Assembly (NCBI GenBank): GCA_016185845.1
Contig: JACPMV010000002.1
Location: forward strand, 1,564-65,563
From: Candidatus Woesearchaeota archaeon
Lineage (GTDB): Archaea; Nanobdellota; Nanobdellia; Woesearchaeales; GW2011-AR4
Direction: 5' to 3'
DNA length: 64,000 bases
The stretch's first letter is position 1. The number at the start of each line of letters is the position of its first letter. The translations under genes and the position numbers were made by a program. Positions 1 to 64,000 of the stretch are shown in pieces. The notes under the pieces are model-generated. The model was not told where the DNA came from. It made no database searches and saw nothing but the letters and a program-made list of their open reading frames with translations.

Positions 1-285
1 AACTAAAACATTTTTTCCGGCTTCAATGGTTTTTTTTATCAATCCAAAATGGGTTGAGGCAGGAGCTGCTATTACAACGCAGTCCACATTTTTGTTTTTT
101 ATCAAAGAATCATCATTGCCTGTAAGAATTGCAGAGGAAGGAACGCTGCCTTTTATACAATCCAAGGTTTCCTTTGTCCTTGCAGCCACGCCAAAAAGGG
201 AAGCTCCCTGGATTCTCTGCAGGTTTCTTATGTAGTGCTTTCCGAACCTGCCGGCGCCTATGACTGCAAAATTAAGCCTTTCCAT
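1..285 (-). CDS. Gfo/Idh/MocA-family NAD(P)-dependent oxidoreductase, N-terminal part. The gene starts at 285 and runs off the window edge (3' partial in window).
   Basis: Manual reverse-complement translation gives MERLNFAVIGAGRFGKHYIRNLQRIQGASLFGVAARTKETLDCIKGSVPSSAILTGNDDSLIKNKNVDCVVIAAPASTHFGLIKKTIEAGKNVLV, a typical Gfo/Idh/MocA Rossmann N-terminus (AVIGAG...H, AAPASTH). It is absent from the ORF track because it is truncated by the window edge. Confidence 0.5.
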   Translation of the reverse strand, partial: MERLNFAVIGAGRFGKHYIRNLQRIQGASLFGVAARTKETLDCIKGSVPSSAILTGNDDSLIKNKNVDCVVIAAPASTHFGLIKKTIEAGKNVLV

Positions 286-317
286 AGAGAATTCTTTTGA
301 TTGTTAGTATAATAATC

Positions 318-2615
318 TTATGCATCCGGCGAGCTTGCCCTGAACCATTTGTTTAGCCTTTTTAGGCCAGTCTTCAGGTCAACTTTCGGCTCATAGCCAA
401 GATTTTTTTTGATTTTTGAAAGATTCGGGCATCTTCTGCTTGGCTCGTCCTGAGGATAATTCTCAGGATATTTTATCAGCTGCACTTTTATTTCATTGCT
501 GAACACATCTGCCGCTACCATATCAGCAAGCGCCTTCATGTTTATCTCATTATTCTCATTGCCTACATTGTAGACTTCCCCGTTTTTCTCAGAAAGAAGC
601 ACTTTGAAAAAGCCGGTTACAGCATCTGTCACGTAGCAAAAAGTCCTTGTCTGGCCGCCTTTGTCATGGACAGTCAGGTCTTTGCCCATATTGCCCTGGC
701 TTATGAACGTCGGCACTACCCTATAATCCTTCCCGCTCATTCCCGGGCCGAATACATTAAATGGCCTTACAATCTTTATAGGGGTTCCGTGAACTTTATA
801 GTGGGCCATGCATAAAGACTCTCCAAGCCTTTTGGACTCATCATAGCATGACCTGTCGCCGATTGAAGAGACATTTCCCCTGTAGCTTTCAGGGGTAGGC
901 ACAAACTTCGGATCAGGGTCGCCGTAGATTTCGCTCGAGCTGAAATAAAGGAAGCTTTTCGAATTCTTTTTTCTTGCAATCTCAAGAGCATTCCTGACGC
1001 CGTAGACAGTGCCTTCAATGGTTTCTATGGGGAACCTCTTGTAGTAGACGGGAGATGCAACTCCTGCAGCGCTTATTATGTAGTCTACTTCTCCCTCGTG
1101 ATTAAATGGGGCGCATACATCATGGGTTACAAACTCAATATGTTCGCTGGTTATCTCCTTGATAAGATTGTTCTTTTTGCCAACCAGATGATTGTCCATT
1201 GATATCACCTTGCAGGGAATCTTCAGATACTCCATATTCAGCCTGTCAATCACTGCAACAATATAGCTGCCAATGAATCCCGAGCCTCCTGTGACAAGCA
1301 GAGTTTTACCTTCAAGCTTTTTTGCATCTTCAGAGATTGCCGCGCAAATCTCGTCCAGGTCCTGCTCAACTGCGCTGCTGACTATTGAAGGCGCAGGCAC
1401 CGGTATGATGAACTTATCAAATCCTGCAAGCTTCTTCATTATGGGCTTTGCGAAGTTCCAGGCCAAAATCAGAATATAATCCGGCTTTTGTTTTGACAGA
1501 TGCCCGGCGCTTACCACTGGAATACGCATTCCCGGAGTGTAAAGCCCCTGCTTCCATTCGCTGTCGTCGACAATATAATCAAGAATATCTTCTCCAATGC
1601 TGAAATAGTTGAGCAAAGTATTTCCCTTTGCAGGAGCCCCATACCCAACAATTCTTTTATTTTGCGATTTCAGTTTTTTCAGCAAGTCCAGCAACGTTTT
1701 CTTGTTATTCTCGATTTTTTGCGCGAATTTTAGGTAAGTGCCAAGCTCATTAAGCTTTCTTTCACTTTCAATATGCATTAACTCTTCTACAGACTTTGAT
1801 TTTTTATGTTCGCCTCCTTTTTTCTGCACATATGCCCTTAATGAGCCTCCGTGCGTGTCAGTGACTTCGGCATCAAAAAGCTCAAGGCCTTTTCTTTCCA
1901 GCAAAGCCGACATTGTTTTTGCAGTGAAATAAGACAAATGCTCGTGGTATATCGTATCAAACAAATTCTTTTCAAGAAGCTCTTTCAGGTAGTAGACTTC
2001 CACCAAAAATATGCCGTCGTCATCAAGGAGCTCATTTACTCCGTCCAAAAACCCGTCAAGATCGTCAACATGGGAAAATACAGATGTTGCCGTAATCAAT
2101 TTCGCCCTGCCCCTTGCCTTTGCAATACCTTTTGCGACTTTTGCATCAAAGAACACCGGCAGAGTCTCTATCCCGCTTTTTGTGGCCATCTCCGCTATTT
2201 TTTCAGCAGGGTCTATTCCCAGGATTTTCATGCCGAGCTCCTTGAATGGCTTTAGAAGAATACCATCATTGCTGCCTATATCAACAACCAGGGAATTTTT
2301 TTGGAGATCAAACATGCTTATAATCTTGCCGGCAAGCTCCTTAAAATGCTGCACGAAAACAGGCGAGGTTGATGAAACATAAACGTAATTCCCGAACAAT
2401 AATTCAGGATCAACAATATCAACAAGCTGGACAAAACTGCAGCTGTTGCAGAAATAAACCTCAAGAGGGAAAGAAGGCTCTTTTGCATCAAGCTCCTCTT
2501 TTTTAAGGAAGGCATTTGCAGGCGGCATTGAGCCTAAGGAAATCACTTTCTTCAAATCAGTATGCCCGCATACCCTGCAATCTGCTCTTTTCTTTAATTG
2601 CTCCATGAAAATCAT
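318..2615 (-). CDS. Bifunctional fusion: N-terminal NDP-hexose C-methyltransferase-like domain (Zn-ribbon plus class I SAM MTase) joined to a C-terminal UDP-glucuronate decarboxylase (UXS)-like NAD-dependent epimerase/dehydratase.
   Basis: N-terminus has C-x2-C...C-x2-C (CRVCGHTD...YFCNSCSF) followed by VDIGSNDG (SAM motif I), as in TylCIII-type sugar C-methyltransferases. The C-terminal ~320 aa has TGGSGFIGS, a YxxxK site and CYDESKRLGESLCMAHYKVHG, typical of UXS/ArnA-type SDRs. Confidence 0.7.
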   Translation of the reverse strand: MIFMEQLKKRADCRVCGHTDLKKVISLGSMPPANAFLKKEELDAKEPSFPLEVYFCNSCSFVQLVDIVDPELLFGNYVYVSSTSPVFVQHFKELAGKIISMFDLQKNSLVVDIGSNDGILLKPFKELGMKILGIDPAEKIAEMATKSGIETLPVFFDAKVAKGIAKARGRAKLITATSVFSHVDDLDGFLDGVNELLDDDGIFLVEVYYLKELLEKNLFDTIYHEHLSYFTAKTMSALLERKGLELFDAEVTDTHGGSLRAYVQKKGGEHKKSKSVEELMHIESERKLNELGTYLKFAQKIENNKKTLLDLLKKLKSQNKRIVGYGAPAKGNTLLNYFSIGEDILDYIVDDSEWKQGLYTPGMRIPVVSAGHLSKQKPDYILILAWNFAKPIMKKLAGFDKFIIPVPAPSIVSSAVEQDLDEICAAISEDAKKLEGKTLLVTGGSGFIGSYIVAVIDRLNMEYLKIPCKVISMDNHLVGKKNNLIKEITSEHIEFVTHDVCAPFNHEGEVDYIISAAGVASPVYYKRFPIETIEGTVYGVRNALEIARKKNSKSFLYFSSSEIYGDPDPKFVPTPESYRGNVSSIGDRSCYDESKRLGESLCMAHYKVHGTPIKIVRPFNVFGPGMSGKDYRVVPTFISQGNMGKDLTVHDKGGQTRTFCYVTDAVTGFFKVLLSEKNGEVYNVGNENNEINMKALADMVAADVFSNEIKVQLIKYPENYPQDEPSRRCPNLSKIKKNLGYEPKVDLKTGLKRLNKWFRASSPDA

Positions 2616-3053
2616 CTATATTATTTTTACCCTGACTGTGTCGTCTTCGTAATGCTCATGGCTCCTTGATTCTGTTGCCAAAGTCAGGAATGCAGACTCT
2701 TCCAGAAATCTCATTACGTGGGGAGTCATCGGCGGCGTAAAAACCATATCGCCTTTATTCACTACAACTGCCTCAGTCTTTTTTGTTTTCAAGTCCTGCT
2801 CAGTGTATTCCATGCTCCCATGCAGCATGTAGACATAATGCGTGTCTTTCTTGTGATAATGGTTTGCCCTGACCGCGCCTTTTTTGCACGTAATCAACAG
2901 GGCGCTTTTTATGCTGGTCTTTCCGTCATCCAGAAGCTTGATTATTTTCCCCCTTTCATCTGTGAAATCCGGCTTCACATTTCTGGTTATTCTTATAGGC
3001 ATACAAATCCCAATATGCGTGAAAATTCCCCTCTTTTTAAGCGTTGCTGTCAA
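2616..3053 (-). CDS. Cupin-domain protein, possibly an NDP-4-keto-sugar epimerase or ketoisomerase (FdtA/WxcM-like).
   Basis: 145 aa with His-rich cupin motifs (HYHKKDTHYVYMLHG...MTPHVMRF). Its start is directly adjacent to the stop of the upstream MTase-SDR gene (2615/2616), suggesting translational coupling. Confidence 0.45.
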   Translation of the reverse strand: MTATLKKRGIFTHIGICMPIRITRNVKPDFTDERGKIIKLLDDGKTSIKSALLITCKKGAVRANHYHKKDTHYVYMLHGSMEYTEQDLKTKKTEAVVVNKGDMVFTPPMTPHVMRFLEESAFLTLATESRSHEHYEDDTVRVKII

Positions 3054-3089
3054 GAAAAACAGGAAATTCGGCTATTTTGCATTTTAAGA

Positions 3090-3104
3090 AACTATTTAAA
3101 TAGT
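3090..3104 (+). promoter_or_regulatory. Palindromic TATA-like element AACTATTTAAATAGT upstream of the GT2 gene (candidate archaeal-type promoter box or operator).
   Basis: Perfect 14-nt palindrome ACTATTTAAATAGT containing TTTAAATA, 43 nt upstream of the ATG at 3147. The identical 15-mer recurs at 53860. Confidence 0.35.
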
Positions 3105-3146
3105 CGGCTTAACCTAGTGAATATTGAATTTAGCGGTGCTGTTTAA

Positions 3147-3854
3147 ATGAGAAAAAAACTGTCAGTGATAATCCCGGTTTACAACGAAAAAGACACAATA
3201 GCTAAAATAATAAAAAAAGTTGAGTCAGTAAGGCTTCCAAACTGCGATAAGGAGATCATACTTGTAGATGATTGCTCAAAAGACGGCTCAAGAGATATGA
3301 TAAAAAATATTAAAGGAAGATATGTAAAGATTCTGCAGCCCAAAAATATGGGAAAAGGGGCTGCGCTCAAAGCCGGCATAAAAGCAGCAACCGGAGATTT
3401 TATAATCTTTCAGGATGCAGACCTGGAGTACGATCCAAATGATTACGGGAAGCTTTTGAGGCCCATAATGGAAGGCAGGGCAAGCATAACCTTCGGCTCA
3501 AGGTTTTCAAAGCAGTCAAAGATTATTCCAAAAAAGCAAACAATGCATCCTTTGCACTGGATAGGCAACCAGGGTCTAAAATTCATATTCAACCTTCTTT
3601 ATGGGACTAATCTTACTGATGTAGAGCCGTGCTACAAGATGTTCAGGAGCGATGTGCTAAAAAGCGTTGATGTGAAATCAGACAGGTTTGAATATGACAT
3701 AGAGCTCATGTGCAAGCTTGTGAAAAAAGGCCATAAGATACTTCAGATGCCCATAAACTTCCATCCAAGAAGCTTTGAGGAAGGGAAGAAGATAAACTGG
3801 AAGGACGGGATTATTGCAGCATGGGTCATGGTGAAATACCGTTTTGTGAATTAA
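3147..3854 (+). CDS. GT2 glycosyltransferase, dolichyl/polyprenyl-phosphate sugar synthase (DPM1-like).
   Basis: [23 protein letters not shown] and QDADLEYDP are the GT2-A DXD signature. Size and motif pattern match DPM1/AglD/GtrB-like enzymes. Confidence 0.8.
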
Positions 3855-3940
3855 GCATATAGAAAATTGCGATTATTTATCGTCATTTATTTACCGCAAT
3901 TTACGATATATTTATAAATAAAATTCTTCCGTTATATGCT

Positions 3941-5137
3941 ATGAAAACATGCTTAGTGCTGGCTTCAACATTCCCGAGGTGGAAGAACGACACAACCCCC
4001 AGTTTTATCTATGAATTAAGCAAAAGACTGATGTCCAAAGACAGGGCTATGGTAGTTTTAGCCCCGCATGCCGGCAATGCAAAAAAGCACGAGTTCTTTG
4101 ACAAATTAGATGTATACAGATTCCAATATTTTTTCCCTTCAAGCATCCAAAAAGTGGCTTACGGAGCAGGCATAATCTCAAATGTTAAATCCAGCCTTTT
4201 TACTATGCTGCAGGTGCCTTTTTTTCTTTTGTCCGAATATATTAAAACAGCAATCCTTATCCGAAAATACAATCCAGAAGTCATTCATGCGCACTGGCTC
4301 ATACCTCAGGGAATAATAGCCAGCATGCTCAAAGGAGATAAAAAGCTGATTGTCACAATACATGGCAGCGACTTGTTTCCCTTAAAAAACCCATTCTTTA
4401 AATCATTACAAAGAAATGTGCTGAAAAGCTGCGATATCTGCACTGTAAACAGCGAAGCTACAAAAAATGAACTGATTAAAAGATTTCCCGAATACAAAAA
4501 CAAAGCCATAATAATCCCTATGGGCGTTGATACGCAATTATTCAAGAAAAATGACAAATTGAAAATAAGCAAATACAAAAATAACAAAATTATCCTTTTT
4601 GCCGGAAGGCTGAATGAGCAGAAAGGAGCCGAATACCTGATAAAAGCCATGGCTATTGTCAATAAAAGAATAAAAAACGCCAAATTACTGGTTATCGGAG
4701 AAGGCGAGCATAAGAAAGAGCTGCAAAAGATTGCATATTCTTTAAATATCGACAATATAGAGTTTCTCGGCCCAATAAACCAAAGGGGGCTTGCTGATTA
4801 TTACAATACGGCTGATGTGTTTGTTCTTCCTTCTGTCACGAGCAGGATAGGCACAGAAAGTCAAGGCCTTGTATTGCTTGAAGCAATGTCATGCGGCACT
4901 CCAGTGATAGGCACAAATACTGGCGGAATACCTTCCATAGTAAAAAATAACCAGACTGGAATACTTGTCAATGAAAGAAATGAAAATGAATTATCCAATG
5001 CAATAACTAAGATAATGTCTGATAGAAAATTATTACAGAAATTATCAACTAATGGGATTAAATTTGTCAAAAATAACTATTCCTGGGACATCGTTGCCAA
5101 GAAGTTTGATGACCTGTATAAGAAAATGGAAAAATGA
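3941..5137 (+). CDS. GT4 family glycosyltransferase.
   Basis: C-terminal EAMSCGTPVIGTNTGGIPSIV is the GT-B/GT4 nucleotide-sugar-binding E-x7-E region. Confidence 0.8.
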   Translation: MKTCLVLASTFPRWKNDTTPSFIYELSKRLMSKDRAMVVLAPHAGNAKKHEFFDKLDVYRFQYFFPSSIQKVAYGAGIISNVKSSLFTMLQVPFFLLSEYIKTAILIRKYNPEVIHAHWLIPQGIIASMLKGDKKLIVTIHGSDLFPLKNPFFKSLQRNVLKSCDICTVNSEATKNELIKRFPEYKNKAIIIPMGVDTQLFKKNDKLKISKYKNNKIILFAGRLNEQKGAEYLIKAMAIVNKRIKNAKLLVIGEGEHKKELQKIAYSLNIDNIEFLGPINQRGLADYYNTADVFVLPSVTSRIGTESQGLVLLEAMSCGTPVIGTNTGGIPSIVKNNQTGILVNERNENELSNAITKIMSDRKLLQKLSTNGIKFVKNNYSWDIVAKKFDDLYKKMEK

Positions 5138-6180
5138 AAGCAGCAAAAATAATTTTATATGATTTTTTCGGCAGCAGAATCGGAAAATCAATACTAAACT
5201 TGTTATCCCACTTCGTATATGCCAATAATCTTAAAAAAATCAATAAAAAAAACAATAATGCGCCAAAAAAATTCCTTGTATGCATAACAATTGACACGGA
5301 ATCAGGATATGTTAAAGATAACGATGAAAGGGCATGGCAAAAAGACGAGCCTGAAGCCTACATCGGCTATTACAAAGGAGTTGAGAACTGGAGAAATCTT
5401 CTGAATGAACACAATGCAAAGGCCACTTTTTTCCTGTCGACAAACTGCTTTAATGCAAGAAACGAAGGATTAACAAAAATAGACGACCAATTAAAATTAT
5501 TATTGAAGGAAAAGCATGAAATTGGGCTGCATATGCATCCTGACAGCGACCAGGCTCTGCAGATTGCCCTTAAGGAAAAATTCCATTATACAGGCGCAAA
5601 ATTCTATGACTATGATAAAATAAATAAATTCATTAAAATCGGAAAAGAATTAATACAAAAAAATATCGGAATAAACCCAACAAGCTTCAGGTGGGGGAAC
5701 TGGGCATTGAATACGGATGCTGTTAAAGCGCTTCAGGCTAATGGGTTTAATGTCGACAGCTCTGCAACTCCCGGGATAAGTGGGCATTTGAATGCCGGAA
5801 TGCATTATGATTGGTCTAAAGCCAGGGAACATTATCCTTGGAAGCTGTCATTAAAGGATTATCAGAATACTATAAGCCAGGATTCTAAGATTATTGAGAT
5901 TCCGATTGCAACATTCAAACTTTTTGGAGTAACTTTGAGGGCTGATCCTGTTTATTCCGAACTATTAAATTCAGCCTTTGATCATTATTACAGGAATGCA
6001 GACAGGAGCGAAAAACCATTTGCTTTTATGGTTATATCACACAGCATAGAAGCAACGCATGAAGACGGAAGCATCACAAGAGTGATAAAAGATATGGGGG
6101 AGTTTATCAATCATGCCAAGAAGCTTAAGGATGTAGAGTTTGTCACTGTAAACACGGCTTATAAGGGAATAAATCAGTAA
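5134..6180 (+). CDS. Polysaccharide deacetylase (CE4)-like protein.
   Basis: ITIDTE (TxD motif), ATFFLS and EIGLHMHP (HxxH metal motif) resemble the CE4/NodB fold. ATGA overlap with the upstream GT4 gene. Confidence 0.4.
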   Translation: MKAAKIILYDFFGSRIGKSILNLLSHFVYANNLKKINKKNNNAPKKFLVCITIDTESGYVKDNDERAWQKDEPEAYIGYYKGVENWRNLLNEHNAKATFFLSTNCFNARNEGLTKIDDQLKLLLKEKHEIGLHMHPDSDQALQIALKEKFHYTGAKFYDYDKINKFIKIGKELIQKNIGINPTSFRWGNWALNTDAVKALQANGFNVDSSATPGISGHLNAGMHYDWSKAREHYPWKLSLKDYQNTISQDSKIIEIPIATFKLFGVTLRADPVYSELLNSAFDHYYRNADRSEKPFAFMVISHSIEATHEDGSITRVIKDMGEFINHAKKLKDVEFVTVNTAYKGINQ

Positions 6181-6266
6181 CTTTGATTTTTTTCAAGCCT
6201 CTCTGAGCCGCATCATAAGCTTTATAAATGATTTTCCTCCCTAAAATACAATATAAAAGGCGAATC

Positions 6267-9146
6267 ATGATAAAGAAAAAAATAATCAGCGTAGTCTATA
6301 GCCCGGCAGTCCTTGACCTTTTTCATTATGGGCATCTGCAATCATTAAAATTTGCAAAATCACAGGGAGACTACTATATCTGCGGAATTCTTACAGATAA
6401 GGCAGCCCAATATTACAAGAAAAAACTCGTATCGAATTTTAAGGAAAGAAAGGCTATAGCATCGAGCATCAAGTTTATTGACGAGATAATGGTGCAGGAT
6501 GATACAGATCCTACAAAAAACCTCAAGAAAATATTCCAGCGCTTTAAAGATGCAAAAATAATATTGGTTCACGGCAACGACTGGAGGAAGATACCCGGAG
6601 AAGATTTTGTCAAAAGCATTAATGGAAAAATCCTTACACATCCCTATTACACCGGGCTTTCAGATTTTAAGATAATAAGCAAGCTGCTTGAAAGATACAA
6701 GGACAAGTTTTCCACGTTTGAAGATTTTGTGGGTTATTTCCAATTGAAAGATTTTACTTATTTCAACCCAAGAACGCTTAAAGGAACAATTTTTGCCTCT
6801 AAGGCAGACACTTTACGATTCCTCAAGCCGCTGCTGAAAAAGTCAAACATAGAAGATATGCTTGTTTTTACCGTCCTTGATTGGAAGGAAGAGAAGCGTG
6901 AATTGATAAAAAAAATCAATAAAACATTCAAGAAATCAAAAATAGCAGTCAGGAGCTCTGCTTTGAATGAGGATTCTTCTGAAGGGTCAATGGCGGGATA
7001 TTTTCACAGCGAGCTCAACGTGCCTGCAGACAGCTTTGCAAAGATAGAGGCTGCCGTACAAAATGTCGTGAATTCTTACAACGAGAAGAAATCAGACTTC
7101 ATGATAAACCAGGTGCTTGTGCAGCAGTTCATGGAGAATGCCGCATTAAGCGGCGTAGCATTCACAAGAACAATTGAGAACTTGCCATATTATGTGATAA
7201 ATTACGATGAAAGCGGAAGCACAGACAGCGTTACGAAAGGCATAGAAAACAAGAGCATTAAAATATCCAGGTTTTGCGACCCGAGAGAATATCCCCGGAA
7301 GTTTGCCAGCTTGATGGAATCAATAAAAGAAATTGAAGCAATAATCCCCAACATTGCATTGGACATAGAGTTCGCGGTTAAAAAGTCCGGAGAGGTAACC
7401 ATATTTCAAGTAAGGCCTTTGACTGTAAATCTTGGAGTGCAGATAGAAGATGCGAAAATTAGAGAATCAATCAAGGAACTAAAAGCAAGATTCATAAACT
7501 TATCAAAAAGAAAAGCCCATCTAGCGGGAGACAGCAATATATTCGGCGACATGCCGGACTGGAACCCTGCTGAGATAATAGGAGACTCCCCCAATCACCT
7601 GGATTATTCGCTTTATGATTATGTAATAACCGGAAGCGTATGGCATCAGGCAAGGACTTCACAAGGATATGCCGACGTCAGCCCGGCAAAACTTGTTGTG
7701 TTATTTGGGAATAAGCCATATGTTGATGTAAGGAATACATTTAACTCTTTTATTCCTGCCGGGATAAGCAGGCCGCTAATGGAAAAATTAATGAATTTTT
7801 ATTTTAGCAAGCTTAAAAAAAATCCTGAGCTTCAGGATAAAGTGGAATTTGAAATAGTCTACACATGTTACGACCTTTCTTTTGATAAAAGGGCCAAAGA
7901 GCTTGAGGATTTCGGCTTCTCCAAAAAAGAAACAAACGAAATTAGAAATAATCTTATAAGTTTGACAAACAATCTCATAAGATCCTCAAAGAATTCCATT
8001 TGGAAGGATATGAATGATGTTTTCCAGATGGAGAACAAAAGGCAGGAAGTAAGATCCCGGCATAAGAAGGAAGTCAAACAATTATTAAAAAATGCGAAAG
8101 AGCTGCTTGATGGCTGCAAGATAAACGGGACTTTACAATTCTCAAGGCTTGCAAGGCTGGCTTTTATAGGAAATATACTATTGAAAAGCATGGTAGCGGA
8201 GCATACTATAACCCAAGATGTATATGATTCCTTTTTAAATTCAATAAATACGGTTGCAAAGAAAATGAACAGTGAATTTAATCTTTTTATCCGGGGGAAG
8301 ATATCCCTGGAAGAATTCCTAAAGCACCATGGCCACTTAAGGCCGGGCACATATGACATAACGAGCGCAAGGTACGACAGAAATCCAAAAATATTCAAAA
8401 GCCTTAATGCGCCCAATGTTCAGCATGACAGCCGGACAAATTTATTGCCAGACGCGGCAGTAATGAAAAAAATCAGCAAATCCCTAAAGAATAACGGCAT
8501 AGATGCGAATGCAGAGGATTTTCTCAATTTCGCGAAATCGGCCATTGAAGCAAGAGAACTATCCAAGTTTGAATTTACTAAAAGCCTTAGCGATGCTATA
8601 GAACTTATTGCAGAGGCCGGAGAGCTCCTTGGATTTTCCAGAGCTAAACTTGCAAATCTGGATACTGAAACACTTTTCGGCAGCATAAACATGAAAGAGA
8701 GCAAATCAACCGGATTATGGGCCGATACAATTAAAAATAGGATGGAATCAAGAGCCATAAACGAATTTTTGGCCCTCCCCCCAATAATATTCTCAGAGAA
8801 TGACTTTGACGTTGTAAGTTATTATTCTTCAAGGCCCAACTTCATAACTCAAAAGAGGGTGGAAGCCGACTTAGCAAATATAGACAGCCACAAATACCGG
8901 GATTCAGACCTGAAAGGGAAAATAATTATGCTGGAGAATGGCGATCCTGGCTATGACTGGATATTTACAAAAGGGCCAGCTGGGCTAATTACAAAATATG
9001 GCGGAGTCGCTTCCCACATGTCAATACGCTCTGCAGAATTTGGATTGCCGGCAGCCATCGGATGCGGAGAAATATTTGACAAAATAAAATCGTGCAAGTC
9101 ACTAATGCTTGACTGCAGGCAGAAAAAGATAATGCCGCTCAACTAA
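6267..9146 (+). CDS. Fusion of an HxGH cytidylyltransferase (TagD-like) domain with a PEP-synthase-superfamily swivel-His ATP-dependent kinase, L-glutamine kinase (Cj1418)-like.
   Basis: N-terminus: [17 protein letters not shown] (HxGH nucleotidyltransferase motif). Middle: IAVRSSALNEDSSEGSMAGYFHSELNV and VLVQQFMENAALSGVAFT are hallmarks of the PPDK/PEP-synthase nucleotide-binding domain. C-terminus: GGVASHMSIRSAEFGLPAAIGCG is the PEP-utilizer phospho-His mobile domain about 40 aa from the end. No TIM-barrel PEP-binding domain is present. The start was chosen at the internal Met (MIKKKIISVVY) preceded by aaaagg; the ORF-track start at 6228 is also possible. Confidence 0.7.
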   Translation: MIKKKIISVVYSPAVLDLFHYGHLQSLKFAKSQGDYYICGILTDKAAQYYKKKLVSNFKERKAIASSIKFIDEIMVQDDTDPTKNLKKIFQRFKDAKIILVHGNDWRKIPGEDFVKSINGKILTHPYYTGLSDFKIISKLLERYKDKFSTFEDFVGYFQLKDFTYFNPRTLKGTIFASKADTLRFLKPLLKKSNIEDMLVFTVLDWKEEKRELIKKINKTFKKSKIAVRSSALNEDSSEGSMAGYFHSELNVPADSFAKIEAAVQNVVNSYNEKKSDFMINQVLVQQFMENAALSGVAFTRTIENLPYYVINYDESGSTDSVTKGIENKSIKISRFCDPREYPRKFASLMESIKEIEAIIPNIALDIEFAVKKSGEVTIFQVRPLTVNLGVQIEDAKIRESIKELKARFINLSKRKAHLAGDSNIFGDMPDWNPAEIIGDSPNHLDYSLYDYVITGSVWHQARTSQGYADVSPAKLVVLFGNKPYVDVRNTFNSFIPAGISRPLMEKLMNFYFSKLKKNPELQDKVEFEIVYTCYDLSFDKRAKELEDFGFSKKETNEIRNNLISLTNNLIRSSKNSIWKDMNDVFQMENKRQEVRSRHKKEVKQLLKNAKELLDGCKINGTLQFSRLARLAFIGNILLKSMVAEHTITQDVYDSFLNSINTVAKKMNSEFNLFIRGKISLEEFLKHHGHLRPGTYDITSARYDRNPKIFKSLNAPNVQHDSRTNLLPDAAVMKKISKSLKNNGIDANAEDFLNFAKSAIEARELSKFEFTKSLSDAIELIAEAGELLGFSRAKLANLDTETLFGSINMKESKSTGLWADTIKNRMESRAINEFLALPPIIFSENDFDVVSYYSSRPNFITQKRVEADLANIDSHKYRDSDLKGKIIMLENGDPGYDWIFTKGPAGLITKYGGVASHMSIRSAEFGLPAAIGCGEIFDKIKSCKSLMLDCRQKKIMPLN

Positions 9147-9147
9147 A

Positions 9148-9834
9148 ATGCTATGCGCAATTTCCCAAAGAAATATGAAGATGGGCAATGGCAATAGAGA
9201 TGCGCTCGAGAATAGCTACGTTGAATATTATGAGAAGTTCGGGATTACGCTGGCCCCTATCCCAAATACATCAAAAAATATTGGCGGATATTTCAACAGT
9301 CTGAATGTTAACGGAATTATACTGACGGGCGGCGATGATATTCACCCAAGCCTGTACAGAGGTTCGGCCATAGATGGAAACTACTCAAATGAAAGAGATA
9401 GAACTGAAATTAAACTCCTTAAAATAGCTGTTTCTAAAAGGATTCCGGTTCTGGCAAACTGCAGGGGCGCCCAGCTCATGAATGTTTTTTTTAAGGGAAA
9501 ACTTGTCCAGAATATCAAGGATAAGAATGCGGATAACCATGTTGCAGTCTCCCACAAAATCTCGATTATTGACGATAATGCGCGCAAATTTTTTGGTAAA
9601 AATAATTTTACTGTGAATTCGTACCACAATCATGGCATTGACCGGGAGTCATTATCAAAAAAACTTATTCCTTTTGCAGTTTCCAATGACGGGTTTGTAG
9701 AAGGGTTCTACCATCCAAAGTTTCCGATGGCAGGAATCTTGTGGCATCCCGAAAGGCAAGGCTCTGATAAGGAAGCAGATAGGAAACTGATTAAATCATT
9801 TTTAAACCAAAAGCTGTTTTGGAAAGCAAAATGA
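9148..9834 (+). CDS. Class I glutamine amidotransferase-like hydrolase (peptidase C26 / gamma-glutamyl hydrolase family), Cj1417-like.
   Basis: GATase1 fold motifs: ILTGGDDIHP, catalytic Cys in ANCRGAQLMNV, and His in ILWHPE. It begins 2 nt after the kinase-fusion gene. Confidence 0.7.
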   Translation: MLCAISQRNMKMGNGNRDALENSYVEYYEKFGITLAPIPNTSKNIGGYFNSLNVNGIILTGGDDIHPSLYRGSAIDGNYSNERDRTEIKLLKIAVSKRIPVLANCRGAQLMNVFFKGKLVQNIKDKNADNHVAVSHKISIIDDNARKFFGKNNFTVNSYHNHGIDRESLSKKLIPFAVSNDGFVEGFYHPKFPMAGILWHPERQGSDKEADRKLIKSFLNQKLFWKAK

Positions 9835-10343
9835 GCATAAGGCAGATCGGAGTGGTTTGCTACGGAAATATAGCGAGAAGCCAGGTTCTTGGCATCTATT
9901 TAAAGAAATTTCTGAATGATGAGGGCATCAACAATGTCAGAGTCTACTCTGTCGGAACCGCTCCATACGAAGCTTTTCCAGACACCCCTGTTCTAATCAG
10001 AGAAGTTGGAGAAAAATTGAAAGAAAGGGGGGTAAATTCCACGCCAAGAAGAAATTCTTGGACTGAAGAATCAAGAAAAGAATTAGGGTTATCTGATATT
10101 ATACTAGTTGCAGATGAAAAAAGGAAAAAAGAGGTCATGGGTAGATTAGGATATAAGATTACAAGAGATTGCGTTTATACTTTTTATCAGTTTATCGGCG
10201 AGGGAGAAAAAGGCTTCGAAGATTCCTATGATTATGAAAAAAGGCGCCAGGACCCGGTGAAATTCGGAAAAATCTTCGACGAGCTTGAAAGAATAGCAAA
10301 AAAAGCCGCAGAAAGGATCAAACTGATGCAAAACCTTAATTAA
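9831..10343 (+). CDS. Low-molecular-weight phosphatase family protein (LMW-PTP / ArsC-like).
   Basis: P-loop C-x5-R(S): VVCYGNIARSQ near the N-terminus. Size about 170 aa. ATGA overlap with the upstream gene when started at the Met of MSIRQIG. Confidence 0.6.
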   Translation: MSIRQIGVVCYGNIARSQVLGIYLKKFLNDEGINNVRVYSVGTAPYEAFPDTPVLIREVGEKLKERGVNSTPRRNSWTEESRKELGLSDIILVADEKRKKEVMGRLGYKITRDCVYTFYQFIGEGEKGFEDSYDYEKRRQDPVKFGKIFDELERIAKKAAERIKLMQNLN

Positions 10344-10376
10344 GTTTAAATATACTAATATCTCCTCTTTTTTAAC

Positions 10377-11165
10377 ATGAAAGCAATAATACTTGCGGCA
10401 GGAAGGGGGTCCAGACTTGAAAAATACACGAAAAATATGCCGAAGGGAATGCTCCAGTTTAACGGCAAGTCTTTGATAGGACGGCAGGTTGAAGTTTTAA
10501 GGTCCTGCGGGATTAAAAAAATAGTGATAGTCAGGGGATACATGCCGGACAAAATAAAAATAGCCGGAGTAAAGTATTGCGAAAATAAGGATTACATGAG
10601 CACAAACATGGTTGAGACGCTTTTTGCCGCTGAGAGGGAAATGGATGACGACCTAATAGTCTGCTATTCCGACATAATCTACCAAAAAAGCGTTCTTGAA
10701 AAAGTCATGGCCAGCAATGCCGATATAGGGGTAACTGCAGATGCAGATTATCGGGATTATTGGAAAGCAAGGCTTGACGATCCCCAAACTGATACGGAAA
10801 GCTTAGTAATTGAAAATGGAAATATAATTGAACTAGGGGATACAAACTGCGGAATTGAAAAGGCAAAAGTCAGGTATGTCGGGCTGATAAAATTTTCAAG
10901 AAAAGGGCTCGAAGCTCTGAAAAAAGTCTATCACGAGAATAAAGAAAAATACTACGGCAAAAACGAGCCATGGCTCCGCTCCAAATCATTTAAAATGGCT
11001 TACATGACCTGCATGCTGCAGGCAATTATAAACGCAGGCTATACAATCCAGCCAATAATTGTGCAGCACGGATGGCTGGAATTTGACACAAATGAAGACT
11101 TCGATAAATATAATTTATGGCTGAAAAAAGGCACCCTGGCCAGATTTATAAGCTTAAAGAATTAA
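10377..11165 (+). CDS. LicC-like sugar/phospho-alcohol nucleotidyltransferase (cytidylyltransferase family).
   Basis: MKAIILAAGRGSRL...PKGML is the G-x-G-(R/T)-R-L NTP_transferase signature. Size is about 260 aa, LicC/PntC-like rather than long-form RmlA. Confidence 0.75.
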   Translation: MKAIILAAGRGSRLEKYTKNMPKGMLQFNGKSLIGRQVEVLRSCGIKKIVIVRGYMPDKIKIAGVKYCENKDYMSTNMVETLFAAEREMDDDLIVCYSDIIYQKSVLEKVMASNADIGVTADADYRDYWKARLDDPQTDTESLVIENGNIIELGDTNCGIEKAKVRYVGLIKFSRKGLEALKKVYHENKEKYYGKNEPWLRSKSFKMAYMTCMLQAIINAGYTIQPIIVQHGWLEFDTNEDFDKYNLWLKKGTLARFISLKN

Positions 11166-11173
11166 AATACAGG

Positions 11174-11962
11174 CTATGCCCTTCTAAATTCCAATTCATT
11201 TTTATTCAGCTCCTGCAAATATTTTTTAATTAAGTCCTTATCCCCGTAGATACACTCATATAATCTCCGGTCTTTTGGAATCTTAAATTTTCTTTTTGAA
11301 GGATGCAGCAGCAACTGCGTTTTTTCTGAATTCAAAAGACGCCTGCATTTATCCAAACTCAAATAAGTTCCTGTTTTCCCGCTTACTATAACATCCTTTA
11401 CCGCCTCATTTTTTAATGAGAAGGTATAGTCAAAAACCGCAAGCCTGGATTTTTTTAGAATATCGCAAAATAAATCCTCATCTTCAAATGCATAAAGCAA
11501 AGACACGCCTTTTGCGAAGAATAAATCGCACGGAATAACTGCCTTTTCCTCAAATAGGGCCAGCTTGTAGCCCGGGTGCGTGTAAAAAGCAAGCGTATTC
11601 ATCATTCTGGAATTATCGACGCCGGCAAATAAAATGTCCCTGACATCAAGCTTGCCAAACTTTTTATTTAAGTACTCCAATGAATCAATGGCGCCCATCA
11701 ATGAAGAGCCTATCTCATAATAGACCAATGGGCCTGATGCGCCTTTGCAAGCGCACAAAGCAGAATATTTTTTGAGATTATCATTTAAATCTTCTTCATG
11801 ATGAATATAATCGATATGGCATGTCCTGTAGCCTATTATATCCTTTAGGTACCTTGCTGTCATAAAAAAATCATATGCTTCTTGTCCCTCTTTTACAATA
11901 TAAGGGTGCCTTTTCTCTCCGTCTTTGTAGCCAAATTCCAGATATGTTTTTATTTTACCCAT
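11174..11962 (-). CDS. Hypothetical protein (possible methyltransferase-like fold).
   Basis: 262 aa ORF with good coding character. Weak resemblance of VYYEIGSSLMGAIDSL to a SAM motif I. No confident family assignment. Confidence 0.35.
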   Translation of the reverse strand: MGKIKTYLEFGYKDGEKRHPYIVKEGQEAYDFFMTARYLKDIIGYRTCHIDYIHHEEDLNDNLKKYSALCACKGASGPLVYYEIGSSLMGAIDSLEYLNKKFGKLDVRDILFAGVDNSRMMNTLAFYTHPGYKLALFEEKAVIPCDLFFAKGVSLLYAFEDEDLFCDILKKSRLAVFDYTFSLKNEAVKDVIVSGKTGTYLSLDKCRRLLNSEKTQLLLHPSKRKFKIPKDRRLYECIYGDKDLIKKYLQELNKNELEFRRA

Positions 11963-12076
11963 TTCCTTCGCTCAACATCAGCAGCCTTAACCGGGTTCAG
12001 GCAAATATTGCCTATTTATAAATCTTTAGCAATCAGTAACTTTAATAAAGCATAACGTTTCCAGATTTAATTTATA

Positions 12077-13369
12077 ATGAACAAATTTAATGCCATAACT
12101 GCCGTAATGATCATCATATCTATAGAAATATTTCTTTTTGCATCTTCTTATAAATCCGCTTTTTTTTTTTTTTTTGCATTAATTTCATTGGAACTGTTCT
12201 TTTACCTGCTGATAACCGACCTAAGAAAGGATTTTCAATGGATTATAACCACTAAAGATGAATACCCCCAGATAAATAAGGAAGGATTTAAAAAATTCAT
12301 AAATCACGGGTATGACCCTGAATTAGGATGGGTGAGGAAGCCGAACACCGAAAAAGAGGAGATAGGCAAGTTTGGAAAAACCAAATACCATATCGACTCC
12401 AGAGGCTCTAGGAGCAACCCCGGACACGAAAAACTGCCCAAAAAAATATCATTTTACGGAGATTCTTTTCCATTTGGCAGGCAAGTAAATGACAATGAAA
12501 CATGCCAATGGTACCTGTCAGAATTAACAGAAACAAATGTTCTGAACTTCTGCGTAGGCAACTACGGCCTGGACCAGTCATTGTTAAGGCTAAAACGGGA
12601 ATTCCCAAAAAACAAAACAAAAGTTGTAGTTATGGGGGTTGTACCCTCAACAATTGTAAGGATAATGTGCATGTGGAAGCATTACAATGAATTTGGAAAT
12701 ACATTTGGCTTTAAGCCCCGCTTTATACTTGAAAGGGGCAAGTTAAAATTAATCAAGAATTATATAGACACCGAAAAAAAATTCATGAACTACAAAGATT
12801 GCCTTCCCCAGATCAGGAAATATGACTACTTCTATAAAACAAAATTTCAAAAGGAGATGCTGCAGTTTCCCTATCTTATTTCTGTATTTTGCAATCCTAT
12901 AAGGAATATACCCCTTATTTTTCTTGTTTCTAAATATAAATGGCTTGGAAAGCATAAGAAATTAGAAGCATATCCCGCTCCAATGAATATGATAATGCGC
13001 ATAAACCTGAAACTGCGGGTTGATATGTTCAGGAAGAATGCATCCGCAGTCAGGCTACTAGAAAAAATAATAGAAGAGTTTGCAGGATACGGCAAGGAGA
13101 AAAATTTTATTCCGGTATTCCTGCTGATGCCCCAAAAAGATGATCTGCTGCTTGCAAGGAAAAAAAAGAAAATTTATTATGAAGAGCTTATTAATCATCT
13201 GCAAAACAAAATGTTCGCAATAGATTTAACAAAATATCTTGTGAGCCGCAAAGACCTGGATAAGATATACTCAGATGACAACCAATATGGCGGCCATTAC
13301 AGCAAGTTCGGAAACAAGCTAATCGCTAAAATAATCTATAACAGACTTAAAAAAACGGGAAGCATCTGA
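12077..13369 (+). CDS. Membrane-anchored SGNH/GDSL-like hydrolase or acyl-esterase family protein.
   Basis: N-terminal TM helices, then ISFYGDSFPFG (a GDS block). Contains a T16 homopolymer at codons 28-33. Confidence 0.45.
   Translation: MNKFNAITAVMIIISIEIFLFASSYKSAFFFFFALISLELFFYLLITDLRKDFQWIITTKDEYPQINKEGFKKFINHGYDPELGWVRKPNTEKEEIGKFGKTKYHIDSRGSRSNPGHEKLPKKISFYGDSFPFGRQVNDNETCQWYLSELTETNVLNFCVGNYGLDQSLLRLKREFPKNKTKVVVMGVVPSTIVRIMCMWKHYNEFGNTFGFKPRFILERGKLKLIKNYIDTEKKFMNYKDCLPQIRKYDYFYKTKFQKEMLQFPYLISVFCNPIRNIPLIFLVSKYKWLGKHKKLEAYPAPMNMIMRINLKLRVDMFRKNASAVRLLEKIIEEFAGYGKEKNFIPVFLLMPQKDDLLLARKKKKIYYEELINHLQNKMFAIDLTKYLVSRKDLDKIYSDDNQYGGHYSKFGNKLIAKIIYNRLKKTGSI
12160..12175 (+). repeat. T16 homopolymeric tract inside the coding sequence of the SGNH-like gene (codons 28-33, Ala-Phe5).
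   Basis: Sixteen consecutive T from 12160 to 12175, read directly. It is the longest homopolymer seen in the window; other runs are 9-10 nt or shorter. Confidence 0.9.
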
Positions 13370-13417
13370 TGAGGGTAGCGTATTAAGAATTTAACCGGGA
13401 TTTTCCATCTTATCGCC

Positions 13418-14248
13418 TTATTTGCCGCCAAATAAGGCCTTATAGTGCTGCTCCGCTGCCCTGCCCTTGTAATGCACGAGAAAAGACACAACTTGCTTTA
13501 AAATAGCGCCAACAGCATAAATTAACAAGTACCAGTAGAATAATATATAGCTTGGCATAAAGTTATAATGCAGGTTTATCAATTCTATAATTGAAATAAC
13601 AGTTAAATGAAGTATATTGGTCGGAGCAGCCCAAAAATCTTTGAATTTATTATAAATATCATTCAGTTTTTTTCCGGTGTCGCTGCCCTGCAAATTAACG
13701 CTCTTCCTGCCTACATTTTTAATATGCCTGCTTTTTATGCGATCCAGGGCAGCATCGCCATGCAGCTTGCTGTTGACTACGGCAGACAGCATGCTGGGAA
13801 TCACGACAGATTTAGAGAATACCGAGCATAAAAATCCAAAAATAAGCACAGATTTCCACCCGGTTTGCAGGAATACTCCAAAAGCCAGGGGGAAAAACAT
13901 AAGATAAGATACCAGCTCGTGGTATATATTCTCCAAATGCACTCCGGTTAAGCTTGATTTTTTCCTGTACCGCGCTATTTCACCATCCACGCAATCCAGC
14001 AGATTCGTAAATTGGATAATCATTATTCCGGCAAATATGCAGCTTAGCTTGCCAAAAAATAAAAAAATGGAACTGAGGAACACCAGAAAAAACTCAATAA
14101 TAGTCACATGATTTGCCTCTATCTTTGTATGCAAGAGGAGCCAAGTAACGTAGATAGAAAGCTTGCTTACATACTTGTTAAACCAAACCCTATATGCATA
14201 TGGGCTGTCATAGCATATTATCCGCAATTGCTTTATAGATTCAACCAT
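13418..14248 (-). CDS. CDP-alcohol phosphatidyltransferase family membrane protein.
   Basis: Multi-TM protein with DCVDGEIARYRKKSSLTGVHLENIYHE, a variant of the D-G-x2-A-R-x8-G-x3-D-x3-D motif with acidic residues E/E in place of the last two Asp. Confidence 0.5.
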   Translation of the reverse strand: MVESIKQLRIICYDSPYAYRVWFNKYVSKLSIYVTWLLLHTKIEANHVTIIEFFLVFLSSIFLFFGKLSCIFAGIMIIQFTNLLDCVDGEIARYRKKSSLTGVHLENIYHELVSYLMFFPLAFGVFLQTGWKSVLIFGFLCSVFSKSVVIPSMLSAVVNSKLHGDAALDRIKSRHIKNVGRKSVNLQGSDTGKKLNDIYNKFKDFWAAPTNILHLTVISIIELINLHYNFMPSYILFYWYLLIYAVGAILKQVVSFLVHYKGRAAEQHYKALFGGK

Positions 14249-14305
14249 TTTTTAAGGTTATGATATTCCCTATAAATATTTATCATTTTCCAGCAACCCA
14301 GTTTC

Positions 14306-15727
14306 TTATTTGTTCTGCATAACTCTTATAAAAAGAGCCTTGTCTTCTTTTTTAAATGCCTTAAGCAGGAATAACATTCCGAAGTATAATGCGGCCCCCA
14401 CAGCAGATCCAATAAAAAGATTAGGGATGAAAGCTATCGCAATTACCATTATTATGGAAGCAATTACCGGCTTTATTGATGCACGGACCAGCCCAAAACC
14501 AAGATTTTCTTTAAATATGAAATAATGATATGCAAACAAGAAGAGGCTTTCTGAAGATATCACAGCAACAGCTGCGCCAATAAATCCGTATCTAGGTATG
14601 AGCACCAAGTTAAGCGCTATGTTTAGCAATGCCACAATCCCCTGCCCAAATACCCTAGCGCCTTGCCTGTCTATCGAGGATAACAGCGTTCCTGAAGTGA
14701 TATTTATGAATCTTAAAATAATGAACCAGCACAGTATTTTGACTGCGATTATTGATTTTGCATACTCAATGCCGTAGATTAGGAGTATAATATTCCTGGC
14801 ATATATGAAAATGCCAATGGTGACCGGAAGGCCAAGAATCAGCATGTACTGGAAGGACTTTTTATAAGCAAATTTAAGCAACGACCTGTCTTTAATAAAA
14901 TACCTGGAAAATACCGGAAAAACAGCATTTGAAAACATGAGCGGTATGAATGTAATGCCAAGAAGGAGATTATAAGCGGCGGCATAAACTCCAACTTCTG
15001 CGGAGCCTTTGAAGCTCTCAAGCATTATAGTGTCAATATAAAGAAGAACGGTGCCAAACATGATGGACAATGCAAAAAAAGATGATTTTTTAATAAGGTC
15101 TTTTTCAAACTTAAAATCAAAGCAGAGAGATATTCCTGCAAAATTCTTTACGTAAATCGTCAAAGATACAGCCAATACAACCAACTCTGCAATGGGAAAC
15201 ATTAAAGTTGTAACAATGAGGCCCCAGCCATTCGCAATAGAAGCAAAAACCAGCATTGATAATAAAATCATCCTTGCAATTTTTATCATGGCATCATAAT
15301 ACATCCTTTCAAATGCCCTGAAGACAGAATAAAAGAGGTCGGTAAAAGACTGGATTACGATAAATAATACCATTAAAAAAGTTATTGCTATCAGAGAGCC
15401 GCCTTTGTCAAAAAAATGCAGAAAAATATAAGATATGATGAATGTAGCTGCAGCCAAAACTAATTTAATGGAAAGGGCATTTGAAACATAATTATTAACC
15501 TTTTTCTTGTTCCTGCTTATCTCCCTTATTAATAAGGTGTTAATGCCAAAATCAGCAAGCACAATAATTATGACTGAGAATGCCAAGGCAAAGCTAAAAT
15601 CGCCAAATTCGGATTTTCCGAATGTCCTGGCTATAACGACAAATATTACCAGCTGTATTATTTTTGATACCAGCTCAGCTGCCGCCAGGCTCAAAAAATT
15701 GCTGGTTATCCTTCTTGCCGTCTTCAC
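14306..15727 (-). CDS. wzx: Wzx-like oligosaccharide flippase (polysaccharide biosynthesis protein, MATE-like).
   Basis: 473 aa, about 12-14 TM. N-terminus LAAAELVSKIIQLVIFVVIARTFGKSEFGDFSF is typical of Wzx/PST-family proteins. Confidence 0.75.
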   Translation of the reverse strand: MKTARRITSNFLSLAAAELVSKIIQLVIFVVIARTFGKSEFGDFSFALAFSVIIIVLADFGINTLLIREISRNKKKVNNYVSNALSIKLVLAAATFIISYIFLHFFDKGGSLIAITFLMVLFIVIQSFTDLFYSVFRAFERMYYDAMIKIARMILLSMLVFASIANGWGLIVTTLMFPIAELVVLAVSLTIYVKNFAGISLCFDFKFEKDLIKKSSFFALSIMFGTVLLYIDTIMLESFKGSAEVGVYAAAYNLLLGITFIPLMFSNAVFPVFSRYFIKDRSLLKFAYKKSFQYMLILGLPVTIGIFIYARNIILLIYGIEYAKSIIAVKILCWFIILRFINITSGTLLSSIDRQGARVFGQGIVALLNIALNLVLIPRYGFIGAAVAVISSESLFLFAYHYFIFKENLGFGLVRASIKPVIASIIMVIAIAFIPNLFIGSAVGAALYFGMLFLLKAFKKEDKALFIRVMQNK

Positions 15728-15791
15728 AGCCGAAACTTATTAACAGGCATATAAAAACCTTTCTTAGGGCAGCGGGGCTGTACTTTGAGTT

Positions 15792-16907
15792 CTATTTGCC
15801 AAGTTTATCCAGTATGCTGCCCAATTTTGCAGCCAGAACTTCCCACTTTAGCGCCTTGATAGCATTGCTGTAATCTATTTTTCCGATATTTCTGCCAAGC
15901 TTTGAAATGATTTTTTTTGCCAAATCGCCCGGGTCATTCGGAACGCACAGGCTGTTACCATATCCTTTAAGCATTTTATGGGCATCCCCAATATCAGTTG
16001 CCACGATAGGCACTCCGCATGCCATGTATTCGACTAGCTTGTAAGGGAAGCAATATTCGGTGAAGCCGTTCCTCGGGCTTGGGATTATAGCAACATCTGC
16101 AGCATTTATCCCGAGAACAACTTCTTTCCTTTCCGGAAACTTCCTGTAAATTACCCTCTTATGATCGATATCTACATCCCTGTCAACTTGCCCGCTCAGC
16201 AGAAGATATGAATCCGGATATCTGCCCAATACTTTCTCAAAAGCACCCATCATTATATCAAATCCTTTCAGCTTTTCCAGATGCCCTATGTACGCTATTA
16301 TTCTGGCGTCAATCGGAAGCCTTAGTTTTTTTCTTGCTACCCTCTTAGGCATTTCCATGAATAACCTGCGGTCTATTCCATTGGGTATCACATAGACATT
16401 ATTTTTCCTTTCTTTTTTTATGTGATTCTTCAGAGTTTCACTTACAGAGATTACAGCATCAGCACCATTTATTGCTTTCTTATGGAATGCCGGCACAAGA
16501 GGTATGCCGAAAGTGCCGTATGATTCAAAATTATCCTGAAGATCATACACAAATCTTTTCTTAAATTTTCTGGAATAATGGTGCCCAAGAATCCCAATCA
16601 GCGGATCAGTGCCGGCAAAAATCAAATCATATTTCTCCTTTTTTATCAGCTCATTTATGAATATAAAAAATCTGAATATTGAAAATAATCCTATTGGCCT
16701 TATTATAAATCTTATACCTTTCCTTTCTATCATCTTAGATTCTTTTTTTATGTAATCCGGGCATAAAAAATCAATTTCATGCCTTTTTGCAAGCGGCTCG
16801 AAAAGCCTTATCTGCCTGCCGAAATCCTGCACAGGCATGTCCTTGTTTGCGCCAAATCTCTTCATTAATACAAGAATTCTCATTTTCTGCAGTTTGACCT
16901 GTACCAT
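15792..16907 (-). CDS. GT4 family glycosyltransferase.
   Basis: EYMACGVPIVATDIGDAHKML GT-B C-terminal motif. About 370 aa. Confidence 0.75.
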   Translation of the reverse strand: MVQVKLQKMRILVLMKRFGANKDMPVQDFGRQIRLFEPLAKRHEIDFLCPDYIKKESKMIERKGIRFIIRPIGLFSIFRFFIFINELIKKEKYDLIFAGTDPLIGILGHHYSRKFKKRFVYDLQDNFESYGTFGIPLVPAFHKKAINGADAVISVSETLKNHIKKERKNNVYVIPNGIDRRLFMEMPKRVARKKLRLPIDARIIAYIGHLEKLKGFDIMMGAFEKVLGRYPDSYLLLSGQVDRDVDIDHKRVIYRKFPERKEVVLGINAADVAIIPSPRNGFTEYCFPYKLVEYMACGVPIVATDIGDAHKMLKGYGNSLCVPNDPGDLAKKIISKLGRNIGKIDYSNAIKALKWEVLAAKLGSILDKLGK

Positions 16908-17854
16908 GCAACAGTTTCCTTCAACCCTGCATCTAAATCATACTTCGGCTTCCATTTAAGAACTCTTTTTGCCTTTTCTATAGACAGATACTGCCTGTCT
17001 ATCTCGTTTTTAGCCTGGCCTAAAATTTTTGGTTTTATATTCTTGCCCATAATCTTTATTATTTTAGTGTACAAATCAATGACTTTTACCGGCTTTCCTG
17101 TCCCGAAATTAAACGCCTGGCCAACAACATCTTTTCTCTGAATGTTTTCTGCCAGAGTGAGATAAGCGCTGACTGCGTCCTTGATGTACATATAATCCCT
17201 TTCAGGAGTGCCGTCGCTCCTTATTACCGGCTGCCCTCCTCTAAGAATTGCAGTTATTACGTCAGGAATTATCCTGCTGAAGTTCATGTCTCCCGGGCCA
17301 TAAGTGTTTGCATTTCGTGTTATTGCCAATGGCAAACTGTATGCCATGTAATAGCTTCTGGCAAGTATTTCAGCGCATGCCTTTGACGCATCATAAGGAT
17401 AATAGCCGTTCAAGGGAGATTCTTCTGTGTAAGGCAGTTTTTTTTGCTGCCCGTATGCCTTGTCAGAGGAGGCTATTACGATACCTTTAACCGTTTTAGA
17501 TAATCTGCAGGCTTCCAGAATATTCCAAGTTCCTTTTATGTTTGACTCAAATGTTGACAAGGGGCTTCTGTTTGCAGGGCCCACAATTGCCTGGGCTGCA
17601 ATGTGGAAGACAAATTCAATATCATATTCGTTAACTGCCCTTTCGCAGTCATGGAGATTGACTAAATCGCCGTGGAGGATATTGACTTTATTTCTTAACT
17701 GCAAGACATCCAAATTGCTTGTTTTCTTGATGTCTCTTATAATTGTCGTAACATGCGCCCCTTTTTCAGCAAGGGCTTTTGCTATATGGCTTCCTATGAA
17801 GCCGTCTGCGCCTGTAACAAGTACATTCATCCCTTTCCAGTTCATCTGAGCCAT
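16880..17854 (-). CDS. rfbG: CDP-glucose 4,6-dehydratase.
   Basis: N-terminus NWKGMNVLVTGADGFIGSH aligns with the RfbG hallmark FWQGKRVFVTGHTGFKGSW. Has a YxxxK site. Lies immediately downstream of rfbF. Confidence 0.7.
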   Translation of the reverse strand: MAQMNWKGMNVLVTGADGFIGSHIAKALAEKGAHVTTIIRDIKKTSNLDVLQLRNKVNILHGDLVNLHDCERAVNEYDIEFVFHIAAQAIVGPANRSPLSTFESNIKGTWNILEACRLSKTVKGIVIASSDKAYGQQKKLPYTEESPLNGYYPYDASKACAEILARSYYMAYSLPLAITRNANTYGPGDMNFSRIIPDVITAILRGGQPVIRSDGTPERDYMYIKDAVSAYLTLAENIQRKDVVGQAFNFGTGKPVKVIDLYTKIIKIMGKNIKPKILGQAKNEIDRQYLSIEKAKRVLKWKPKYDLDAGLKETVAWYRSNCRK

Positions 17855-18531
17855 TTTAACTGACCTTTTTTGTATAATTCATTAAGTTCAATCACATCCT
17901 TTAATGTATTCATTGACTTCCAAAATCCGCTGTGCTTAAATGCGGCTATCTGCTTTGCTTTAGCCATTTCCCTTAAAACATCCTTTTCCAGATCATAACC
18001 TTTTTTTATGTATTTGAATATTTTCTTATTAAACACGTAAAAACCGCCGTTCATGAACTTATCGAGCTTGGGTTTTTCCCTGAATCCAACAACCTCATTT
18101 TTATTTAATTCCAATATGCCAAACGGAGACTCCAAATTGACTGCTGTTAAAGTAGCAATTTTATTATTTTTTTTATGAAATTTGTACAGCGCATTAATAT
18201 TGACATCGCTTAAATCATCACCGTATGTCACAAAAAAATCATTATCTTTAATCAAATGCCTTGCTTTTAGTATTCTTTCCGCCTTGTTTGTTTCCAATCC
18301 AGTATCAACAAACTCAATATTAATTCCCTTTTCGCCTTTGAAATAATCTTTTATTTTATTCCCCTTATAGCCCAGGCAGAAAATGAAGTCCTTATGCCCG
18401 AATGACTTGTACATCTGCACCAAATGCCATAAAATCGGCTTTGGACCTATTTCTATCAATGGCTTTGGAATTTCCTCTGTGTATTCGCTTAACCTTGTGC
18501 CCTTGCCCCCGCACAAAACAACTACCTGCAT
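17842..18531 (-). CDS. rfbF: Glucose-1-phosphate cytidylyltransferase.
   Basis: MQVVVLCGGKGTRLSEYTEEIPKPLIEIGPKPILWHLVQMY closely matches the RfbF N-terminus. The start was moved to the internal Met (cat at 18529-18531); the long upstream extension in the track is unlikely. Confidence 0.8.
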   Translation of the reverse strand: MQVVVLCGGKGTRLSEYTEEIPKPLIEIGPKPILWHLVQMYKSFGHKDFIFCLGYKGNKIKDYFKGEKGINIEFVDTGLETNKAERILKARHLIKDNDFFVTYGDDLSDVNINALYKFHKKNNKIATLTAVNLESPFGILELNKNEVVGFREKPKLDKFMNGGFYVFNKKIFKYIKKGYDLEKDVLREMAKAKQIAAFKHSGFWKSMNTLKDVIELNELYKKGQLKWLR

Positions 18532-18577
18532 ACCTCTGAATATTGGAATAGCATTTAAAAAGATTGCGATAATAGAA

Positions 18578-19234
18578 TTATCTCTTCCCAGCCACCACAA
18601 AGTAATATGCAGGATACCTTCTTGTCCTGTCAATTATATCCAGAATGCTAAGCAATTGCGAAACTATATAGGCTGGCCATAAAACATACATTGCTAATTG
18701 AACAAGGACTTTTATCCGCTTTGGAAACAATAACGGAACTCCCTTAATCAATGAGTGCAGCAGCACGGATGGCAGGGTGAATATTCCCCCAATTGCCTCC
18801 AATCTTTCAATTTTGAATTTGCCTTCAAGCAAAGCCCTTAAGCCATACTCTGTAAACCTGTATTTGTCTGTTGGGGCGTCATGTATCGGATAAAAGAAAG
18901 GCAGCACCAGGACAAACTTGCCATCTTTTTTCAAGATATTATGAATAGATTCAGCAACATTAAACGGATTTTTAAAATAGTAAAATGAATTTACTGAAAT
19001 AACCTTGTCAAATGAACTTGGCTTGAAAGGCAGTTTATCCGCATCAGACACTAAATGAGCTTTAGAGGTTTTTTCTATGTCGAGGCAGACTATGCTGCTT
19101 TTAATCACTTTATGATAATGCGGCTTGTTTCCGCAGCCCAAATCAAGAATTTTATCGTTTTTGCTGTTTAACGCTGATTCTATCTTGCAATTAATGTTTC
19201 TTTTTATTAAAAAAAATTCTCCAAGCATTTTCAA
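18578..19234 (-). CDS. Class I SAM-dependent methyltransferase.
   Basis: ILDLGCGNKPHY is SAM motif I. About 218 aa. Confidence 0.65.
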   Translation of the reverse strand: MKMLGEFFLIKRNINCKIESALNSKNDKILDLGCGNKPHYHKVIKSSIVCLDIEKTSKAHLVSDADKLPFKPSSFDKVISVNSFYYFKNPFNVAESIHNILKKDGKFVLVLPFFYPIHDAPTDKYRFTEYGLRALLEGKFKIERLEAIGGIFTLPSVLLHSLIKGVPLLFPKRIKVLVQLAMYVLWPAYIVSQLLSILDIIDRTRRYPAYYFVVAGKR

Positions 19235-19238
19235 TAAA

Positions 19239-20126
19239 TCAGTGTTTTCTCAGCATATCCGCTATAAACCCGAAAATCACAATCTGGATGCCGATTGTTA
19301 TTATCAGAATGTCAAGCATCATCAGGCCAAGGTGCCTGAAAGCCCCTCCTCCAAAAAACTGGAAGTAGACAAGCCACAATCCCAGAATAAATCCTATCAG
19401 CAAAATCGAAGTCCCAGTCCATCCGAAAAATTTCAACGGCTCATAATCACGATAAATCCTTATTATGTTGATCCAGGCCCTTATGGCATAGCCGAATGGG
19501 TTGCTTATAAGCCTGCTTTCGTCATGCCTTTTTGCAAAATAAATTGGCACCTCTTTTATCCTGAACTTATGCCTAACTGCCCTTATAATCTGCTCCTGAG
19601 TATATGTATGGTTTGAGGTTATAGGCACCTGTTCTGCGACTTCTTTGGTAAAAGCCCTGAATCCAGTCTGGGCATCAGATATTTCCAAGCCCGTTATTTG
19701 AGAGATAACCCTTGAGAATGCCATGTTGCCCAGCCTTTTAACCAAAGGCATCTCTTCTATTTTCCCCTTGAACCTGCTGCCCAGGACCAAATCATAGCCT
19801 TTCTTTACTTCAGCAAGCAGTTTTGGAATTTCACTTGCCTGATACTGCCTATCCGCGTCTATATGGACTATGATGTCCGCTTTCATCTCTAAGCACCTTT
19901 CTATTTCTGTCTTGAATGCCTCTGCCAAGCCATAATTCTTAGGAAGAGAATAAACCATTGCGCCTGCTTTTTTGGATACTTCGGCAGTCCTGTCTTTGCT
20001 GCCATCATCCAAAACCAATATCCTGTAATTGTAATTAGTCTGGCCCATTGCCTTCCTTATATCGGCAACCAGCCTGCCTATGGTCTTTTCCTCGTTATAG
20101 GCAGGTATTGTTACTATTACTTTCAT
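19239..20126 (-). CDS. GT2 polyprenyl-phosphate sugar synthase with C-terminal TM anchor (GtrB/AglD-like).
   Basis: VIVTIPAYNEEKTI, LVLDDGSKDRT and HIDADRQY are GT2 motifs. Two C-terminal TM helices as in GtrB. Confidence 0.8.
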   Translation of the reverse strand: MKVIVTIPAYNEEKTIGRLVADIRKAMGQTNYNYRILVLDDGSKDRTAEVSKKAGAMVYSLPKNYGLAEAFKTEIERCLEMKADIIVHIDADRQYQASEIPKLLAEVKKGYDLVLGSRFKGKIEEMPLVKRLGNMAFSRVISQITGLEISDAQTGFRAFTKEVAEQVPITSNHTYTQEQIIRAVRHKFRIKEVPIYFAKRHDESRLISNPFGYAIRAWINIIRIYRDYEPLKFFGWTGTSILLIGFILGLWLVYFQFFGGGAFRHLGLMMLDILIITIGIQIVIFGFIADMLRKH

Positions 20127-20183
20127 ACTCTGTCCGAAAGGTAAAATATTTAAATACCTTTCTGTTTTGCAGAAGGGGGCTTA

Positions 20184-22043
20184 ATGGAATTTTTCAGCAT
20201 AGCATTTTTTTTGGCTGTACTGTACGGTTTTGGTAGCTCTATCTCTTTCATAGCAAAGGAATCAGAGGATTTTCTTGAAAGGCACCTTATGAGATTTGGA
20301 ATCGGATTGGGAATAATGCCTGCTTTCGGGCTTTTGCTTAACCTGTTAAGAGTTCCATTAGACTGGAGAATTTTTATTATATCCAGCTTGCTGATACTAT
20401 TAGTTAGATATTATTTAGATTACAAAAATAATAATCTTTTCAATGCAAAATTCAATCTCAACCTTTATTCTGTTTTCATGCTTGTTTTATTTGCAATAAC
20501 GCTGTACATGTACACAGCAGGATCTTTTGCGTATCCTTATCTTGAAGATGATGACCCGTGGAGCCACGCAATGGGAGTCAAGTATGTCTCAATAGAAAAG
20601 ACAGTATTTACAGCCCAGCCAATTTTCCATTATATTGACCCTTATCCCCCAACATATGACATGCTGATGGGAATAATACACCAGACAAATGACTCTGTTT
20701 ACTGGACGCTGAAATTTTTTAACGCATTCATAATATCATTAAGCATAATTTTCTTTTATTTCTTCGCTAAAGAATTTTCAAAAAGTTCGAAAAAAGCGCT
20801 GTTTTCAACATTTGCATTGTTTGCAGTGCCGGCATTTCTAAGCCATTTTATATGGGCATTGGCTTTGACAGTTCCTCTTTATTTCGTTTCTTTTTACTGC
20901 ATTGAAAGGATAAATCACGACAAGAAGTGGTGGATTGGGGCTACAGCAGTTATGATAACGACTTTGACATCATCACCGACGCACAGCACTTATTTTGGAT
21001 TGTTTTTTGCATTATACATTATTGGAAGATTTATTGCTGAAAGAAAGATACTGCTGTATGAAACTATTGCCGGACTAAGCGGCCTGGCCATTTCATTTGT
21101 TTTATGGTGGCTCCCAATACTGGCAAAACACGGCCTAACAAGAACATTGCAAATTCTTGGCATAGGCGGTACGCGAGGCAATGCCAGCATATTCAATGTG
21201 CTCGGAACAGGCGACAGGGTTTATACTCTTTCAGATTTTTTATGCCAGCCCGGAACGCCGTGCTATAACGGCCAGAATATGATAAATAATCCCATTGGGA
21301 TAGGATTGATACTTTCTATTTTGGCGGTGATGGGCATTATTTATCTGGCCATGAAATACAAAGAGATGCTTAGCAGAGAGAACTATTACAAATTCGTGAT
21401 TCTGCTGTGGCTTGCGCTGGCATTTTATGCTGTTAATGCGGCAAAATTCCCGATAAAGATATCCCCATTCAGGGCCTGGATGCTCCTGGCAATTCCAGTA
21501 TCCTTACTGGCAGGGGAGTCAATTAATTTTATCAATAATATGTCTAAATCATTAACAAGAGATTTTACAAAATCAAAAAATGCAGTTATTTCTGTATCAC
21601 TGATAGTCCTTATTGCCCTCAGCTTTGGGATATACAAGACTTCATTTGAGCCAAAATACAAGGTCAATACGGCAAACTGGCCTCCCGGCGCCTTCTGGAC
21701 ATCAAACGACGAAATAAGCGGCTATATTTGGCTTAAAGACAGCATACCGAAAGGCTCAAGAGTTTTTACTTTTGCCAATAATGCGCCTATCATAGCATTT
21801 GACAAGTTCACATGCTACTGGTGCCCTGAAGTAAGGGATTTCCAGAAAAACGGCATAAACAAAACGCCTGATGAGATATATTCATGGCTGAAGCAGAATA
21901 AGTACCAGTACCTTATTGTAGACGGGCAGACCATTCGAAAATTCGGGGCAAATGATACAAATATCATGCTGTCTTCTCTTGGATCAAAATTTAACCTGCA
22001 GCCGGTACTGCAAAATAACGGCATGATCATCCTGAGAATATGA
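20184..22043 (+). CDS. GT-C fold polytopic membrane glycosyltransferase (PMT/ArnT/GtrC-like).
   Basis: 619 aa with about 12+ TM and an acidic loop (YLEDDDPWSH) near the first extracytoplasmic loop. Divergently paired with the GtrB-like GT2. Confidence 0.45.
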   Translation: MEFFSIAFFLAVLYGFGSSISFIAKESEDFLERHLMRFGIGLGIMPAFGLLLNLLRVPLDWRIFIISSLLILLVRYYLDYKNNNLFNAKFNLNLYSVFMLVLFAITLYMYTAGSFAYPYLEDDDPWSHAMGVKYVSIEKTVFTAQPIFHYIDPYPPTYDMLMGIIHQTNDSVYWTLKFFNAFIISLSIIFFYFFAKEFSKSSKKALFSTFALFAVPAFLSHFIWALALTVPLYFVSFYCIERINHDKKWWIGATAVMITTLTSSPTHSTYFGLFFALYIIGRFIAERKILLYETIAGLSGLAISFVLWWLPILAKHGLTRTLQILGIGGTRGNASIFNVLGTGDRVYTLSDFLCQPGTPCYNGQNMINNPIGIGLILSILAVMGIIYLAMKYKEMLSRENYYKFVILLWLALAFYAVNAAKFPIKISPFRAWMLLAIPVSLLAGESINFINNMSKSLTRDFTKSKNAVISVSLIVLIALSFGIYKTSFEPKYKVNTANWPPGAFWTSNDEISGYIWLKDSIPKGSRVFTFANNAPIIAFDKFTCYWCPEVRDFQKNGINKTPDEIYSWLKQNKYQYLIVDGQTIRKFGANDTNIMLSSLGSKFNLQPVLQNNGMIILRI

Positions 22044-22774
22044 ATAAACAAAACATCAAAAACAAATTCATGGAAATGATATACAACTCGCCTCTTGAAA
22101 GAAATATAAACCTAGTGATGAGATACTACCCTATATCTAAATTCCTTAAAAAGATTATTAAAGAAAACAAGAACAGAAGACTGAGGATTTTAGAAGTAGG
22201 CTCCGGAAGCAGAGGCATAACAAGATTCTATGGCGGCAGGGTTATAGGCGTTGACATAGAGCCGGAAAAGTACGGAAGCCCGAGACTAATATTTTTAAAA
22301 GCTTCTGCCACCAATCTGCCTTTTAAGGACGGGAGCTTTGATGTGGTTTTATCGGTTGACACTCTGGAGCATTTGACCAGGAAAGATATGATCAAGATGG
22401 TCCAGGAGGCAGACAGGGTAGCGAGGAAACACATATTATTCACCTATCCCGCTGGCTTTACCAAATATCATGAAAAAATAGTAAAGACATGGAAAAGAAG
22501 CCATTTAACAAAATCGCTTGAAGAGCATCTTCATGGGGGCACTGCCACAGGGCATGAAATTCCGGACGCATTAAAAGGCAAAAATTATAATATAGTGAAG
22601 GAATACGGGATTCATCCGAGGATTTCATACTGCCTTTGCTATCTGGAGCAGCGCCTAATAACTAAAATTTTAAGCCGCACGCTGCTGAAGATTTTTATGC
22701 CTTTTATGAGGCTTTGCAGGGGAGACTCAAGAGTTTATTATTTTGTAACATGTCGGAAATCGCAAGATAAATAA
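22040..22774 (+). CDS. Class I SAM-dependent methyltransferase.
   Basis: RILEVGSGSRGITRFYGGRVIGVDI is SAM motif I. ATGA overlap with the upstream gene. Confidence 0.55.
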   Translation: MNKQNIKNKFMEMIYNSPLERNINLVMRYYPISKFLKKIIKENKNRRLRILEVGSGSRGITRFYGGRVIGVDIEPEKYGSPRLIFLKASATNLPFKDGSFDVVLSVDTLEHLTRKDMIKMVQEADRVARKHILFTYPAGFTKYHEKIVKTWKRSHLTKSLEEHLHGGTATGHEIPDALKGKNYNIVKEYGIHPRISYCLCYLEQRLITKILSRTLLKIFMPFMRLCRGDSRVYYFVTCRKSQDK

Positions 22775-22796
22775 TAAATAGTTACGATTTCCGAGC

Positions 22797-23333
22797 ATGC
22801 TCAAAAACACACTCCGTACTTTAGTGCGGAGTGTTTTTGACAAAATGAAAAAGAAGCTGAATTTGGGATGCGGGAATGACTATAAGGAAGGATGGGTTAA
22901 CCTAGAGAATAAAGGCGAGTATATTGACAGAAAATACAAGGCAGATAAGTTTCATGATTTGAACAAATATCCATATCCATTCAAATCCAACGAATTTGAT
23001 TTAATCCTGGCATCTCATCTTGTGGAGCATCTGGAAGATCCGCTAAGATTTTTTAAAGAATGCCGCAGGATACTCTCCGCAAACGGGGAATTAACAGTTG
23101 TTGTGCCGCATTACACCAATCCGATGGCATATACTCCGCTTCATAAGACTTACTGGAGCTACAAATCAATGAGGCACGCGGCTAATGGGCTAAGGTTAAA
23201 GGAGGTAAAATTAAAATTCACCCCTAAATACAAGCTTATTGAGTTGATAGCGGGAAAATTTCCAGTATTTTACGAGAATACGCCCCTGAGCATTTTTCCT
23301 GCCAAGGAGATTGAGGCAGTGTATTGCAAATGA
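22797..23333 (+). CDS. Class I SAM-dependent methyltransferase (Methyltransf_11-like).
   Basis: KLNLGCGNDYKEGWVNLE and VVVPHYTNP, typical of small sugar O-methyltransferases. Confidence 0.6.
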   Translation: MLKNTLRTLVRSVFDKMKKKLNLGCGNDYKEGWVNLENKGEYIDRKYKADKFHDLNKYPYPFKSNEFDLILASHLVEHLEDPLRFFKECRRILSANGELTVVVPHYTNPMAYTPLHKTYWSYKSMRHAANGLRLKEVKLKFTPKYKLIELIAGKFPVFYENTPLSIFPAKEIEAVYCK

Positions 23334-23335
23334 CA

Positions 23336-24817
23336 TTAGTATAAAATTTCAGATGCATCCTTTATTATTAAATCAGGTTTGAGATTCAAAAGAAAATCTT
23401 TGTCCCTTAAGCCACTCTCAACTGCGATCACCTTCCATTTTAGTTTTTTTGCAGTTAAGATGTCGTCCTCAGAATCACCGATTATGACCCCTTCTTTGCC
23501 ACTTAAATTCTTGCGTGAAAATAAAAATCCGTCAACTAATCTAGTTAGCTCGAATTTCTCAATTTGCTTAAAAAATAATCTTTTTGATTTTCTATTTGTA
23601 ACTAAGAATACCTTATGGTTCATTTTTAATTTTTTCAAGGCATCAATAGAATTCGGAACTAATTCGTCAAGATTTAGATAGCGCTCTTTTTCAATATTAT
23701 TCATTCTAATTTTATTATAATACCCGAATACGTCGATTTTATATTTTTCTTCTATTATACTTTTTTCGCTCTTGCCGCTTCTCTTTAATTTTATGTAAAC
23801 CTCTTTTTTGAGTGGCTTAATCCCAAGAGATTCAATGCTGCCCTTATGCAATCTGTATAGCCTTTCAAGCACATCAATAATTGTCCCGTCAACATCAATA
23901 TAAATTTTTTTGGCATCGCCTATGATGTGCCATACCATTTCTTTTTTCAATCCATATATTATATGGGTTTTTGGAACAAAGCCTAATTTCCTTGAATTGC
24001 TTATGTCAAACACAAAATCATTTTTTTGTTTTTTTCTTTTTTTAAATATGGGCTTCAAATTTTTGCCTGAAATTTTAATTATAATATCGGCGATCTGTTT
24101 TATAGTGTAAGGTCTGCCAGAAGCTATGTTGTAAGTTCCATATCTAAAACATTTCAATGCGCATAAAATGGCTTCTGCAGCGTCTTCAATATACAGATAA
24201 TCTCGTTTATCACTACCATCACCGTATATTATCGGGCTTTTATTGTTTATTACAGAATTGATGAAGTTAGGTATCGCCCTGTCAATAATTTCTCCAGGGC
24301 CATAAACGCTTGCAAGTCTTAGAATCATGAAATTTTTTTTATTTTTGCGTAAAATTGATGATAACAACTGCTCTGCTATCAGCTTACTCGCGCCATAATA
24401 TGTTACAGGACTGCATGGATGCTTTTCGTCTATAGGGGTGTAATGTACATTGCCGTAAACCTCTATAGTGCTTATGTAGATAACTTTTGTTCGTCCTGAA
24501 ATGTTATTCACTAAGTTTACGCTGCCTATAATGTTAGAACTCACACTTTTTAATAAATCATCCTTGTATTTTGGCACAAAGGCTGCCAGATGTATCAAAA
24601 AATCCGCATTATTCAAGTATTTTCTGTTTTTTTCTATGCTGTATTTTTTGCTTATGTCGCACTGCACAAATTTTGTATTTGAAGAAAAATCAAACTTTTT
24701 TTTGTTTTTGTGAAAAACAACAACATGCGCTTTTAAGCTGTCTAAATGTTTGATTAGACTTTTCCCAATATGTCCAGTGCCGCCTGTTACAACTATATTT
24801 TTATTTCTGATGCTCAT
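23336..24817 (-). CDS. Fusion: NAD-dependent epimerase/dehydratase (extended SDR) plus C-terminal HAD-superfamily phosphatase.
   Basis: N-terminus: IVVTGGTGHIGKSL and YGASKLIAEQ (YxxxK). C-terminus: IYIDVDGTIID (HAD motif I DxDGT), FLVTNRKS (motif II) and IIGDSEDD (motif IV). Confidence 0.65.
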   Translation of the reverse strand: MSIRNKNIVVTGGTGHIGKSLIKHLDSLKAHVVVFHKNKKKFDFSSNTKFVQCDISKKYSIEKNRKYLNNADFLIHLAAFVPKYKDDLLKSVSSNIIGSVNLVNNISGRTKVIYISTIEVYGNVHYTPIDEKHPCSPVTYYGASKLIAEQLLSSILRKNKKNFMILRLASVYGPGEIIDRAIPNFINSVINNKSPIIYGDGSDKRDYLYIEDAAEAILCALKCFRYGTYNIASGRPYTIKQIADIIIKISGKNLKPIFKKRKKQKNDFVFDISNSRKLGFVPKTHIIYGLKKEMVWHIIGDAKKIYIDVDGTIIDVLERLYRLHKGSIESLGIKPLKKEVYIKLKRSGKSEKSIIEEKYKIDVFGYYNKIRMNNIEKERYLNLDELVPNSIDALKKLKMNHKVFLVTNRKSKRLFFKQIEKFELTRLVDGFLFSRKNLSGKEGVIIGDSEDDILTAKKLKWKVIAVESGLRDKDFLLNLKPDLIIKDASEILY

Positions 24818-25869
24818 CTTCTTTTTCTTAGCTCCTCTACTTTTTTATCAATACTTTTAATATTTGTGAGCACTGGCAAGAAATCAATGCCCCTTATCCA
24901 AACAAGTCCTAGCTTAAGTGGGTTAAGCTTATTTGTAATCTTGGGCAGTTTCTCATTGTACGCCAATTTGACAAAAATATACGGCATATTCAATCCAGCT
25001 CTAGTGAAGAATTCATGTGTTGTGAAGAATCTGCCTATATTTATCTCAGTTGGATTTGGCACCCTGTTTCTGTCATAAGTCAAGTCCACACTAAAAATTC
25101 CATGCGGTCTTTTGTCAATTGCAAAAATAGCTTTTTGCGCTATATCATCCAAAATAGGGTCAGAATGCGTAACAGCCCCTCCAGTTGCCCCTGTGATTCC
25201 TGAAGGGGAAATTTTTGACAATTCCCAGTACAACCTTAACCTGCCTTGGGCAACTATCAATTCACCTTTGTTCCATATAGATTGCCATGTGACAGAGTCT
25301 GGACTAAGATATTCTGAAGCCGTGTATTTACCCCATCCTTGCATAAAGTCTATCCATGCCTTTGCCACATCAAAATTGTCAGATTTTAGAGAGCCTCTGC
25401 CACCTGCTCCAGTAGTATCTCTTATCCAAATCGTTTTGAATTTTTTGAGAGCATCTTTAAGATCTTTCTCGTCATTTATTTTCACTGTTTCAGGAACTTT
25501 TAATCCGGCTTTGCTCCATTTTTTATAAGATTCATGCTTATTCTGGCATATTTGAATTGTCTTGTGCTCCGGCAAGAAAAGCTTGGCATTCAGCATTTTT
25601 CTGTTTTTACTGACCTGAAACATTTCAGCATCATTTTGACAATGAAAGAATTCCGCACCAGTCTCGTCTATGATGCTATTTAGAATTTTGATATAATCCT
25701 TTTCGTTAGCGCTAGGTACAAGATAACTATCATCCGTCTCGGACCTATGAATATAATATTTATTGGAGTCTGTGCCTATCAAATAAAATTTTTCAGGGGC
25801 GTGCCTTAACGAGCGCACAAAATTTGTAGCTGGCGTCCCTCCAGCGCCTAAAATAAGAATTCGTTTCAT
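24814..25869 (-). CDS. ATP-grasp family enzyme (carboxylate-amine ligase-like).
   Basis: MKRILILGAGGTPATNFVRSL...LIGTDS has an N-terminal pre-ATP-grasp Rossmann-like domain. About 350 aa, as in sugar-modifying ATP-grasp ligases. Confidence 0.5.
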   Translation of the reverse strand: MKRILILGAGGTPATNFVRSLRHAPEKFYLIGTDSNKYYIHRSETDDSYLVPSANEKDYIKILNSIIDETGAEFFHCQNDAEMFQVSKNRKMLNAKLFLPEHKTIQICQNKHESYKKWSKAGLKVPETVKINDEKDLKDALKKFKTIWIRDTTGAGGRGSLKSDNFDVAKAWIDFMQGWGKYTASEYLSPDSVTWQSIWNKGELIVAQGRLRLYWELSKISPSGITGATGGAVTHSDPILDDIAQKAIFAIDKRPHGIFSVDLTYDRNRVPNPTEINIGRFFTTHEFFTRAGLNMPYIFVKLAYNEKLPKITNKLNPLKLGLVWIRGIDFLPVLTNIKSIDKKVEELRKRR

Positions 25870-25943
25870 TTTAAAGATTTCAATGTAGCAACTATTACTA
25901 GTATATAAATATCACTCTAAATTTTTACAAAGCTTATGGAAAG

Positions 25944-25955
25944 TTATATAAACAA
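25944..25955 (+). promoter_or_regulatory. TATA-like box (GTTATATAAACA) about 25 nt upstream of the ArnE/F-like gene start; candidate promoter for a leaderless transcript.
   Basis: TTATATAA at the position expected for an archaeal box A relative to the ATG at 25977. A second box (AGTATATAAATA, about 25898) in the same divergent intergenic region may serve the opposite-strand operon. Confidence 0.3.
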
Positions 25956-25976
25956 TAATCGGAAATATCAGCAGCA

Positions 25977-26354
25977 ATGAAAGCAAAAACACTGGCAATT
26001 TTATTGATTTTATTCACCACCATTTTCACGTCAAGCGCGCAGCTATCCTTAAAGCTGGCCGTAAACAACCTTAAGCCAGGCTTTCTGGGCCTGATATCAA
26101 ATTACTATTTAGCCCAAGGTTTTTTTCTGTACGCAATTGCGGGCGCGCTTGCGATAGCCGCTTTCCGGAGAGGGGATGTCTCAGTGCTTTATCCAATATT
26201 CGCCACAAGCTATGTGTGGGTGAGCATTGCATCGGCCTATTTTTTTGGAGAATACCTAAGCACGCTTAAGCTGCTTGGCATAATTGTAATTATAACTGGC
26301 ATAATGCTGGTTGGATTTGGAGGCGCAAAAGTGAAAAATGAGGCGATGGCTTAA
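25977..26354 (+). CDS. Small 4-TM EamA/SMR-like protein, ArnE/ArnF-like putative polyprenyl-phosphate-sugar flippase subunit.
   Basis: 125 aa with four predicted TM helices. Tandem with a second similar 117-aa protein whose start shares its ATG with this gene's stop. Confidence 0.5.
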   Translation: MKAKTLAILLILFTTIFTSSAQLSLKLAVNNLKPGFLGLISNYYLAQGFFLYAIAGALAIAAFRRGDVSVLYPIFATSYVWVSIASAYFFGEYLSTLKLLGIIVIITGIMLVGFGGAKVKNEAMA

Positions 26355-26707
26355 TGGCAACACAGCTATGGGCTATACTTCTGGTGGCATTCAGCTCTCT
26401 GTTTGCATCAATAGCCCCGATTCTGCTGAAAAAGGCGTCTCAGAGAAAATTCTCAGATATAAAATCAGTCATAACAAATTACCCGCTATACGGCGCTGCC
26501 ATGCTTTACGGATTCGGAATATCAGCTTTTGTTTTCGCGCTTACCGGAGGAGAGCTTTCTGTGCTGTATCCGCTTTCTTCTTTAGGATATATATGGGCAT
26601 GCTTTGGAAGCGTTAAATTTCTTGGCGAGAAAATGAACAAGATCAAATGGGCGGGGGTCATACTGATAGTTATCGGCGTAACATTCATCGGCATAAGCGG
26701 CAATTAA
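26354..26707 (+). CDS. Small 4-TM EamA/SMR-like protein, second ArnE/ArnF-like subunit.
   Basis: 117 aa with four TM. Paralogous to the upstream gene (LSVLYP motif in both). Confidence 0.5.
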   Translation: MATQLWAILLVAFSSLFASIAPILLKKASQRKFSDIKSVITNYPLYGAAMLYGFGISAFVFALTGGELSVLYPLSSLGYIWACFGSVKFLGEKMNKIKWAGVILIVIGVTFIGISGN

Positions 26708-26758
26708 GCCTTAGGGGCACCAAAAACCATTTAAATAATCCGCCTATTCCTACGAGCG

Positions 26759-27835
26759 TTGTTTATGATTCCAATATCAAAGCCTTTGCTTGGAGAGGAG
26801 GAGGAAAAGCTTGTGCTTGAAGTCCTTAGGTCAGGCAACCTGGTGCAAGGCGAAAAAGTTGAGGAATTTGAAAGAGAGTTTGCAAAATATGCAGGGGCAA
26901 GGCACGCAATAGCTACAAATTCAGGGACAAGCTCACTGCACACAGCGCTTTTAGCAGCAGGCATCGGAAAAGGTGACGAAGTCATTACAACGCCATTTAC
27001 ATTTATAGCATCAGTAAACTCAATTACCTTCTGCCAGGCAAGGCCAGTCTTTGCCGACATCAGGGAAGAAGACTTTAATATTAATGTAAAATTGATTGAA
27101 GATGCAATAACAAGCAAAACAAAAGCAATTATGCCGGTGCATCTTTACGGAAGCCCCTGTGATATGGATTCTTTGCAGGAAATCGCGTACAAGCATAATC
27201 TGCATATCATAGAGGATGCCTGCCAGGCCCACGGAGCAGAATTTAATGGCAGGAAGGTCGGCACTTTCGGAACTGGATGCTTCAGCTTCTATCCTTCGAA
27301 AAATATGACAACTGGAGAAGGCGGGATGATAACGACAAATGATGATGGAATTGCAGAGAGATGCCGGCTCATAAGAAATCACGGCTCTAAAGTAAGATAT
27401 TACCACGAGATTGTCGGCTATAACTACAGGATGACAAATCTGGCAGCAGCAATCGGAATACCTCAATTGAAAAAACTGGAAGAATTCAACAATAAAAGAA
27501 TAAAAAATGCGGAATACCTGACAAAAAGATTATCCAAGCTAAAATGGCTCATAACTCCAAAAATCAGAAGCAATTCAAGGCACGTGTTTCATCAATACAC
27601 TTTAAGGATTACCGGCAAAAATCGAGATGAAGTTGCAAAAATACTGACGAGCAAAGGCGTAGGAAACTCAGTTTATTATCCTGTTCCGGCCACTCTGCAA
27701 AAGCCATATAAAGAGCTTAAAGTTAGCATGCCTGTAAGCGAGAAAATGGCAAAGGAAGTGCTCTCCATACCTGTGCACCCGGCATTGCTGAATGAAGAGC
27801 TGGATTATATAGCCAAGACTTTCGAGGAGATGTAA
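26759..27835 (+). CDS. DegT/DnrJ/EryC1/StrS-family PLP-dependent sugar aminotransferase (ArnB/WbpE-like).
   Basis: ATNSGTSSLH, GDEVITTPFTF and FSFYPSKNMTTGEGGMI (PLP-Lys region) are the DegT family signature. Confidence 0.85.
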   Translation: MFMIPISKPLLGEEEEKLVLEVLRSGNLVQGEKVEEFEREFAKYAGARHAIATNSGTSSLHTALLAAGIGKGDEVITTPFTFIASVNSITFCQARPVFADIREEDFNINVKLIEDAITSKTKAIMPVHLYGSPCDMDSLQEIAYKHNLHIIEDACQAHGAEFNGRKVGTFGTGCFSFYPSKNMTTGEGGMITTNDDGIAERCRLIRNHGSKVRYYHEIVGYNYRMTNLAAAIGIPQLKKLEEFNNKRIKNAEYLTKRLSKLKWLITPKIRSNSRHVFHQYTLRITGKNRDEVAKILTSKGVGNSVYYPVPATLQKPYKELKVSMPVSEKMAKEVLSIPVHPALLNEELDYIAKTFEEM

Positions 27836-28822
27836 ATGGACAAGATGCGTACAGCAGTTATTGGGGTAGGCAATATGGGAATCCACCATGCAAGAGTGCT
27901 CTCTGAGATATCAAATCTGGCAGCTGTTGCTGATACGAATGAGCCAAGATTAAAGGAAGTTGCAGAGCTGCATAAGTGCAAAAGTTATACAGATTATAAT
28001 GAAATGATGAAGAGGGAAAATATCGATGCAGTTTCAATAGTTGTGCCGACAAGCATGCATAAAAAAGTCACGCTTGATGTTTTGAGATATAATAAACCCA
28101 TATTGCTGGAGAAACCGTTAGCTGACAATATGGAAGATGCCCGGGCAATATACAGCGCTGTTAAGGACAGCGGAATAAGATTTACAGTTGGGCATGTTGA
28201 AAGGTTCAATCCTGCGGTTGCCAAGCTAAAGGAAATCCTGAAAAATGGCGAGCTTGGAGATATACTTGGGATCACTGCAAGAAGAGTCGGGACAGCAGGA
28301 AGCCCTATAGTATATGGCAATATAATGATAGACCTTGCAATCCATGATATTGATATAATAAATTTTTTGCTGGACAGGAAAAGCCCGGACAAGTCTTTGT
28401 GCTTTATAGGGAAATCTGCAATAACCAACAGGGAGGATTATGCAGACATAATCTTAAGATACGGCCCAACAAATGCGATGATACATGTTAACTGGATAAC
28501 GCCAATAAAAATAAGGGTTCTCAGCATTAACGGCTCTAAAGCGTACGCTGAATTAAATTATATAACTCAGGAATTAAAGCTGTATAAAATGAGCTATACG
28601 AAACAATATAACAGCTTTGGGGAGTTTATCCTGAATTACAGCAAAGTCGACGAAATAAGAATAGATGTTGAAAAAGATGAGCCGCTAAAGCTTGAGATTA
28701 AATCATTTTTAGACTGCATTAAGAATGGCAGGCAGCAGCCGGTAACTATAGATCAGTCACTTGATGCCCTTGAAATAGCCTTAAGACTTTTAAAAGAAAA
28801 CGGCGTAAAAGAAGTGCTTTGA
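27836..28822 (+). CDS. Gfo/Idh/MocA-family NAD-dependent sugar oxidoreductase (WbpB-like).
   Basis: RTAVIGVGNMGIHHA...EKPLA is the Rossmann plus EKP motif. 1-nt spacing from the upstream aminotransferase. Confidence 0.8.
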   Translation: MDKMRTAVIGVGNMGIHHARVLSEISNLAAVADTNEPRLKEVAELHKCKSYTDYNEMMKRENIDAVSIVVPTSMHKKVTLDVLRYNKPILLEKPLADNMEDARAIYSAVKDSGIRFTVGHVERFNPAVAKLKEILKNGELGDILGITARRVGTAGSPIVYGNIMIDLAIHDIDIINFLLDRKSPDKSLCFIGKSAITNREDYADIILRYGPTNAMIHVNWITPIKIRVLSINGSKAYAELNYITQELKLYKMSYTKQYNSFGEFILNYSKVDEIRIDVEKDEPLKLEIKSFLDCIKNGRQQPVTIDQSLDALEIALRLLKENGVKEVL

Positions 28823-28823
28823 A

Positions 28824-29912
28824 ATGATAAAAATAGCTACCGTATTCGGCACACGACCAGAAATATTGAAGCTTTCTTCACTAATGCCCTTGCTCGATAA
28901 GAGCTTTGATCACGTAATGGTACATACAAATCAGCATTACTCTTATAATCTGGATAAGGTATTTTTTGATCAATTAAAACTGCGCAAACCGAATTTTAAT
29001 TTAAATGTAGGATCAGGCACACATGCAGAACAGGCTTCTAAGGTAATGGAAAGGCTGGAAAAAATTTTGCTGGAACAAGAACCAGATGTCGTTATAGTCA
29101 ACGGAGATACAAATTCCACGATGGCTGCAGGAATAACCGCTGCAAAGCTAAAGATACCATTGGTGCATTCTGAAGCTGGGCCACGTGCATTTAACAAAAG
29201 AATTGCAGAGGAGATTAACAGAATTATTGTGGATCATTGCTCCGACATTCTTTTGGCTCCGCACACTGTTGCATATGATAATCTGCTAAATGAAGGAATT
29301 CCAAAAGAAAATATATGCCTTGTTGGGGACCCAATTGTCAGTTGCGCCCTCAGAGCAAGAAAAATGGGCCAGAATTCTTCTATAATGAAACAGCTGGACA
29401 TTAAAAGGCACGAATATGTCTTGGTTACTGTGCACCATGCTGAAATTACAAATGACATCAAGATATTAAAAGAAGTAATAGAGGCCATCAATGACATAAG
29501 CAAAATTATAAAAATTGTTTTTCCCATGCACCCCAGAACAGGCAAGTTCTTAAAATCTAATAATATAACTCTTAATAAGTCAATCAAGGTAATTGAGCCT
29601 CAAGGTTACTTGGAGTTTATAAATCTGCTTGATAATTCCCTTTTCGTCATGTCGGATTCTGGCGGGATCCAATCAGAATCAGTTGCCTTGAACGTACCTT
29701 GCCTTATATTAAGGCCACTAACAGAATGGATACTCTATATTAAAGCCGGTAAAAACATGCTCATAGGAGATAACCATGACAGTATAGTGTCAAAAGTAAA
29801 AGATTTGCTCTCTGATGATTATAATATCAAAAAAATGAGATCGACTAAATTTCACATGATCAAGGATAGTGACGAAAGGGCAATAAATATTTTAAAAAAT
29901 AGATTTAAGTAA
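28824..29912 (+). CDS. wecB: UDP-N-acetylglucosamine 2-epimerase (non-hydrolysing, WecB/WbpI-like).
   Basis: IATVFGTRPEILKLSSL and HSEAG are hallmark motifs. About 360 aa. Confidence 0.8.
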   Translation: MIKIATVFGTRPEILKLSSLMPLLDKSFDHVMVHTNQHYSYNLDKVFFDQLKLRKPNFNLNVGSGTHAEQASKVMERLEKILLEQEPDVVIVNGDTNSTMAAGITAAKLKIPLVHSEAGPRAFNKRIAEEINRIIVDHCSDILLAPHTVAYDNLLNEGIPKENICLVGDPIVSCALRARKMGQNSSIMKQLDIKRHEYVLVTVHHAEITNDIKILKEVIEAINDISKIIKIVFPMHPRTGKFLKSNNITLNKSIKVIEPQGYLEFINLLDNSLFVMSDSGGIQSESVALNVPCLILRPLTEWILYIKAGKNMLIGDNHDSIVSKVKDLLSDDYNIKKMRSTKFHMIKDSDERAINILKNRFK

Positions 29913-29929
29913 TTTATCCAGGAACAAAC

Positions 29930-30601
29930 ATGCCGACAATGAAACAAAAAAAATGTAATTTTACGTTAGAACATTATACCAATACTTTGAAAAAAGCCCT
30001 TTCATTAGGCTATACTATATCCAAACTGGAAGATTACCCAAATAAAATAAAAAGAAAAAAAATCATCTTTCTTAGGCATGATGTAGATTTTGACTTAAAA
30101 CTTGCATTAAGAATGGCTGTTACAGAACATAAACTAGGGATAAAATCTACCTACTTCATTAGGATGCACGCACCTTATAATATTTTCTTTTACCCAAATT
30201 ATAAGGCTTTGAGAGACATAGCTTCAATGGGGCATGAAATAGGGTTGCATCATGAGGGAAATTTCTCAATCTTGTTTAACGAGAATGAAAAAGATATGAT
30301 AAGAAGGGAAAAAGCTATACTAGAAATGGTTGCCAATACGAGCATTAAGGGAATCTCATCTCACGAGTCACTTAAATCTAATTTATCGTCCGATGTTAAT
30401 CCAGACATATTAAATAATTTAGTATTCGCCTACGACGCCTATTCTCCAAAATTTACTAAAGATATTAAATATATTTCTGATAGTGCTGCGAGATGGCATG
30501 AAGGTTGTATGTGCGGGTTTATAGCTTCAGAAACGCCAAAATTATGCGTATTGACACATCCATTCTGGTGGTATGAGAAAAGTGCTTTAGAAAATTATTG
30601 A
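29930..30601 (+). CDS. CE4-like polysaccharide deacetylase/deformylase (ArnD-like candidate).
   Basis: FLRHDVDFDL (Asp-Asp metal motif), STYFIRMH and EIGLHHEG (HxxH), in an Arn-like gene context. Confidence 0.45.
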   Translation: MPTMKQKKCNFTLEHYTNTLKKALSLGYTISKLEDYPNKIKRKKIIFLRHDVDFDLKLALRMAVTEHKLGIKSTYFIRMHAPYNIFFYPNYKALRDIASMGHEIGLHHEGNFSILFNENEKDMIRREKAILEMVANTSIKGISSHESLKSNLSSDVNPDILNNLVFAYDAYSPKFTKDIKYISDSAARWHEGCMCGFIASETPKLCVLTHPFWWYEKSALENY

Positions 30602-31281
30602 ACATGAAAAGAAAAGTAGCAATTCATCAGATCAATTATTTGCCATGGATTGGCTATTTTAACAAAATTAAAATTTGTGATGTATTTGTTTTTCTTGACA
30701 GTGTGGATTATGTTAAAAATAATTACATGAATAGGAACAAGATAAAAACAAACACTGGATGGTGCTATTTGACAATTCCAATAGAAAGAAGATATTATAG
30801 GAAACCATTTAATATGGTAACATTGCCAAACAATGCCGACTGGGCAGATAATCACTGGAAAACTATCGAACTTAATTATAGAAAGGCGCCTTATTTCAAT
30901 AGCTACAAAGACTTCTTTGAGAAAAGTTACAAGTCATTGCCGAAAATACTTGGAGAATTTAACGAGAAATTTATTAGGCATATAATCAAGTTATTAGACA
31001 TAAATACAGAATTATTAAAATCAAGCGATTTAAATCTAGACAGAGAATTGAAGAAGACAGACCTATTGTTAGAGATAGTTAGAAGAACAAACGGGGTAAC
31101 GTATATTTCAGGGGTAGGGGCAAAAAATTACATGGAAATTGAAAAATTTACAGATGTAAATTTGGAGTTTCAAAATTTCGTACATCCAGATTATCATCAA
31201 TTACATGGAGACTGGATTCCATATCTTTCAATAATTGATTTGATATTTAATGAAGGGGAAAAATCAAAAAATTTTATTTAA
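30598..31281 (+). CDS. WbqC-like family protein.
   Basis: N-terminus KVAIHQINYLPWIGYFNKI matches the WbqC-family start (VAIMQPYFFPYIGYFQLI pattern). About 227 aa. Confidence 0.6.
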   Translation: MNMKRKVAIHQINYLPWIGYFNKIKICDVFVFLDSVDYVKNNYMNRNKIKTNTGWCYLTIPIERRYYRKPFNMVTLPNNADWADNHWKTIELNYRKAPYFNSYKDFFEKSYKSLPKILGEFNEKFIRHIIKLLDINTELLKSSDLNLDRELKKTDLLLEIVRRTNGVTYISGVGAKNYMEIEKFTDVNLEFQNFVHPDYHQLHGDWIPYLSIIDLIFNEGEKSKNFI

Positions 31282-31285
31282 TAAA

Positions 31286-32164
31286 ATGAAAGTGCTTGTT
31301 ACTGGTGCGACAGGATTCATAGGAGAGCATCTTGTCAAAGAGCTTCATAGAAGAAAATTTGAAGTTATTGGCATAAGCAAGAACAATCCAAACAAAAAGC
31401 TAAGATGCGATATAATGGATTATAAAAAACTTAAGAGGATTTTCCAAAAATATAGCGTAGATTCAGTCATTCATCTTGCAGCATTCATATCTGACAAGCC
31501 AGAAGACAAAGAAAAGATGAACCTTATTAATGTAAATGGCACCAAAAATGTACTCAAAGCTGCTGTAAGCGGAAACATTAAAGGGTTTATTTACATATCC
31601 AGCATGAGCATTTACGATAAGCGCAATAAGATTCCTATAAATGAAGAATCTGCAAAAAATCCCAGAGACTATTATGGGCTTACGAAGCTCAGGGCAGAAA
31701 AAACCTGCATGAACTACAGAAACAAATTTAATATTATTATCTTAAGGTATGCCGGCGTGTTTGGCTGTGGCAAAAATCATGGAGCTGCATATAATTTTGC
31801 TGCCAATGCGCTGCAAAGTAAAGATTTATATATCCAGGAAGACGGATTACAAACTCACGATTTTATTTATGTTAAGGATGCAGTATGGGCTACTTTGCTA
31901 GCGCTTAATAACCTAGACAAAATTAAATTTGGAATATTCAATATAGGTTCTGGCCAGGAATACTCAGTTAAGAAACTTGCGGAAATAATAGCAAGGCAAT
32001 GCTCCTCAAAATCAAAAATAATTTCAAATTTTGGGAGTGGAAAGCCTGAAAGGTTTTTGCTGGATATAAGCAAAGCAAAAAAAATATTGGGCTATAGGCC
32101 CCATTCAGTTGAGGAAAATGTTAAAGATTTTATTAGAGAGCTAAAATGCCAAAAATACCTTTAG
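31286..32164 (+). CDS. NAD-dependent epimerase/dehydratase (SDR).
   Basis: MKVLVTGATGFIGEHL and YGLTKLRAE (YxxxK). The start was moved to the internal Met that leaves a 4-nt gap after the upstream stop at 31281. Confidence 0.75.
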   Translation: MKVLVTGATGFIGEHLVKELHRRKFEVIGISKNNPNKKLRCDIMDYKKLKRIFQKYSVDSVIHLAAFISDKPEDKEKMNLINVNGTKNVLKAAVSGNIKGFIYISSMSIYDKRNKIPINEESAKNPRDYYGLTKLRAEKTCMNYRNKFNIIILRYAGVFGCGKNHGAAYNFAANALQSKDLYIQEDGLQTHDFIYVKDAVWATLLALNNLDKIKFGIFNIGSGQEYSVKKLAEIIARQCSSKSKIISNFGSGKPERFLLDISKAKKILGYRPHSVEENVKDFIRELKCQKYL

Positions 32165-33267
32165 CCAAACCATTTTTTGATAATAGAAGCATCAGCATAA
32201 TTAAAAAAGATATAGGGAAAATTCTGAAAAAAGGAAGACTTGTACTTGGTCCTTACACCGAGCAGTTCGAGAACGATTTTAAGGATTACATAGGATCAAA
32301 ATATGCTGTTGCTGTTAATACATGCACCTCAGCTCTTTCAATTTGCTTGAGCTATGCCGTGGTAAAGGGAAAGGAGGTGATTCTGCCCTCGAATACTTTT
32401 GTAACAGTCGCAAATGCCATTATAGAATGCGGCGGAAAAGTTATTTTTGCGGAGCTTGACCCTAGGACACTATGCCTTGACGTAGATGACGTTAAAAAAA
32501 AAATCACTAAAAATACAAGAGCAGTAATAGTACTACATATGCTGGGCATTATCGACCCAAGGATTGACGATTTAATAAATTTGTGCCGGAAAAAAAATAT
32601 TTTTCTTATTGAAGATAGTTCTCATGCACATGGCTCGATGATTAATGGCAGAAAGGCGGGGACTTTGGGGGATGCGGCATGTTTCAGCTTTTATCCTACA
32701 AAAGTCATGACCACTGCACTCGGCGGGATGATTACAACTAATAACCAAGACTTGTATAAGTATGCAAAGTCCCTTAGGTTTTTTGGTTCGGGAGGTAATC
32801 CAAACGAAATAATAAATACGGGGAATGACTGGCTCATGAGCGAGGTTCATGCATGCATTGGGATTAGCCAGCTTAAAAATTTAGACGAAAATATAAAAAG
32901 GAGAAATGCCCTAGTTAAGATTTATGAGAAGGGCTTGAGATCCATAAATGGAATAAAGTTGCTTAATGCACCAAAAAATATTAGACATTCATACTACAAG
33001 TTTGCAATCTATCTTGACGATAGCATAGATAGGGATCTTATTATAAAAAAAATGAAGGGCAATTTTCAGATTGAAACATCGCAGGTCTACGTTCCTTGTC
33101 ATCTGCACCCGATATATAAGAAGATATTTGGTTTCCATGAAGGAATGCTGAAAACAACAGAATATGCATTAAAGCATACTATATGCCTTCCAATTTACCC
33201 TCAAATGAACAGAGAGGAAGTTGACTACGTTCTTAATGCTTTTAAAAAGGAACTTAGGCAAGCATGA
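32146..33267 (+). CDS. DegT/DnrJ/EryC1-family PLP-dependent sugar aminotransferase.
   Basis: AVNTCTSAL, FSFYPTKVMTTALGGMI and the overall 373-aa DegT layout. Confidence 0.8.
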   Translation: MPKIPLAKPFFDNRSISIIKKDIGKILKKGRLVLGPYTEQFENDFKDYIGSKYAVAVNTCTSALSICLSYAVVKGKEVILPSNTFVTVANAIIECGGKVIFAELDPRTLCLDVDDVKKKITKNTRAVIVLHMLGIIDPRIDDLINLCRKKNIFLIEDSSHAHGSMINGRKAGTLGDAACFSFYPTKVMTTALGGMITTNNQDLYKYAKSLRFFGSGGNPNEIINTGNDWLMSEVHACIGISQLKNLDENIKRRNALVKIYEKGLRSINGIKLLNAPKNIRHSYYKFAIYLDDSIDRDLIIKKMKGNFQIETSQVYVPCHLHPIYKKIFGFHEGMLKTTEYALKHTICLPIYPQMNREEVDYVLNAFKKELRQA

Positions 33268-33319
33268 AGATTGCATAAATGCAAGATCGCATTTTAGTAC
33301 GCCAATCCTTTCAAGCAAA

Positions 33320-33331
33320 AATTTTATAAAT
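33320..33331 (+). promoter_or_regulatory. TATA-like box (TTTTATAAATTA) about 28 nt upstream of the GT2 gene at 33353.
   Basis: AT-rich box A-like element at the canonical distance from the start codon. No Shine-Dalgarno sequence is present. Confidence 0.3.
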
Positions 33332-33352
33332 TAGGCCCTAAACCAAAAGACA

Positions 33353-34072
33353 ATGAAAGTATCAATAATTATACCCTGCTATAATGAGGAGGAAGGGATA
33401 GACTATCTATCTGGAATATTGTCAAAACTCCTGCCGAAAATCAGGAAAAAGTACAATATAGAACTAATATTTGTTGATGATGGAAGCAAAGATAATACTT
33501 ACAAATTGCTTAAAAAATATTTCGGAAAATGGAAATTTATGAGGATTTTAAAGCACAAAAAGAACATGGGATTTGGCGCTGCATTTAGAACAGGAATAAA
33601 GAATTCAACTGGAGATGTAATATTTCAGATGGATGCGGATTGCTCATATCCTGTGGATAATGTTATGAATATGATAGCTGATATAGGGCAATATGATGTT
33701 GTGACAGCATCTCCCTTGCATCCTAAAGGAAAAATAGGAGACGTTCCATTTTATAGAAGGGTTCTTAGCACGTCTATATCAAAAATTTATAGGCTTATAT
33801 CTGGCTCTAATATACACACTTTTACCTGCGCATTCAGGACTTACAAGGGAGATATGCTTAGAAATCTAAAGTTCGAATCCAATGGATTTACCTGCGCTGC
33901 CGAGATACTCCTACTTTTACTTATTAAAAAATATAAGGTCAAGGAATTTCCTTCGATAGTAAGCAATAGGTTATACGGCCAGTCAAAAATGAAAACATTA
34001 AAGACAATCAAGGAACACTTAAAGCTAATAATGCGAATATTAAAAATACGCATATTTGGCATAGGAGGCTAA
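33353..34072 (+). CDS. GT2 polyprenyl-phosphate sugar synthase (DPM1/ArnC-like).
   Basis: VSIIIPCYNEEEGI, FVDDGSKDNT and QMDADCSYP are GT2 motifs. Immediately followed by a GT-C gene. Confidence 0.8.
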   Translation: MKVSIIIPCYNEEEGIDYLSGILSKLLPKIRKKYNIELIFVDDGSKDNTYKLLKKYFGKWKFMRILKHKKNMGFGAAFRTGIKNSTGDVIFQMDADCSYPVDNVMNMIADIGQYDVVTASPLHPKGKIGDVPFYRRVLSTSISKIYRLISGSNIHTFTCAFRTYKGDMLRNLKFESNGFTCAAEILLLLLIKKYKVKEFPSIVSNRLYGQSKMKTLKTIKEHLKLIMRILKIRIFGIGG

Positions 34073-34074
34073 AA

Positions 34075-35550
34075 ATGAAAAAAACTCTAATAATTTTAAT
34101 CTCCTTTCTTCTCCTTGGTTCTTTTTTAAGATTCTATCAAATAGGTACTGAAAGCTTCTGGGTTGATGAAGCAACAACAGCATTGGCGATAAAACAATAC
34201 AATACCAAAGAAATTTTTTTGAATCTGTATACGACAGGAAGAATACTGCCTGAGCATTCTTTTCTTGGAAATGGCGATTTTCCCGTTTATTATTTAGGAT
34301 TAGGGGCATGGTCAAATATTTTTGGCATAAGCGAGTTTTCATTAAGGTCATTCTCGGCAATTTTTGGGGTTATATCCATATTACTAGTATTCTTAATTTC
34401 AAAAGAGCTATTCAATGAAAAGACCGGATTGATTGCTTCATTTATATTCTCGATCCATATTGTGATGATAGAATACTCGCAGGAAGCAAGGCTCTATGGA
34501 TTTATGCTTTTTATCGTTTTGCTTACCTTATTCTCATTGGCAAAATTCATCAATACAGGAAAATATCTTTCAATTCTTGCAATCTCTAATGTTTTAGGAA
34601 TTTTTACAAGCCCGGTGTTTTTATTTTTCTTTATATTTGAATTAATTTATTTCTCTTATATATTCCTAAAAGAATTTATAAAATCAAAAAAGTTAAAAAT
34701 AACAAAACTACATATAGTTTTGCTTGGGCTAGTGATTATTTATTTGCCATTAATCTATAGGATGTTTAATTTTTCAATTGCAGGGCTAAGATATTCTGGA
34801 GATATGTCCTTAGCAAAATTAGCCAAAATATTTGTTCAGTTCAACGCATGGCTGCACCCCTCAGCAGAGCTTTTGTCAAAGATAAACGGCAAGGTATTCA
34901 ATTTATTCAGCATATCAGAATGGATTGCCGTTTTATCGGTCGTGTTAATATCTGCAATGCTCGGAGCATTTTTTGTGAGAAGCCTCTTTAACAGGAATAA
35001 AAGAAATTTAGGATTCTCAATGGCTGCTTTGATAATTCCTTTTATGATATTTTTTGCAGCTCTTTATAAAGTACTTTCTATATTCCCTTCAAACAGATAT
35101 ATCCTCTATACAGTTCCAATCTATATTATGATAGCCTCTTTTGGCATGTCTACGCTAACTAATAAGAAATTGGCGATAGTTATGTCGGTGTTGCTTGTGT
35201 CGTCTTCAATGCCTTTGTATTTTTATTATGCCAATCCAATTCATCCTGAATACGGGAAAGCAGTCTCATATTTAGAGAGCAAAGCACAAGCTACCGATAC
35301 TATCGTAGTAAACATTCTTACAGTCATACTACCATTTGATTATTATTCTGACAAACTAAGCAATGTTTACGGAGTATTCGATGCCAATGACTTAAAGAAC
35401 ATAGATATAAATAAAAAATCTGTGTGGCTAGTTTTGTCCACAAAGCATGCCGATCAAAGCGGACAAATAAGAACGTACTTTGAGCAAAATTACAGAGCAA
35501 TTGAGACAAAAGAGTTTTTTGAAGTCAAAATCGTGCATTACATAAGATAA
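34075..35550 (+). CDS. GT-C membrane glycosyltransferase of the PMT_2/ArnT-like (GT39/GT83) family.
   Basis: LRFYQIGTESFWVDEATTALAIKQY is the characteristic first-loop motif of PMT_2/ArnT-like proteins. 491 aa, multi-TM. Confidence 0.65.
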   Translation: MKKTLIILISFLLLGSFLRFYQIGTESFWVDEATTALAIKQYNTKEIFLNLYTTGRILPEHSFLGNGDFPVYYLGLGAWSNIFGISEFSLRSFSAIFGVISILLVFLISKELFNEKTGLIASFIFSIHIVMIEYSQEARLYGFMLFIVLLTLFSLAKFINTGKYLSILAISNVLGIFTSPVFLFFFIFELIYFSYIFLKEFIKSKKLKITKLHIVLLGLVIIYLPLIYRMFNFSIAGLRYSGDMSLAKLAKIFVQFNAWLHPSAELLSKINGKVFNLFSISEWIAVLSVVLISAMLGAFFVRSLFNRNKRNLGFSMAALIIPFMIFFAALYKVLSIFPSNRYILYTVPIYIMIASFGMSTLTNKKLAIVMSVLLVSSSMPLYFYYANPIHPEYGKAVSYLESKAQATDTIVVNILTVILPFDYYSDKLSNVYGVFDANDLKNIDINKKSVWLVLSTKHADQSGQIRTYFEQNYRAIETKEFFEVKIVHYIR

Positions 35551-35556
35551 TTATTG

Positions 35557-36759
35557 CTAGCCGTTCAGTGTGTTCTTCACATCAACAATTTTTTCTTTCA
35601 TTTTTATCAACTCTTTTTTATACGATGTTTCCCTGTTCATCAAAATTATAGCATCCATTTTTCTGAAATTGTCAATGTAATCAATGCCAAATTCCTTTTT
35701 AACCTCTTCCTTTGTATACAATGGATCTAATCCATAAACATTATATCCTTTTTTCTTAAGCAATCCTATTAACGCAATCGACCTGCTATAAGCCTTTTCC
35801 TTCACACCTTCCCTATAACTTAGCCCAATTATTCCAACTTTCCCATTTTTCTTATTTTTTGCTATTTTGTCAACCCTATCTGCATAATATCTTACCATAT
35901 CATCATTAATCTGCCTTGCGGCCTTTATCAAAGGCACATTCATGCTATTTATCAAAAACCAGGGATAGACCGGAATGCAGTGACCGCCAACATTGCCAGG
36001 CTCAAGTATGTTGCAATACTGGTGCTTTGCAGCTTCCTTCATCTCCCAGAAATCAATATTGTAATGCTCAGAGACTTTGAAAAACTCATTTGCCAGAGCA
36101 ATATTCACATCCCGATAAACTCCTTCCGCAATCTTTGCCAGCTCCGCAGTCCTTGAATTTGCAACTTTGAAAGGATTTGCGAATTTTTTATATATTTCAA
36201 ATGCCTTTTGCGTGCTTATTCCGTTTATTCCGCCGACAATTTTCGGGAATTCCTTGAATCTTGATATGGAATAGCCAGTCATTATCCTTTCAGGGCTGTA
36301 AGCGAGATAGAAATCTTTGCCGGCTTTCAACATTGAATTTTTTTCCAGAATGCCCTTTATAAGACTCTCAGTTGTTCCAACAAGAACTGTGGTTTCCAAC
36401 ACAACTATATCTTTTTTTTTCAGGCCTTTTCCTACGCTTTCAACAGCGTGTTCTATTATTGAAAAATCCGGCCTTTTGCTGTCGTCTATAAACAAAGGCA
36501 CAATTACAATATGCACATTGCACTCTTTGGAAGCTGTTATTGCATCAGAAGTCGCATTTAACCGATTCCCGCCGTGCTTTTTTATTAATTCGCTCAGGCC
36601 CGGCTCTTCCTTTACAGGATTTACTCCGCGGTTGATTAATTCTACTTTCTTTTTATCAACGTCAACCCCCAGCACTTCAATTCCGGCATCTGCAATCACA
36701 GCTGCCAATGGAAGACCTGCTTTTCCCAATCCTACCACAGCTATTTTTAACTTGCTCAT
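35557..36759 (-). CDS. Nucleotide-sugar dehydrogenase (UDP-glucose/GDP-mannose dehydrogenase family; WecC/WbpA-like).
   Basis: KIAVVGLGKAGLPLA Rossmann motif, conserved catalytic Cys (GGHCIP), and the three-domain size of about 400 aa. Confidence 0.8.
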   Translation of the reverse strand: MSKLKIAVVGLGKAGLPLAAVIADAGIEVLGVDVDKKKVELINRGVNPVKEEPGLSELIKKHGGNRLNATSDAITASKECNVHIVIVPLFIDDSKRPDFSIIEHAVESVGKGLKKKDIVVLETTVLVGTTESLIKGILEKNSMLKAGKDFYLAYSPERIMTGYSISRFKEFPKIVGGINGISTQKAFEIYKKFANPFKVANSRTAELAKIAEGVYRDVNIALANEFFKVSEHYNIDFWEMKEAAKHQYCNILEPGNVGGHCIPVYPWFLINSMNVPLIKAARQINDDMVRYYADRVDKIAKNKKNGKVGIIGLSYREGVKEKAYSRSIALIGLLKKKGYNVYGLDPLYTKEEVKKEFGIDYIDNFRKMDAIILMNRETSYKKELIKMKEKIVDVKNTLNG

Positions 36760-38639
36760 TTTAGGAAACTGCTCATGCTTAAATCAGGCTTCTGGAATTT
36801 TGACGGGTTTATATATATCTTATGCCATATCTCAAAAGCAACAAGGTTCCACAGGAGGTTGTAATTTTGAGTATTTTTTTCAGAAACTTTTTCTTTAAGG
36901 ACTTTTTCTATAAACGTTCTGCTTATATACTTTTTGCAGGCTAAAACCCCGTTCGGAAGCATATTTTGGGCAATATCCCTAAGCTCGCTTTTGTACAGCG
37001 AATGCGTTGTTGTTGCAAAGCCCCACTTTTTTCTTTTTGAAATTTTTTTCGGCAGAACACCCGACACCATTTTTCTTAGTATATATTTTCCGCTGCCGTC
37101 CCTTATTTTCAGCCTTGCCGGCAGGCTGAAGCAGAAATCTATCAAGTTATTATCAAGAAACGGGACTCTGGCTTCAACGCTGTTTGCCATTGACATGGAA
37201 TCCTCAACAGCAAGGAAATCATTGGGCATCTTCACATTAAATTCGGCATAAAAAGCCTGTTCTACCGGATTCGCGCCTTTTTCTTTGAAATAATCTTCAA
37301 ACTCCCCTGACACAGATGAATTGATTTTGCCTTTTAATTTTTCCGAATAAATCCCCTTAAGCTGTTTTGAATCAAAGCCGGCATCTGCAGATGTTATGAA
37401 CGAATATGCTTCTGCCGGATTTCTTGCTTTTCTTATCTTTGCTATCTTATCATTATACTCCTCTTTTGAGAATATCTTATTATAGGGCAATTGCGAATTA
37501 TTACTTTTTTTCCTGCCTGCGATGCAGTCCATATAATCATATCTGTGCACATAGCCGCCTAATAGCTCATCACCGCCCATGCCTGAATGGATTACTTTAA
37601 TGTGCTTCGCAACTTCCTTATAAACTAAATAAGGGTAAAGATTTCTTTTTGGCATATCCATGTGCCATATCATTTTTGGAAATTCATCAAACAAATTGAA
37701 TTTGACAACAAGCTCTTTGTGGCTTGTCTTGAATTTGTCTGCGACAGCCCTCGCATATTCAAATTCATCAGTCGATTCGCCAAATCCCATGCAGAACGTG
37801 TTTATCGGCTTATCGGAAACTTTTGAGGCAAATGCAACTATTGCTGAGGTATCCAGGCCGCCTGAGAGAAAAGAGCCAATAGGCACGTCGCTTATCATCT
37901 GCAGCTTCACAGCATTCTGCATTGTGCTTCTTAATTTACCTATCGCGTAATTTTCATCAATTTCCTCATTAACATCAATATCCAGCTCCCAGTATTTTCC
38001 TATTTTGATATTTTTTTTTGATGCAATAAGGCAATGCCCGGGCAACAGCTTATTTATTCCTTTGAACATTGTTTTTTTCCCGGGCACATATCTGAGCCTT
38101 ATGTACTGATTTAATGCGTCCAAATCAACTTCCCTTTTGACTTCAGGATGCTGCAGTATGGACTTTATCTCAGAGGCAAACAGCAAAGAATTGCCTTTTA
38201 ATAGCGCGTAATACAGCGGCTTGACCCCGCACCTGTCCCTTGCAAGCAGCAATTGCTTTTTATTATCGTCATAAAGCGCAAAGGCAAACATCCCGTTAAA
38301 GCTCTTGAGGCATTCTATGCCGTATTCCTCATAGCTATGAACAATGGCTTCTGTGTCAGTGTTTGTATAAAATCTGTGGCCTTTTCTTTCAAGGTCCCTT
38401 CTCAATTCCTGGAAATTATATATCTCGCCATTATAAACTATTGCGATAGACTTGTCTTCATTGAAGATAGGCTGGTCTCCTGTTGCCAAGTCAATAATGC
38501 TGAGCCTCCTGCTTGCCAGCATAACATTCCTGTTTGTGTAATAGCCCTCGCCGTCAGGGCCCCTATGGGAGATTATATCGGCCATTCTCTTAAGAAGCGC
38601 CTTCTCCTCAAATCCATAAAATCCTGCAATACCGCACAT
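36756..38639 (-). CDS. asnB: Asparagine synthase (glutamine-hydrolysing)-family amidotransferase.
   Basis: MCGIAGFYGF gives the Ntn catalytic Cys2. SFLSGGLDTS is the PP-loop ATP pyrophosphatase motif. 627 aa. Confidence 0.85.
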   Translation of the reverse strand: MCGIAGFYGFEEKALLKRMADIISHRGPDGEGYYTNRNVMLASRRLSIIDLATGDQPIFNEDKSIAIVYNGEIYNFQELRRDLERKGHRFYTNTDTEAIVHSYEEYGIECLKSFNGMFAFALYDDNKKQLLLARDRCGVKPLYYALLKGNSLLFASEIKSILQHPEVKREVDLDALNQYIRLRYVPGKKTMFKGINKLLPGHCLIASKKNIKIGKYWELDIDVNEEIDENYAIGKLRSTMQNAVKLQMISDVPIGSFLSGGLDTSAIVAFASKVSDKPINTFCMGFGESTDEFEYARAVADKFKTSHKELVVKFNLFDEFPKMIWHMDMPKRNLYPYLVYKEVAKHIKVIHSGMGGDELLGGYVHRYDYMDCIAGRKKSNNSQLPYNKIFSKEEYNDKIAKIRKARNPAEAYSFITSADAGFDSKQLKGIYSEKLKGKINSSVSGEFEDYFKEKGANPVEQAFYAEFNVKMPNDFLAVEDSMSMANSVEARVPFLDNNLIDFCFSLPARLKIRDGSGKYILRKMVSGVLPKKISKRKKWGFATTTHSLYKSELRDIAQNMLPNGVLACKKYISRTFIEKVLKEKVSEKNTQNYNLLWNLVAFEIWHKIYINPSKFQKPDLSMSSFLK

Positions 38640-38659
38640 TTTGGTTCAGTAAGTAAAAT

Positions 38660-41335
38660 TTAAGCTTGGCCGCGGCCGTACTTCAATAAAGCAACAAAAA
38701 ACAGCGAGCATGCAATAACGGCAATCAATGAGACAACACCGAATAGCTTCTCTTTTAAAACTATATCATACTTTAATGTTATGACATTCCCTTTTATCGT
38801 TCTTACCATTATCATGTTGAAATTAGTCGGATATAATGGAACTTCCCTATTGTTCATGGATGCCTTCCATCTTGGAAAAAACTCTTCCTTGAAGACAGCA
38901 AATTCATTGTCATTAAATTCCCCGTATATCTCTACAAGCTGCGGGTTTTTTCTGCTGAAAGTCAATGGTATAGGCTCCGCCGGCACTTTATCCTGGGCAT
39001 AATCCAAGGCCTTCTTTGGATTGGCAAAATCATACCTTTCAAGCGGACTTACTGTCACATATTTATAACCCTCTTTTGCCTTGTAAACATCCTTATCGAC
39101 ATTCTTCAATACACTCACTTTTTCAGCGTAATTAGTGCCGTTCACCATAAGAAATACCATGCACTGATTTTGGTATAAAGGTGTTGTGTGATTTGGATAC
39201 ATTTTGAATAGGACAGCATTACCGACAGGATGGCATATATTAAGGAACAGGTATTTGTAGCCGCCAAGCCTGAGGTAATTGCTCATCTCAGTGCCCGATA
39301 TCGTATAAATTCCCGGGAACTCTCCGAATGAATGGCTTGTGTGCAGCATGTCATAGATGTTGTTGAGCTCAGACCACAGATTATACTGATATCTTGTGAA
39401 GTAATGCCCGGTATTGTAAGCCATTCCGGGATCAACTGCATTGGAAAAAAGCCCGTATGTAATGAATCTCCCGTCATTTGGCAGGCTTCTTACAAAATCC
39501 ATTTCGCCTTTTAAAGTTCCCTCAGAGATTATCTGCTCCGCGTGTATATTATCGAGATTTATCCTTGAGTAATAAACATTATGAAGCAGGAAGCCTGCAA
39601 ATACTGCAATCAGTATTGTGCGCGCTTCTTTAGACTTGAAAGAATCAAAGGATGCGGCTATGGATGCGGAGAGCACTACAACTGTATAGGGAAGTATTAT
39701 CCTGTAGCCGGTCTCCAAAGTCCCCATATTGAAAGTAGCTGTTATGAAGTAATATAGGATAAACTGCACTATGAATGTGACTGCAAACAATCCTGCTTTT
39801 CTTAGTTTTTCGCTCTTTAGATTGAATATCACATAAAAAAAAGCAATGCTTCCTATTACCGACAGGAAAAATCCGGATTCTTTGGTATCCAGCCGATTAA
39901 GATCAGGATATTTTATCGAGAACGGAACAATGCCCGGATTTGTGAAATAATCCCTCGTATAAGGAAAAAAATTCTTTAATACCGGCGCTTTGTTGAAGAG
40001 CCCCCTTGGATGCTCCCTTATATAATCATCGTAACTGGCACCTACAAGAGTGTAAGCGAACGCAACTCCAAGAAATATTATGGCTACAAGCGCAACTTTC
40101 CATTTATTCTTCAGCATGTAATTAATTCCATCCCGCATTGATTGCCTGTCTCCGACATATACTACCAGCAAAAGGGAGAATGCGAATACCCACACCCCAA
40201 TGGCCTGTATTACGTGCACCATATACGTCATTACAAGCAGATAGCCCATAATGAACCATTCTGCTGCCTTTTTTGGCTTGGAAAGTATCATTGCAAAAAG
40301 AAGAAGATTTATCGGATGCGCAGAGAATGACTTCAGGCTTTCAAGTATCCTGACAAACTGGAAGCTCAGGCCTATTGCAAGGCTGCCCAGAATTATGAAA
40401 TAAACAGAGTGCCTGCTGCTGTTGCTTCCATTTATTGCAAGCACCTCTTTAAGGAAGACAGCGGCTCCAAGAACCACCATCCAAAGTATAAACATGCTAT
40501 GGGAGTTATAGATAAGCAGCGCATCAAACCATTGCTTTAGAAGAATAGTGGATACTACCAAGATATCCTTTGTGAAATGCAAAGGAGAATCAGTTAGGAA
40601 AAGCTGCTCGCCCATCCCTATGCCCGGGTCGTATTGCGGGAAGAAGCCAAATTTTTCTATATTATTTATAATAAAAGCCTGTTTTGTGTAAATTTCAGTT
40701 GCATTTGAAGTATGCAGGCTGCTGCTGTTGTAAATGACGCTCATGACAAAGAACATCAGGAACAAGGTTCCAAGCAAAATTTTGTAGTCTTCATTGCTCA
40801 TTGAAAAAACGCCTTTAACGGCATCTTTTCCATTCTTCCTTACAAAAACATAATAGGCTATTGACAGAAAAACAGCAATAACGGCAATTATGAAATATGC
40901 GCTAATTTTGATCCCAAGCACATTCGGGTAGTAAACGACAAGCCTGACAACATGAGTTACTGCAAATCCAAGCACGTAGCTTTTGATAAAAGTAGGGTTT
41001 TCCAGAACTGTGCCGAACACAAGGAAAGGGATATAGAAAATGAAAAAAACAAAAAATGGGGGGAATGGCAAGGTTGCTATTGAAATATAAATTAGGTTTT
41101 TTATGCCCGGTTCAAGCTTAGACCCAAATATGACAACCAAGACAGCTATGGACAGGGGAATATAAAGGAAACTCTTGAGTACAAGAGACAACAGGATTAA
41201 ATAGGCTACTATAAGCAAGTCGTTCAGTTTTATCTTCATGCTACCCCGGCTAATGAAATAATTAACTATATTTAAAGGATTTGGTTGATTATCGGAGCTA
41301 TGTTTATGAAATTTATGGTACGTAAAATTCTTCAA
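38660..41335 (-). CDS. Large polytopic membrane protein with C-terminal soluble domain (GT-C-like, YfhO-like candidate).
   Basis: 891 aa: about 560 aa with more than 12 TM followed by about 330 aa of soluble domain. No WWDYG (STT3/AglB) motif was found. Confidence 0.4.
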   Translation of the reverse strand: MKNFTYHKFHKHSSDNQPNPLNIVNYFISRGSMKIKLNDLLIVAYLILLSLVLKSFLYIPLSIAVLVVIFGSKLEPGIKNLIYISIATLPFPPFFVFFIFYIPFLVFGTVLENPTFIKSYVLGFAVTHVVRLVVYYPNVLGIKISAYFIIAVIAVFLSIAYYVFVRKNGKDAVKGVFSMSNEDYKILLGTLFLMFFVMSVIYNSSSLHTSNATEIYTKQAFIINNIEKFGFFPQYDPGIGMGEQLFLTDSPLHFTKDILVVSTILLKQWFDALLIYNSHSMFILWMVVLGAAVFLKEVLAINGSNSSRHSVYFIILGSLAIGLSFQFVRILESLKSFSAHPINLLLFAMILSKPKKAAEWFIMGYLLVMTYMVHVIQAIGVWVFAFSLLLVVYVGDRQSMRDGINYMLKNKWKVALVAIIFLGVAFAYTLVGASYDDYIREHPRGLFNKAPVLKNFFPYTRDYFTNPGIVPFSIKYPDLNRLDTKESGFFLSVIGSIAFFYVIFNLKSEKLRKAGLFAVTFIVQFILYYFITATFNMGTLETGYRIILPYTVVVLSASIAASFDSFKSKEARTILIAVFAGFLLHNVYYSRINLDNIHAEQIISEGTLKGEMDFVRSLPNDGRFITYGLFSNAVDPGMAYNTGHYFTRYQYNLWSELNNIYDMLHTSHSFGEFPGIYTISGTEMSNYLRLGGYKYLFLNICHPVGNAVLFKMYPNHTTPLYQNQCMVFLMVNGTNYAEKVSVLKNVDKDVYKAKEGYKYVTVSPLERYDFANPKKALDYAQDKVPAEPIPLTFSRKNPQLVEIYGEFNDNEFAVFKEEFFPRWKASMNNREVPLYPTNFNMIMVRTIKGNVITLKYDIVLKEKLFGVVSLIAVIACSLFFVALLKYGRGQA
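41316..41331 (+). repeat. Left copy of a 16-nt imperfect direct repeat TGGTACGTAAARTTCT flanking the DUF4258/DUF2283 gene pair.
   Basis: TGGTACGTAAAATTCT at 41316-41331. The partner TGGTACGTAAAGTTCT is at 42268-42283 (15/16 identical). Confidence 0.5.
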
Positions 41336-41509
41336 CCCAAAAATCTGCTTTCTAGTCAGAAAAGCTTAATAATTCTTAAAATTCTGATGTAACTCCATGG
41401 CATGGCTCAACAACGGCTCTGGACGGGTAAATCACACTGAACGTGGCAGCGGCTATCACATCCACATTAAAGAAAATGTTTTTATACAGAATAGTTAAGC
41501 CAATCAGTT

Positions 41510-41848
41510 ATGAACACAACCAGAATAATAAAAGAGATTAGCTTAGGGGAATTCAAAGAAATAATCTCAAAATACAAAGATAACAGCATTCTTAACCCTC
41601 ATGCCCTTGACCATCTGAGTGATGCCCAAAGAAAATTATTTAAAGAGCAGAGCTTAATCAATCTTTTGCTGAAGGAAAACCCCAGAGGCATTGGCCTGCA
41701 GCGAAACGGGAGATATGCGGCGTTTTACAGGAGAAATTGGGGCTTCCTTAGGGTAATACTGGAAATCAAAGATCCAAAATTGGAGATAATAACGTTTATA
41801 AATACAGAGACTATGCCTAATCTAAAGAGGCTTGAAAATGGAAAATAA
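41510..41848 (+). CDS. DUF4258-like small protein (putative toxin component).
   Basis: 112 aa with a PHALDHL motif. Overlaps the downstream DUF2283-like gene by 17 nt, a typical toxin-antitoxin-like pairing. Confidence 0.3.
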   Translation: MNTTRIIKEISLGEFKEIISKYKDNSILNPHALDHLSDAQRKLFKEQSLINLLLKENPRGIGLQRNGRYAAFYRRNWGFLRVILEIKDPKLEIITFINTETMPNLKRLENGK

Positions 41849-42224
41849 ACATTTAGACGCAAGAGGAAAGGGGGAATACACATATGATTTCAGAAATGAT
41901 GTATTGCTTTTTAAGATTAAAGATAGGGACTATGCTATGTCTATAGAATTTGAAAATCTAATTGTGGATATTGACACAAAAGGCTATATTACCGGGTTAA
42001 GATTATTTGATGCTTCTCAATTATTCAAGCTGTCAAAGCTTGCTTTAAACAGCGTTAAAAACTTTGAATTTAATACAAAAGTGGAAGACAAGGTTATCAC
42101 CATACAATTAAGATTTACTTCTGTATTAAGAAATAAGCCGGTCATTAGCCATGGTCAAGATATTGTTAGGGAAACAAGCGATTCACATATAAGAAATTCT
42201 GAAGTTCTCTGTACAGTTGCCTAA
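41832..42224 (+). CDS. DUF2283-like small protein (putative antitoxin partner).
   Basis: YTYDFRNDVLLFKIKD...IVDIDTKGYITGLRLFDASQLF fits the DUF2283 pattern (YD-e-D-l-y-i ... vDld-G-l-GiEiLdAS). Confidence 0.4.
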   Translation: MKMENKHLDARGKGEYTYDFRNDVLLFKIKDRDYAMSIEFENLIVDIDTKGYITGLRLFDASQLFKLSKLALNSVKNFEFNTKVEDKVITIQLRFTSVLRNKPVISHGQDIVRETSDSHIRNSEVLCTVA

Positions 42225-42267
42225 AATTGAATATATTACATCTACGATGGCTTTGCTAATCTAGTTC

Positions 42268-42283
42268 TGGTACGTAAAGTTCT
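42268..42283 (+). repeat. Right copy of the 16-nt imperfect direct repeat.
   Basis: See the left copy. Lies 44 nt downstream of the stop of the DUF2283-like gene. Confidence 0.5.
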
Positions 42284-42357
42284 AATGCATTTGTGAGATA
42301 CAAAGCCAGAACTTCAGTTGCTGTGGGTGCATATGGAATCGCAAAAGAATCTAATGT

Positions 42358-42513
42358 TTATAATGCTAATACATTCCAAGTTGAATTCTGCTTCCAGCCG
42401 CTTCCGTTGTTAAGCCACGCGTTGGAAGTTCCTCCGCTCTTTGCCTTTATCAGGTCATGAAAGCCGTCGTTATTAAGGTCGGCTATCCTCAATGCAGCAT
42501 CAATACCAGAACT
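42358..42513 (-). pseudogene. Truncated remnant of an FG-GAP/VCBS-repeat protein C-terminus with no start codon.
   Basis: Minus-strand translation gives SSGIDAALRIADLNNDGFHDLIKAKSGGTSNAWLNNGSGWKQNSTWNVLAL*, which carries a D-x-N-x-D-G-x-x-D-L Ca-loop and an NNG-G motif typical of FG-GAP/VCBS repeats. It is preceded directly by an in-frame stop with no Met. Confidence 0.25.
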
Positions 42514-42570
42514 TTACTTACCATTAACTATAAGTATCATTTTTTGTTGGGGTATTTTTTCGAATACAAT

Positions 42571-43245
42571 TCAGCTTCTTTTCCTAACCACAATATACTG
42601 GGGCCCAAGCAGATATTTGTTGAGCTTTCCGGACGCCACTTTGCTTACAGTATTGAAAAGAATATCTAATAATCTTATGCTTGAAGGATTGAAAAAGAGA
42701 ACTTTGTGCTCAATAATATCTGCTGAATCTTTAACAACAATATCTTCCAGTTCATCAAATGACAGATACCTGTTTATTTTCCAGTACCTTGCGACTGCCA
42801 GCCCTGCAATTCGCGCAATATTATAAATATTCATAATCTTTGTCGGAGTTGTCAGGAATAAAATCCCGTTTTTCCTCAAAACCCTCAGCGCCTCATCAAT
42901 ATGATTTTTCTGGTCTTTTACGTACTCCAAAGTCCCCATGCTAAAAACCAAATCAAAGCTGTTATTATCAAAATGCAACGGCGTGTCTTTTGCAAGCACA
43001 TACTTTATGTTTTCCCGTTTATGGTTTCTATTTGCAAAATTTACCATATCTATGGAACTGTCTATCCCAGTCCCCGATGCAAATTCATTATGAAAATTAT
43101 CAAGGAATATCCCTGTTCCGCATCCAATATCAAGAACTTTCTTAGGCTTGTATTCCCGGATTAATTTTCTTATTATCTTAACTCTTATTTCAAAGAACTT
43201 AGGATTCATGTCTTTGCTGTAATCCAGCGCAATATTTGAACTCAT
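42571..43245 (-). CDS. Class I SAM-dependent methyltransferase.
   Basis: KVLDIGCGTGIFLDNF (motif I) and LVFSMGTLEY (motif II region). The start was moved to the Met forming an ATGA overlap with the upstream gene. Confidence 0.7.
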   Translation of the reverse strand: MSSNIALDYSKDMNPKFFEIRVKIIRKLIREYKPKKVLDIGCGTGIFLDNFHNEFASGTGIDSSIDMVNFANRNHKRENIKYVLAKDTPLHFDNNSFDLVFSMGTLEYVKDQKNHIDEALRVLRKNGILFLTTPTKIMNIYNIARIAGLAVARYWKINRYLSFDELEDIVVKDSADIIEHKVLFFNPSSIRLLDILFNTVSKVASGKLNKYLLGPQYIVVRKRS

Positions 43246-44645
43246 TTTCCAGCCTTTTTCAGCTTGGGCATTATCTCGTCGACAAGATTGAAGGAGTTTG
43301 TCAGGCACTGGTCAATGTCAACATAAAGGTATTTTCCGACCCTTCCGGTAACTTCGAAATTCGGGATTGTTTTCAGGTAATCAAATATGCCGTCAAGATG
43401 CTCCTCGTGGTCATGGTAATAGATAGGGTAAGCATACCTTGCCTTAAGCAGAAATGTCTTTTTTATCTCACCGCGCTTCACTATGCCATCCTTTTCCAGG
43501 AACTTTATGCACAAGTCCAGTACCTGCTCTTTTGTATAATTCCATATTTTTTCACTGTCGTGGCAGCTTATCTCAACTGCCACCATGTTTTCATCTTTAG
43601 GGCACAGATAAGGTGAAAATTTTCTCATTTCTGATATCCTGTTGTAAGGCCTTCCTACAAAATAAAGATATGAGCTGCTCAGGATATTCCTGTTTGGAAC
43701 AACTATATAGAGCGCTATAAACGAGAGGAATCCGATTTTTTTCGTGCTTTTTATTACATCTTCAGGCGCCTGCGGGTCAAGCATATTCACAGCAAGCGTC
43801 AGCGGAATTGTAGACACTAAAAAATCTGTTTTGAAATCCTTTGATTTCCCGCCTTTTGCTGCTGTGACAGTGAATGAGCCATCAGGATTCTTCTTTATTT
43901 TTTTGACTTCATATCCCATATGGATTTTGCCGCCAAGCTTTTTTATTTTATGGGCAATTGCGCCCAATACCATCCCTATGCCCTTGAACGGGTATCTCAA
44001 AATAAGGGTTGTTTCCCTTTCGGCAAGCGACAGGTTCTTTTTAGTTATTTTCATGTGGAAGAGCAGCTTTAGAGCCTTGAAGAATGACAATCTTGTGTTT
44101 GTTGGCAACGTTCTTGGCGCCAATTTATCGCATGGTATGCCCCAGAACTGCTCCGTATATGGCTTGAAAAATATCTTGAACAAATAATCTCCAAAATTCT
44201 TCCTTGCCCAAATTTCAAAATTTTTTTCCGGAGCCTCTTTTTTGAGCAATTTTTTTACTGATTCAAGCAGCTGCCTGCAGAAATAGCTGGAAACAATAAG
44301 GAAAGACTCGGTCAAAGGTATCTCAAATATTATGTTTTTTATATTAAGGGGGTAGTTCAGGAACTTTCCCCTGAAAAGCAATTTTGCGTCTCTTTTCAGA
44401 GTAGGCATTTCCTTTCCAAAATCCTCCTTGAAGAGCTCCGTCACCTTTTTTATTATCTCCGGCCTCTCGCTCAGGAAATAATGGGGGCCATAATCAAGAT
44501 AATAGCCGTCCTTCCTTACAGTTGCAGCCAAGCCCCCAATCTCGTTTTTTAGCTCTATTACCTCAACTGGAACTTTCTTTTCTGCCAGCTTCCACGCAAC
44601 TCCCAACCCGGAAGCGCCTCCTCCAAGCACAAGAACTTTTTTCAT
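43242..44645 (-). CDS. FAD/NAD(P)-binding oxidoreductase (amine-oxidase / UDP-galactopyranose-mutase-like fold).
   Basis: MKKVLVLGGGASGLGVAWKLAE...IELKNEIGG is a dinucleotide-binding G-x-G-x-x-G plus GG motif. 467 aa. Confidence 0.6.
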   Translation of the reverse strand: MKKVLVLGGGASGLGVAWKLAEKKVPVEVIELKNEIGGLAATVRKDGYYLDYGPHYFLSERPEIIKKVTELFKEDFGKEMPTLKRDAKLLFRGKFLNYPLNIKNIIFEIPLTESFLIVSSYFCRQLLESVKKLLKKEAPEKNFEIWARKNFGDYLFKIFFKPYTEQFWGIPCDKLAPRTLPTNTRLSFFKALKLLFHMKITKKNLSLAERETTLILRYPFKGIGMVLGAIAHKIKKLGGKIHMGYEVKKIKKNPDGSFTVTAAKGGKSKDFKTDFLVSTIPLTLAVNMLDPQAPEDVIKSTKKIGFLSFIALYIVVPNRNILSSSYLYFVGRPYNRISEMRKFSPYLCPKDENMVAVEISCHDSEKIWNYTKEQVLDLCIKFLEKDGIVKRGEIKKTFLLKARYAYPIYYHDHEEHLDGIFDYLKTIPNFEVTGRVGKYLYVDIDQCLTNSFNLVDEIMPKLKKAGK

Positions 44646-44654
44646 TTGATTTAT

Positions 44655-45782
44655 TTACCATCCATTTTTGATTGTTTTGATTATATAATCCACATCCCTG
44701 TCTGACAGGTTATTGTGCAATGGCAAAGATATATTTGTCTTTGAGAACCTATCAAGAGCAGGCAAGTCTTTTCTTAAGCCTCCAAAAATTGCATATGCAT
44801 CATTCCTCATGTGTATAATTGAAGTTTCTATGCCATTAGATGCCATTTTTTTACAAAATTTTTCCCTATTCTTAACATGCACAGTGAAAAGCTCGTTTGC
44901 GCTTTCCCGGTCACTTTTTGATTCAAGCAAGGATAATCCTTTGATTTTCTTAAAAGATTCCATGTATTTTTTAACTACTTCTCTTCGCCTGCTTTTGATT
45001 TTTTTGCATTCTTCCAGATTCGCCAAGCCAATGGCAGCATTAATATTTGTCATATGGTATCCATAGCCTCTTTCTGTTACATCAAAATCATAATAACCTT
45101 CAACTGTCGGCTTTCTGTTAATCCTGTCTATGCCGTACCATCTTCTTCTCATTGCAGACTTGAAATCCTTCTTATTCAATACTATTAAAATACCCCCTTC
45201 TCCTGCCGTAATCTGCTTTATTGCCTGGAATGAAAAGCACGTAAAGTCTGAGATAGTTCCAATGATTTTATTTTTATACTTTGCTCCAAGGGCGTCGCTT
45301 GCATCTTCGATTACTTTCATATCGTGTTTTTGCGCTATCCTGCTTATTTCGTCCATATCAGCAGGGTAGCCAGCCCAATGAGCAACAATAATCGCCTTGG
45401 TCTTTTTTGTAATCCTTTTTTCTATGTCATTTGGGTCAATATTGCCGGTTTCATACTGTATGTCTGCAAACACAGGCTTTGCGTATTGCTCAAGTATTGG
45501 GTGGTTTGTCCATGTGCATGTTTGGGCTGTCGTTATGACTTCATCTCCTGGATTCACTCCTGCAATATCCAACGCTATTTTTATCGCTGATGAGACGCTG
45601 TTTACAGCCACAGGAAACGGAATATTAAATATTGATTTGAATTTATTTTCAAAATCATTGACTTTTTGGCCCTGGCCGATCCACCTGCTTTTCATTACCT
45701 CCTCTGCATACACAATTGCATTTTTAGAAAGGTAAGGCGAGAACATGACTATTTTACTCATTACCATCCGCCCCTTATGCAC
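44655..45782 (-). CDS. DegT/DnrJ/EryC1-family sugar aminotransferase (paralog A of a tandem pair).
   Basis: GDEVITTAQT and CFSFQAIKQITAGEGGIL (PLP-Lys). The start is uncertain; internal Mets at residues 6 and 8 are also possible. Confidence 0.8.
   Translation of the reverse strand: MHKGRMVMSKIVMFSPYLSKNAIVYAEEVMKSRWIGQGQKVNDFENKFKSIFNIPFPVAVNSVSSAIKIALDIAGVNPGDEVITTAQTCTWTNHPILEQYAKPVFADIQYETGNIDPNDIEKRITKKTKAIIVAHWAGYPADMDEISRIAQKHDMKVIEDASDALGAKYKNKIIGTISDFTCFSFQAIKQITAGEGGILIVLNKKDFKSAMRRRWYGIDRINRKPTVEGYYDFDVTERGYGYHMTNINAAIGLANLEECKKIKSRRREVVKKYMESFKKIKGLSLLESKSDRESANELFTVHVKNREKFCKKMASNGIETSIIHMRNDAYAIFGGLRKDLPALDRFSKTNISLPLHNNLSDRDVDYIIKTIKNGW
45400..45483. repeat. 84-nt block, about 93% identical to 46506-46589, shared by the two tandem DegT paralogs.
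   Basis: 78/84 nt identical, whereas the flanking coding sequence of the paralogs is only about 65% identical. Encodes KPVF(A/V)DIQYETGNIDPNDIEKRITKKTKAI in both. Confidence 0.8.
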
Positions 45783-46897
45783 TTTAAAATATAATCCAAA
45801 TCATCATTGCTAAGGTGATTGTGCAGCGGCAACGAAACATGCGTTTTTGTGAATTCAGCCAATTGCTTCAAATCCTTTCTTAATGGGCCGAAGGCGTCAT
45901 TTGCGTCTATCCTGTTATGAATCACAGAAACTTCAACACCTTTTTTCAGCATCATGGTTATGAAATCAGTTCTTCTTTCAACGTGCATTGAGAAAAGCCA
46001 GTTTGCGCTTTTTCTGTCTGATTTTCTTTCAAATAGTTTTATGTTTTTGATTTTTGCCAGCCCTTCATTGTACCTTTTTACTATTTCAGCGCGTCTTTTT
46101 AATATAGATTTTAATTCTTTCAGGTTTTCCAGTCCAAGCGCTGCTGAAAAATCATTTAGATGGTATTTGTAGCCGACTTCATTCACATTCCATAGCGGCT
46201 CTCCTAAGATTGAAGGCTTTCTGTTGTCCCTGTCAATTCCAAACCATTTTTTTCTTCTTGCCTCGTCATATTTTTCCTTGCTGTCAAGGCAGAGCATGCC
46301 GCCGTCTGCTGATGTAACATGCTTTATTGCCTGGAATGAGAAACAAGTATAAGGTGAGATTGTTCCTATAGATTTTCCCTTATAATGAGCTCCTAATGCA
46401 TGGGCTGCATCCTCAATAACCGGCAAATTGTGCTTTTTTGCTATTTCATGTATCTCATCCATATCGCATGGATAGCCTGTCCAATGGACAGGAAGAATTG
46501 CTTTTGTCTTTTTTGTTATCCTTTTTTCAATATCATTTGGGTCAATATTGCCAGTTTCATACTGTATATCTACAAACACAGGCTTTGCGAATTGAGCCAG
46601 AATTGTATGGCTTGTTGCCATCATGGTCTGGGCTGTTGTTATTACCTCATCTCCCGGCTTTACGCCTGCCATTACAACAGCAAGATGCAAAGCAGCAGTG
46701 CCGCTGTTCACAGCAACCGGGTATTTTGCGCCTGTTAATTCAGAGAACTTCTTTTCAAACTCCTTTACTACAGGGCCTTCTCCAAGATACCTGCTTTTCA
46801 GCACTTTATTTACGGCTGAGGCTGCCTTTTTTGACACATAAGGCGAGAACATTCTTATCTTAAGATTCAGCTTGCTTAAATCCATATTATAAACCAC
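45761..46897 (-). CDS. DegT/DnrJ/EryC1-family sugar aminotransferase (paralog B of a tandem pair).
   Basis: GDEVITTAQT and CFSFQAIKHVTSADGGML. About 55-60% identical to paralog A, with an identical 29-aa block. Confidence 0.8.
   Translation of the reverse strand: MVYNMDLSKLNLKIRMFSPYVSKKAASAVNKVLKSRYLGEGPVVKEFEKKFSELTGAKYPVAVNSGTAALHLAVVMAGVKPGDEVITTAQTMMATSHTILAQFAKPVFVDIQYETGNIDPNDIEKRITKKTKAILPVHWTGYPCDMDEIHEIAKKHNLPVIEDAAHALGAHYKGKSIGTISPYTCFSFQAIKHVTSADGGMLCLDSKEKYDEARRKKWFGIDRDNRKPSILGEPLWNVNEVGYKYHLNDFSAALGLENLKELKSILKRRAEIVKRYNEGLAKIKNIKLFERKSDRKSANWLFSMHVERRTDFITMMLKKGVEVSVIHNRIDANDAFGPLRKDLKQLAEFTKTHVSLPLHNHLSNDDLDYILKCIRGGW
46506..46589. repeat. Partner copy of the 84-nt conserved block in the second DegT paralog.
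   Basis: See 45400-45483. Confidence 0.8.
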
Positions 46898-46963
46898 CCT
46901 ATACCTTTTAATTACCCTTTGTAATTTAAGAATTGTTTATAATGGTTTCTATTGGGGGTCGAA

Positions 46964-47368
46964 TCATTCACTTGCCCTATTTGAACTGCTTCCCAATTTT
47001 AGCATTATGTAAGACCCCATAAACAAATAAAGAAAGTATAGAAAAATAATCATTAAATATTCAAAAATTCTTGATTTATCAAACAATTCAGCATACTCAT
47101 TCTCAAATACTAGATAGTGAATCATTATAAAAGAAATTAAAATTAGAACGACTGCTGTCAAAATAGATGTACCTAGTGCAATATTGTCTGGTATTTTCTT
47201 TTTTAATTTATAAGTATAATAATAACCTGTAATGTATGAACCAGCTAGCACACTAATAGGCATGATATTTCTAATAATTGAAGTAATAATCAAATCAATA
47301 ATTGTTATTAGTCCTATATTAAATAAAGATAACAGGTAGAAATTGTTGTACAATTTATTTTTATTCAT
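46964..47368 (-). CDS. Small hypothetical membrane protein.
   Basis: 134 aa with 3-4 hydrophobic helices. No recognisable family. Confidence 0.3.
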   Translation of the reverse strand: MNKNKLYNNFYLLSLFNIGLITIIDLIITSIIRNIMPISVLAGSYITGYYYTYKLKKKIPDNIALGTSILTAVVLILISFIMIHYLVFENEYAELFDKSRIFEYLMIIFLYFLYLFMGSYIMLKLGSSSNRASE

Positions 47369-47432
47369 ATCTATATAAATTTCTTAAAACTATTTAATTA
47401 TATTGGATTGAGGAATCAATTTATCCAATCTC

Positions 47433-48176
47433 TTACTTCTTATTTTTCCCGTTTCTGTTTTCCAAATTCCTCATCATTATTGATGCCCTTAATAATGAGT
47501 CAAAGCTTCCGGCATCTGACCAGAATTTCCTTATTTTGTTGTAATAAAGCTGCCCTTTCTTTACATACGCGTCCAGGGCGTCTGTTACCTCTATTTCATT
47601 TCTCCATGAAGGCTTTAGCTTGCGTATTATGCCAAATACCTTGGAATCAAACATGTAAAGCCCGGTCATAGCAAGGTTAGATTTTGGCTTTTTGGGCTTT
47701 TCCTCGACATAAGTTACCTTGCCGTCGTTGACAAGCGCTATCCCGAATTTTTTTGCATCTTCCATGCTTACTTCCTTCAGGAATATCCTAGCGCCTTCCT
47801 TCTGCTTTTCAAACTCTTTTACATAAGGAGCTATGTCTTCCTCGAATATATTGTCGCCAAGTATGACAACGCATTTGTCATCACCCACAAAATCCTTTGC
47901 CAGTCCAAGAGCCTGGCCTATTCCGCCGGCTTCTTCCTGTATCTCATAGGTGAAAGTGGCATCAAAGTTTTTTCCTGACTTCAGCAATTTAAGAAAGTGA
48001 CCTGCATGATCTGGTCCGGATATTATCAATATATTTTTTATTCCGGCCTTCAGCAGGGTATGCAGAGGGCAGTAAATCATCGGTTTCGAATAAACCGGGA
48101 GCAAATGTTTATTTGTAACAAGGGTTAATGGATTTAATCTAGTTCCTGTTCCACCAGCAAGAATAATTCCTTTCAT
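47433..48176 (-). CDS. rmlA: Sugar-phosphate nucleotidyltransferase, short-form glucose-1-phosphate thymidylyltransferase-like.
   Basis: MKGIILAGGTGTRLNPLTLVTNKHLLPVYSKPMIY is the RmlA/NTP_transferase N-terminus. Operon context with rmlB and rmlC. Confidence 0.75.
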   Translation of the reverse strand: MKGIILAGGTGTRLNPLTLVTNKHLLPVYSKPMIYCPLHTLLKAGIKNILIISGPDHAGHFLKLLKSGKNFDATFTYEIQEEAGGIGQALGLAKDFVGDDKCVVILGDNIFEEDIAPYVKEFEKQKEGARIFLKEVSMEDAKKFGIALVNDGKVTYVEEKPKKPKSNLAMTGLYMFDSKVFGIIRKLKPSWRNEIEVTDALDAYVKKGQLYYNKIRKFWSDAGSFDSLLRASIMMRNLENRNGKNKK

Positions 48177-49081
48177 TTTTCTAATATCTCCTTAATATCA
48201 AGATATTTTTTATATTTCCTATCAAGATGTAATATACTATCACGATATAGCCAATCAAATATTCTTAATGCCTGCCTATTTCCCCTATATCTTAATGCCC
48301 AATGGTTTTCGTTTTTAATATTTTGTGTTAATTTAACCATGTTCAAGTTTAAATATTTTATTAAAAAATACTGTATATCCAACAATATTTCTTTTGTGCC
48401 AACTATTTGAAACAATAAAGAATTCTTTTTATAGATGATGCTACCATCTCCCTCAAAAAATCCTTTAATGAATGATCTAACAATTTCTTCATTATCGGAA
48501 ACCTTAATTATTTCGGGAAAAAGCTCCTTTTTTGTTTTGCTTTCAGTAACGCCTAAATTCTCTAGTCTCCTTACAAGATATTTGCTAGATATTTTTAATA
48601 ATGATTGTTCATAGTATTTGTTTGTTCTCTTTAAGAAATCCTTATTTATAAAAATCTTTCCAGTATATCCAAGTAAATTCTTAATTTTTGTTAGAACTTC
48701 TATATCCTTCCTACTTAGCTTTAAGCCGAAAGAATGAGAATTTTTGGTTTTATTTATAAATCCATCACTTAATATCCACCCAAGTACCCAAGCATTATTT
48801 TGGTTAATATCATCAAAGAAATTCATATTAACTTCGTATTTTCTTGCATCTAATTTATATGTTTTATCCCTAATTGGTATCTTGTATTTGCGTAATCTTT
48901 GGCTTATGACCCATTGTGAGACTCCAAGGCTCTTTGCAATCTGATCTTGGGATTTCTTTCTTAGAATATATTCTTCAACCAAAAATTTCTTTGATATATC
49001 ATAACTATTCTTAATTCTCTCAGTGAAATTATCGCTGTTATTTATGTTTCTAAAATTTCCGTAAATGTTTTCAACTTTCAT
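48173..49081 (-). CDS. Free-standing double-motif LAGLIDADG homing-endonuclease-like protein with N-terminal HTH.
   Basis: Two LAGLIDADG motifs (VLGWILSDGF and IKGFFEGDGSI) plus HTH SQDQIAKSLGVSQWVISQRLRKY. ATGA overlap with the downstream rmlA-like gene. Confidence 0.6.
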   Translation of the reverse strand: MKVENIYGNFRNINNSDNFTERIKNSYDISKKFLVEEYILRKKSQDQIAKSLGVSQWVISQRLRKYKIPIRDKTYKLDARKYEVNMNFFDDINQNNAWVLGWILSDGFINKTKNSHSFGLKLSRKDIEVLTKIKNLLGYTGKIFINKDFLKRTNKYYEQSLLKISSKYLVRRLENLGVTESKTKKELFPEIIKVSDNEEIVRSFIKGFFEGDGSIIYKKNSLLFQIVGTKEILLDIQYFLIKYLNLNMVKLTQNIKNENHWALRYRGNRQALRIFDWLYRDSILHLDRKYKKYLDIKEILEK

Positions 49082-49169
49082 ATTTTTGGGACATTCTTGC
49101 CAATTAAAGTATGCGAAATAATATAAACCTTTTCATTTAATTTTATCTCTGAGATTTCATTTATATAGT

Positions 49170-50162
49170 TCAATAATAATGCTTCCTGTAGTATTCCTTG
49201 TATTCTCCTGATTTTATCTTCTTCCACCAATTTTGGTTGTTTTTGTACCATTTTACTGTGTCCTTAAGCGCCTGTTCAAACTTAAATCTCGGCCTCCATC
49301 CAAGCTTTCTGAGCTTTGAGGAATTAATCGAGTATCTCCTGTCATGCCCCGGCCTGTCTTTGACATATTCTATAGAGGATTCATCTTTGCCAAGCTCACT
49401 GAGCAGCAATTTTGTGATTTCAATATTTGTCTTTTCATTATCCGCTCCGATATTGTATATTTCCCCGATAGCGCCTTTGTGCATTATGAAGTCTATGGCT
49501 TCGCAATTGTCAATGACATAAAGCCAGTCCCTTACATTCAACCCGTCGCCATAAACAGGAACTTTCTTGCCTTCCAAAAGGTTGGTTATAAACAATGGCA
49601 GGAGTTTCTCAGGATACTGGTATTGGCCGAAATTATTTGAGCTTCTTGTGATTATGACAGGAACTCCAAAAGTCTTATTGTAAGACCTTGCAATCAAGTC
49701 ACCGCCTGCCTTGCTTGCTGAATAAGGGCTGTTTGGCTGCAGTGCAGACTCTTCTGTAAACGAGCCTTTTTCAATGCTTCCATAAACCTCGTCTGTTGAT
49801 ACCTGGATAAATTTTTTTATATTATGTTTTCTTGAAGCCTCAAGCAGGGTATGGGTTCCGTCAACATCTGTCCTTATGAATCTTTTTGGGTCATCAATTG
49901 ACCTGTCAACATGAGTTTCTGCTGCGAAGTTCAATACAATATCTTTGCCTTCAACCAGCTTGTCCACAATCTTTGCATCGCATATATCCCCCTTTACAAA
50001 ACTATAATTCTTATTTTTTTCTATGTCTCTTAGATTTTCTGGGTTGCCTGCGTATGTGATTTTATCAAGATTGGTTACATTATACTGAGGATATTTGCCG
50101 AGAATGTGCCTTATGAAATTAGAGCCTATAAATCCCAAGCCGCCAGTAACTAAAACCTGCAT
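49170..50162 (-). CDS. rmlB: dTDP-glucose 4,6-dehydratase.
   Basis: MQVLVTGGLGFIGSNFIRHIL, YSASKAGGD (YxxxK) and NIGADNEKTN, conserved throughout. The start was moved to the internal Met (cat at 50160-50162), which abuts the rmlC stop. Confidence 0.85.
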   Translation of the reverse strand: MQVLVTGGLGFIGSNFIRHILGKYPQYNVTNLDKITYAGNPENLRDIEKNKNYSFVKGDICDAKIVDKLVEGKDIVLNFAAETHVDRSIDDPKRFIRTDVDGTHTLLEASRKHNIKKFIQVSTDEVYGSIEKGSFTEESALQPNSPYSASKAGGDLIARSYNKTFGVPVIITRSSNNFGQYQYPEKLLPLFITNLLEGKKVPVYGDGLNVRDWLYVIDNCEAIDFIMHKGAIGEIYNIGADNEKTNIEITKLLLSELGKDESSIEYVKDRPGHDRRYSINSSKLRKLGWRPRFKFEQALKDTVKWYKNNQNWWKKIKSGEYKEYYRKHYY

Positions 50163-50163
50163 T

Positions 50164-50622
50164 TTAGCCTCCTTCCTCAAGCCCCCAGTCATATGGAATG
50201 TCCTTGCTCTTGAAATCTATCCGGAATTCATCAGGAGTTTTGTAATCATAGGGATGTGTGCAGCAATTTATAAGGTAGCATTGCTCATTATCTTCAGATG
50301 CAAATCCATGAATGACATATGGGGGTATTGTGAGCAATACAGGATTTTTCTCTCCCATGAGTATTTCCTGCACTTTGCCTTTTGTCTTGCTCTTTTCCCT
50401 GTTGTCATACAGGACAATCTTTGCATTTCCCTTTACAACAACAAAGAAATCAGCCTGCTTTTTATGGTAGTGCCAGCCCTTTACAACGCCGGGATTGCAG
50501 ACTGTAAGGTAAACCTGCCCGAATTTCTGAAAAATAGGCTCATCGCAGCGCAGCATCTCCATCAGGTAGCCGCGGCTGTCCTTTATTATCTTCAGCTTTT
50601 TTATTTCAACGCCTTTAATCAT
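50164..50622 (-). CDS. rmlC: dTDP-4-dehydrorhamnose 3,5-epimerase (short cupin form).
   Basis: RGYLMEM...GQVYLTVCNPGVVKGWHYHKKQADFFVVVKG...YVIHGFAS are RmlC cupin motifs (catalytic His/Lys/Tyr region). Confidence 0.7.
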   Translation of the reverse strand: MIKGVEIKKLKIIKDSRGYLMEMLRCDEPIFQKFGQVYLTVCNPGVVKGWHYHKKQADFFVVVKGNAKIVLYDNREKSKTKGKVQEILMGEKNPVLLTIPPYVIHGFASEDNEQCYLINCCTHPYDYKTPDEFRIDFKSKDIPYDWGLEEGG

Positions 50623-50679
50623 ATTTATTAGTTATAGGAAGATGTTTAAAAAGTTTGCTGAGGCATAGTTGCCAGTTTC

Positions 50680-51891
50680 TTACATTTTCAGAAGATTTTT
50701 ATAAACTCCCACTACCTTCTTCGCCGATGCAGAAACACTAAATTCACGAGCCCTCCCAAACAATTTCTTTTTATCCCATTTTCTGCTCAAAGCCAATGAA
50801 ATTTTTACCGCTAAATCATCAGCATCTTTCGGTTTTACCAAATATCCTACACCTTCGGTGACAAGTTCCGGCGTGCCTGATACAGCGGTTGCAACCACGG
50901 GCTTTCCGCACGCCAAAGCCTCGCATAAAACAACAGGCAAGCCTTCGCTTAGGCTTGGCAAGACAAAGACATCGCAGGCATTCATGTACAATGGAATCTC
51001 ATCATGATTTTTCTGCCCCAGAAATAATATATGCCTGCCAAGCCCCAAATCCAGCATTAATCTTTTCAGGCTTTGTTCAGAATGCCCTGAGCCTATTATG
51101 CAGCATAAAATGTCTTTGTCATCCCTTACTATTATTTTAACTGCATTAATCAGGTACTCAACGCCTTTTCTGGCAAACAAATGGCCGACAAACAGCAATA
51201 TCTTTCTCTCAATAGGCAAATTTAAGATTTTTCTGGCTTTCTTCTTGTTTCTATGCCTGAATTTTCCAAGCAAAGCCCCCATAGGTATTACAAAAAACCT
51301 CTTATTTTTTACCCCCATATTTCTCAATTCATTCTTAAGATAATTGCTTTGGCAAATAATCGCATCAGAATTCTTCAAAGCAAAGCTGCTCAAATAATTT
51401 GAAGGAAACTGCCTGGCAAACCTGTTAACATCGTCCCCGTATAGCGTGGCAACCAATGGCTTGCCACATTTTTTTTTGAGATGGACGCCCAATAAGCTTT
51501 CGCTGATTTGTCCATGCATATGCACAATATCCGGATTCCACTTGTTTATTATCCCCTCTGCCAGACTTTTCGAAGCCACATATGAAAAAAAACTTTCTAT
51601 ACTTAAATAAAAATTAAGCAGCCTGAGCTTAAACAATATCCTAGGAATCATCAAATATTTCGGGTGGTGAACCTCTATGCCCCCGATTTTTTCTTTATCC
51701 GGGATTATTGAAAACCTATAGTAAGGGTTCAACAGCCTTATTTTTGGTATATATGCATAAGGAAAAATTACCTTAATATCGCAATACCTTTTCAGCTCTA
51801 TAAGCTGGTTCAATAAAAAAATTGCAGCTACAGGATTGTGTTTTGTCGGAAAGGTGTGCGTTATAACTAATAATCTTATTTTTTTACCCAT
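50680..51891 (-). CDS. GT4 family glycosyltransferase.
   Basis: PSLSEGLPVVLCEALACGKPVVATAVSGTPELV is the GT-B E-x7-E motif. Confidence 0.75.
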   Translation of the reverse strand: MGKKIRLLVITHTFPTKHNPVAAIFLLNQLIELKRYCDIKVIFPYAYIPKIRLLNPYYRFSIIPDKEKIGGIEVHHPKYLMIPRILFKLRLLNFYLSIESFFSYVASKSLAEGIINKWNPDIVHMHGQISESLLGVHLKKKCGKPLVATLYGDDVNRFARQFPSNYLSSFALKNSDAIICQSNYLKNELRNMGVKNKRFFVIPMGALLGKFRHRNKKKARKILNLPIERKILLFVGHLFARKGVEYLINAVKIIVRDDKDILCCIIGSGHSEQSLKRLMLDLGLGRHILFLGQKNHDEIPLYMNACDVFVLPSLSEGLPVVLCEALACGKPVVATAVSGTPELVTEGVGYLVKPKDADDLAVKISLALSRKWDKKKLFGRAREFSVSASAKKVVGVYKNLLKM

Positions 51892-51892
51892 C

Positions 51893-52867
51893 TCACTTCA
51901 CATGCAGCTGATTATTAATCTTATTTTTCCACCACCATTTATTCCCCTTATACCAGCTTATTGTTTTGTCCAGGCCATCTTCAAAAGAATATTTTTGCTT
52001 CCACCCTAATGCCATTAGCTTTCCAGCATCTACGCTGTACCTTTTATCATTAAATGGCCGGTCCTTGACAAATTCTATGCAGCTCTCGCCCTTTCCAAGC
52101 TTTTTTATCAGCAATCTGCCAAGCCCCATATTCGAGATTTCGTCGGATGTCCCAATGTTGTATATCTCACCGATTTTTCCTTTGTTGAATACAATATCGA
52201 CGGCATTGGAAAAGTCATCAACATAAATGTAAGTTCTTATATTGGATCCATCGCCATGCAGCGTGACTTTTCTGCCCTCCAGCAGGCTGATGATGAACTT
52301 GGATATTATTTTTTCAGGATACTGGAATGGCCCGAACACATTATTGCCCCTGACTATCACTATAGGCAGCCCATAAGTTTTATGGTAAGATCTTATTATC
52401 ATCTCCGCACCAGCCTTGGATGCAGAATAAGGATTATTGGGATTTAGGACAGAGTCCTCCTTGAAAGAGCCTTTTTCTATATCTCCATAGACTTCATCTG
52501 TCGATATATGCACAATTTTCTTTACCTTGTTCAGCCTGGCAGCCTCCAGCAGGACATGAGTCCCATACGTGTTTGACATGGTAAAAATCAGGGAATTCCC
52601 TATAGAATTGTCTACATGGCTTTCTGCCGCAAGATGGATAATGCAGTCTATGCCTTTTAGCAATTTCATCAAGAGCCCGAAGTCGCAAACATCCCCTTTC
52701 ACAAACCTGTAGTTTTTTTTCTTCTCTACATCCTTTAAGTTGCTTATATCTCCTGCATAAGTTAGCTTGTCGTAATTTATTATTGAATGCTCTGGGTATT
52801 TGTTCACCATAAACCTGACAAAATTGCTCCCTATAAACCCAGCACCCCCAGTTATTAGTATTTTCAT
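51893..52867 (-). CDS. dTDP-glucose 4,6-dehydratase paralog (RmlB-like).
   Basis: MKILITGGAGFIGSNFVRFMV, YSASKAGAE and NIGTSDEISN are closely similar to the rmlB at 49170. The start was moved to the Met forming a TCAT/ATGA overlap with the upstream SDR gene. Confidence 0.8.
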   Translation of the reverse strand: MKILITGGAGFIGSNFVRFMVNKYPEHSIINYDKLTYAGDISNLKDVEKKKNYRFVKGDVCDFGLLMKLLKGIDCIIHLAAESHVDNSIGNSLIFTMSNTYGTHVLLEAARLNKVKKIVHISTDEVYGDIEKGSFKEDSVLNPNNPYSASKAGAEMIIRSYHKTYGLPIVIVRGNNVFGPFQYPEKIISKFIISLLEGRKVTLHGDGSNIRTYIYVDDFSNAVDIVFNKGKIGEIYNIGTSDEISNMGLGRLLIKKLGKGESCIEFVKDRPFNDKRYSVDAGKLMALGWKQKYSFEDGLDKTISWYKGNKWWWKNKINNQLHVK

Positions 52868-53796
52868 TTTTTCCTGATGTTCCTGCAGCACCCAACCATT
52901 CTTTTAATTCCTTCCTTCATTTTTATTTTGGCTTCCCACCCAAAAGCCTTCTTTGCTTTTGAGATATCAAAATAGAAGCTGCCAAGCTCGAATTTCTTCA
53001 AATCCTCAGGGAAAGGCACAGCCTTAAAGCTTCCGGATTTACATTCATTAACAACATTCCTGGCTATGTCAATGAATCTGATCCTTTCGCCAGAGCCAAC
53101 ATTAAATATCCCCCCATCAACTTTTGATTCTATTACCTTAATTATCAGCGCTACAAGGTCATCTATATAAATCAGGTCTTTAATGTCCCTGCCATAGCCA
53201 TTTACATAAAATTCCTCGCTGTTCAGGGCTTTCCTGATAAATTTATTTATTATATTGTTCTTGTTCTCGCCACCTATCTCCGGCCCGTACACAATGGACA
53301 TTCTTAGCATGACAAAATTTAGGTTGAAAGCATTTTTGTACAGCTTGCAGTAGTTTTCCGCTGCCTGCTTATGTATGCCATAAAGCGAGACTGGTCTTTG
53401 GCAGCTGTCTTCCGAGATAGGCAAATCCTTTTTTTTGACCCTTCCAAACTGCGCCCTGCTCCCGAAAAAAATATATTTAGAGCCAGGATTGACATTTTTT
53501 CTTGCTTCCAGTATATTCAGCTGGCCGATGCAGTTTACCTCAAGGTCCCCATAAGGCTCAAAATGCGAATCCGGATTAACTATCGCTGCCAGATTAATTA
53601 TGACGTCCTTGTTTTTTACATTGTCTTCAATGCATTTGTAATCTGCTACGCTTCCTTTTACCGCTTTTAGGCTGCCAGCAAATCCTAATTTGCCGATTAC
53701 ATCCGTGTTTTTAGGGCTCAACACGGTCAGATCATAATTACGCCCTGACAGGCTCCTGATTAAATGCAATCCAATGAATCCTGTTCCGCCTATCAA
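52864..53796 (-). CDS. NAD-dependent epimerase/dehydratase (SDR; 4-ketoreductase or 4-epimerase-like).
   Basis: MIGGTGFIGLHLIRSL and YGIHKQAAE (YxxxK). Confidence 0.7.
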   Translation of the reverse strand: MIGGTGFIGLHLIRSLSGRNYDLTVLSPKNTDVIGKLGFAGSLKAVKGSVADYKCIEDNVKNKDVIINLAAIVNPDSHFEPYGDLEVNCIGQLNILEARKNVNPGSKYIFFGSRAQFGRVKKKDLPISEDSCQRPVSLYGIHKQAAENYCKLYKNAFNLNFVMLRMSIVYGPEIGGENKNNIINKFIRKALNSEEFYVNGYGRDIKDLIYIDDLVALIIKVIESKVDGGIFNVGSGERIRFIDIARNVVNECKSGSFKAVPFPEDLKKFELGSFYFDISKAKKAFGWEAKIKMKEGIKRMVGCCRNIRKK

Positions 53797-53859
53797 TAAA
53801 ATGCTTTTATTTCTAATAGCAATCCCTCAGCTTAATCTTAAGTATTCTGCAAACATATA

Positions 53860-53874
53860 ACTATTTAAATAGTT
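53860..53874 (+). promoter_or_regulatory. Second copy of the palindromic TATA-like element AACTATTTAAATAGT, upstream of the sulfatase-fold gene.
   Basis: Identical 15-mer to 3090-3104, 30 nt upstream of the ATG at 53904. Confidence 0.35.
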
Positions 53875-53903
53875 TATTGGTTTCCTACTGTTTCCTAATC
53901 AAA

Positions 53904-55271
53904 ATGAATGCAATACTGCTGGTTGTAGATTCTTTACGGGCGGACCACCTTGGAATATCTGGCTATAAAAGAGATACAAGCCCGAATATAGACCGGCTTG
54001 CAAGAGACGGAGTTTTCTTTTCATCAGCTATTCCGACTTCGCCAAGAACCAGCCCTTCGGTAGGCTCACTTCTTACCGGGCTTTATCCCCATTCCCACGG
54101 GCTGAGGCTGGAGGGGAAAAATAAAGCCAGATTTGAATCTATCAATGTTGTAGACAGGCTAAATAAAAATGCAGTTACAATACAGGAAATCCTAAAATCT
54201 CACGGATACGCTACAATAGGAAATGACATAGAAATGGACAATACCGGGATTGAAAAAGGCTTTGACGAATTCAATTTATTAAAGTGGCGCGTTGCCAACA
54301 AGATAAAAAGGACAATAAAAAAAGCCGTCAAATGGAATTATAATATAGACCCTGCAGAGACTTTAACTGATTTTGCAATAAATCAAATCAAGAAATTAAA
54401 AGACAGGAAATTTTTCTTATACCTCCATTATGTCGGGCTGCATTGGCCTTATACTCCGCCAGAGCCTTATGATGAAATGTTTGACACCGATTATAGAGGA
54501 AACCACACCTTTAATGAAGTCAATGGCAAGATAAACAGGGGAGACCTGATATTTAACAATAGCCTGCCAAAGGAAGAGATTAAACATGCCATAGCCCACT
54601 ATGACGGAGCAATAAGATTTGTAGACGGGCAGATAGGCAGGCTAATCAGCCATCTGGACAGCCTTGGCCTACGCGAAAATACATTGATTGTACTGACTGC
54701 AGACCATGGAGAATGCTTTGGAGAGCATGGGCTTTGCTTCAATCATGGCGAGTACCTCTATGAAGAAGCTGCCAGAGTTCCGCTTATCTTTTTGTATCAC
54801 AAATCTCCTAAGAAAAAGATAGACACCCAGGTGCAATCAACAGATATTATGCCAACAATTCTAGACATTCTTGATATTGAATTAATCGAGAATATAGAAG
54901 GCGCCAGCCTTATGACCTTAGTTAAAGATAATGACAAAGTCAGAGAATATACTTTCGCCGAAAGCGGCATGTCGTTCTTCAAGGAAGACAAGAGGCGCTA
55001 TATGGGAGGAATAAAGGGAAAATGGCGCATGATAAGAACAGACGAATGGAAGCTAATCTATATCCCTCATCCCCAAAAGGACATATTTGAGCTTTACAAC
55101 CTGAAAGATGACCCAATGGAAACAATAAATCTGTTTGAAAAAAATGCCGAGATAGCCAATAAGCTCAGGGAAGAATTGTTTAAATGGATGAAAGACTCTG
55201 ACTCAAGCGAAGACATGGACTTGACTGAAAAATCAAAGAAACTGCTAAAAAAGCTCGGGTATATCGACTAA
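53904..55271 (+). CDS. Sulfatase-fold (alkaline phosphatase superfamily) protein with Thr in place of the FGly cysteine; LtaS/EptA-type phosphotransferase or hydrolase candidate.
   Basis: LLVVDSLRADHLG (metal site), TSPSVGSLLTGLYP aligning to sulfatase CSPSRASLLTGRYP with Cys replaced by Thr and Arg by Val, and LTADHGE (DHG motif). The start was moved to the internal Met of MNAILLVVDSL. Confidence 0.65.
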   Translation: MNAILLVVDSLRADHLGISGYKRDTSPNIDRLARDGVFFSSAIPTSPRTSPSVGSLLTGLYPHSHGLRLEGKNKARFESINVVDRLNKNAVTIQEILKSHGYATIGNDIEMDNTGIEKGFDEFNLLKWRVANKIKRTIKKAVKWNYNIDPAETLTDFAINQIKKLKDRKFFLYLHYVGLHWPYTPPEPYDEMFDTDYRGNHTFNEVNGKINRGDLIFNNSLPKEEIKHAIAHYDGAIRFVDGQIGRLISHLDSLGLRENTLIVLTADHGECFGEHGLCFNHGEYLYEEAARVPLIFLYHKSPKKKIDTQVQSTDIMPTILDILDIELIENIEGASLMTLVKDNDKVREYTFAESGMSFFKEDKRRYMGGIKGKWRMIRTDEWKLIYIPHPQKDIFELYNLKDDPMETINLFEKNAEIANKLREELFKWMKDSDSSEDMDLTEKSKKLLKKLGYID

Positions 55272-55296
55272 TCCTATAAGAAAATTTATAAAGCTC

Positions 55297-56469
55297 TTGC
55301 CTTTTGTTTCTCGCGGCAAGATGGGCATAATCAATTTTTTTCAATCTAAATTCGGTAAAAAGCCAAATATAATCATGATCATGATTGATGGGGCTAGGAG
55401 CGACGTTATTGGATCAGTAAACTACTACAAGCAACTAAAAAAAGATTCTATATTCTGCTCCAAACTGATAACTTATGCCCCTTATACAATAGGCTCTTTG
55501 CATTCGCTGTTTTCCGGAATGTATGGGAACAATAACGGGGTTAATGGTTACTATAAAAGCTACGGCTTTGACGCGAAAAATTGCCTTACTTTGGCGCAAT
55601 ACCTAAAAGAAGCAGGCTACTATACGGAAGCAGATGTTGTTGCAAAAGACATTCTGCCATCTTCAGGCTTTGACAAGATCAGGGTTTACGACGAGTTTAA
55701 GGAAGATTTGACAGAAAGGCACAAGGAGATTTTAAACCAAATCAGTCAAAAAGGGCCTTTCTTCCTGTTTTTGGACTATATAAGCCTCCATACTAACCTG
55801 GTCCATAACGTAATAAAAAAATATTCTGACTTTGACAAGGAATACTTCGACAACAGGAAAAATAATTTAAAGAATTATCTTCAAGAGGTAGAGAAAAGCG
55901 CGAACTACCTTGACAGTTTACTGAAGAAGATAAGTGAGATGGGTTTATTGGACAACACACTCGTTATAATTTTTTCAGACCATGGCACAAGCGTTGGCGA
56001 CAGGCCGGGGGAAAAGGCTTACGGAGTCTACCTTTATGATTATACCATAAGGTGCTTTCTTTACATCATCAGCAAAGATCTGCCCAAAGGCCTTGAAATA
56101 AACGAGCTTGTGAGAAGCATAGACATATTGCCGACCATGCTTGAAATATTAAAAATAAATGAAAAAAAAAGCCATAATAAAATCCAAGGCAAATCATTTT
56201 TGCCGTTAATTAACGGCAAGACGGAAGAAAGGATAGCTTATTCCGAAACAGGCGGCCTTGGAGGCCCGACACCATCTCCAGAAAAACACAACGTATTTGC
56301 TGTGCGCACAAACAAATGGAAGCTGATTTATAATGAGACAAGCAAGAAAAAAGAATTATACGACTTGGAAAATGACGAGGGGGAAATAAACAATCTTGCA
56401 GGCAAAAAACCCGATATTGAGAGATTCCTGTGGGAAGAGATGAAGAACCACTCAGAACCTAAGAAATAA
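55297..56469 (+). CDS. Sulfatase-fold (alkaline phosphatase superfamily) protein, second copy, also with Thr at the nucleophile position.
   Basis: IMIMIDGARSDV, YTIGSLHSLFSGMYG (Thr at the FGly position) and IFSDHGTSVGD. Confidence 0.55.
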   Translation: MPFVSRGKMGIINFFQSKFGKKPNIIMIMIDGARSDVIGSVNYYKQLKKDSIFCSKLITYAPYTIGSLHSLFSGMYGNNNGVNGYYKSYGFDAKNCLTLAQYLKEAGYYTEADVVAKDILPSSGFDKIRVYDEFKEDLTERHKEILNQISQKGPFFLFLDYISLHTNLVHNVIKKYSDFDKEYFDNRKNNLKNYLQEVEKSANYLDSLLKKISEMGLLDNTLVIIFSDHGTSVGDRPGEKAYGVYLYDYTIRCFLYIISKDLPKGLEINELVRSIDILPTMLEILKINEKKSHNKIQGKSFLPLINGKTEERIAYSETGGLGGPTPSPEKHNVFAVRTNKWKLIYNETSKKKELYDLENDEGEINNLAGKKPDIERFLWEEMKNHSEPKK

Positions 56470-56479
56470 TTAAACAGAT

Positions 56480-56833
56480 TTATTCCTGTACATACTCAGC
56501 TCCGGTTGCAAGGCAAATTTCAGCTTTCTTCAGCTCTTTTCCCAGATATGCGGCGTGCTCCAATCTTGTCAGCCAGCGCTTGTTATTTTTTTGGCTATAA
56601 TCAAAAATCGACGTATACAAATCCTGCGCTCTTTTCCCCACGAATTCCTTAAGGATTGTATGGGTGTAATCGCAGATCGCAACCCCTATCTCGAGAGTGT
56701 CCGGATAAATTCTTATCAAAACATAGCATCCTTTATCAATCCTGAAATCCTTATTTGTGTACTTTTTGGCTTTGATTACCTCAAAACTTTTTGAGTATTT
56801 CTGCTTCTTAACCCATTTTGGCATTTCTGTCAT
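56480..56833 (-). CDS. Hypothetical protein.
   Basis: 117-aa ORF with coding-like composition. No recognisable family. Confidence 0.3.
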   Translation of the reverse strand: MTEMPKWVKKQKYSKSFEVIKAKKYTNKDFRIDKGCYVLIRIYPDTLEIGVAICDYTHTILKEFVGKRAQDLYTSIFDYSQKNNKRWLTRLEHAAYLGKELKKAEICLATGAEYVQE

Positions 56834-56917
56834 GCATTAAAGGAAGATTATTCCCGATTTAAAACTATTGGTAAAAACATCAAAAAGGCGAACCGAAACC
56901 TTTAAATACTATTACTA

Positions 56918-57478
56918 GTGACACTAGTAGCTATGAAAAAAGTAGTATGGCTAAATAAATCTAACGGGCAATTATGCGTTACAATACCTAAAGACTCCGG
57001 AGTAAATGAAGGGGAAATTGTGAATGTGGAAAAAGAGAAGGTCAAGTCCATAGTTTATTCTTCGGTAACCGGCGACCTTTTCCATTATGGGCACCTTCGG
57101 CTGCTGCAAAGAGCCAATGAACTTGGAGATTTTCATATATGCGGCGTACTGACAGATGAGGCCATAAAATCCTATAAGCGGGATCCTATAGCGGGATTCA
57201 AGGAAAGAAAATCCATCATATCCTCGCTTTTGTGCGTTGATATGGTAATGCCGCAGCACAGCCTTGATCCGACGGACAATCTTAAGAAAATACATGAGCA
57301 GTTTGAGAATGCCAAGCTGGTTCTTGTCCTTGGCTCCAACTGGAAAAAAGTGCCTGGATCGGAGTATATCAATAAAATAAAAGGGGAGATAGTGCAGCCG
57401 CCATTTTATGAAAAATTATCCACTGACAACATTATAAATAAAATCTTTAAAACTTATGGAAGAGGCAGACAAAAATGA
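56918..57478 (+). CDS. HxGH cytidylyltransferase (TagD/glycerol-3-phosphate cytidylyltransferase-like) with a possible N-terminal AbrB/SpoVT-like swapped-hairpin domain.
   Basis: [15 protein letters not shown] (HxGH) and LTDEAI. N-terminal about 45 aa, [24 protein letters not shown], resembles AbrB/MazE-type domains. Confidence 0.6.
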
Positions 57479-58773
57479 AAAAAGTATATGTAGGGATGAG
57501 CACCGATGTCCTGCACCATGGGCATATAAATATAATATCGGCTGCAAGAAAGCTTGGGGAAGTTACAGTTGGGTTGCTTACTGACGAAGCAATTGCGAGC
57601 TTCAAGAGGGTGCCTTTGCTTTCATACGGGCAGAGAAAAAAAATAATAGAGAACATAAAAGGAGTCAAGGAAGTAATTCCGCAGGAAACCCTTGATTATG
57701 CCCCAAATTTAATTAAGCTAAAGCCCGATTATGTAGTGCACGGAACTGACTGGAAAACTGGAGTTCAAAAACATATAAGGTATAGGGTAATAAAAACACT
57801 AAAGGGGTGGAACGGCAAGCTCATAGAGCCAGAATATACAAAAGGGATATCCTCAACACAGCTTATAAACGAGATGCTGGAAATAGGCACAACTTCTGAG
57901 ATAAGGCTGAAAAAGCTGAGGAAACTGCTGGAGCTAAAGCCTTTAGTCAGGCTTATGGAGGTCCACAATGGCCTGACAGGAAGAATAGTGGAAAAAGCAA
58001 AGATAGTGCAGGGAAATTCTATAAGGGAGTTTGACGGAATGTGGGAAAGCAGCCTGACAGATTCCATTTCCAAAGGCAAGCCGGACATTGAGTATGTGGA
58101 TATAACCTCAAGGCTGCATACAATCGACCAGATATTTGACGTCACAACAAAGCCAATGGTAGTTGATGCCAATAACGGGGGAGTTCCTGAACATTTTGTA
58201 TATACTGTAAAGACACTTGAAAGGGTCGGAGTCTCCGCTGTCATAATAGAAGACAAGACCGGGCTTAAAAAAAATTCCCTTTTTGGGACTGACGCCAATC
58301 AAATGCAGGATTCAATAGAGAATTTCTGCAAAAAGATTTCCGCAGGAAAGAAAGCTCAGGTAACTGAGGATTTCATGATTATTGCGAGAATAGAGAGCCT
58401 TATACTGAAAAATGGAATGGAGGATGCAATTAAAAGGGCAAAAGCGTACATAGAATCCGGTGTTGACGGGATCATGATACACAGCAAGGAAAAAAGCCCG
58501 AAAGAAATCCTGGAATTCTGCAGGCGATACAGGGGTTTTGACAAAAAAGTTCCGCTAGTAGCTGTCCCGACAACATACAATGAAATAACTGAAGAGGAGC
58601 TGATAAAAGCCGGAGTGAATATTGTGATATACGCAAATCATCTGCTAAGAAGCGCGTACCCAAGCATGGTCAGGGCTGCAGAGCTTATACTGAAAAACCA
58701 CAGGGCGCAGGAAGCAGACAAGCTGTGCATGCCGATAAAGGAAATACTTGAATTGATTCCCGGAGCAAAATGA
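57475..58773 (+). CDS. pepM: Phosphoenolpyruvate phosphomutase with fused N-terminal cytidylyltransferase domain (Fom1-like architecture).
   Basis: N-terminus: [18 protein letters not shown] (HxGH CyTase). C-terminal about 290 aa in the ICL/PEP-mutase family with the PepM-specific [13 protein letters not shown] (EDK-x5-NS) motif. ATGA overlap with the upstream gene. Confidence 0.8.
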
Positions 58774-59888
58774 TAAGCTGCAAGAAATTTTATGACTGCC
58801 TGCTGGAAAATGAAATTGATTTTTTTAGCGGAGTTCCTGATTCTTTATTGAAGGACTTTTGCGCTTACGTGACTGACAATGCAGAAGGCAAGAAAAATAT
58901 AATAGCTGCAAATGAGGGAAATGCAATTGCAATAGCTTCAGGATACCATCTTTCTACGGGAAAATTTGGATTGGTTTATATGCAGAATTCCGGATTGGGC
59001 AATACAATAAACCCTTTGACATCGCTTGCCGACAAAGAGGTTTATTCAATCCCGATGCTCCTATTGATTGGATGGCGGGCAGAGCCTGGTATTAAGGATG
59101 AGCCGCAGCATATCAAGATGGGAAAAGTCACTCTTGGATTGCTTGAAACCATTGGAATTAAATATGAAATATTGAATGACAATTTTGAGGAAATCATTGA
59201 AAAAGCCAAAAGCCATATGGAAAATGAAAAATCTCCCTTTGCGATTGTTGCAAGGAAAGGGGCTTTTGAGGAATACAAGCTTAAAACTAAAAAAGAAACA
59301 AATTACGAGCTTAATAGGGAAGACGCAATAAGGCTTATAGTGCCTTTGCTTGACAAAGATGATATAATAATCTCAACAACAGGAATGACTTCAAGGGAGC
59401 TTTTTGAGCTGAGGGAGGCAAACAAGGAAGGGCATGAAAAGGATTTTCTTACAGTAGGATGCATGGGGCATTCTTCTTCCATTGCTTTGGGAATTGCCTT
59501 GGAAAAACCAGAAAGGAATGTTTACTGCCTTGACGGAGACGGCGCTTTGATAATGCACATGGGAGCATTGTCCACAATAGCTTCTTTAAATCCTAAGAAC
59601 TTCAAGCACATTGTTTTTAACAACTTTGCACATGACTCTGTTGGCGGGCAGCCGACTGCCGCATACAATATTGATATTCCAGCTATTGCAATGGCAAGCG
59701 GCTATGTTTACGCAGATTCTGCAGAAACCAAAGATGACCTTATCGATAAAATAAATAAAATGAAAAATATTGACGGTCCTGCGCTTCTTGAAATAAAAGT
59801 CAACAAAGGCCACAGGAAAGACCTGGGAAGGCCCACAAGGACGCCGATAGAGAACAAGGAAGATTTTATGGGGTTTTTATCTGGTTAA
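58770..59888 (+). CDS. ppd: Phosphonopyruvate decarboxylase (ThDP-dependent).
   Basis: ThDP-binding motif [33 protein letters not shown] (GDG...NN). About 370 aa, immediately downstream of pepM with overlapping stop/start. Confidence 0.8.
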
Positions 59889-59889
59889 A

Positions 59890-61026
59890 ATGCATCAAAA
59901 AGAATATTTCGGGCTCAATTCAATAATCAATTTAAAGAAAATCCTGTCTAAATACAAACCAAAAAGCATATTTCTAGTCACCGGCAAAAACTCTTACGAA
60001 AAATGCGGCGCAAAGTCAATTCTTGATAAAATCCTTAAGGGCTACAATGTAATTCATTTCTATGATTTTGATGTAAATCCGAAACTTCTTGACATTAAAA
60101 AAGGAATTAAGTTATTCAAGAAAAATAAATGCGATTTTATCATTGCTATCGGAGGCGGCAGCGTGATGGACGTCGCAAAGTCAGTAAACTCATTTGCCGC
60201 AAATGATGGAAAGCCGGAAGATTATCTCCAAAAAGGAAAATCCATAGAAAAAAAAGGCAAAGTTCTTGTTGCTATTCCCACAACAGCAGGCTCAGGAAGC
60301 GAGGCAACAAAGTTTGCAGTTATCTACCTAAACAAGACAAAATATTCTCTGGACAATGAGTTTATAATTCCGGATTATGCAATAATAGATCCCCAGTTTA
60401 TAATGAACCTGCAGAAAAGCATAACATCTTCCGCAGGAATGGATGCACTGTCGCAGGGAATTGAGTCATACTGGTCCGTACATTCCACCAATCAATCCAA
60501 AAAGTATTCTAGAGGTGCAATCAAGCTTGCCATAAGAAATCTTGCCAAAGCAGTCAATGGCAATAAATCCAGCAGAATAGCAATGGCTAAAGCAGCGCAT
60601 TTGGCAGGAAAGGCAATTAATATATCAAAAACAACAGCATGCCATGCAATCTCTTATCCCATAACCTCATATTTCAATGTTCCTCACGGGCATGCGGTTG
60701 CTCTGACTATACCCTCAATGCTTAAATACAATCTAGATATCAATGAAAATGATATGATTGACAAGCGCGGAGTAAAATACGTCAAAAAAACAATCAATGA
60801 AATTGTAAAACTATTAGGATATGCCAATGTTAATGATGCAAGCATTAAAATACAAAATTTGATGAAACAAATCGGATTATCAACAAAACTCAGCGAATTG
60901 GGAATAAAAACAAATGAAGATATAGAAATAATTATAAAAAACGGGTTTAACCCGGGAAGAGTCAGGAACAATCCAAGGTTATTGACAGAGCAGGCTTTAA
61001 GGAAAATACTGGAGGATATAAGATGA
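59890..61026 (+). CDS. Iron-containing (group III) alcohol dehydrogenase; phosphonoacetaldehyde reductase candidate (2-hydroxyethylphosphonate-forming).
   Basis: AIGGGSVMDVAKSV (GGGSxxD Fe-ADH motif) and metal-binding His residues (CHAISYP...HGHA). Position directly after pepM-ppd. Confidence 0.7.
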   Translation: MHQKEYFGLNSIINLKKILSKYKPKSIFLVTGKNSYEKCGAKSILDKILKGYNVIHFYDFDVNPKLLDIKKGIKLFKKNKCDFIIAIGGGSVMDVAKSVNSFAANDGKPEDYLQKGKSIEKKGKVLVAIPTTAGSGSEATKFAVIYLNKTKYSLDNEFIIPDYAIIDPQFIMNLQKSITSSAGMDALSQGIESYWSVHSTNQSKKYSRGAIKLAIRNLAKAVNGNKSSRIAMAKAAHLAGKAINISKTTACHAISYPITSYFNVPHGHAVALTIPSMLKYNLDINENDMIDKRGVKYVKKTINEIVKLLGYANVNDASIKIQNLMKQIGLSTKLSELGIKTNEDIEIIIKNGFNPGRVRNNPRLLTEQALRKILEDIR

Positions 61027-61778
61027 AAGCGATAATACTTGCGGCAGGCGTTGGCAGCAGGCTGGGTGATGTGACTAAAACAACTCCAAAATGCCTGATA
61101 AAGATAGGCAGCAAAGTAATTGCAGAGCATCAAATAGAGGCATTAACTTCCAATAATCTAACAGATATCAGCATGGTAATAGGGCACCAGGCAGAAAAGG
61201 TAAAAGACGCACTGAAAGATAAAAATGTTAAGTTTTACACCAATAAAGACTATGACAAGACAGGCATGCTGGAAAGCCTGTTCTGCGCGGAAAAAGAATT
61301 AAATGGTGATGTCATCATGCTGTATGGGGATATTGTGTTCAAAGAGAACCTGATAAGGAAACTGCTGAAAGACAAAAATGACATTTGCCTGGTTGTGGAT
61401 AGGTATAAAGAAATAGCCCACGAATCCGAGAAAGCTTTTGAAGAATACCATGGTCAAAAACTGGAAAAAGGAAGCACTAAAGTAAACATTGTTGACGGCA
61501 TAGTCAAGAAAATATCAAAAAGCATGCCCAAGGAAGAGGCAAGCGCGGAGTATATAGGAATCACAAAATTCAGCAGGAAGATTGTGGAAATAGTTCATAA
61601 TAGGATCAAAGAACTCATAGATAACGGAGAAATAAAAGCATACCCGACACCATCGCGTCTGTTCAAGTGGCTTATAGAGAACGGGCACGAAATGCATGTT
61701 ACCTATACGGACGGGATTCTGTACGAAGAAATTGATTACGCTGATGACCTGGAAAGCGCCAAAGAAAAATTTGTATAA
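61023..61778 (+). CDS. LicC/PntC-like nucleotidyltransferase (phospho-alcohol or phosphonate cytidylyltransferase candidate).
   Basis: MKAIILAAGVGSRLGDVTKTTPKCL is the NTP_transferase motif. Paralogous to the gene at 10377. ATGA overlap with the ADH gene. Confidence 0.7.
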   Translation: MKAIILAAGVGSRLGDVTKTTPKCLIKIGSKVIAEHQIEALTSNNLTDISMVIGHQAEKVKDALKDKNVKFYTNKDYDKTGMLESLFCAEKELNGDVIMLYGDIVFKENLIRKLLKDKNDICLVVDRYKEIAHESEKAFEEYHGQKLEKGSTKVNIVDGIVKKISKSMPKEEASAEYIGITKFSRKIVEIVHNRIKELIDNGEIKAYPTPSRLFKWLIENGHEMHVTYTDGILYEEIDYADDLESAKEKFV

Positions 61779-61779
61779 A

Positions 61780-62433
61780 CTAATATTTCTTTACTAAGCC
61801 GATAATTTCTGAAATATCTTTAATGTAATGGTCTCCTTTAGCGCTCTTTTCTATGCAGGCGGATTTTATACCTGCGAGCTTTGCGCCTCTCATTTCGTAT
61901 TCTTTGTGCCCTACAAAAATGGCTTCAAAAGATTTTACATTTAATTTTTTAAGCATTGCTTCGTAGGATTCCTTCCGGTCTTTTGTATATCCGGTTACGC
62001 TTGAGCACACTATGACATCAACAAACTGCGCCAAGCCTATTTTTTTAAACCATTCCCATTTTTTCTCTTCTGTAGTTGCAGTGTCAGTCAGAATTCCTAT
62101 TTTTATGCCCAGCGACTTTATTTTCTCAAATGTGCTATGGGCATTTTCCTTAATCTTTATATTTGAAAAATTCTGCCTGAAAACAGCGGCAAACTCATTA
62201 AAAAAATTGCCGTCAAATTCTATTTTAAGGTATTCCAGGGTTTTTTTGAGATGCTCATCTTTTGAAATATCATTCTTGTAGAGTTGCAGGGCATATTCGT
62301 CATAGGCCTTGATAAACTGCTTTGCAGATACTTTATGGCCCCTTTCCATGAGAAAATCAAGTATTAGTTTTAATGTTTCATCGTCCCTGTAATATACCAA
62401 GTCCCCGGCATCAAATATTACTGCCTTAATCAT
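61780..62433 (-). CDS. HAD-superfamily hydrolase (phosphatase).
   Basis: MIKAVIFDAGDLVY is HAD motif I. The start was moved to the internal Met (cat at 62431-62433). Confidence 0.6.
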   Translation of the reverse strand: MIKAVIFDAGDLVYYRDDETLKLILDFLMERGHKVSAKQFIKAYDEYALQLYKNDISKDEHLKKTLEYLKIEFDGNFFNEFAAVFRQNFSNIKIKENAHSTFEKIKSLGIKIGILTDTATTEEKKWEWFKKIGLAQFVDVIVCSSVTGYTKDRKESYEAMLKKLNVKSFEAIFVGHKEYEMRGAKLAGIKSACIEKSAKGDHYIKDISEIIGLVKKY

Positions 62434-62466
62434 GCACCAGTTTTGCAATAACATATATAAATACGT

Positions 62467-63546
62467 TTGGTTTCAATGCCCTATCCGAAAATGATTGAGC
62501 TAAGAAATGACAGGCAAAGGTCAGAATACATAAAGAACTTATTAAAAGAATTCTTTCCCGGAACAGCAGCCTTTACTGACAAGTTTATAGACGTAGGCGC
62601 TATGAATTATGTTTATGAGGCAGAAGCCGGTGGGCATGTCATCTATCTGAAGCAAGCCCTGGACGATGCAAAAAACAAGGAAAAAATAGGCAAGGATTTG
62701 GCAGGCATACCGAAAAACAGGATAGGCTACGAGGATAAATATATAGAGACAATCAGCAAATTCCTGCCAAAAGAGATCGAATTGCCTAAAATCCTCAAGT
62801 ACGATAAAGAAAATAATATACTAATCATTTCTGATGTAAAGAAAGGAGGGACACTTCTTGAGGAATCGCTTCTCAATGGAAATTTCAACGCTAAAACAGC
62901 ATATAATCTTGGCAAGTTCCTTGGACTGTCGCATAAAAACACAATCGGCAGAAACATAACAATAAGGGGCTCTGAGGAAAACGATGTTGATAACTGGGAA
63001 ATTTTCCTGAAGATGAGGACAACAGGAATACTGCAAAAAGAAAAATTTTCAGATGATGTTGTAAAAAATGTCAATGATGTTTATGAGGATGTAAAATATA
63101 ATTACATCAATAATGTTGTCATAAACATGGACTGCTGCCCTAAAAACGTGTTTGAAAGGAAAAATGGCTCTATCGGATTAGTGGATTTCGAGCTGGCTTC
63201 CGGCATCGGTGATCCGGCTTATGACCTAGGATTTTTAATCGGGCATTACCTTATAATGCTTGCCATCAGAACTGATAAGGTTGAAGAGGCAATATCTTCA
63301 ATACAGAGCATCCTGAAAGGATACAGAGAAGAAATGAACTTCTTAAATGATAAGAATGACAATGAGAGGCTTGTAAAATACAGCGGCATGATCATGATAT
63401 ATCGGGTTGCGGGCTCAAGCCCGGCGCCTTACATTAAAGCTGATAAAATGCCTTTAATAAAAGAAATTGGGATTCAGCTTATAACACGAAATTTCCACAA
63501 TTTTGATGAAGTATTCTACTATATCAGAAAACGATTAAAAAATTAG
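62467..63546 (+). CDS. Aminoglycoside-phosphotransferase/choline-kinase-family small-molecule kinase (LicA-like).
   Basis: Brenner-like catalytic region DCCPKNVFERKNGSIGLVDFELAS (H/DxDxxxxN ... D-F-E). N-terminal nucleotide-binding lobe. About 360 aa. Confidence 0.55.
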   Translation: MVSMPYPKMIELRNDRQRSEYIKNLLKEFFPGTAAFTDKFIDVGAMNYVYEAEAGGHVIYLKQALDDAKNKEKIGKDLAGIPKNRIGYEDKYIETISKFLPKEIELPKILKYDKENNILIISDVKKGGTLLEESLLNGNFNAKTAYNLGKFLGLSHKNTIGRNITIRGSEENDVDNWEIFLKMRTTGILQKEKFSDDVVKNVNDVYEDVKYNYINNVVINMDCCPKNVFERKNGSIGLVDFELASGIGDPAYDLGFLIGHYLIMLAIRTDKVEEAISSIQSILKGYREEMNFLNDKNDNERLVKYSGMIMIYRVAGSSPAPYIKADKMPLIKEIGIQLITRNFHNFDEVFYYIRKRLKN

Positions 63547-63559
63547 CCGCTTATTTAAT

Positions 63560-64000
63560 TTATTTTACTATCCTCTTATACAATCCCTTCAATTCTTCCA
63601 AATCTATTATTTTTAATATGAACAGCAAAGCAACGTATACTAACGATGATATCAACAATACTATAGCTGTTTCAATCCACACATTTAATTCAATTATTTT
63701 TTTCAAACCCCATATAGTAAAAGTAAAAATAATTCCAGCAAGAAAAGTCTTTGCCCATACTGCTTTCGGGAAAGAGATATCAATAAACCTTCTCATGTTT
63801 GCAAGCCCCATTGACATCATAATCAGATAGCTTAAGGTTGTCGATATAGCGGCGCCGATTATTCCTATGTAGGGTATTAAGATTATGCTTGCTATGAAAT
63901 TAAATATTGCCGCAGTATAAACTATTTTAGTAGTTATCTGGGGCTCCCTTATACCTCCAAAGAAATCTATATTTGTCGCATATATAACTGCAAATATCAT
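63560..64000 (-). CDS. Wzx/MATE-like flippase, C-terminal portion. The gene continues beyond the window end (5' partial).
   Basis: Highly hydrophobic C-terminal segment with several TM helices, resembling the C-terminus of polysaccharide-biosynthesis (PST) family proteins. The ORF is open to the window edge. Confidence 0.45.
   Translation of the reverse strand: MIFAVIYATNIDFFGGIREPQITTKIVYTAAIFNFIASIILIPYIGIIGAAISTTLSYLIMMSMGLANMRRFIDISFPKAVWAKTFLAGIIFTFTIWGLKKIIELNVWIETAIVLLISSLVYVALLFILKIIDLEELKGLYKRIVK

Follow-up and report, generated by a model that had tools for sequence, protein, structure and literature searches.

The 64,000-nucleotide stretch of DNA analysed here (the window) comes from a Woesearchaeota (DPANN) archaeon, a tiny organism of symbiotic type. 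The genes at 56933-63546 are best explained overall, and in our judgement probably, as a functional and horizontally mobile phosphonate-tailoring cassette that has entered a variable slot within a surface-glycan island. The product is most likely CMP-2-hydroxyethylphosphonate (CMP-HEP) for glycan decoration, formed by a pathway of known kind. The cassette comprises seven genes (56933-63546) and is followed by a Wzx flippase that is partial at the window end. The relevant features are:

53877-55271 and 55297-56469, plus strand: two genes of the alkaline-phosphatase superfamily ("sulfatase"), PF00884
56901..56908, plus strand: TATA-like box TTTAAATA with a BRE-like GAAAC before it, read from sequence
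56914..56928, no strand: palindrome ACTAGTGACACTAGT (ACTAGT-N3-ACTAGT), between the TATA-like box and the start codon
56933..57478, plus strand: stand-alone cytidylyltransferase-fold protein (CyT), 181 aa, PF01467 (CTP_transf_like), E=9.6e-10
57475..58773, plus strand: bifunctional Fom1-type CyTase-PEP mutase (PepM), PF01467 and PEP_mutase (E=3.9e-56)
58770..59888, plus strand: phosphonopyruvate decarboxylase (Ppd, a ThDP enzyme), TIGR03297 501.1 bits, cut-off 312.5
59890..61026, plus strand: group III (Fe/Zn) alcohol dehydrogenase (ADH), PF00465 and PF25137 (Fe-ADH, ADH_Fe_C)
61023..61778, plus strand: LicC/PntC-type nucleotidyltransferase (NT) of sub-family NT-A, PF12804 (NTP_transf_3), E=2.1e-17
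61780..62433, minus strand: HAD-superfamily protein with non-canonical motifs, PF13419 (HAD_2) and PF00702
62491..63546, plus strand: small-molecule kinase of MTR-kinase/APH fold, TIGR01767 MTRK E=4.9e-10, weak APH match
63560..64000, minus strand: C-terminal part of a Wzx-type polysaccharide flippase, ORF cut by the window end

A first-pass annotation had already described 56918-63546 as a phosphonate biosynthesis module and suggested a use in surface decoration, and this core reading is supported by family matches, synteny and the glycan-island setting. All seven ORFs are present at the coordinates it gave. Its start for the first gene (GTG at 56918) has to be given up, as this codon lies inside the conserved palindrome and the conserved start is the ATG at 56933 (MKK...). 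The HAD-like ORF reaches 62454 and the kinase ORF opens at 62467; their likely conserved starts are 62433 (MIKAV) and 62491 (MIELRN). Stop/start overlaps of the ATGA type connect CyT with PepM, PepM with Ppd (as had been noticed before) and ADH with NT.

PepM and Ppd were judged by the cut-offs of NCBI equivalog models and both are above them. The PepM domain scores 405 bits with TIGR02320 PEP_mutase (cut-off 319.55). An identity as methylisocitrate lyase is rejected (prpB 96 bits vs 354), so the earlier assignment as genuine mutase stands. The EDKxxxxxNS motif on which that assignment was founded occupies fusion residues 259-268, with E, D, K, N and S invariant in 81/81 homologues. Of nine active-site residues checked, eight are conserved (equivalents of Mytilus D58, D85, E114, K120, N122, S123, R159 and H190); the ninth, the Mg-site Asp corresponding to Mytilus D87, is Asn233. 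Asp occupies this position in 79/81 locus homologues, so that activity could be lowered; the Asn change recurs in at least seven natural homologues. Within the fusion protein, residues from about 1 to 136 (57475-57882) form the CyTase domain and those from about 146 to 432 the PEP mutase. Over 133 residues the former shares 61% identity with the Fom1 CyTase (PDB 5x3d, E=1.9e-51), whose crystal structure contains bound HEP-CMP, in agreement with the Fom1 architecture proposed before. A Woesearchaeota protein at NCBI (P0001) matches the whole protein with 100% identity, and homologues carry the JGI name PEP phosphomutase / 2-hydroxyethylphosphonate cytidylyltransferase. Fom1 makes CMP-HEP, and a fused PF01467 domain is found in 23.6% of Ppm proteins (PMC6697681).

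For the ThDP enzyme the sulfopyruvate decarboxylase models reach just 125 and 91 bits; this identity is rejected and the Ppd assignment upheld. The reported GDG-x26-NN motif is present but its spacing is x25 (GDG-x25-NN). Ppd comes after PepM in 74/80 related loci and the Fe-ADH directly after Ppd in 65/80. The PepM-Ppd-ADH trio was found again in about 65 of these 80 bacterial and archaeal loci, which come from DPANN, Asgard, CPR, Ignavibacteria, Bacteroidota, Firmicutes and others. The ADH scores 191 bits with TIGR03405, the sole phosphonate-linked Fe-ADH model, below its cut-off of 424. Its metal-site positions are D185, Q189, H252 and H266, the second being Q in 47/65 and H in 18/65 sequences. 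An ADH after Ppd occupies the PhpC/FomC position leading to 2-HEP (PMC8942020, PMC13576164); HEP is the product of PhpC-type ADHs, and 8.5% of ppm neighbourhoods belong to the HEP branch (PMC8942020). We infer that the window enzyme acts as phosphonoacetaldehyde reductase in the PhpC/FomC role. No AEP-type aminotransferase was recognised, the window's four DegT-family aminotransferases being at least 10 kb off among sugar-nucleotide genes. Together with the conserved ADH position this supports the earlier prediction of 2-HEP.

From family membership and conserved synteny the following route is predicted. PEP would be converted to phosphonopyruvate by the PepM domain and Ppd would decarboxylate it to phosphonoacetaldehyde, pulling the reaction forward. 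The Fe/Zn-type ADH would then reduce phosphonoacetaldehyde to HEP, and the Fom1-type CyTase domain would form CMP-HEP from HEP and CTP. No MpnS- or HEPD-type gene is among the family matches (general rather than family-specific searches), hence HEP and not methylphosphonate is the expected head group. A lipid-linked glycan may receive the phosphonyl head group from CMP-HEP and would then be exported by the adjoining Wzx flippase; the context suggests the glycan as destination. According to the summary in PMC13576164 (citing Yu 2014), HEP occurs in phosphonoglycans. A tblastn search of the window, whose only queries were two TagF-like representatives taken from related loci, gave no candidate phosphonyl transferase (TagF-like, LicD-like or other), and none is among the Pfam matches of its larger ORFs. 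In bacterial loci (clusters 10 and 22) a TagF-like CDP-glycerol-type phosphotransferase comes after the ADH, which fits a CMP-phosphonate donor.

Any roles of the stand-alone CyT, NT, HAD-like protein and kinase are putative. The second HxGH CyTase of the first-pass annotation is indeed present: it shows an FHYGH motif, and its best PDB match is again 5x3d (sequence E=3.1e-17, fold TMt 0.84). The family comprises 469 proteins of 72-89% identity, its named members being Woesearchaeota or Nanoarchaeota. All orthologues keep an invariant extension at the N-terminus (about 37 residues), which is modelled with low confidence and has no significant match in Pfam or PDB. The LicC/PntC-like nature of the NT is borne out by its best PDB matches, LicC 1jyk (7.6e-14) and the PntC-AEPT protein 6pd1 (1.7e-10); sugar-1-phosphate NT AglF and Arch_glmU are matched over the full length yet weakly. 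Members of NT-A are 49-66% identical and accompanied by the kinase in 5/5 cases, while a separate sub-family, NT-B (about 30% identical), comes after ADH in loci without kinase. The proposed HAD phosphatase does belong to the HAD superfamily, but phosphatase activity is doubtful as the canonical catalytic motifs are absent: the four orthologues all have FDA(G/E)D as motif I and GHKxYE as motif IV. The label "LicA-like" is not the best one for the kinase. Its AF2 model (pLDDT 93) has 5-methylthioribose kinases, PsiK and LxmK as best folds, being much closer to the first (MtnK; TMq 0.71-0.81 at 12-15% identity) than to LicA (TMq 0.52). It has no PF01633 choline-kinase match in the Pfam search and conserves the motifs KQAL, DCCPKN and DFE. 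Most likely kinase and NT-A act in sequence, an alcohol or sugar being phosphorylated and the phosphate ester then nucleotidylated, so that a second activated building block would become available for this decoration.

Gene order provides further clues. The seven-gene order is repeated on two independent metagenome contigs (L090 and L091), and the HAD-like gene occurs together with NT-A and kinase in these and in L087. Locus L085 has the order PepM-kinase-NT::Ppd-ADH. By this synteny the NT, HAD-like and kinase genes are shown to belong with the phosphonate genes in one sub-lineage (L090, L091, L085). In L010/L087 the NT-A/HAD-like/kinase trio lies 2.5 kb downstream of ADH with unrelated genes between.

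The operon would be transcribed from a TATA-type promoter whose start region bears a palindromic candidate operator. The TATA-like box is the presumed archaeal promoter because it lies about 25-30 nt from the ATG; the block cGAAAsnTTTAAATA is kept in 13/15 aligned upstream regions and farther upstream there is no conservation. The palindrome is the only match in the window at up to one mismatch (0.02 expected). All 20 loci that have the stand-alone CyT contain exactly one copy, in every case a short way upstream of this gene, and there is none in the remaining 84 loci or elsewhere in 1.5 Mb. In the upstream alignment both arms (columns A52-T57 and A61-T66) show no variation apart from G56 (at least 90%), while the central bases are variable. 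The stability of a corresponding RNA hairpin is not unusual (z=-1.19).

Glycosyltransferases, sugar-nucleotide enzymes and flippases abound in the window, and the cassette abuts a Wzx-type ORF as had been claimed. This partial ORF has no Pfam match of its own and is 51-64% identical to the full-length Polysacc_synt/Wzx proteins closing the cassette in L001-3, L010, L090, L091 and L095-98. On the other side, the sulfatase-family proteins have Thr at the nucleophile position (T-S-P-S-V and T-I-G-S-L, not C-x-P-x-R). In L097, L098 and L100 such genes adjoin the flippase and phosphonate genes are absent; in L102 a different, NT-containing cassette takes the same place. Relatives have the slot between SulfB and flippase either empty or otherwise filled and, judged by these contexts, the sulfatase-family genes are framework neighbours, not cassette-specific. 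Sulfatase-family genes are presumably also found near the Nitrosopumilus maritimus methylphosphonate cluster. Elsewhere in the window a CDP-OH_P_transf gene (13418-14248) lies at a distance of about 2 kb from another cassette, which is phosphoramidate-like.

Instead of contributing to the decoration, NT-A, HAD-like protein and kinase could form an independent sugar/alcohol activation or salvage module with AmgK/MurU/MupP or LicA/LicC logic, which merely shares the slot and does not act on phosphonate intermediates. The kinase fold would suit this possible but doubtful alternative (5-methylthioribose kinase is an anomeric sugar kinase), as would the weak AglF and Arch_glmU matches, the detached trio of L010/L087, the hypervariable slot with its other NT-containing cassette in L102, and kinase homologues of up to 40% identity in unrelated bacterial operons. 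By contrast, kinase homologues of at least 43% identity are all located in PepM clusters (five contexts), the L085 kinase sits between PepM and an NT-A::Ppd fusion protein, and in the window a 4-nt overlap couples the translation of NT-A to that of ADH.

Other readings concern the fate of CMP-HEP. That a CDP-alcohol phosphatidyltransferase transfers it to a lipid alcohol, giving a phosphonolipid head group, is unlikely. Clusters for phosphonolipids of the CDP-OH type are a major known class (PMC8942020), and the window's CDP-OH_P_transf gene is archaetidylinositol-phosphate-synthase-like (49 bits), but it is 43 kb off and adjoins another flippase. No such gene lies beside PepM in any related cassette examined. 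To our knowledge lipid synthesis is usually absent in DPANN archaea, which also counts against a phosphonolipid. Also unlikely is a secreted small molecule formed, as in fosfomycin biosynthesis, via radical-SAM methylation. The Fom1 architecture does originate in that pathway (PMC6697681) and B12-binding radical-SAM genes, the enzyme class of Fom3, flank the cassette in L001, L013, L043, L085 and L090. Nevertheless, the window itself contains no B12-radical-SAM gene (tblastn negative, no Pfam match among ORFs), epoxidase and FomD-like hydrolase are not seen among its Pfam matches, and the cassette is inside a glycan island that ends in a flippase. A catabolic cluster, in which ADH oxidises environmental HEP to phosphonoacetaldehyde for phosphate release, can hardly be credited. 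PhpC-type ADHs also act in HEP degradation (PMC13576164), but PhnX-, PhnA- and PhnY-type genes are absent from the family matches of ORFs in or beside the cassette (no family-specific search), and PepM and Ppd are biosynthetic, translationally coupled to ADH and conserved with it.

The preferred reading, phosphonate decoration of a glycan, has parallels in several known systems. Like the window, the Fom1/Fom2/FomC part of fosfomycin biosynthesis (Streptomyces wedmorensis) has a bifunctional CyTase-PEP mutase with phosphonopyruvate decarboxylase and group III ADH next, giving HEP and then CMP-HEP. In contrast, Fom3 (B12 radical-SAM methyltransferase), Fom4 epoxidase, FomD hydrolase and FomA/B kinases are not seen in the window, and its setting is an archaeal glycan island, not an antibiotic cluster. 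Bacterial Pnt clusters with nucleotidyltransferase-fused Ppm (Rice et al. 2019, PMC6697681) and the ppm neighbourhoods of the HEP branch (Li and Horsman 2022, PMC8942020) share the PF01467-fused Ppm, a PF12804 LicC/PntC-type NT beside it, the cell-surface glycan context and the PhpC-type ADH replacing the AEP transaminase; the characterised PntC enzymes, however, use AEP. According to the summaries in PMC8942020 and PMC13576164, the route from PEP to HEP via PepM, Ppd and ADH is also common to the N. maritimus methylphosphonate cluster and the HEP phosphonoglycans of actinomycetes (Glycomyces, Stackebrandtia), where the phosphonate finally becomes esterified to exopolysaccharide. With LicA/LicC phosphocholine activation the window has in common an APH/ELK-fold kinase paired with a LicC-type NT, a pairing whose logic is that an alcohol is phosphorylated and then turned into a CDP derivative.

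In the literature searched no paper describing phosphonate genes in Woesearchaeota was found. Compared with Pnt and HEP-branch clusters, the window adds a DPANN host, a paralogous CyTase that stands alone and bears a unique N-terminal extension, the MTR-kinase-like kinase, the atypical HAD-like protein and the conserved palindromic candidate operator. The cassette is intact and appears to have spread horizontally, and its predicted chemistry is of known kind; what goes beyond this chemistry are the extra conserved genes and the strikingly conserved candidate control site in front of the cassette.

The seven open reading frames that the first-pass annotation had combined into a phosphonate module are all present and their family assignments hold. 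From family membership and synteny they are predicted to lead from PEP to an activated phosphonate: the PEP mutase (PepM) domain of a fusion protein would convert PEP to phosphonopyruvate, phosphonopyruvate decarboxylase (Ppd) would yield phosphonoacetaldehyde, the alcohol dehydrogenase (ADH) would turn this into 2-hydroxyethylphosphonate (HEP) and the fused cytidylyltransferase (CyTase) domain would form CMP-HEP from HEP and CTP. Along the window the cassette comprises the following features:

56901-56908, upstream of the stand-alone cytidylyltransferase (CyT): TATA-like box, TTTAAATA
56914-56928, upstream of the CyT start: palindrome ACTAGTGACACTAGT, ACTAGT-N3-ACTAGT
56933: ATG start codon of the stand-alone CyT; a leaderless transcript start is predicted near 56931-56933
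57475-58773, + strand: CyTase-PEP mutase fusion protein (PF01467 CyTase, residues 11-132, E=4e-15; PEP_mutase, PF13714, residues 148-405, E=3.9e-56)
58770-59888, + strand: Ppd (TIGR03297 equivalog, 501.1 bits, cut-off 312.5)
59890-61026, + strand: group III alcohol dehydrogenase (PF00465, E=5.8e-43; PF25137, E=2.6e-33)
61023-61778, + strand: nucleotidyltransferase NT (PF12804, E=2.1e-17; nearest solved structures LicC 1jyk, 7.6e-14, and the PntC-AEPT fusion 6pd1, 1.7e-10)
61780-62454, - strand: HAD-fold protein (PF13419, E=5.4e-17)
62467-63546, + strand: APH-fold kinase (sub-threshold APH match, 21.7 versus 23.2 bits)

The window belongs to a Candidatus Woesearchaeota (DPANN) assembly, and its fusion protein, which is 100% identical over its full 432 residues to a protein of that name (P0001), reaches 405 bits with the PEP-mutase equivalog TIGR02320 (cut-off 319.55). 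The sister families Pphn_pyruv_hyd, prpB (methylisocitrate lyase) and CPEP_Pphonmut score 158.5, 96.4 and 45 bits, respectively, so that a methylisocitrate-lyase-like protein devoid of mutase residues, named beforehand as a case that would refute the module, does not fit. The EDK-x5-NS gating-loop motif, on which the mutase had been recognised, lies at residues 259-268, and none of its residues E, D, K, N and S varies in 81 of 81 homologues. The active-site and Mg2+-site residues of the Mytilus enzyme, which we take to be D58, D85, D87, E114, K120, N122, S123, R159 and H190, are all kept in alignments to 1m1b and 5unc with the exception of D87, and the eight kept positions are invariant in all 81 homologues. 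The Mg-site D87 corresponds to Asn233, where 79 of the 81 locus homologues have Asp. Asn recurs at this position in the closest relatives (locus L006, P0002, P0003) and in a few other scattered sequences, and it is counted here as a caveat to mutase activity, not as a disproof. The N-terminal domain carries HHGH at residues 14-17 (H14 and H17 invariant in 81/81, G16 in 80/81) and shares 81 of 133 residues (61%, E=1.9e-51) with the crystallised CyTase of the fosfomycin-pathway enzyme Fom1 (PDB 5x3d), which bears out the proposed Fom1 architecture of an HxGH CyTase fused to PepM. CMP-HEP, which this Fom1 domain binds, is the product of Fom1 (PMC6697681).

Ppd exceeds the cut-off of its equivalog family and was thus correctly named. 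The competing possibility of a sulfopyruvate decarboxylase does not apply, since the beta and alpha models of that enzyme give 125 and 90.6 bits, both under their own cut-offs, versus 501.1 bits with TIGR03297. Its ThDP motif is found at residue 256 as GDG-x25-NN, a spacing identical in 44 of 75 homologues; the motif is as described earlier and the spacing of 26 residues has to be corrected. The ensuing gene encodes, as supposed, a group III Fe-ADH with the PF00465 fold. It does not reach the model of phosphonate-associated Fe-ADHs (TIGR03405, 191.5 bits versus a cut-off of 423.7); great divergence has been reported for enzymes of the PhpC type (PMC13576164).

The comparison rests on 80 related loci, obtained in a scan restricted to one genome per species. 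Ppd follows the fusion protein in 74 of them, and in 65 the ADH is encoded directly after ppd, usually with a gap of at most 30 nt to the Ppd stop. The archaeal carriers belong to Woesearchaeota, Nanoarchaeota and Promethearchaeum (Asgard), the bacterial ones to Saccharibacteria and other CPR, Ignavibacteria, Bacteroidota, Syntrophomonadaceae, Aminicenantes, Desulfuromusa, Alteromonas and others. With this breadth, PepM-Ppd-ADH together with a Fom1-type CyTase is a core that is widespread and mobile between domains. Identity of the fusion protein among the loci is 64-78% (only L006, a truncated contig, reaches 93%), and values of this order from DPANN and Asgard to CPR and numerous bacterial phyla show that the module spreads between domains. 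The accessory genes, i.e. the stand-alone CyT and the group of NT, HAD-like protein and kinase, are lineage-specific. Three carriers of the PepM-Ppd-ADH trio are in culture (Promethearchaeum syntrophicum MK-D1, Desulfuromusa kysingii DSM 7343 and Alteromonas sp. BMJM2), which makes the predicted HEP chemistry directly testable. Relatives of the CyTase-PepM protein (59-66% identity) are also encoded on three IMG/VR contigs classed as viral (L105-L107), with no clear Ppd beside them in tblastn.

The accessory genes downstream of the ADH conform to their first description to different degrees. NT is indeed LicC/PntC-like, having the PF12804 fold, LicC and PntC as nearest structures and an N-terminus, MKAIILAAGVGSRLG, that conforms to the AAGxGSRL motif. 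For the supposed HAD phosphatase the fold stands, but the label “phosphatase” is not secure because all four orthologues have F-D-A-(G/E)-D as motif I, in place of the canonical DxDx(T/V), and G-H-K-x-Y-E as motif IV, in place of (G/S)DxxxD. The designation of the kinase as LicA-like had to be abandoned: it matches the APH family only below threshold and not the choline-kinase domain PF01633, and a confident model (pLDDT 93) has its nearest folds in 5-methylthioribose kinases (TMq 0.71-0.81), PsiK and LxmK, with LicA at ranks 27-28 (TMq 0.52). These relatives came from the fold search, as a PDB sequence search gave no usable match (best E=0.15). The catalytic motifs of the kinase are conserved, and a further Candidatus Woesearchaeota protein (P0121) is 100% identical over 99% of the query.

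The order of NT, HAD-like protein and kinase is repeated in two loci (L090, L091), and in L010/L087 the three genes are found 2.5 kb downstream; L085 has the order PepM-kinase-NT::Ppd-ADH. The NT sub-family of the window (NT-A) is accompanied by the kinase in every case (5/5), and a second sub-family (NT-B, about 30% identical to NT-A) follows the ADH in loci without kinase. The strict pairing argues for a phosphate ester as the more likely substrate of NT-A than a phosphonate, and suggests that kinase and NT-A could perform a two-step activation of some alcohol or sugar, phosphorylation being followed by nucleotidylation. Distant homologues of the kinase (at most 40% identity) occur in unrelated bacterial operons. 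Homologues of 35-38% identity in L081, L083, L088 and L089 lie in a conserved bacterial operon with BKACE, cupin, cyclase, ABC transporter and AhtL-like molybdopterin oxidoreductases.

At the other end of the cassette the stand-alone CyT, limited to DPANN-type and a few CPR loci, has a core most like the Fom1 CyTase, preceded in all orthologues by an invariant N-terminal extension of about 37 residues. The palindrome between the TATA-like box and its start occurs once in the window versus 0.02 copies expected. The complete set of compared loci comprises 107 (1.55 Mb in total); the palindrome was found exactly once per locus, always just upstream of CyT, in the 20 loci with a stand-alone CyT, and not in the other 84 loci scanned. 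ACTAGT is otherwise rare in the window (5 copies versus about 21 expected), and CTAG is about five-fold under-represented in the whole window (46 copies, whereas base composition predicts about 222). L032, a bacterial locus, has the palindrome (9419-9433) between TTGACA and TAAATAT hexamers, followed by a G-rich Shine-Dalgarno-like stretch, which indicates that the putative operator is kept while the promoter looks bacterial.

The inverted arms could in principle be read as an RNA hairpin. The fold is not unusually stable (z-score -1.19), and the arms are invariant except G56 (at least 90%) and show no compensatory changes, which disfavours the hairpin and makes a protein-bound DNA operator the better reading. 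The surrounding intergenic DNA is not conserved, and the palindrome itself appears to be under selection as a putative operator. CyT is the obvious candidate for its binder. An AbrB-like nature of the extension is unsupported: the best match to the AbrB/SpoVT-MazE family (PF04014) has E=0.12 in one orthologue, a PDB profile search gave nothing below E=0.4, and the AF2 monomer is of low confidence over residues 1-30 (pLDDT 31-62). A joint reading, which we consider possible though rather doubtful, is that CyT would be not (only) a second biosynthetic enzyme but the ligand-sensing autoregulator of the cassette. Its dimer would bind the operator between the TATA box and its own transcription start via the 37-residue extension and respond to CTP or CMP-HEP in the nucleotidyltransferase fold, a NadR-like design that DPANN archaea and CPR bacteria would have exchanged along with the cassette. 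The conserved putative operator would offer a simple handle on the control of such cassettes.

Two loci, L103 (4276-7050) and L092 (3433-4056), have a HIT-family-like ORF of 201-207 residues with an HxHxH motif ahead of the cassette. In L092 it stands where other loci have the stand-alone CyT, and this locus lacks the palindrome. L103 encodes an in-frame CyTase::Fe-ADH fusion and is devoid of PepM, Ppd and the GISST motif; it is therefore probably a deletion derivative.

Upstream of the cassette are two PF00884 genes with T-S-P-S-V (53877-55271) and T-I-G-S-L (55297-56469) at the nucleophile motif. Neither contains the formylglycine sulfatase motif C/S-x-P-x-R, the Arg being absent from both; Thr is conserved at the nucleophile position, with Ser in one orthologue of the first gene. 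The pair thus probably represents phosphoester or phosphonoester enzymes rather than sulfatases; the N. maritimus phosphonate cluster presumably offers a sulfatase-family parallel. A role as phosphonyl transferases, considered because LtaS and EptA also use a Thr nucleophile, was dropped: the pair stays next to the flippase with or without a phosphonate cassette, lying directly beside it in the metagenome relatives L097, L098 and L100, which have no phosphonate genes there, and flanking a different cassette in the same slot in L102. The slot being empty in the former and refilled in the latter, the phosphonate cassette is an exchangeable module that occupies a hypervariable position in the glycan island. 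Between the pair and the cassette a small PterinBD-DUF4346 protein (56480-56833, - strand), similar to the MtrA C-terminus, is encoded; L006 and L092 have it in the corresponding position.

Further features of the window, which contains no tRNA gene in its 64 kb, deserve mention. A second unusual phosphorus module (6228-11165) resembles the Campylobacter O-methyl-phosphoramidate pathway. Its 972-residue protein (NF004508/PRK05849, 861 bits versus a cut-off of 501) has PPDK_N and PEP-utilizer domains and, in addition, a PF01467 CyTase domain at its N-terminus. The genes after it encode a gamma-glutamyl-CDP-amidate-hydrolase-like GATase (93 bits, under cut-off), an LMWPc-like protein and a PF12804 nucleotidyltransferase. 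At 13418-15727 a CDP-alcohol phosphatidyltransferase (weakly archaetidylinositol-phosphate-synthase-like) adjoins a second Wzx-type flippase. A free-standing LAGLIDADG-type (homing-endonuclease-like) ORF with HTH (48173-49081, - strand) is flanked by a sugar-1-P nucleotidyltransferase and a dTDP-glucose-dehydratase-like gene. Fusions of sugar-nucleotide enzymes are found at 318-2615 (- strand; C-methyltransferase, Methyltransf_13/14, with epimerase/dehydratase) and 23336-24817 (- strand; epimerase with HAD).

As judged from genomic context, HEP would be transferred to a lipid-linked glycan, which the adjacent Wzx flippase would then export. The ADH gene of Ignavibacteria and Bacteroidota loci is followed by one for a TagF-like CDP-glycerol-type phosphotransferase, which fits CMP-HEP as donor; tblastn with two TagF-like representatives from related loci detected no such transferase in the window. 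A Fom3-like radical-SAM step, considered since such genes are present in relatives, was likewise discarded, as tblastn found none in the window. The glycan island contains four large ORFs without Pfam match, at 38660-41335 (- strand, 891 residues), 20184-22043 (+ strand, 619), 12077-13369 (+ strand, 430) and 24814-25869 (- strand, 351), and the missing head-group transferase could be among these.

The chemistry of the cassette is of an already known kind, since 23.6% of the Ppm proteins in RefSeq are fused to PF01467 and phosphonate tailoring in bacteria proceeds predominantly by nucleotidyl activation (PMC6697681), and since 8.5% of ppm neighbourhoods belong to the HEP branch, with two product families known (PMC8942020). 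In comparison with these bacterial clusters the DPANN/CPR version differs in its host and adds a paralogous CyT with its extension, the conserved putative operator and the module of kinase, NT-A and HAD-like protein. Archaeal phosphonate producers are considered rare: most archaea are reported to be unable to metabolise phosphonates and other reduced-phosphorus compounds, and pepM together with ppd was present in only 30 of 865 genomes (PMC11066067). No description of phosphonate genes in Woesearchaeota was found in the literature searched. DPANN archaea have small genomes, and that they keep a cassette which is complete, conserved and apparently regulated, and which would spend PEP and CTP on a predicted surface phosphonate, suggests that this decoration matters for them, possibly for a cell-cell life style or for resistance to phosphatases, grazers or viruses.
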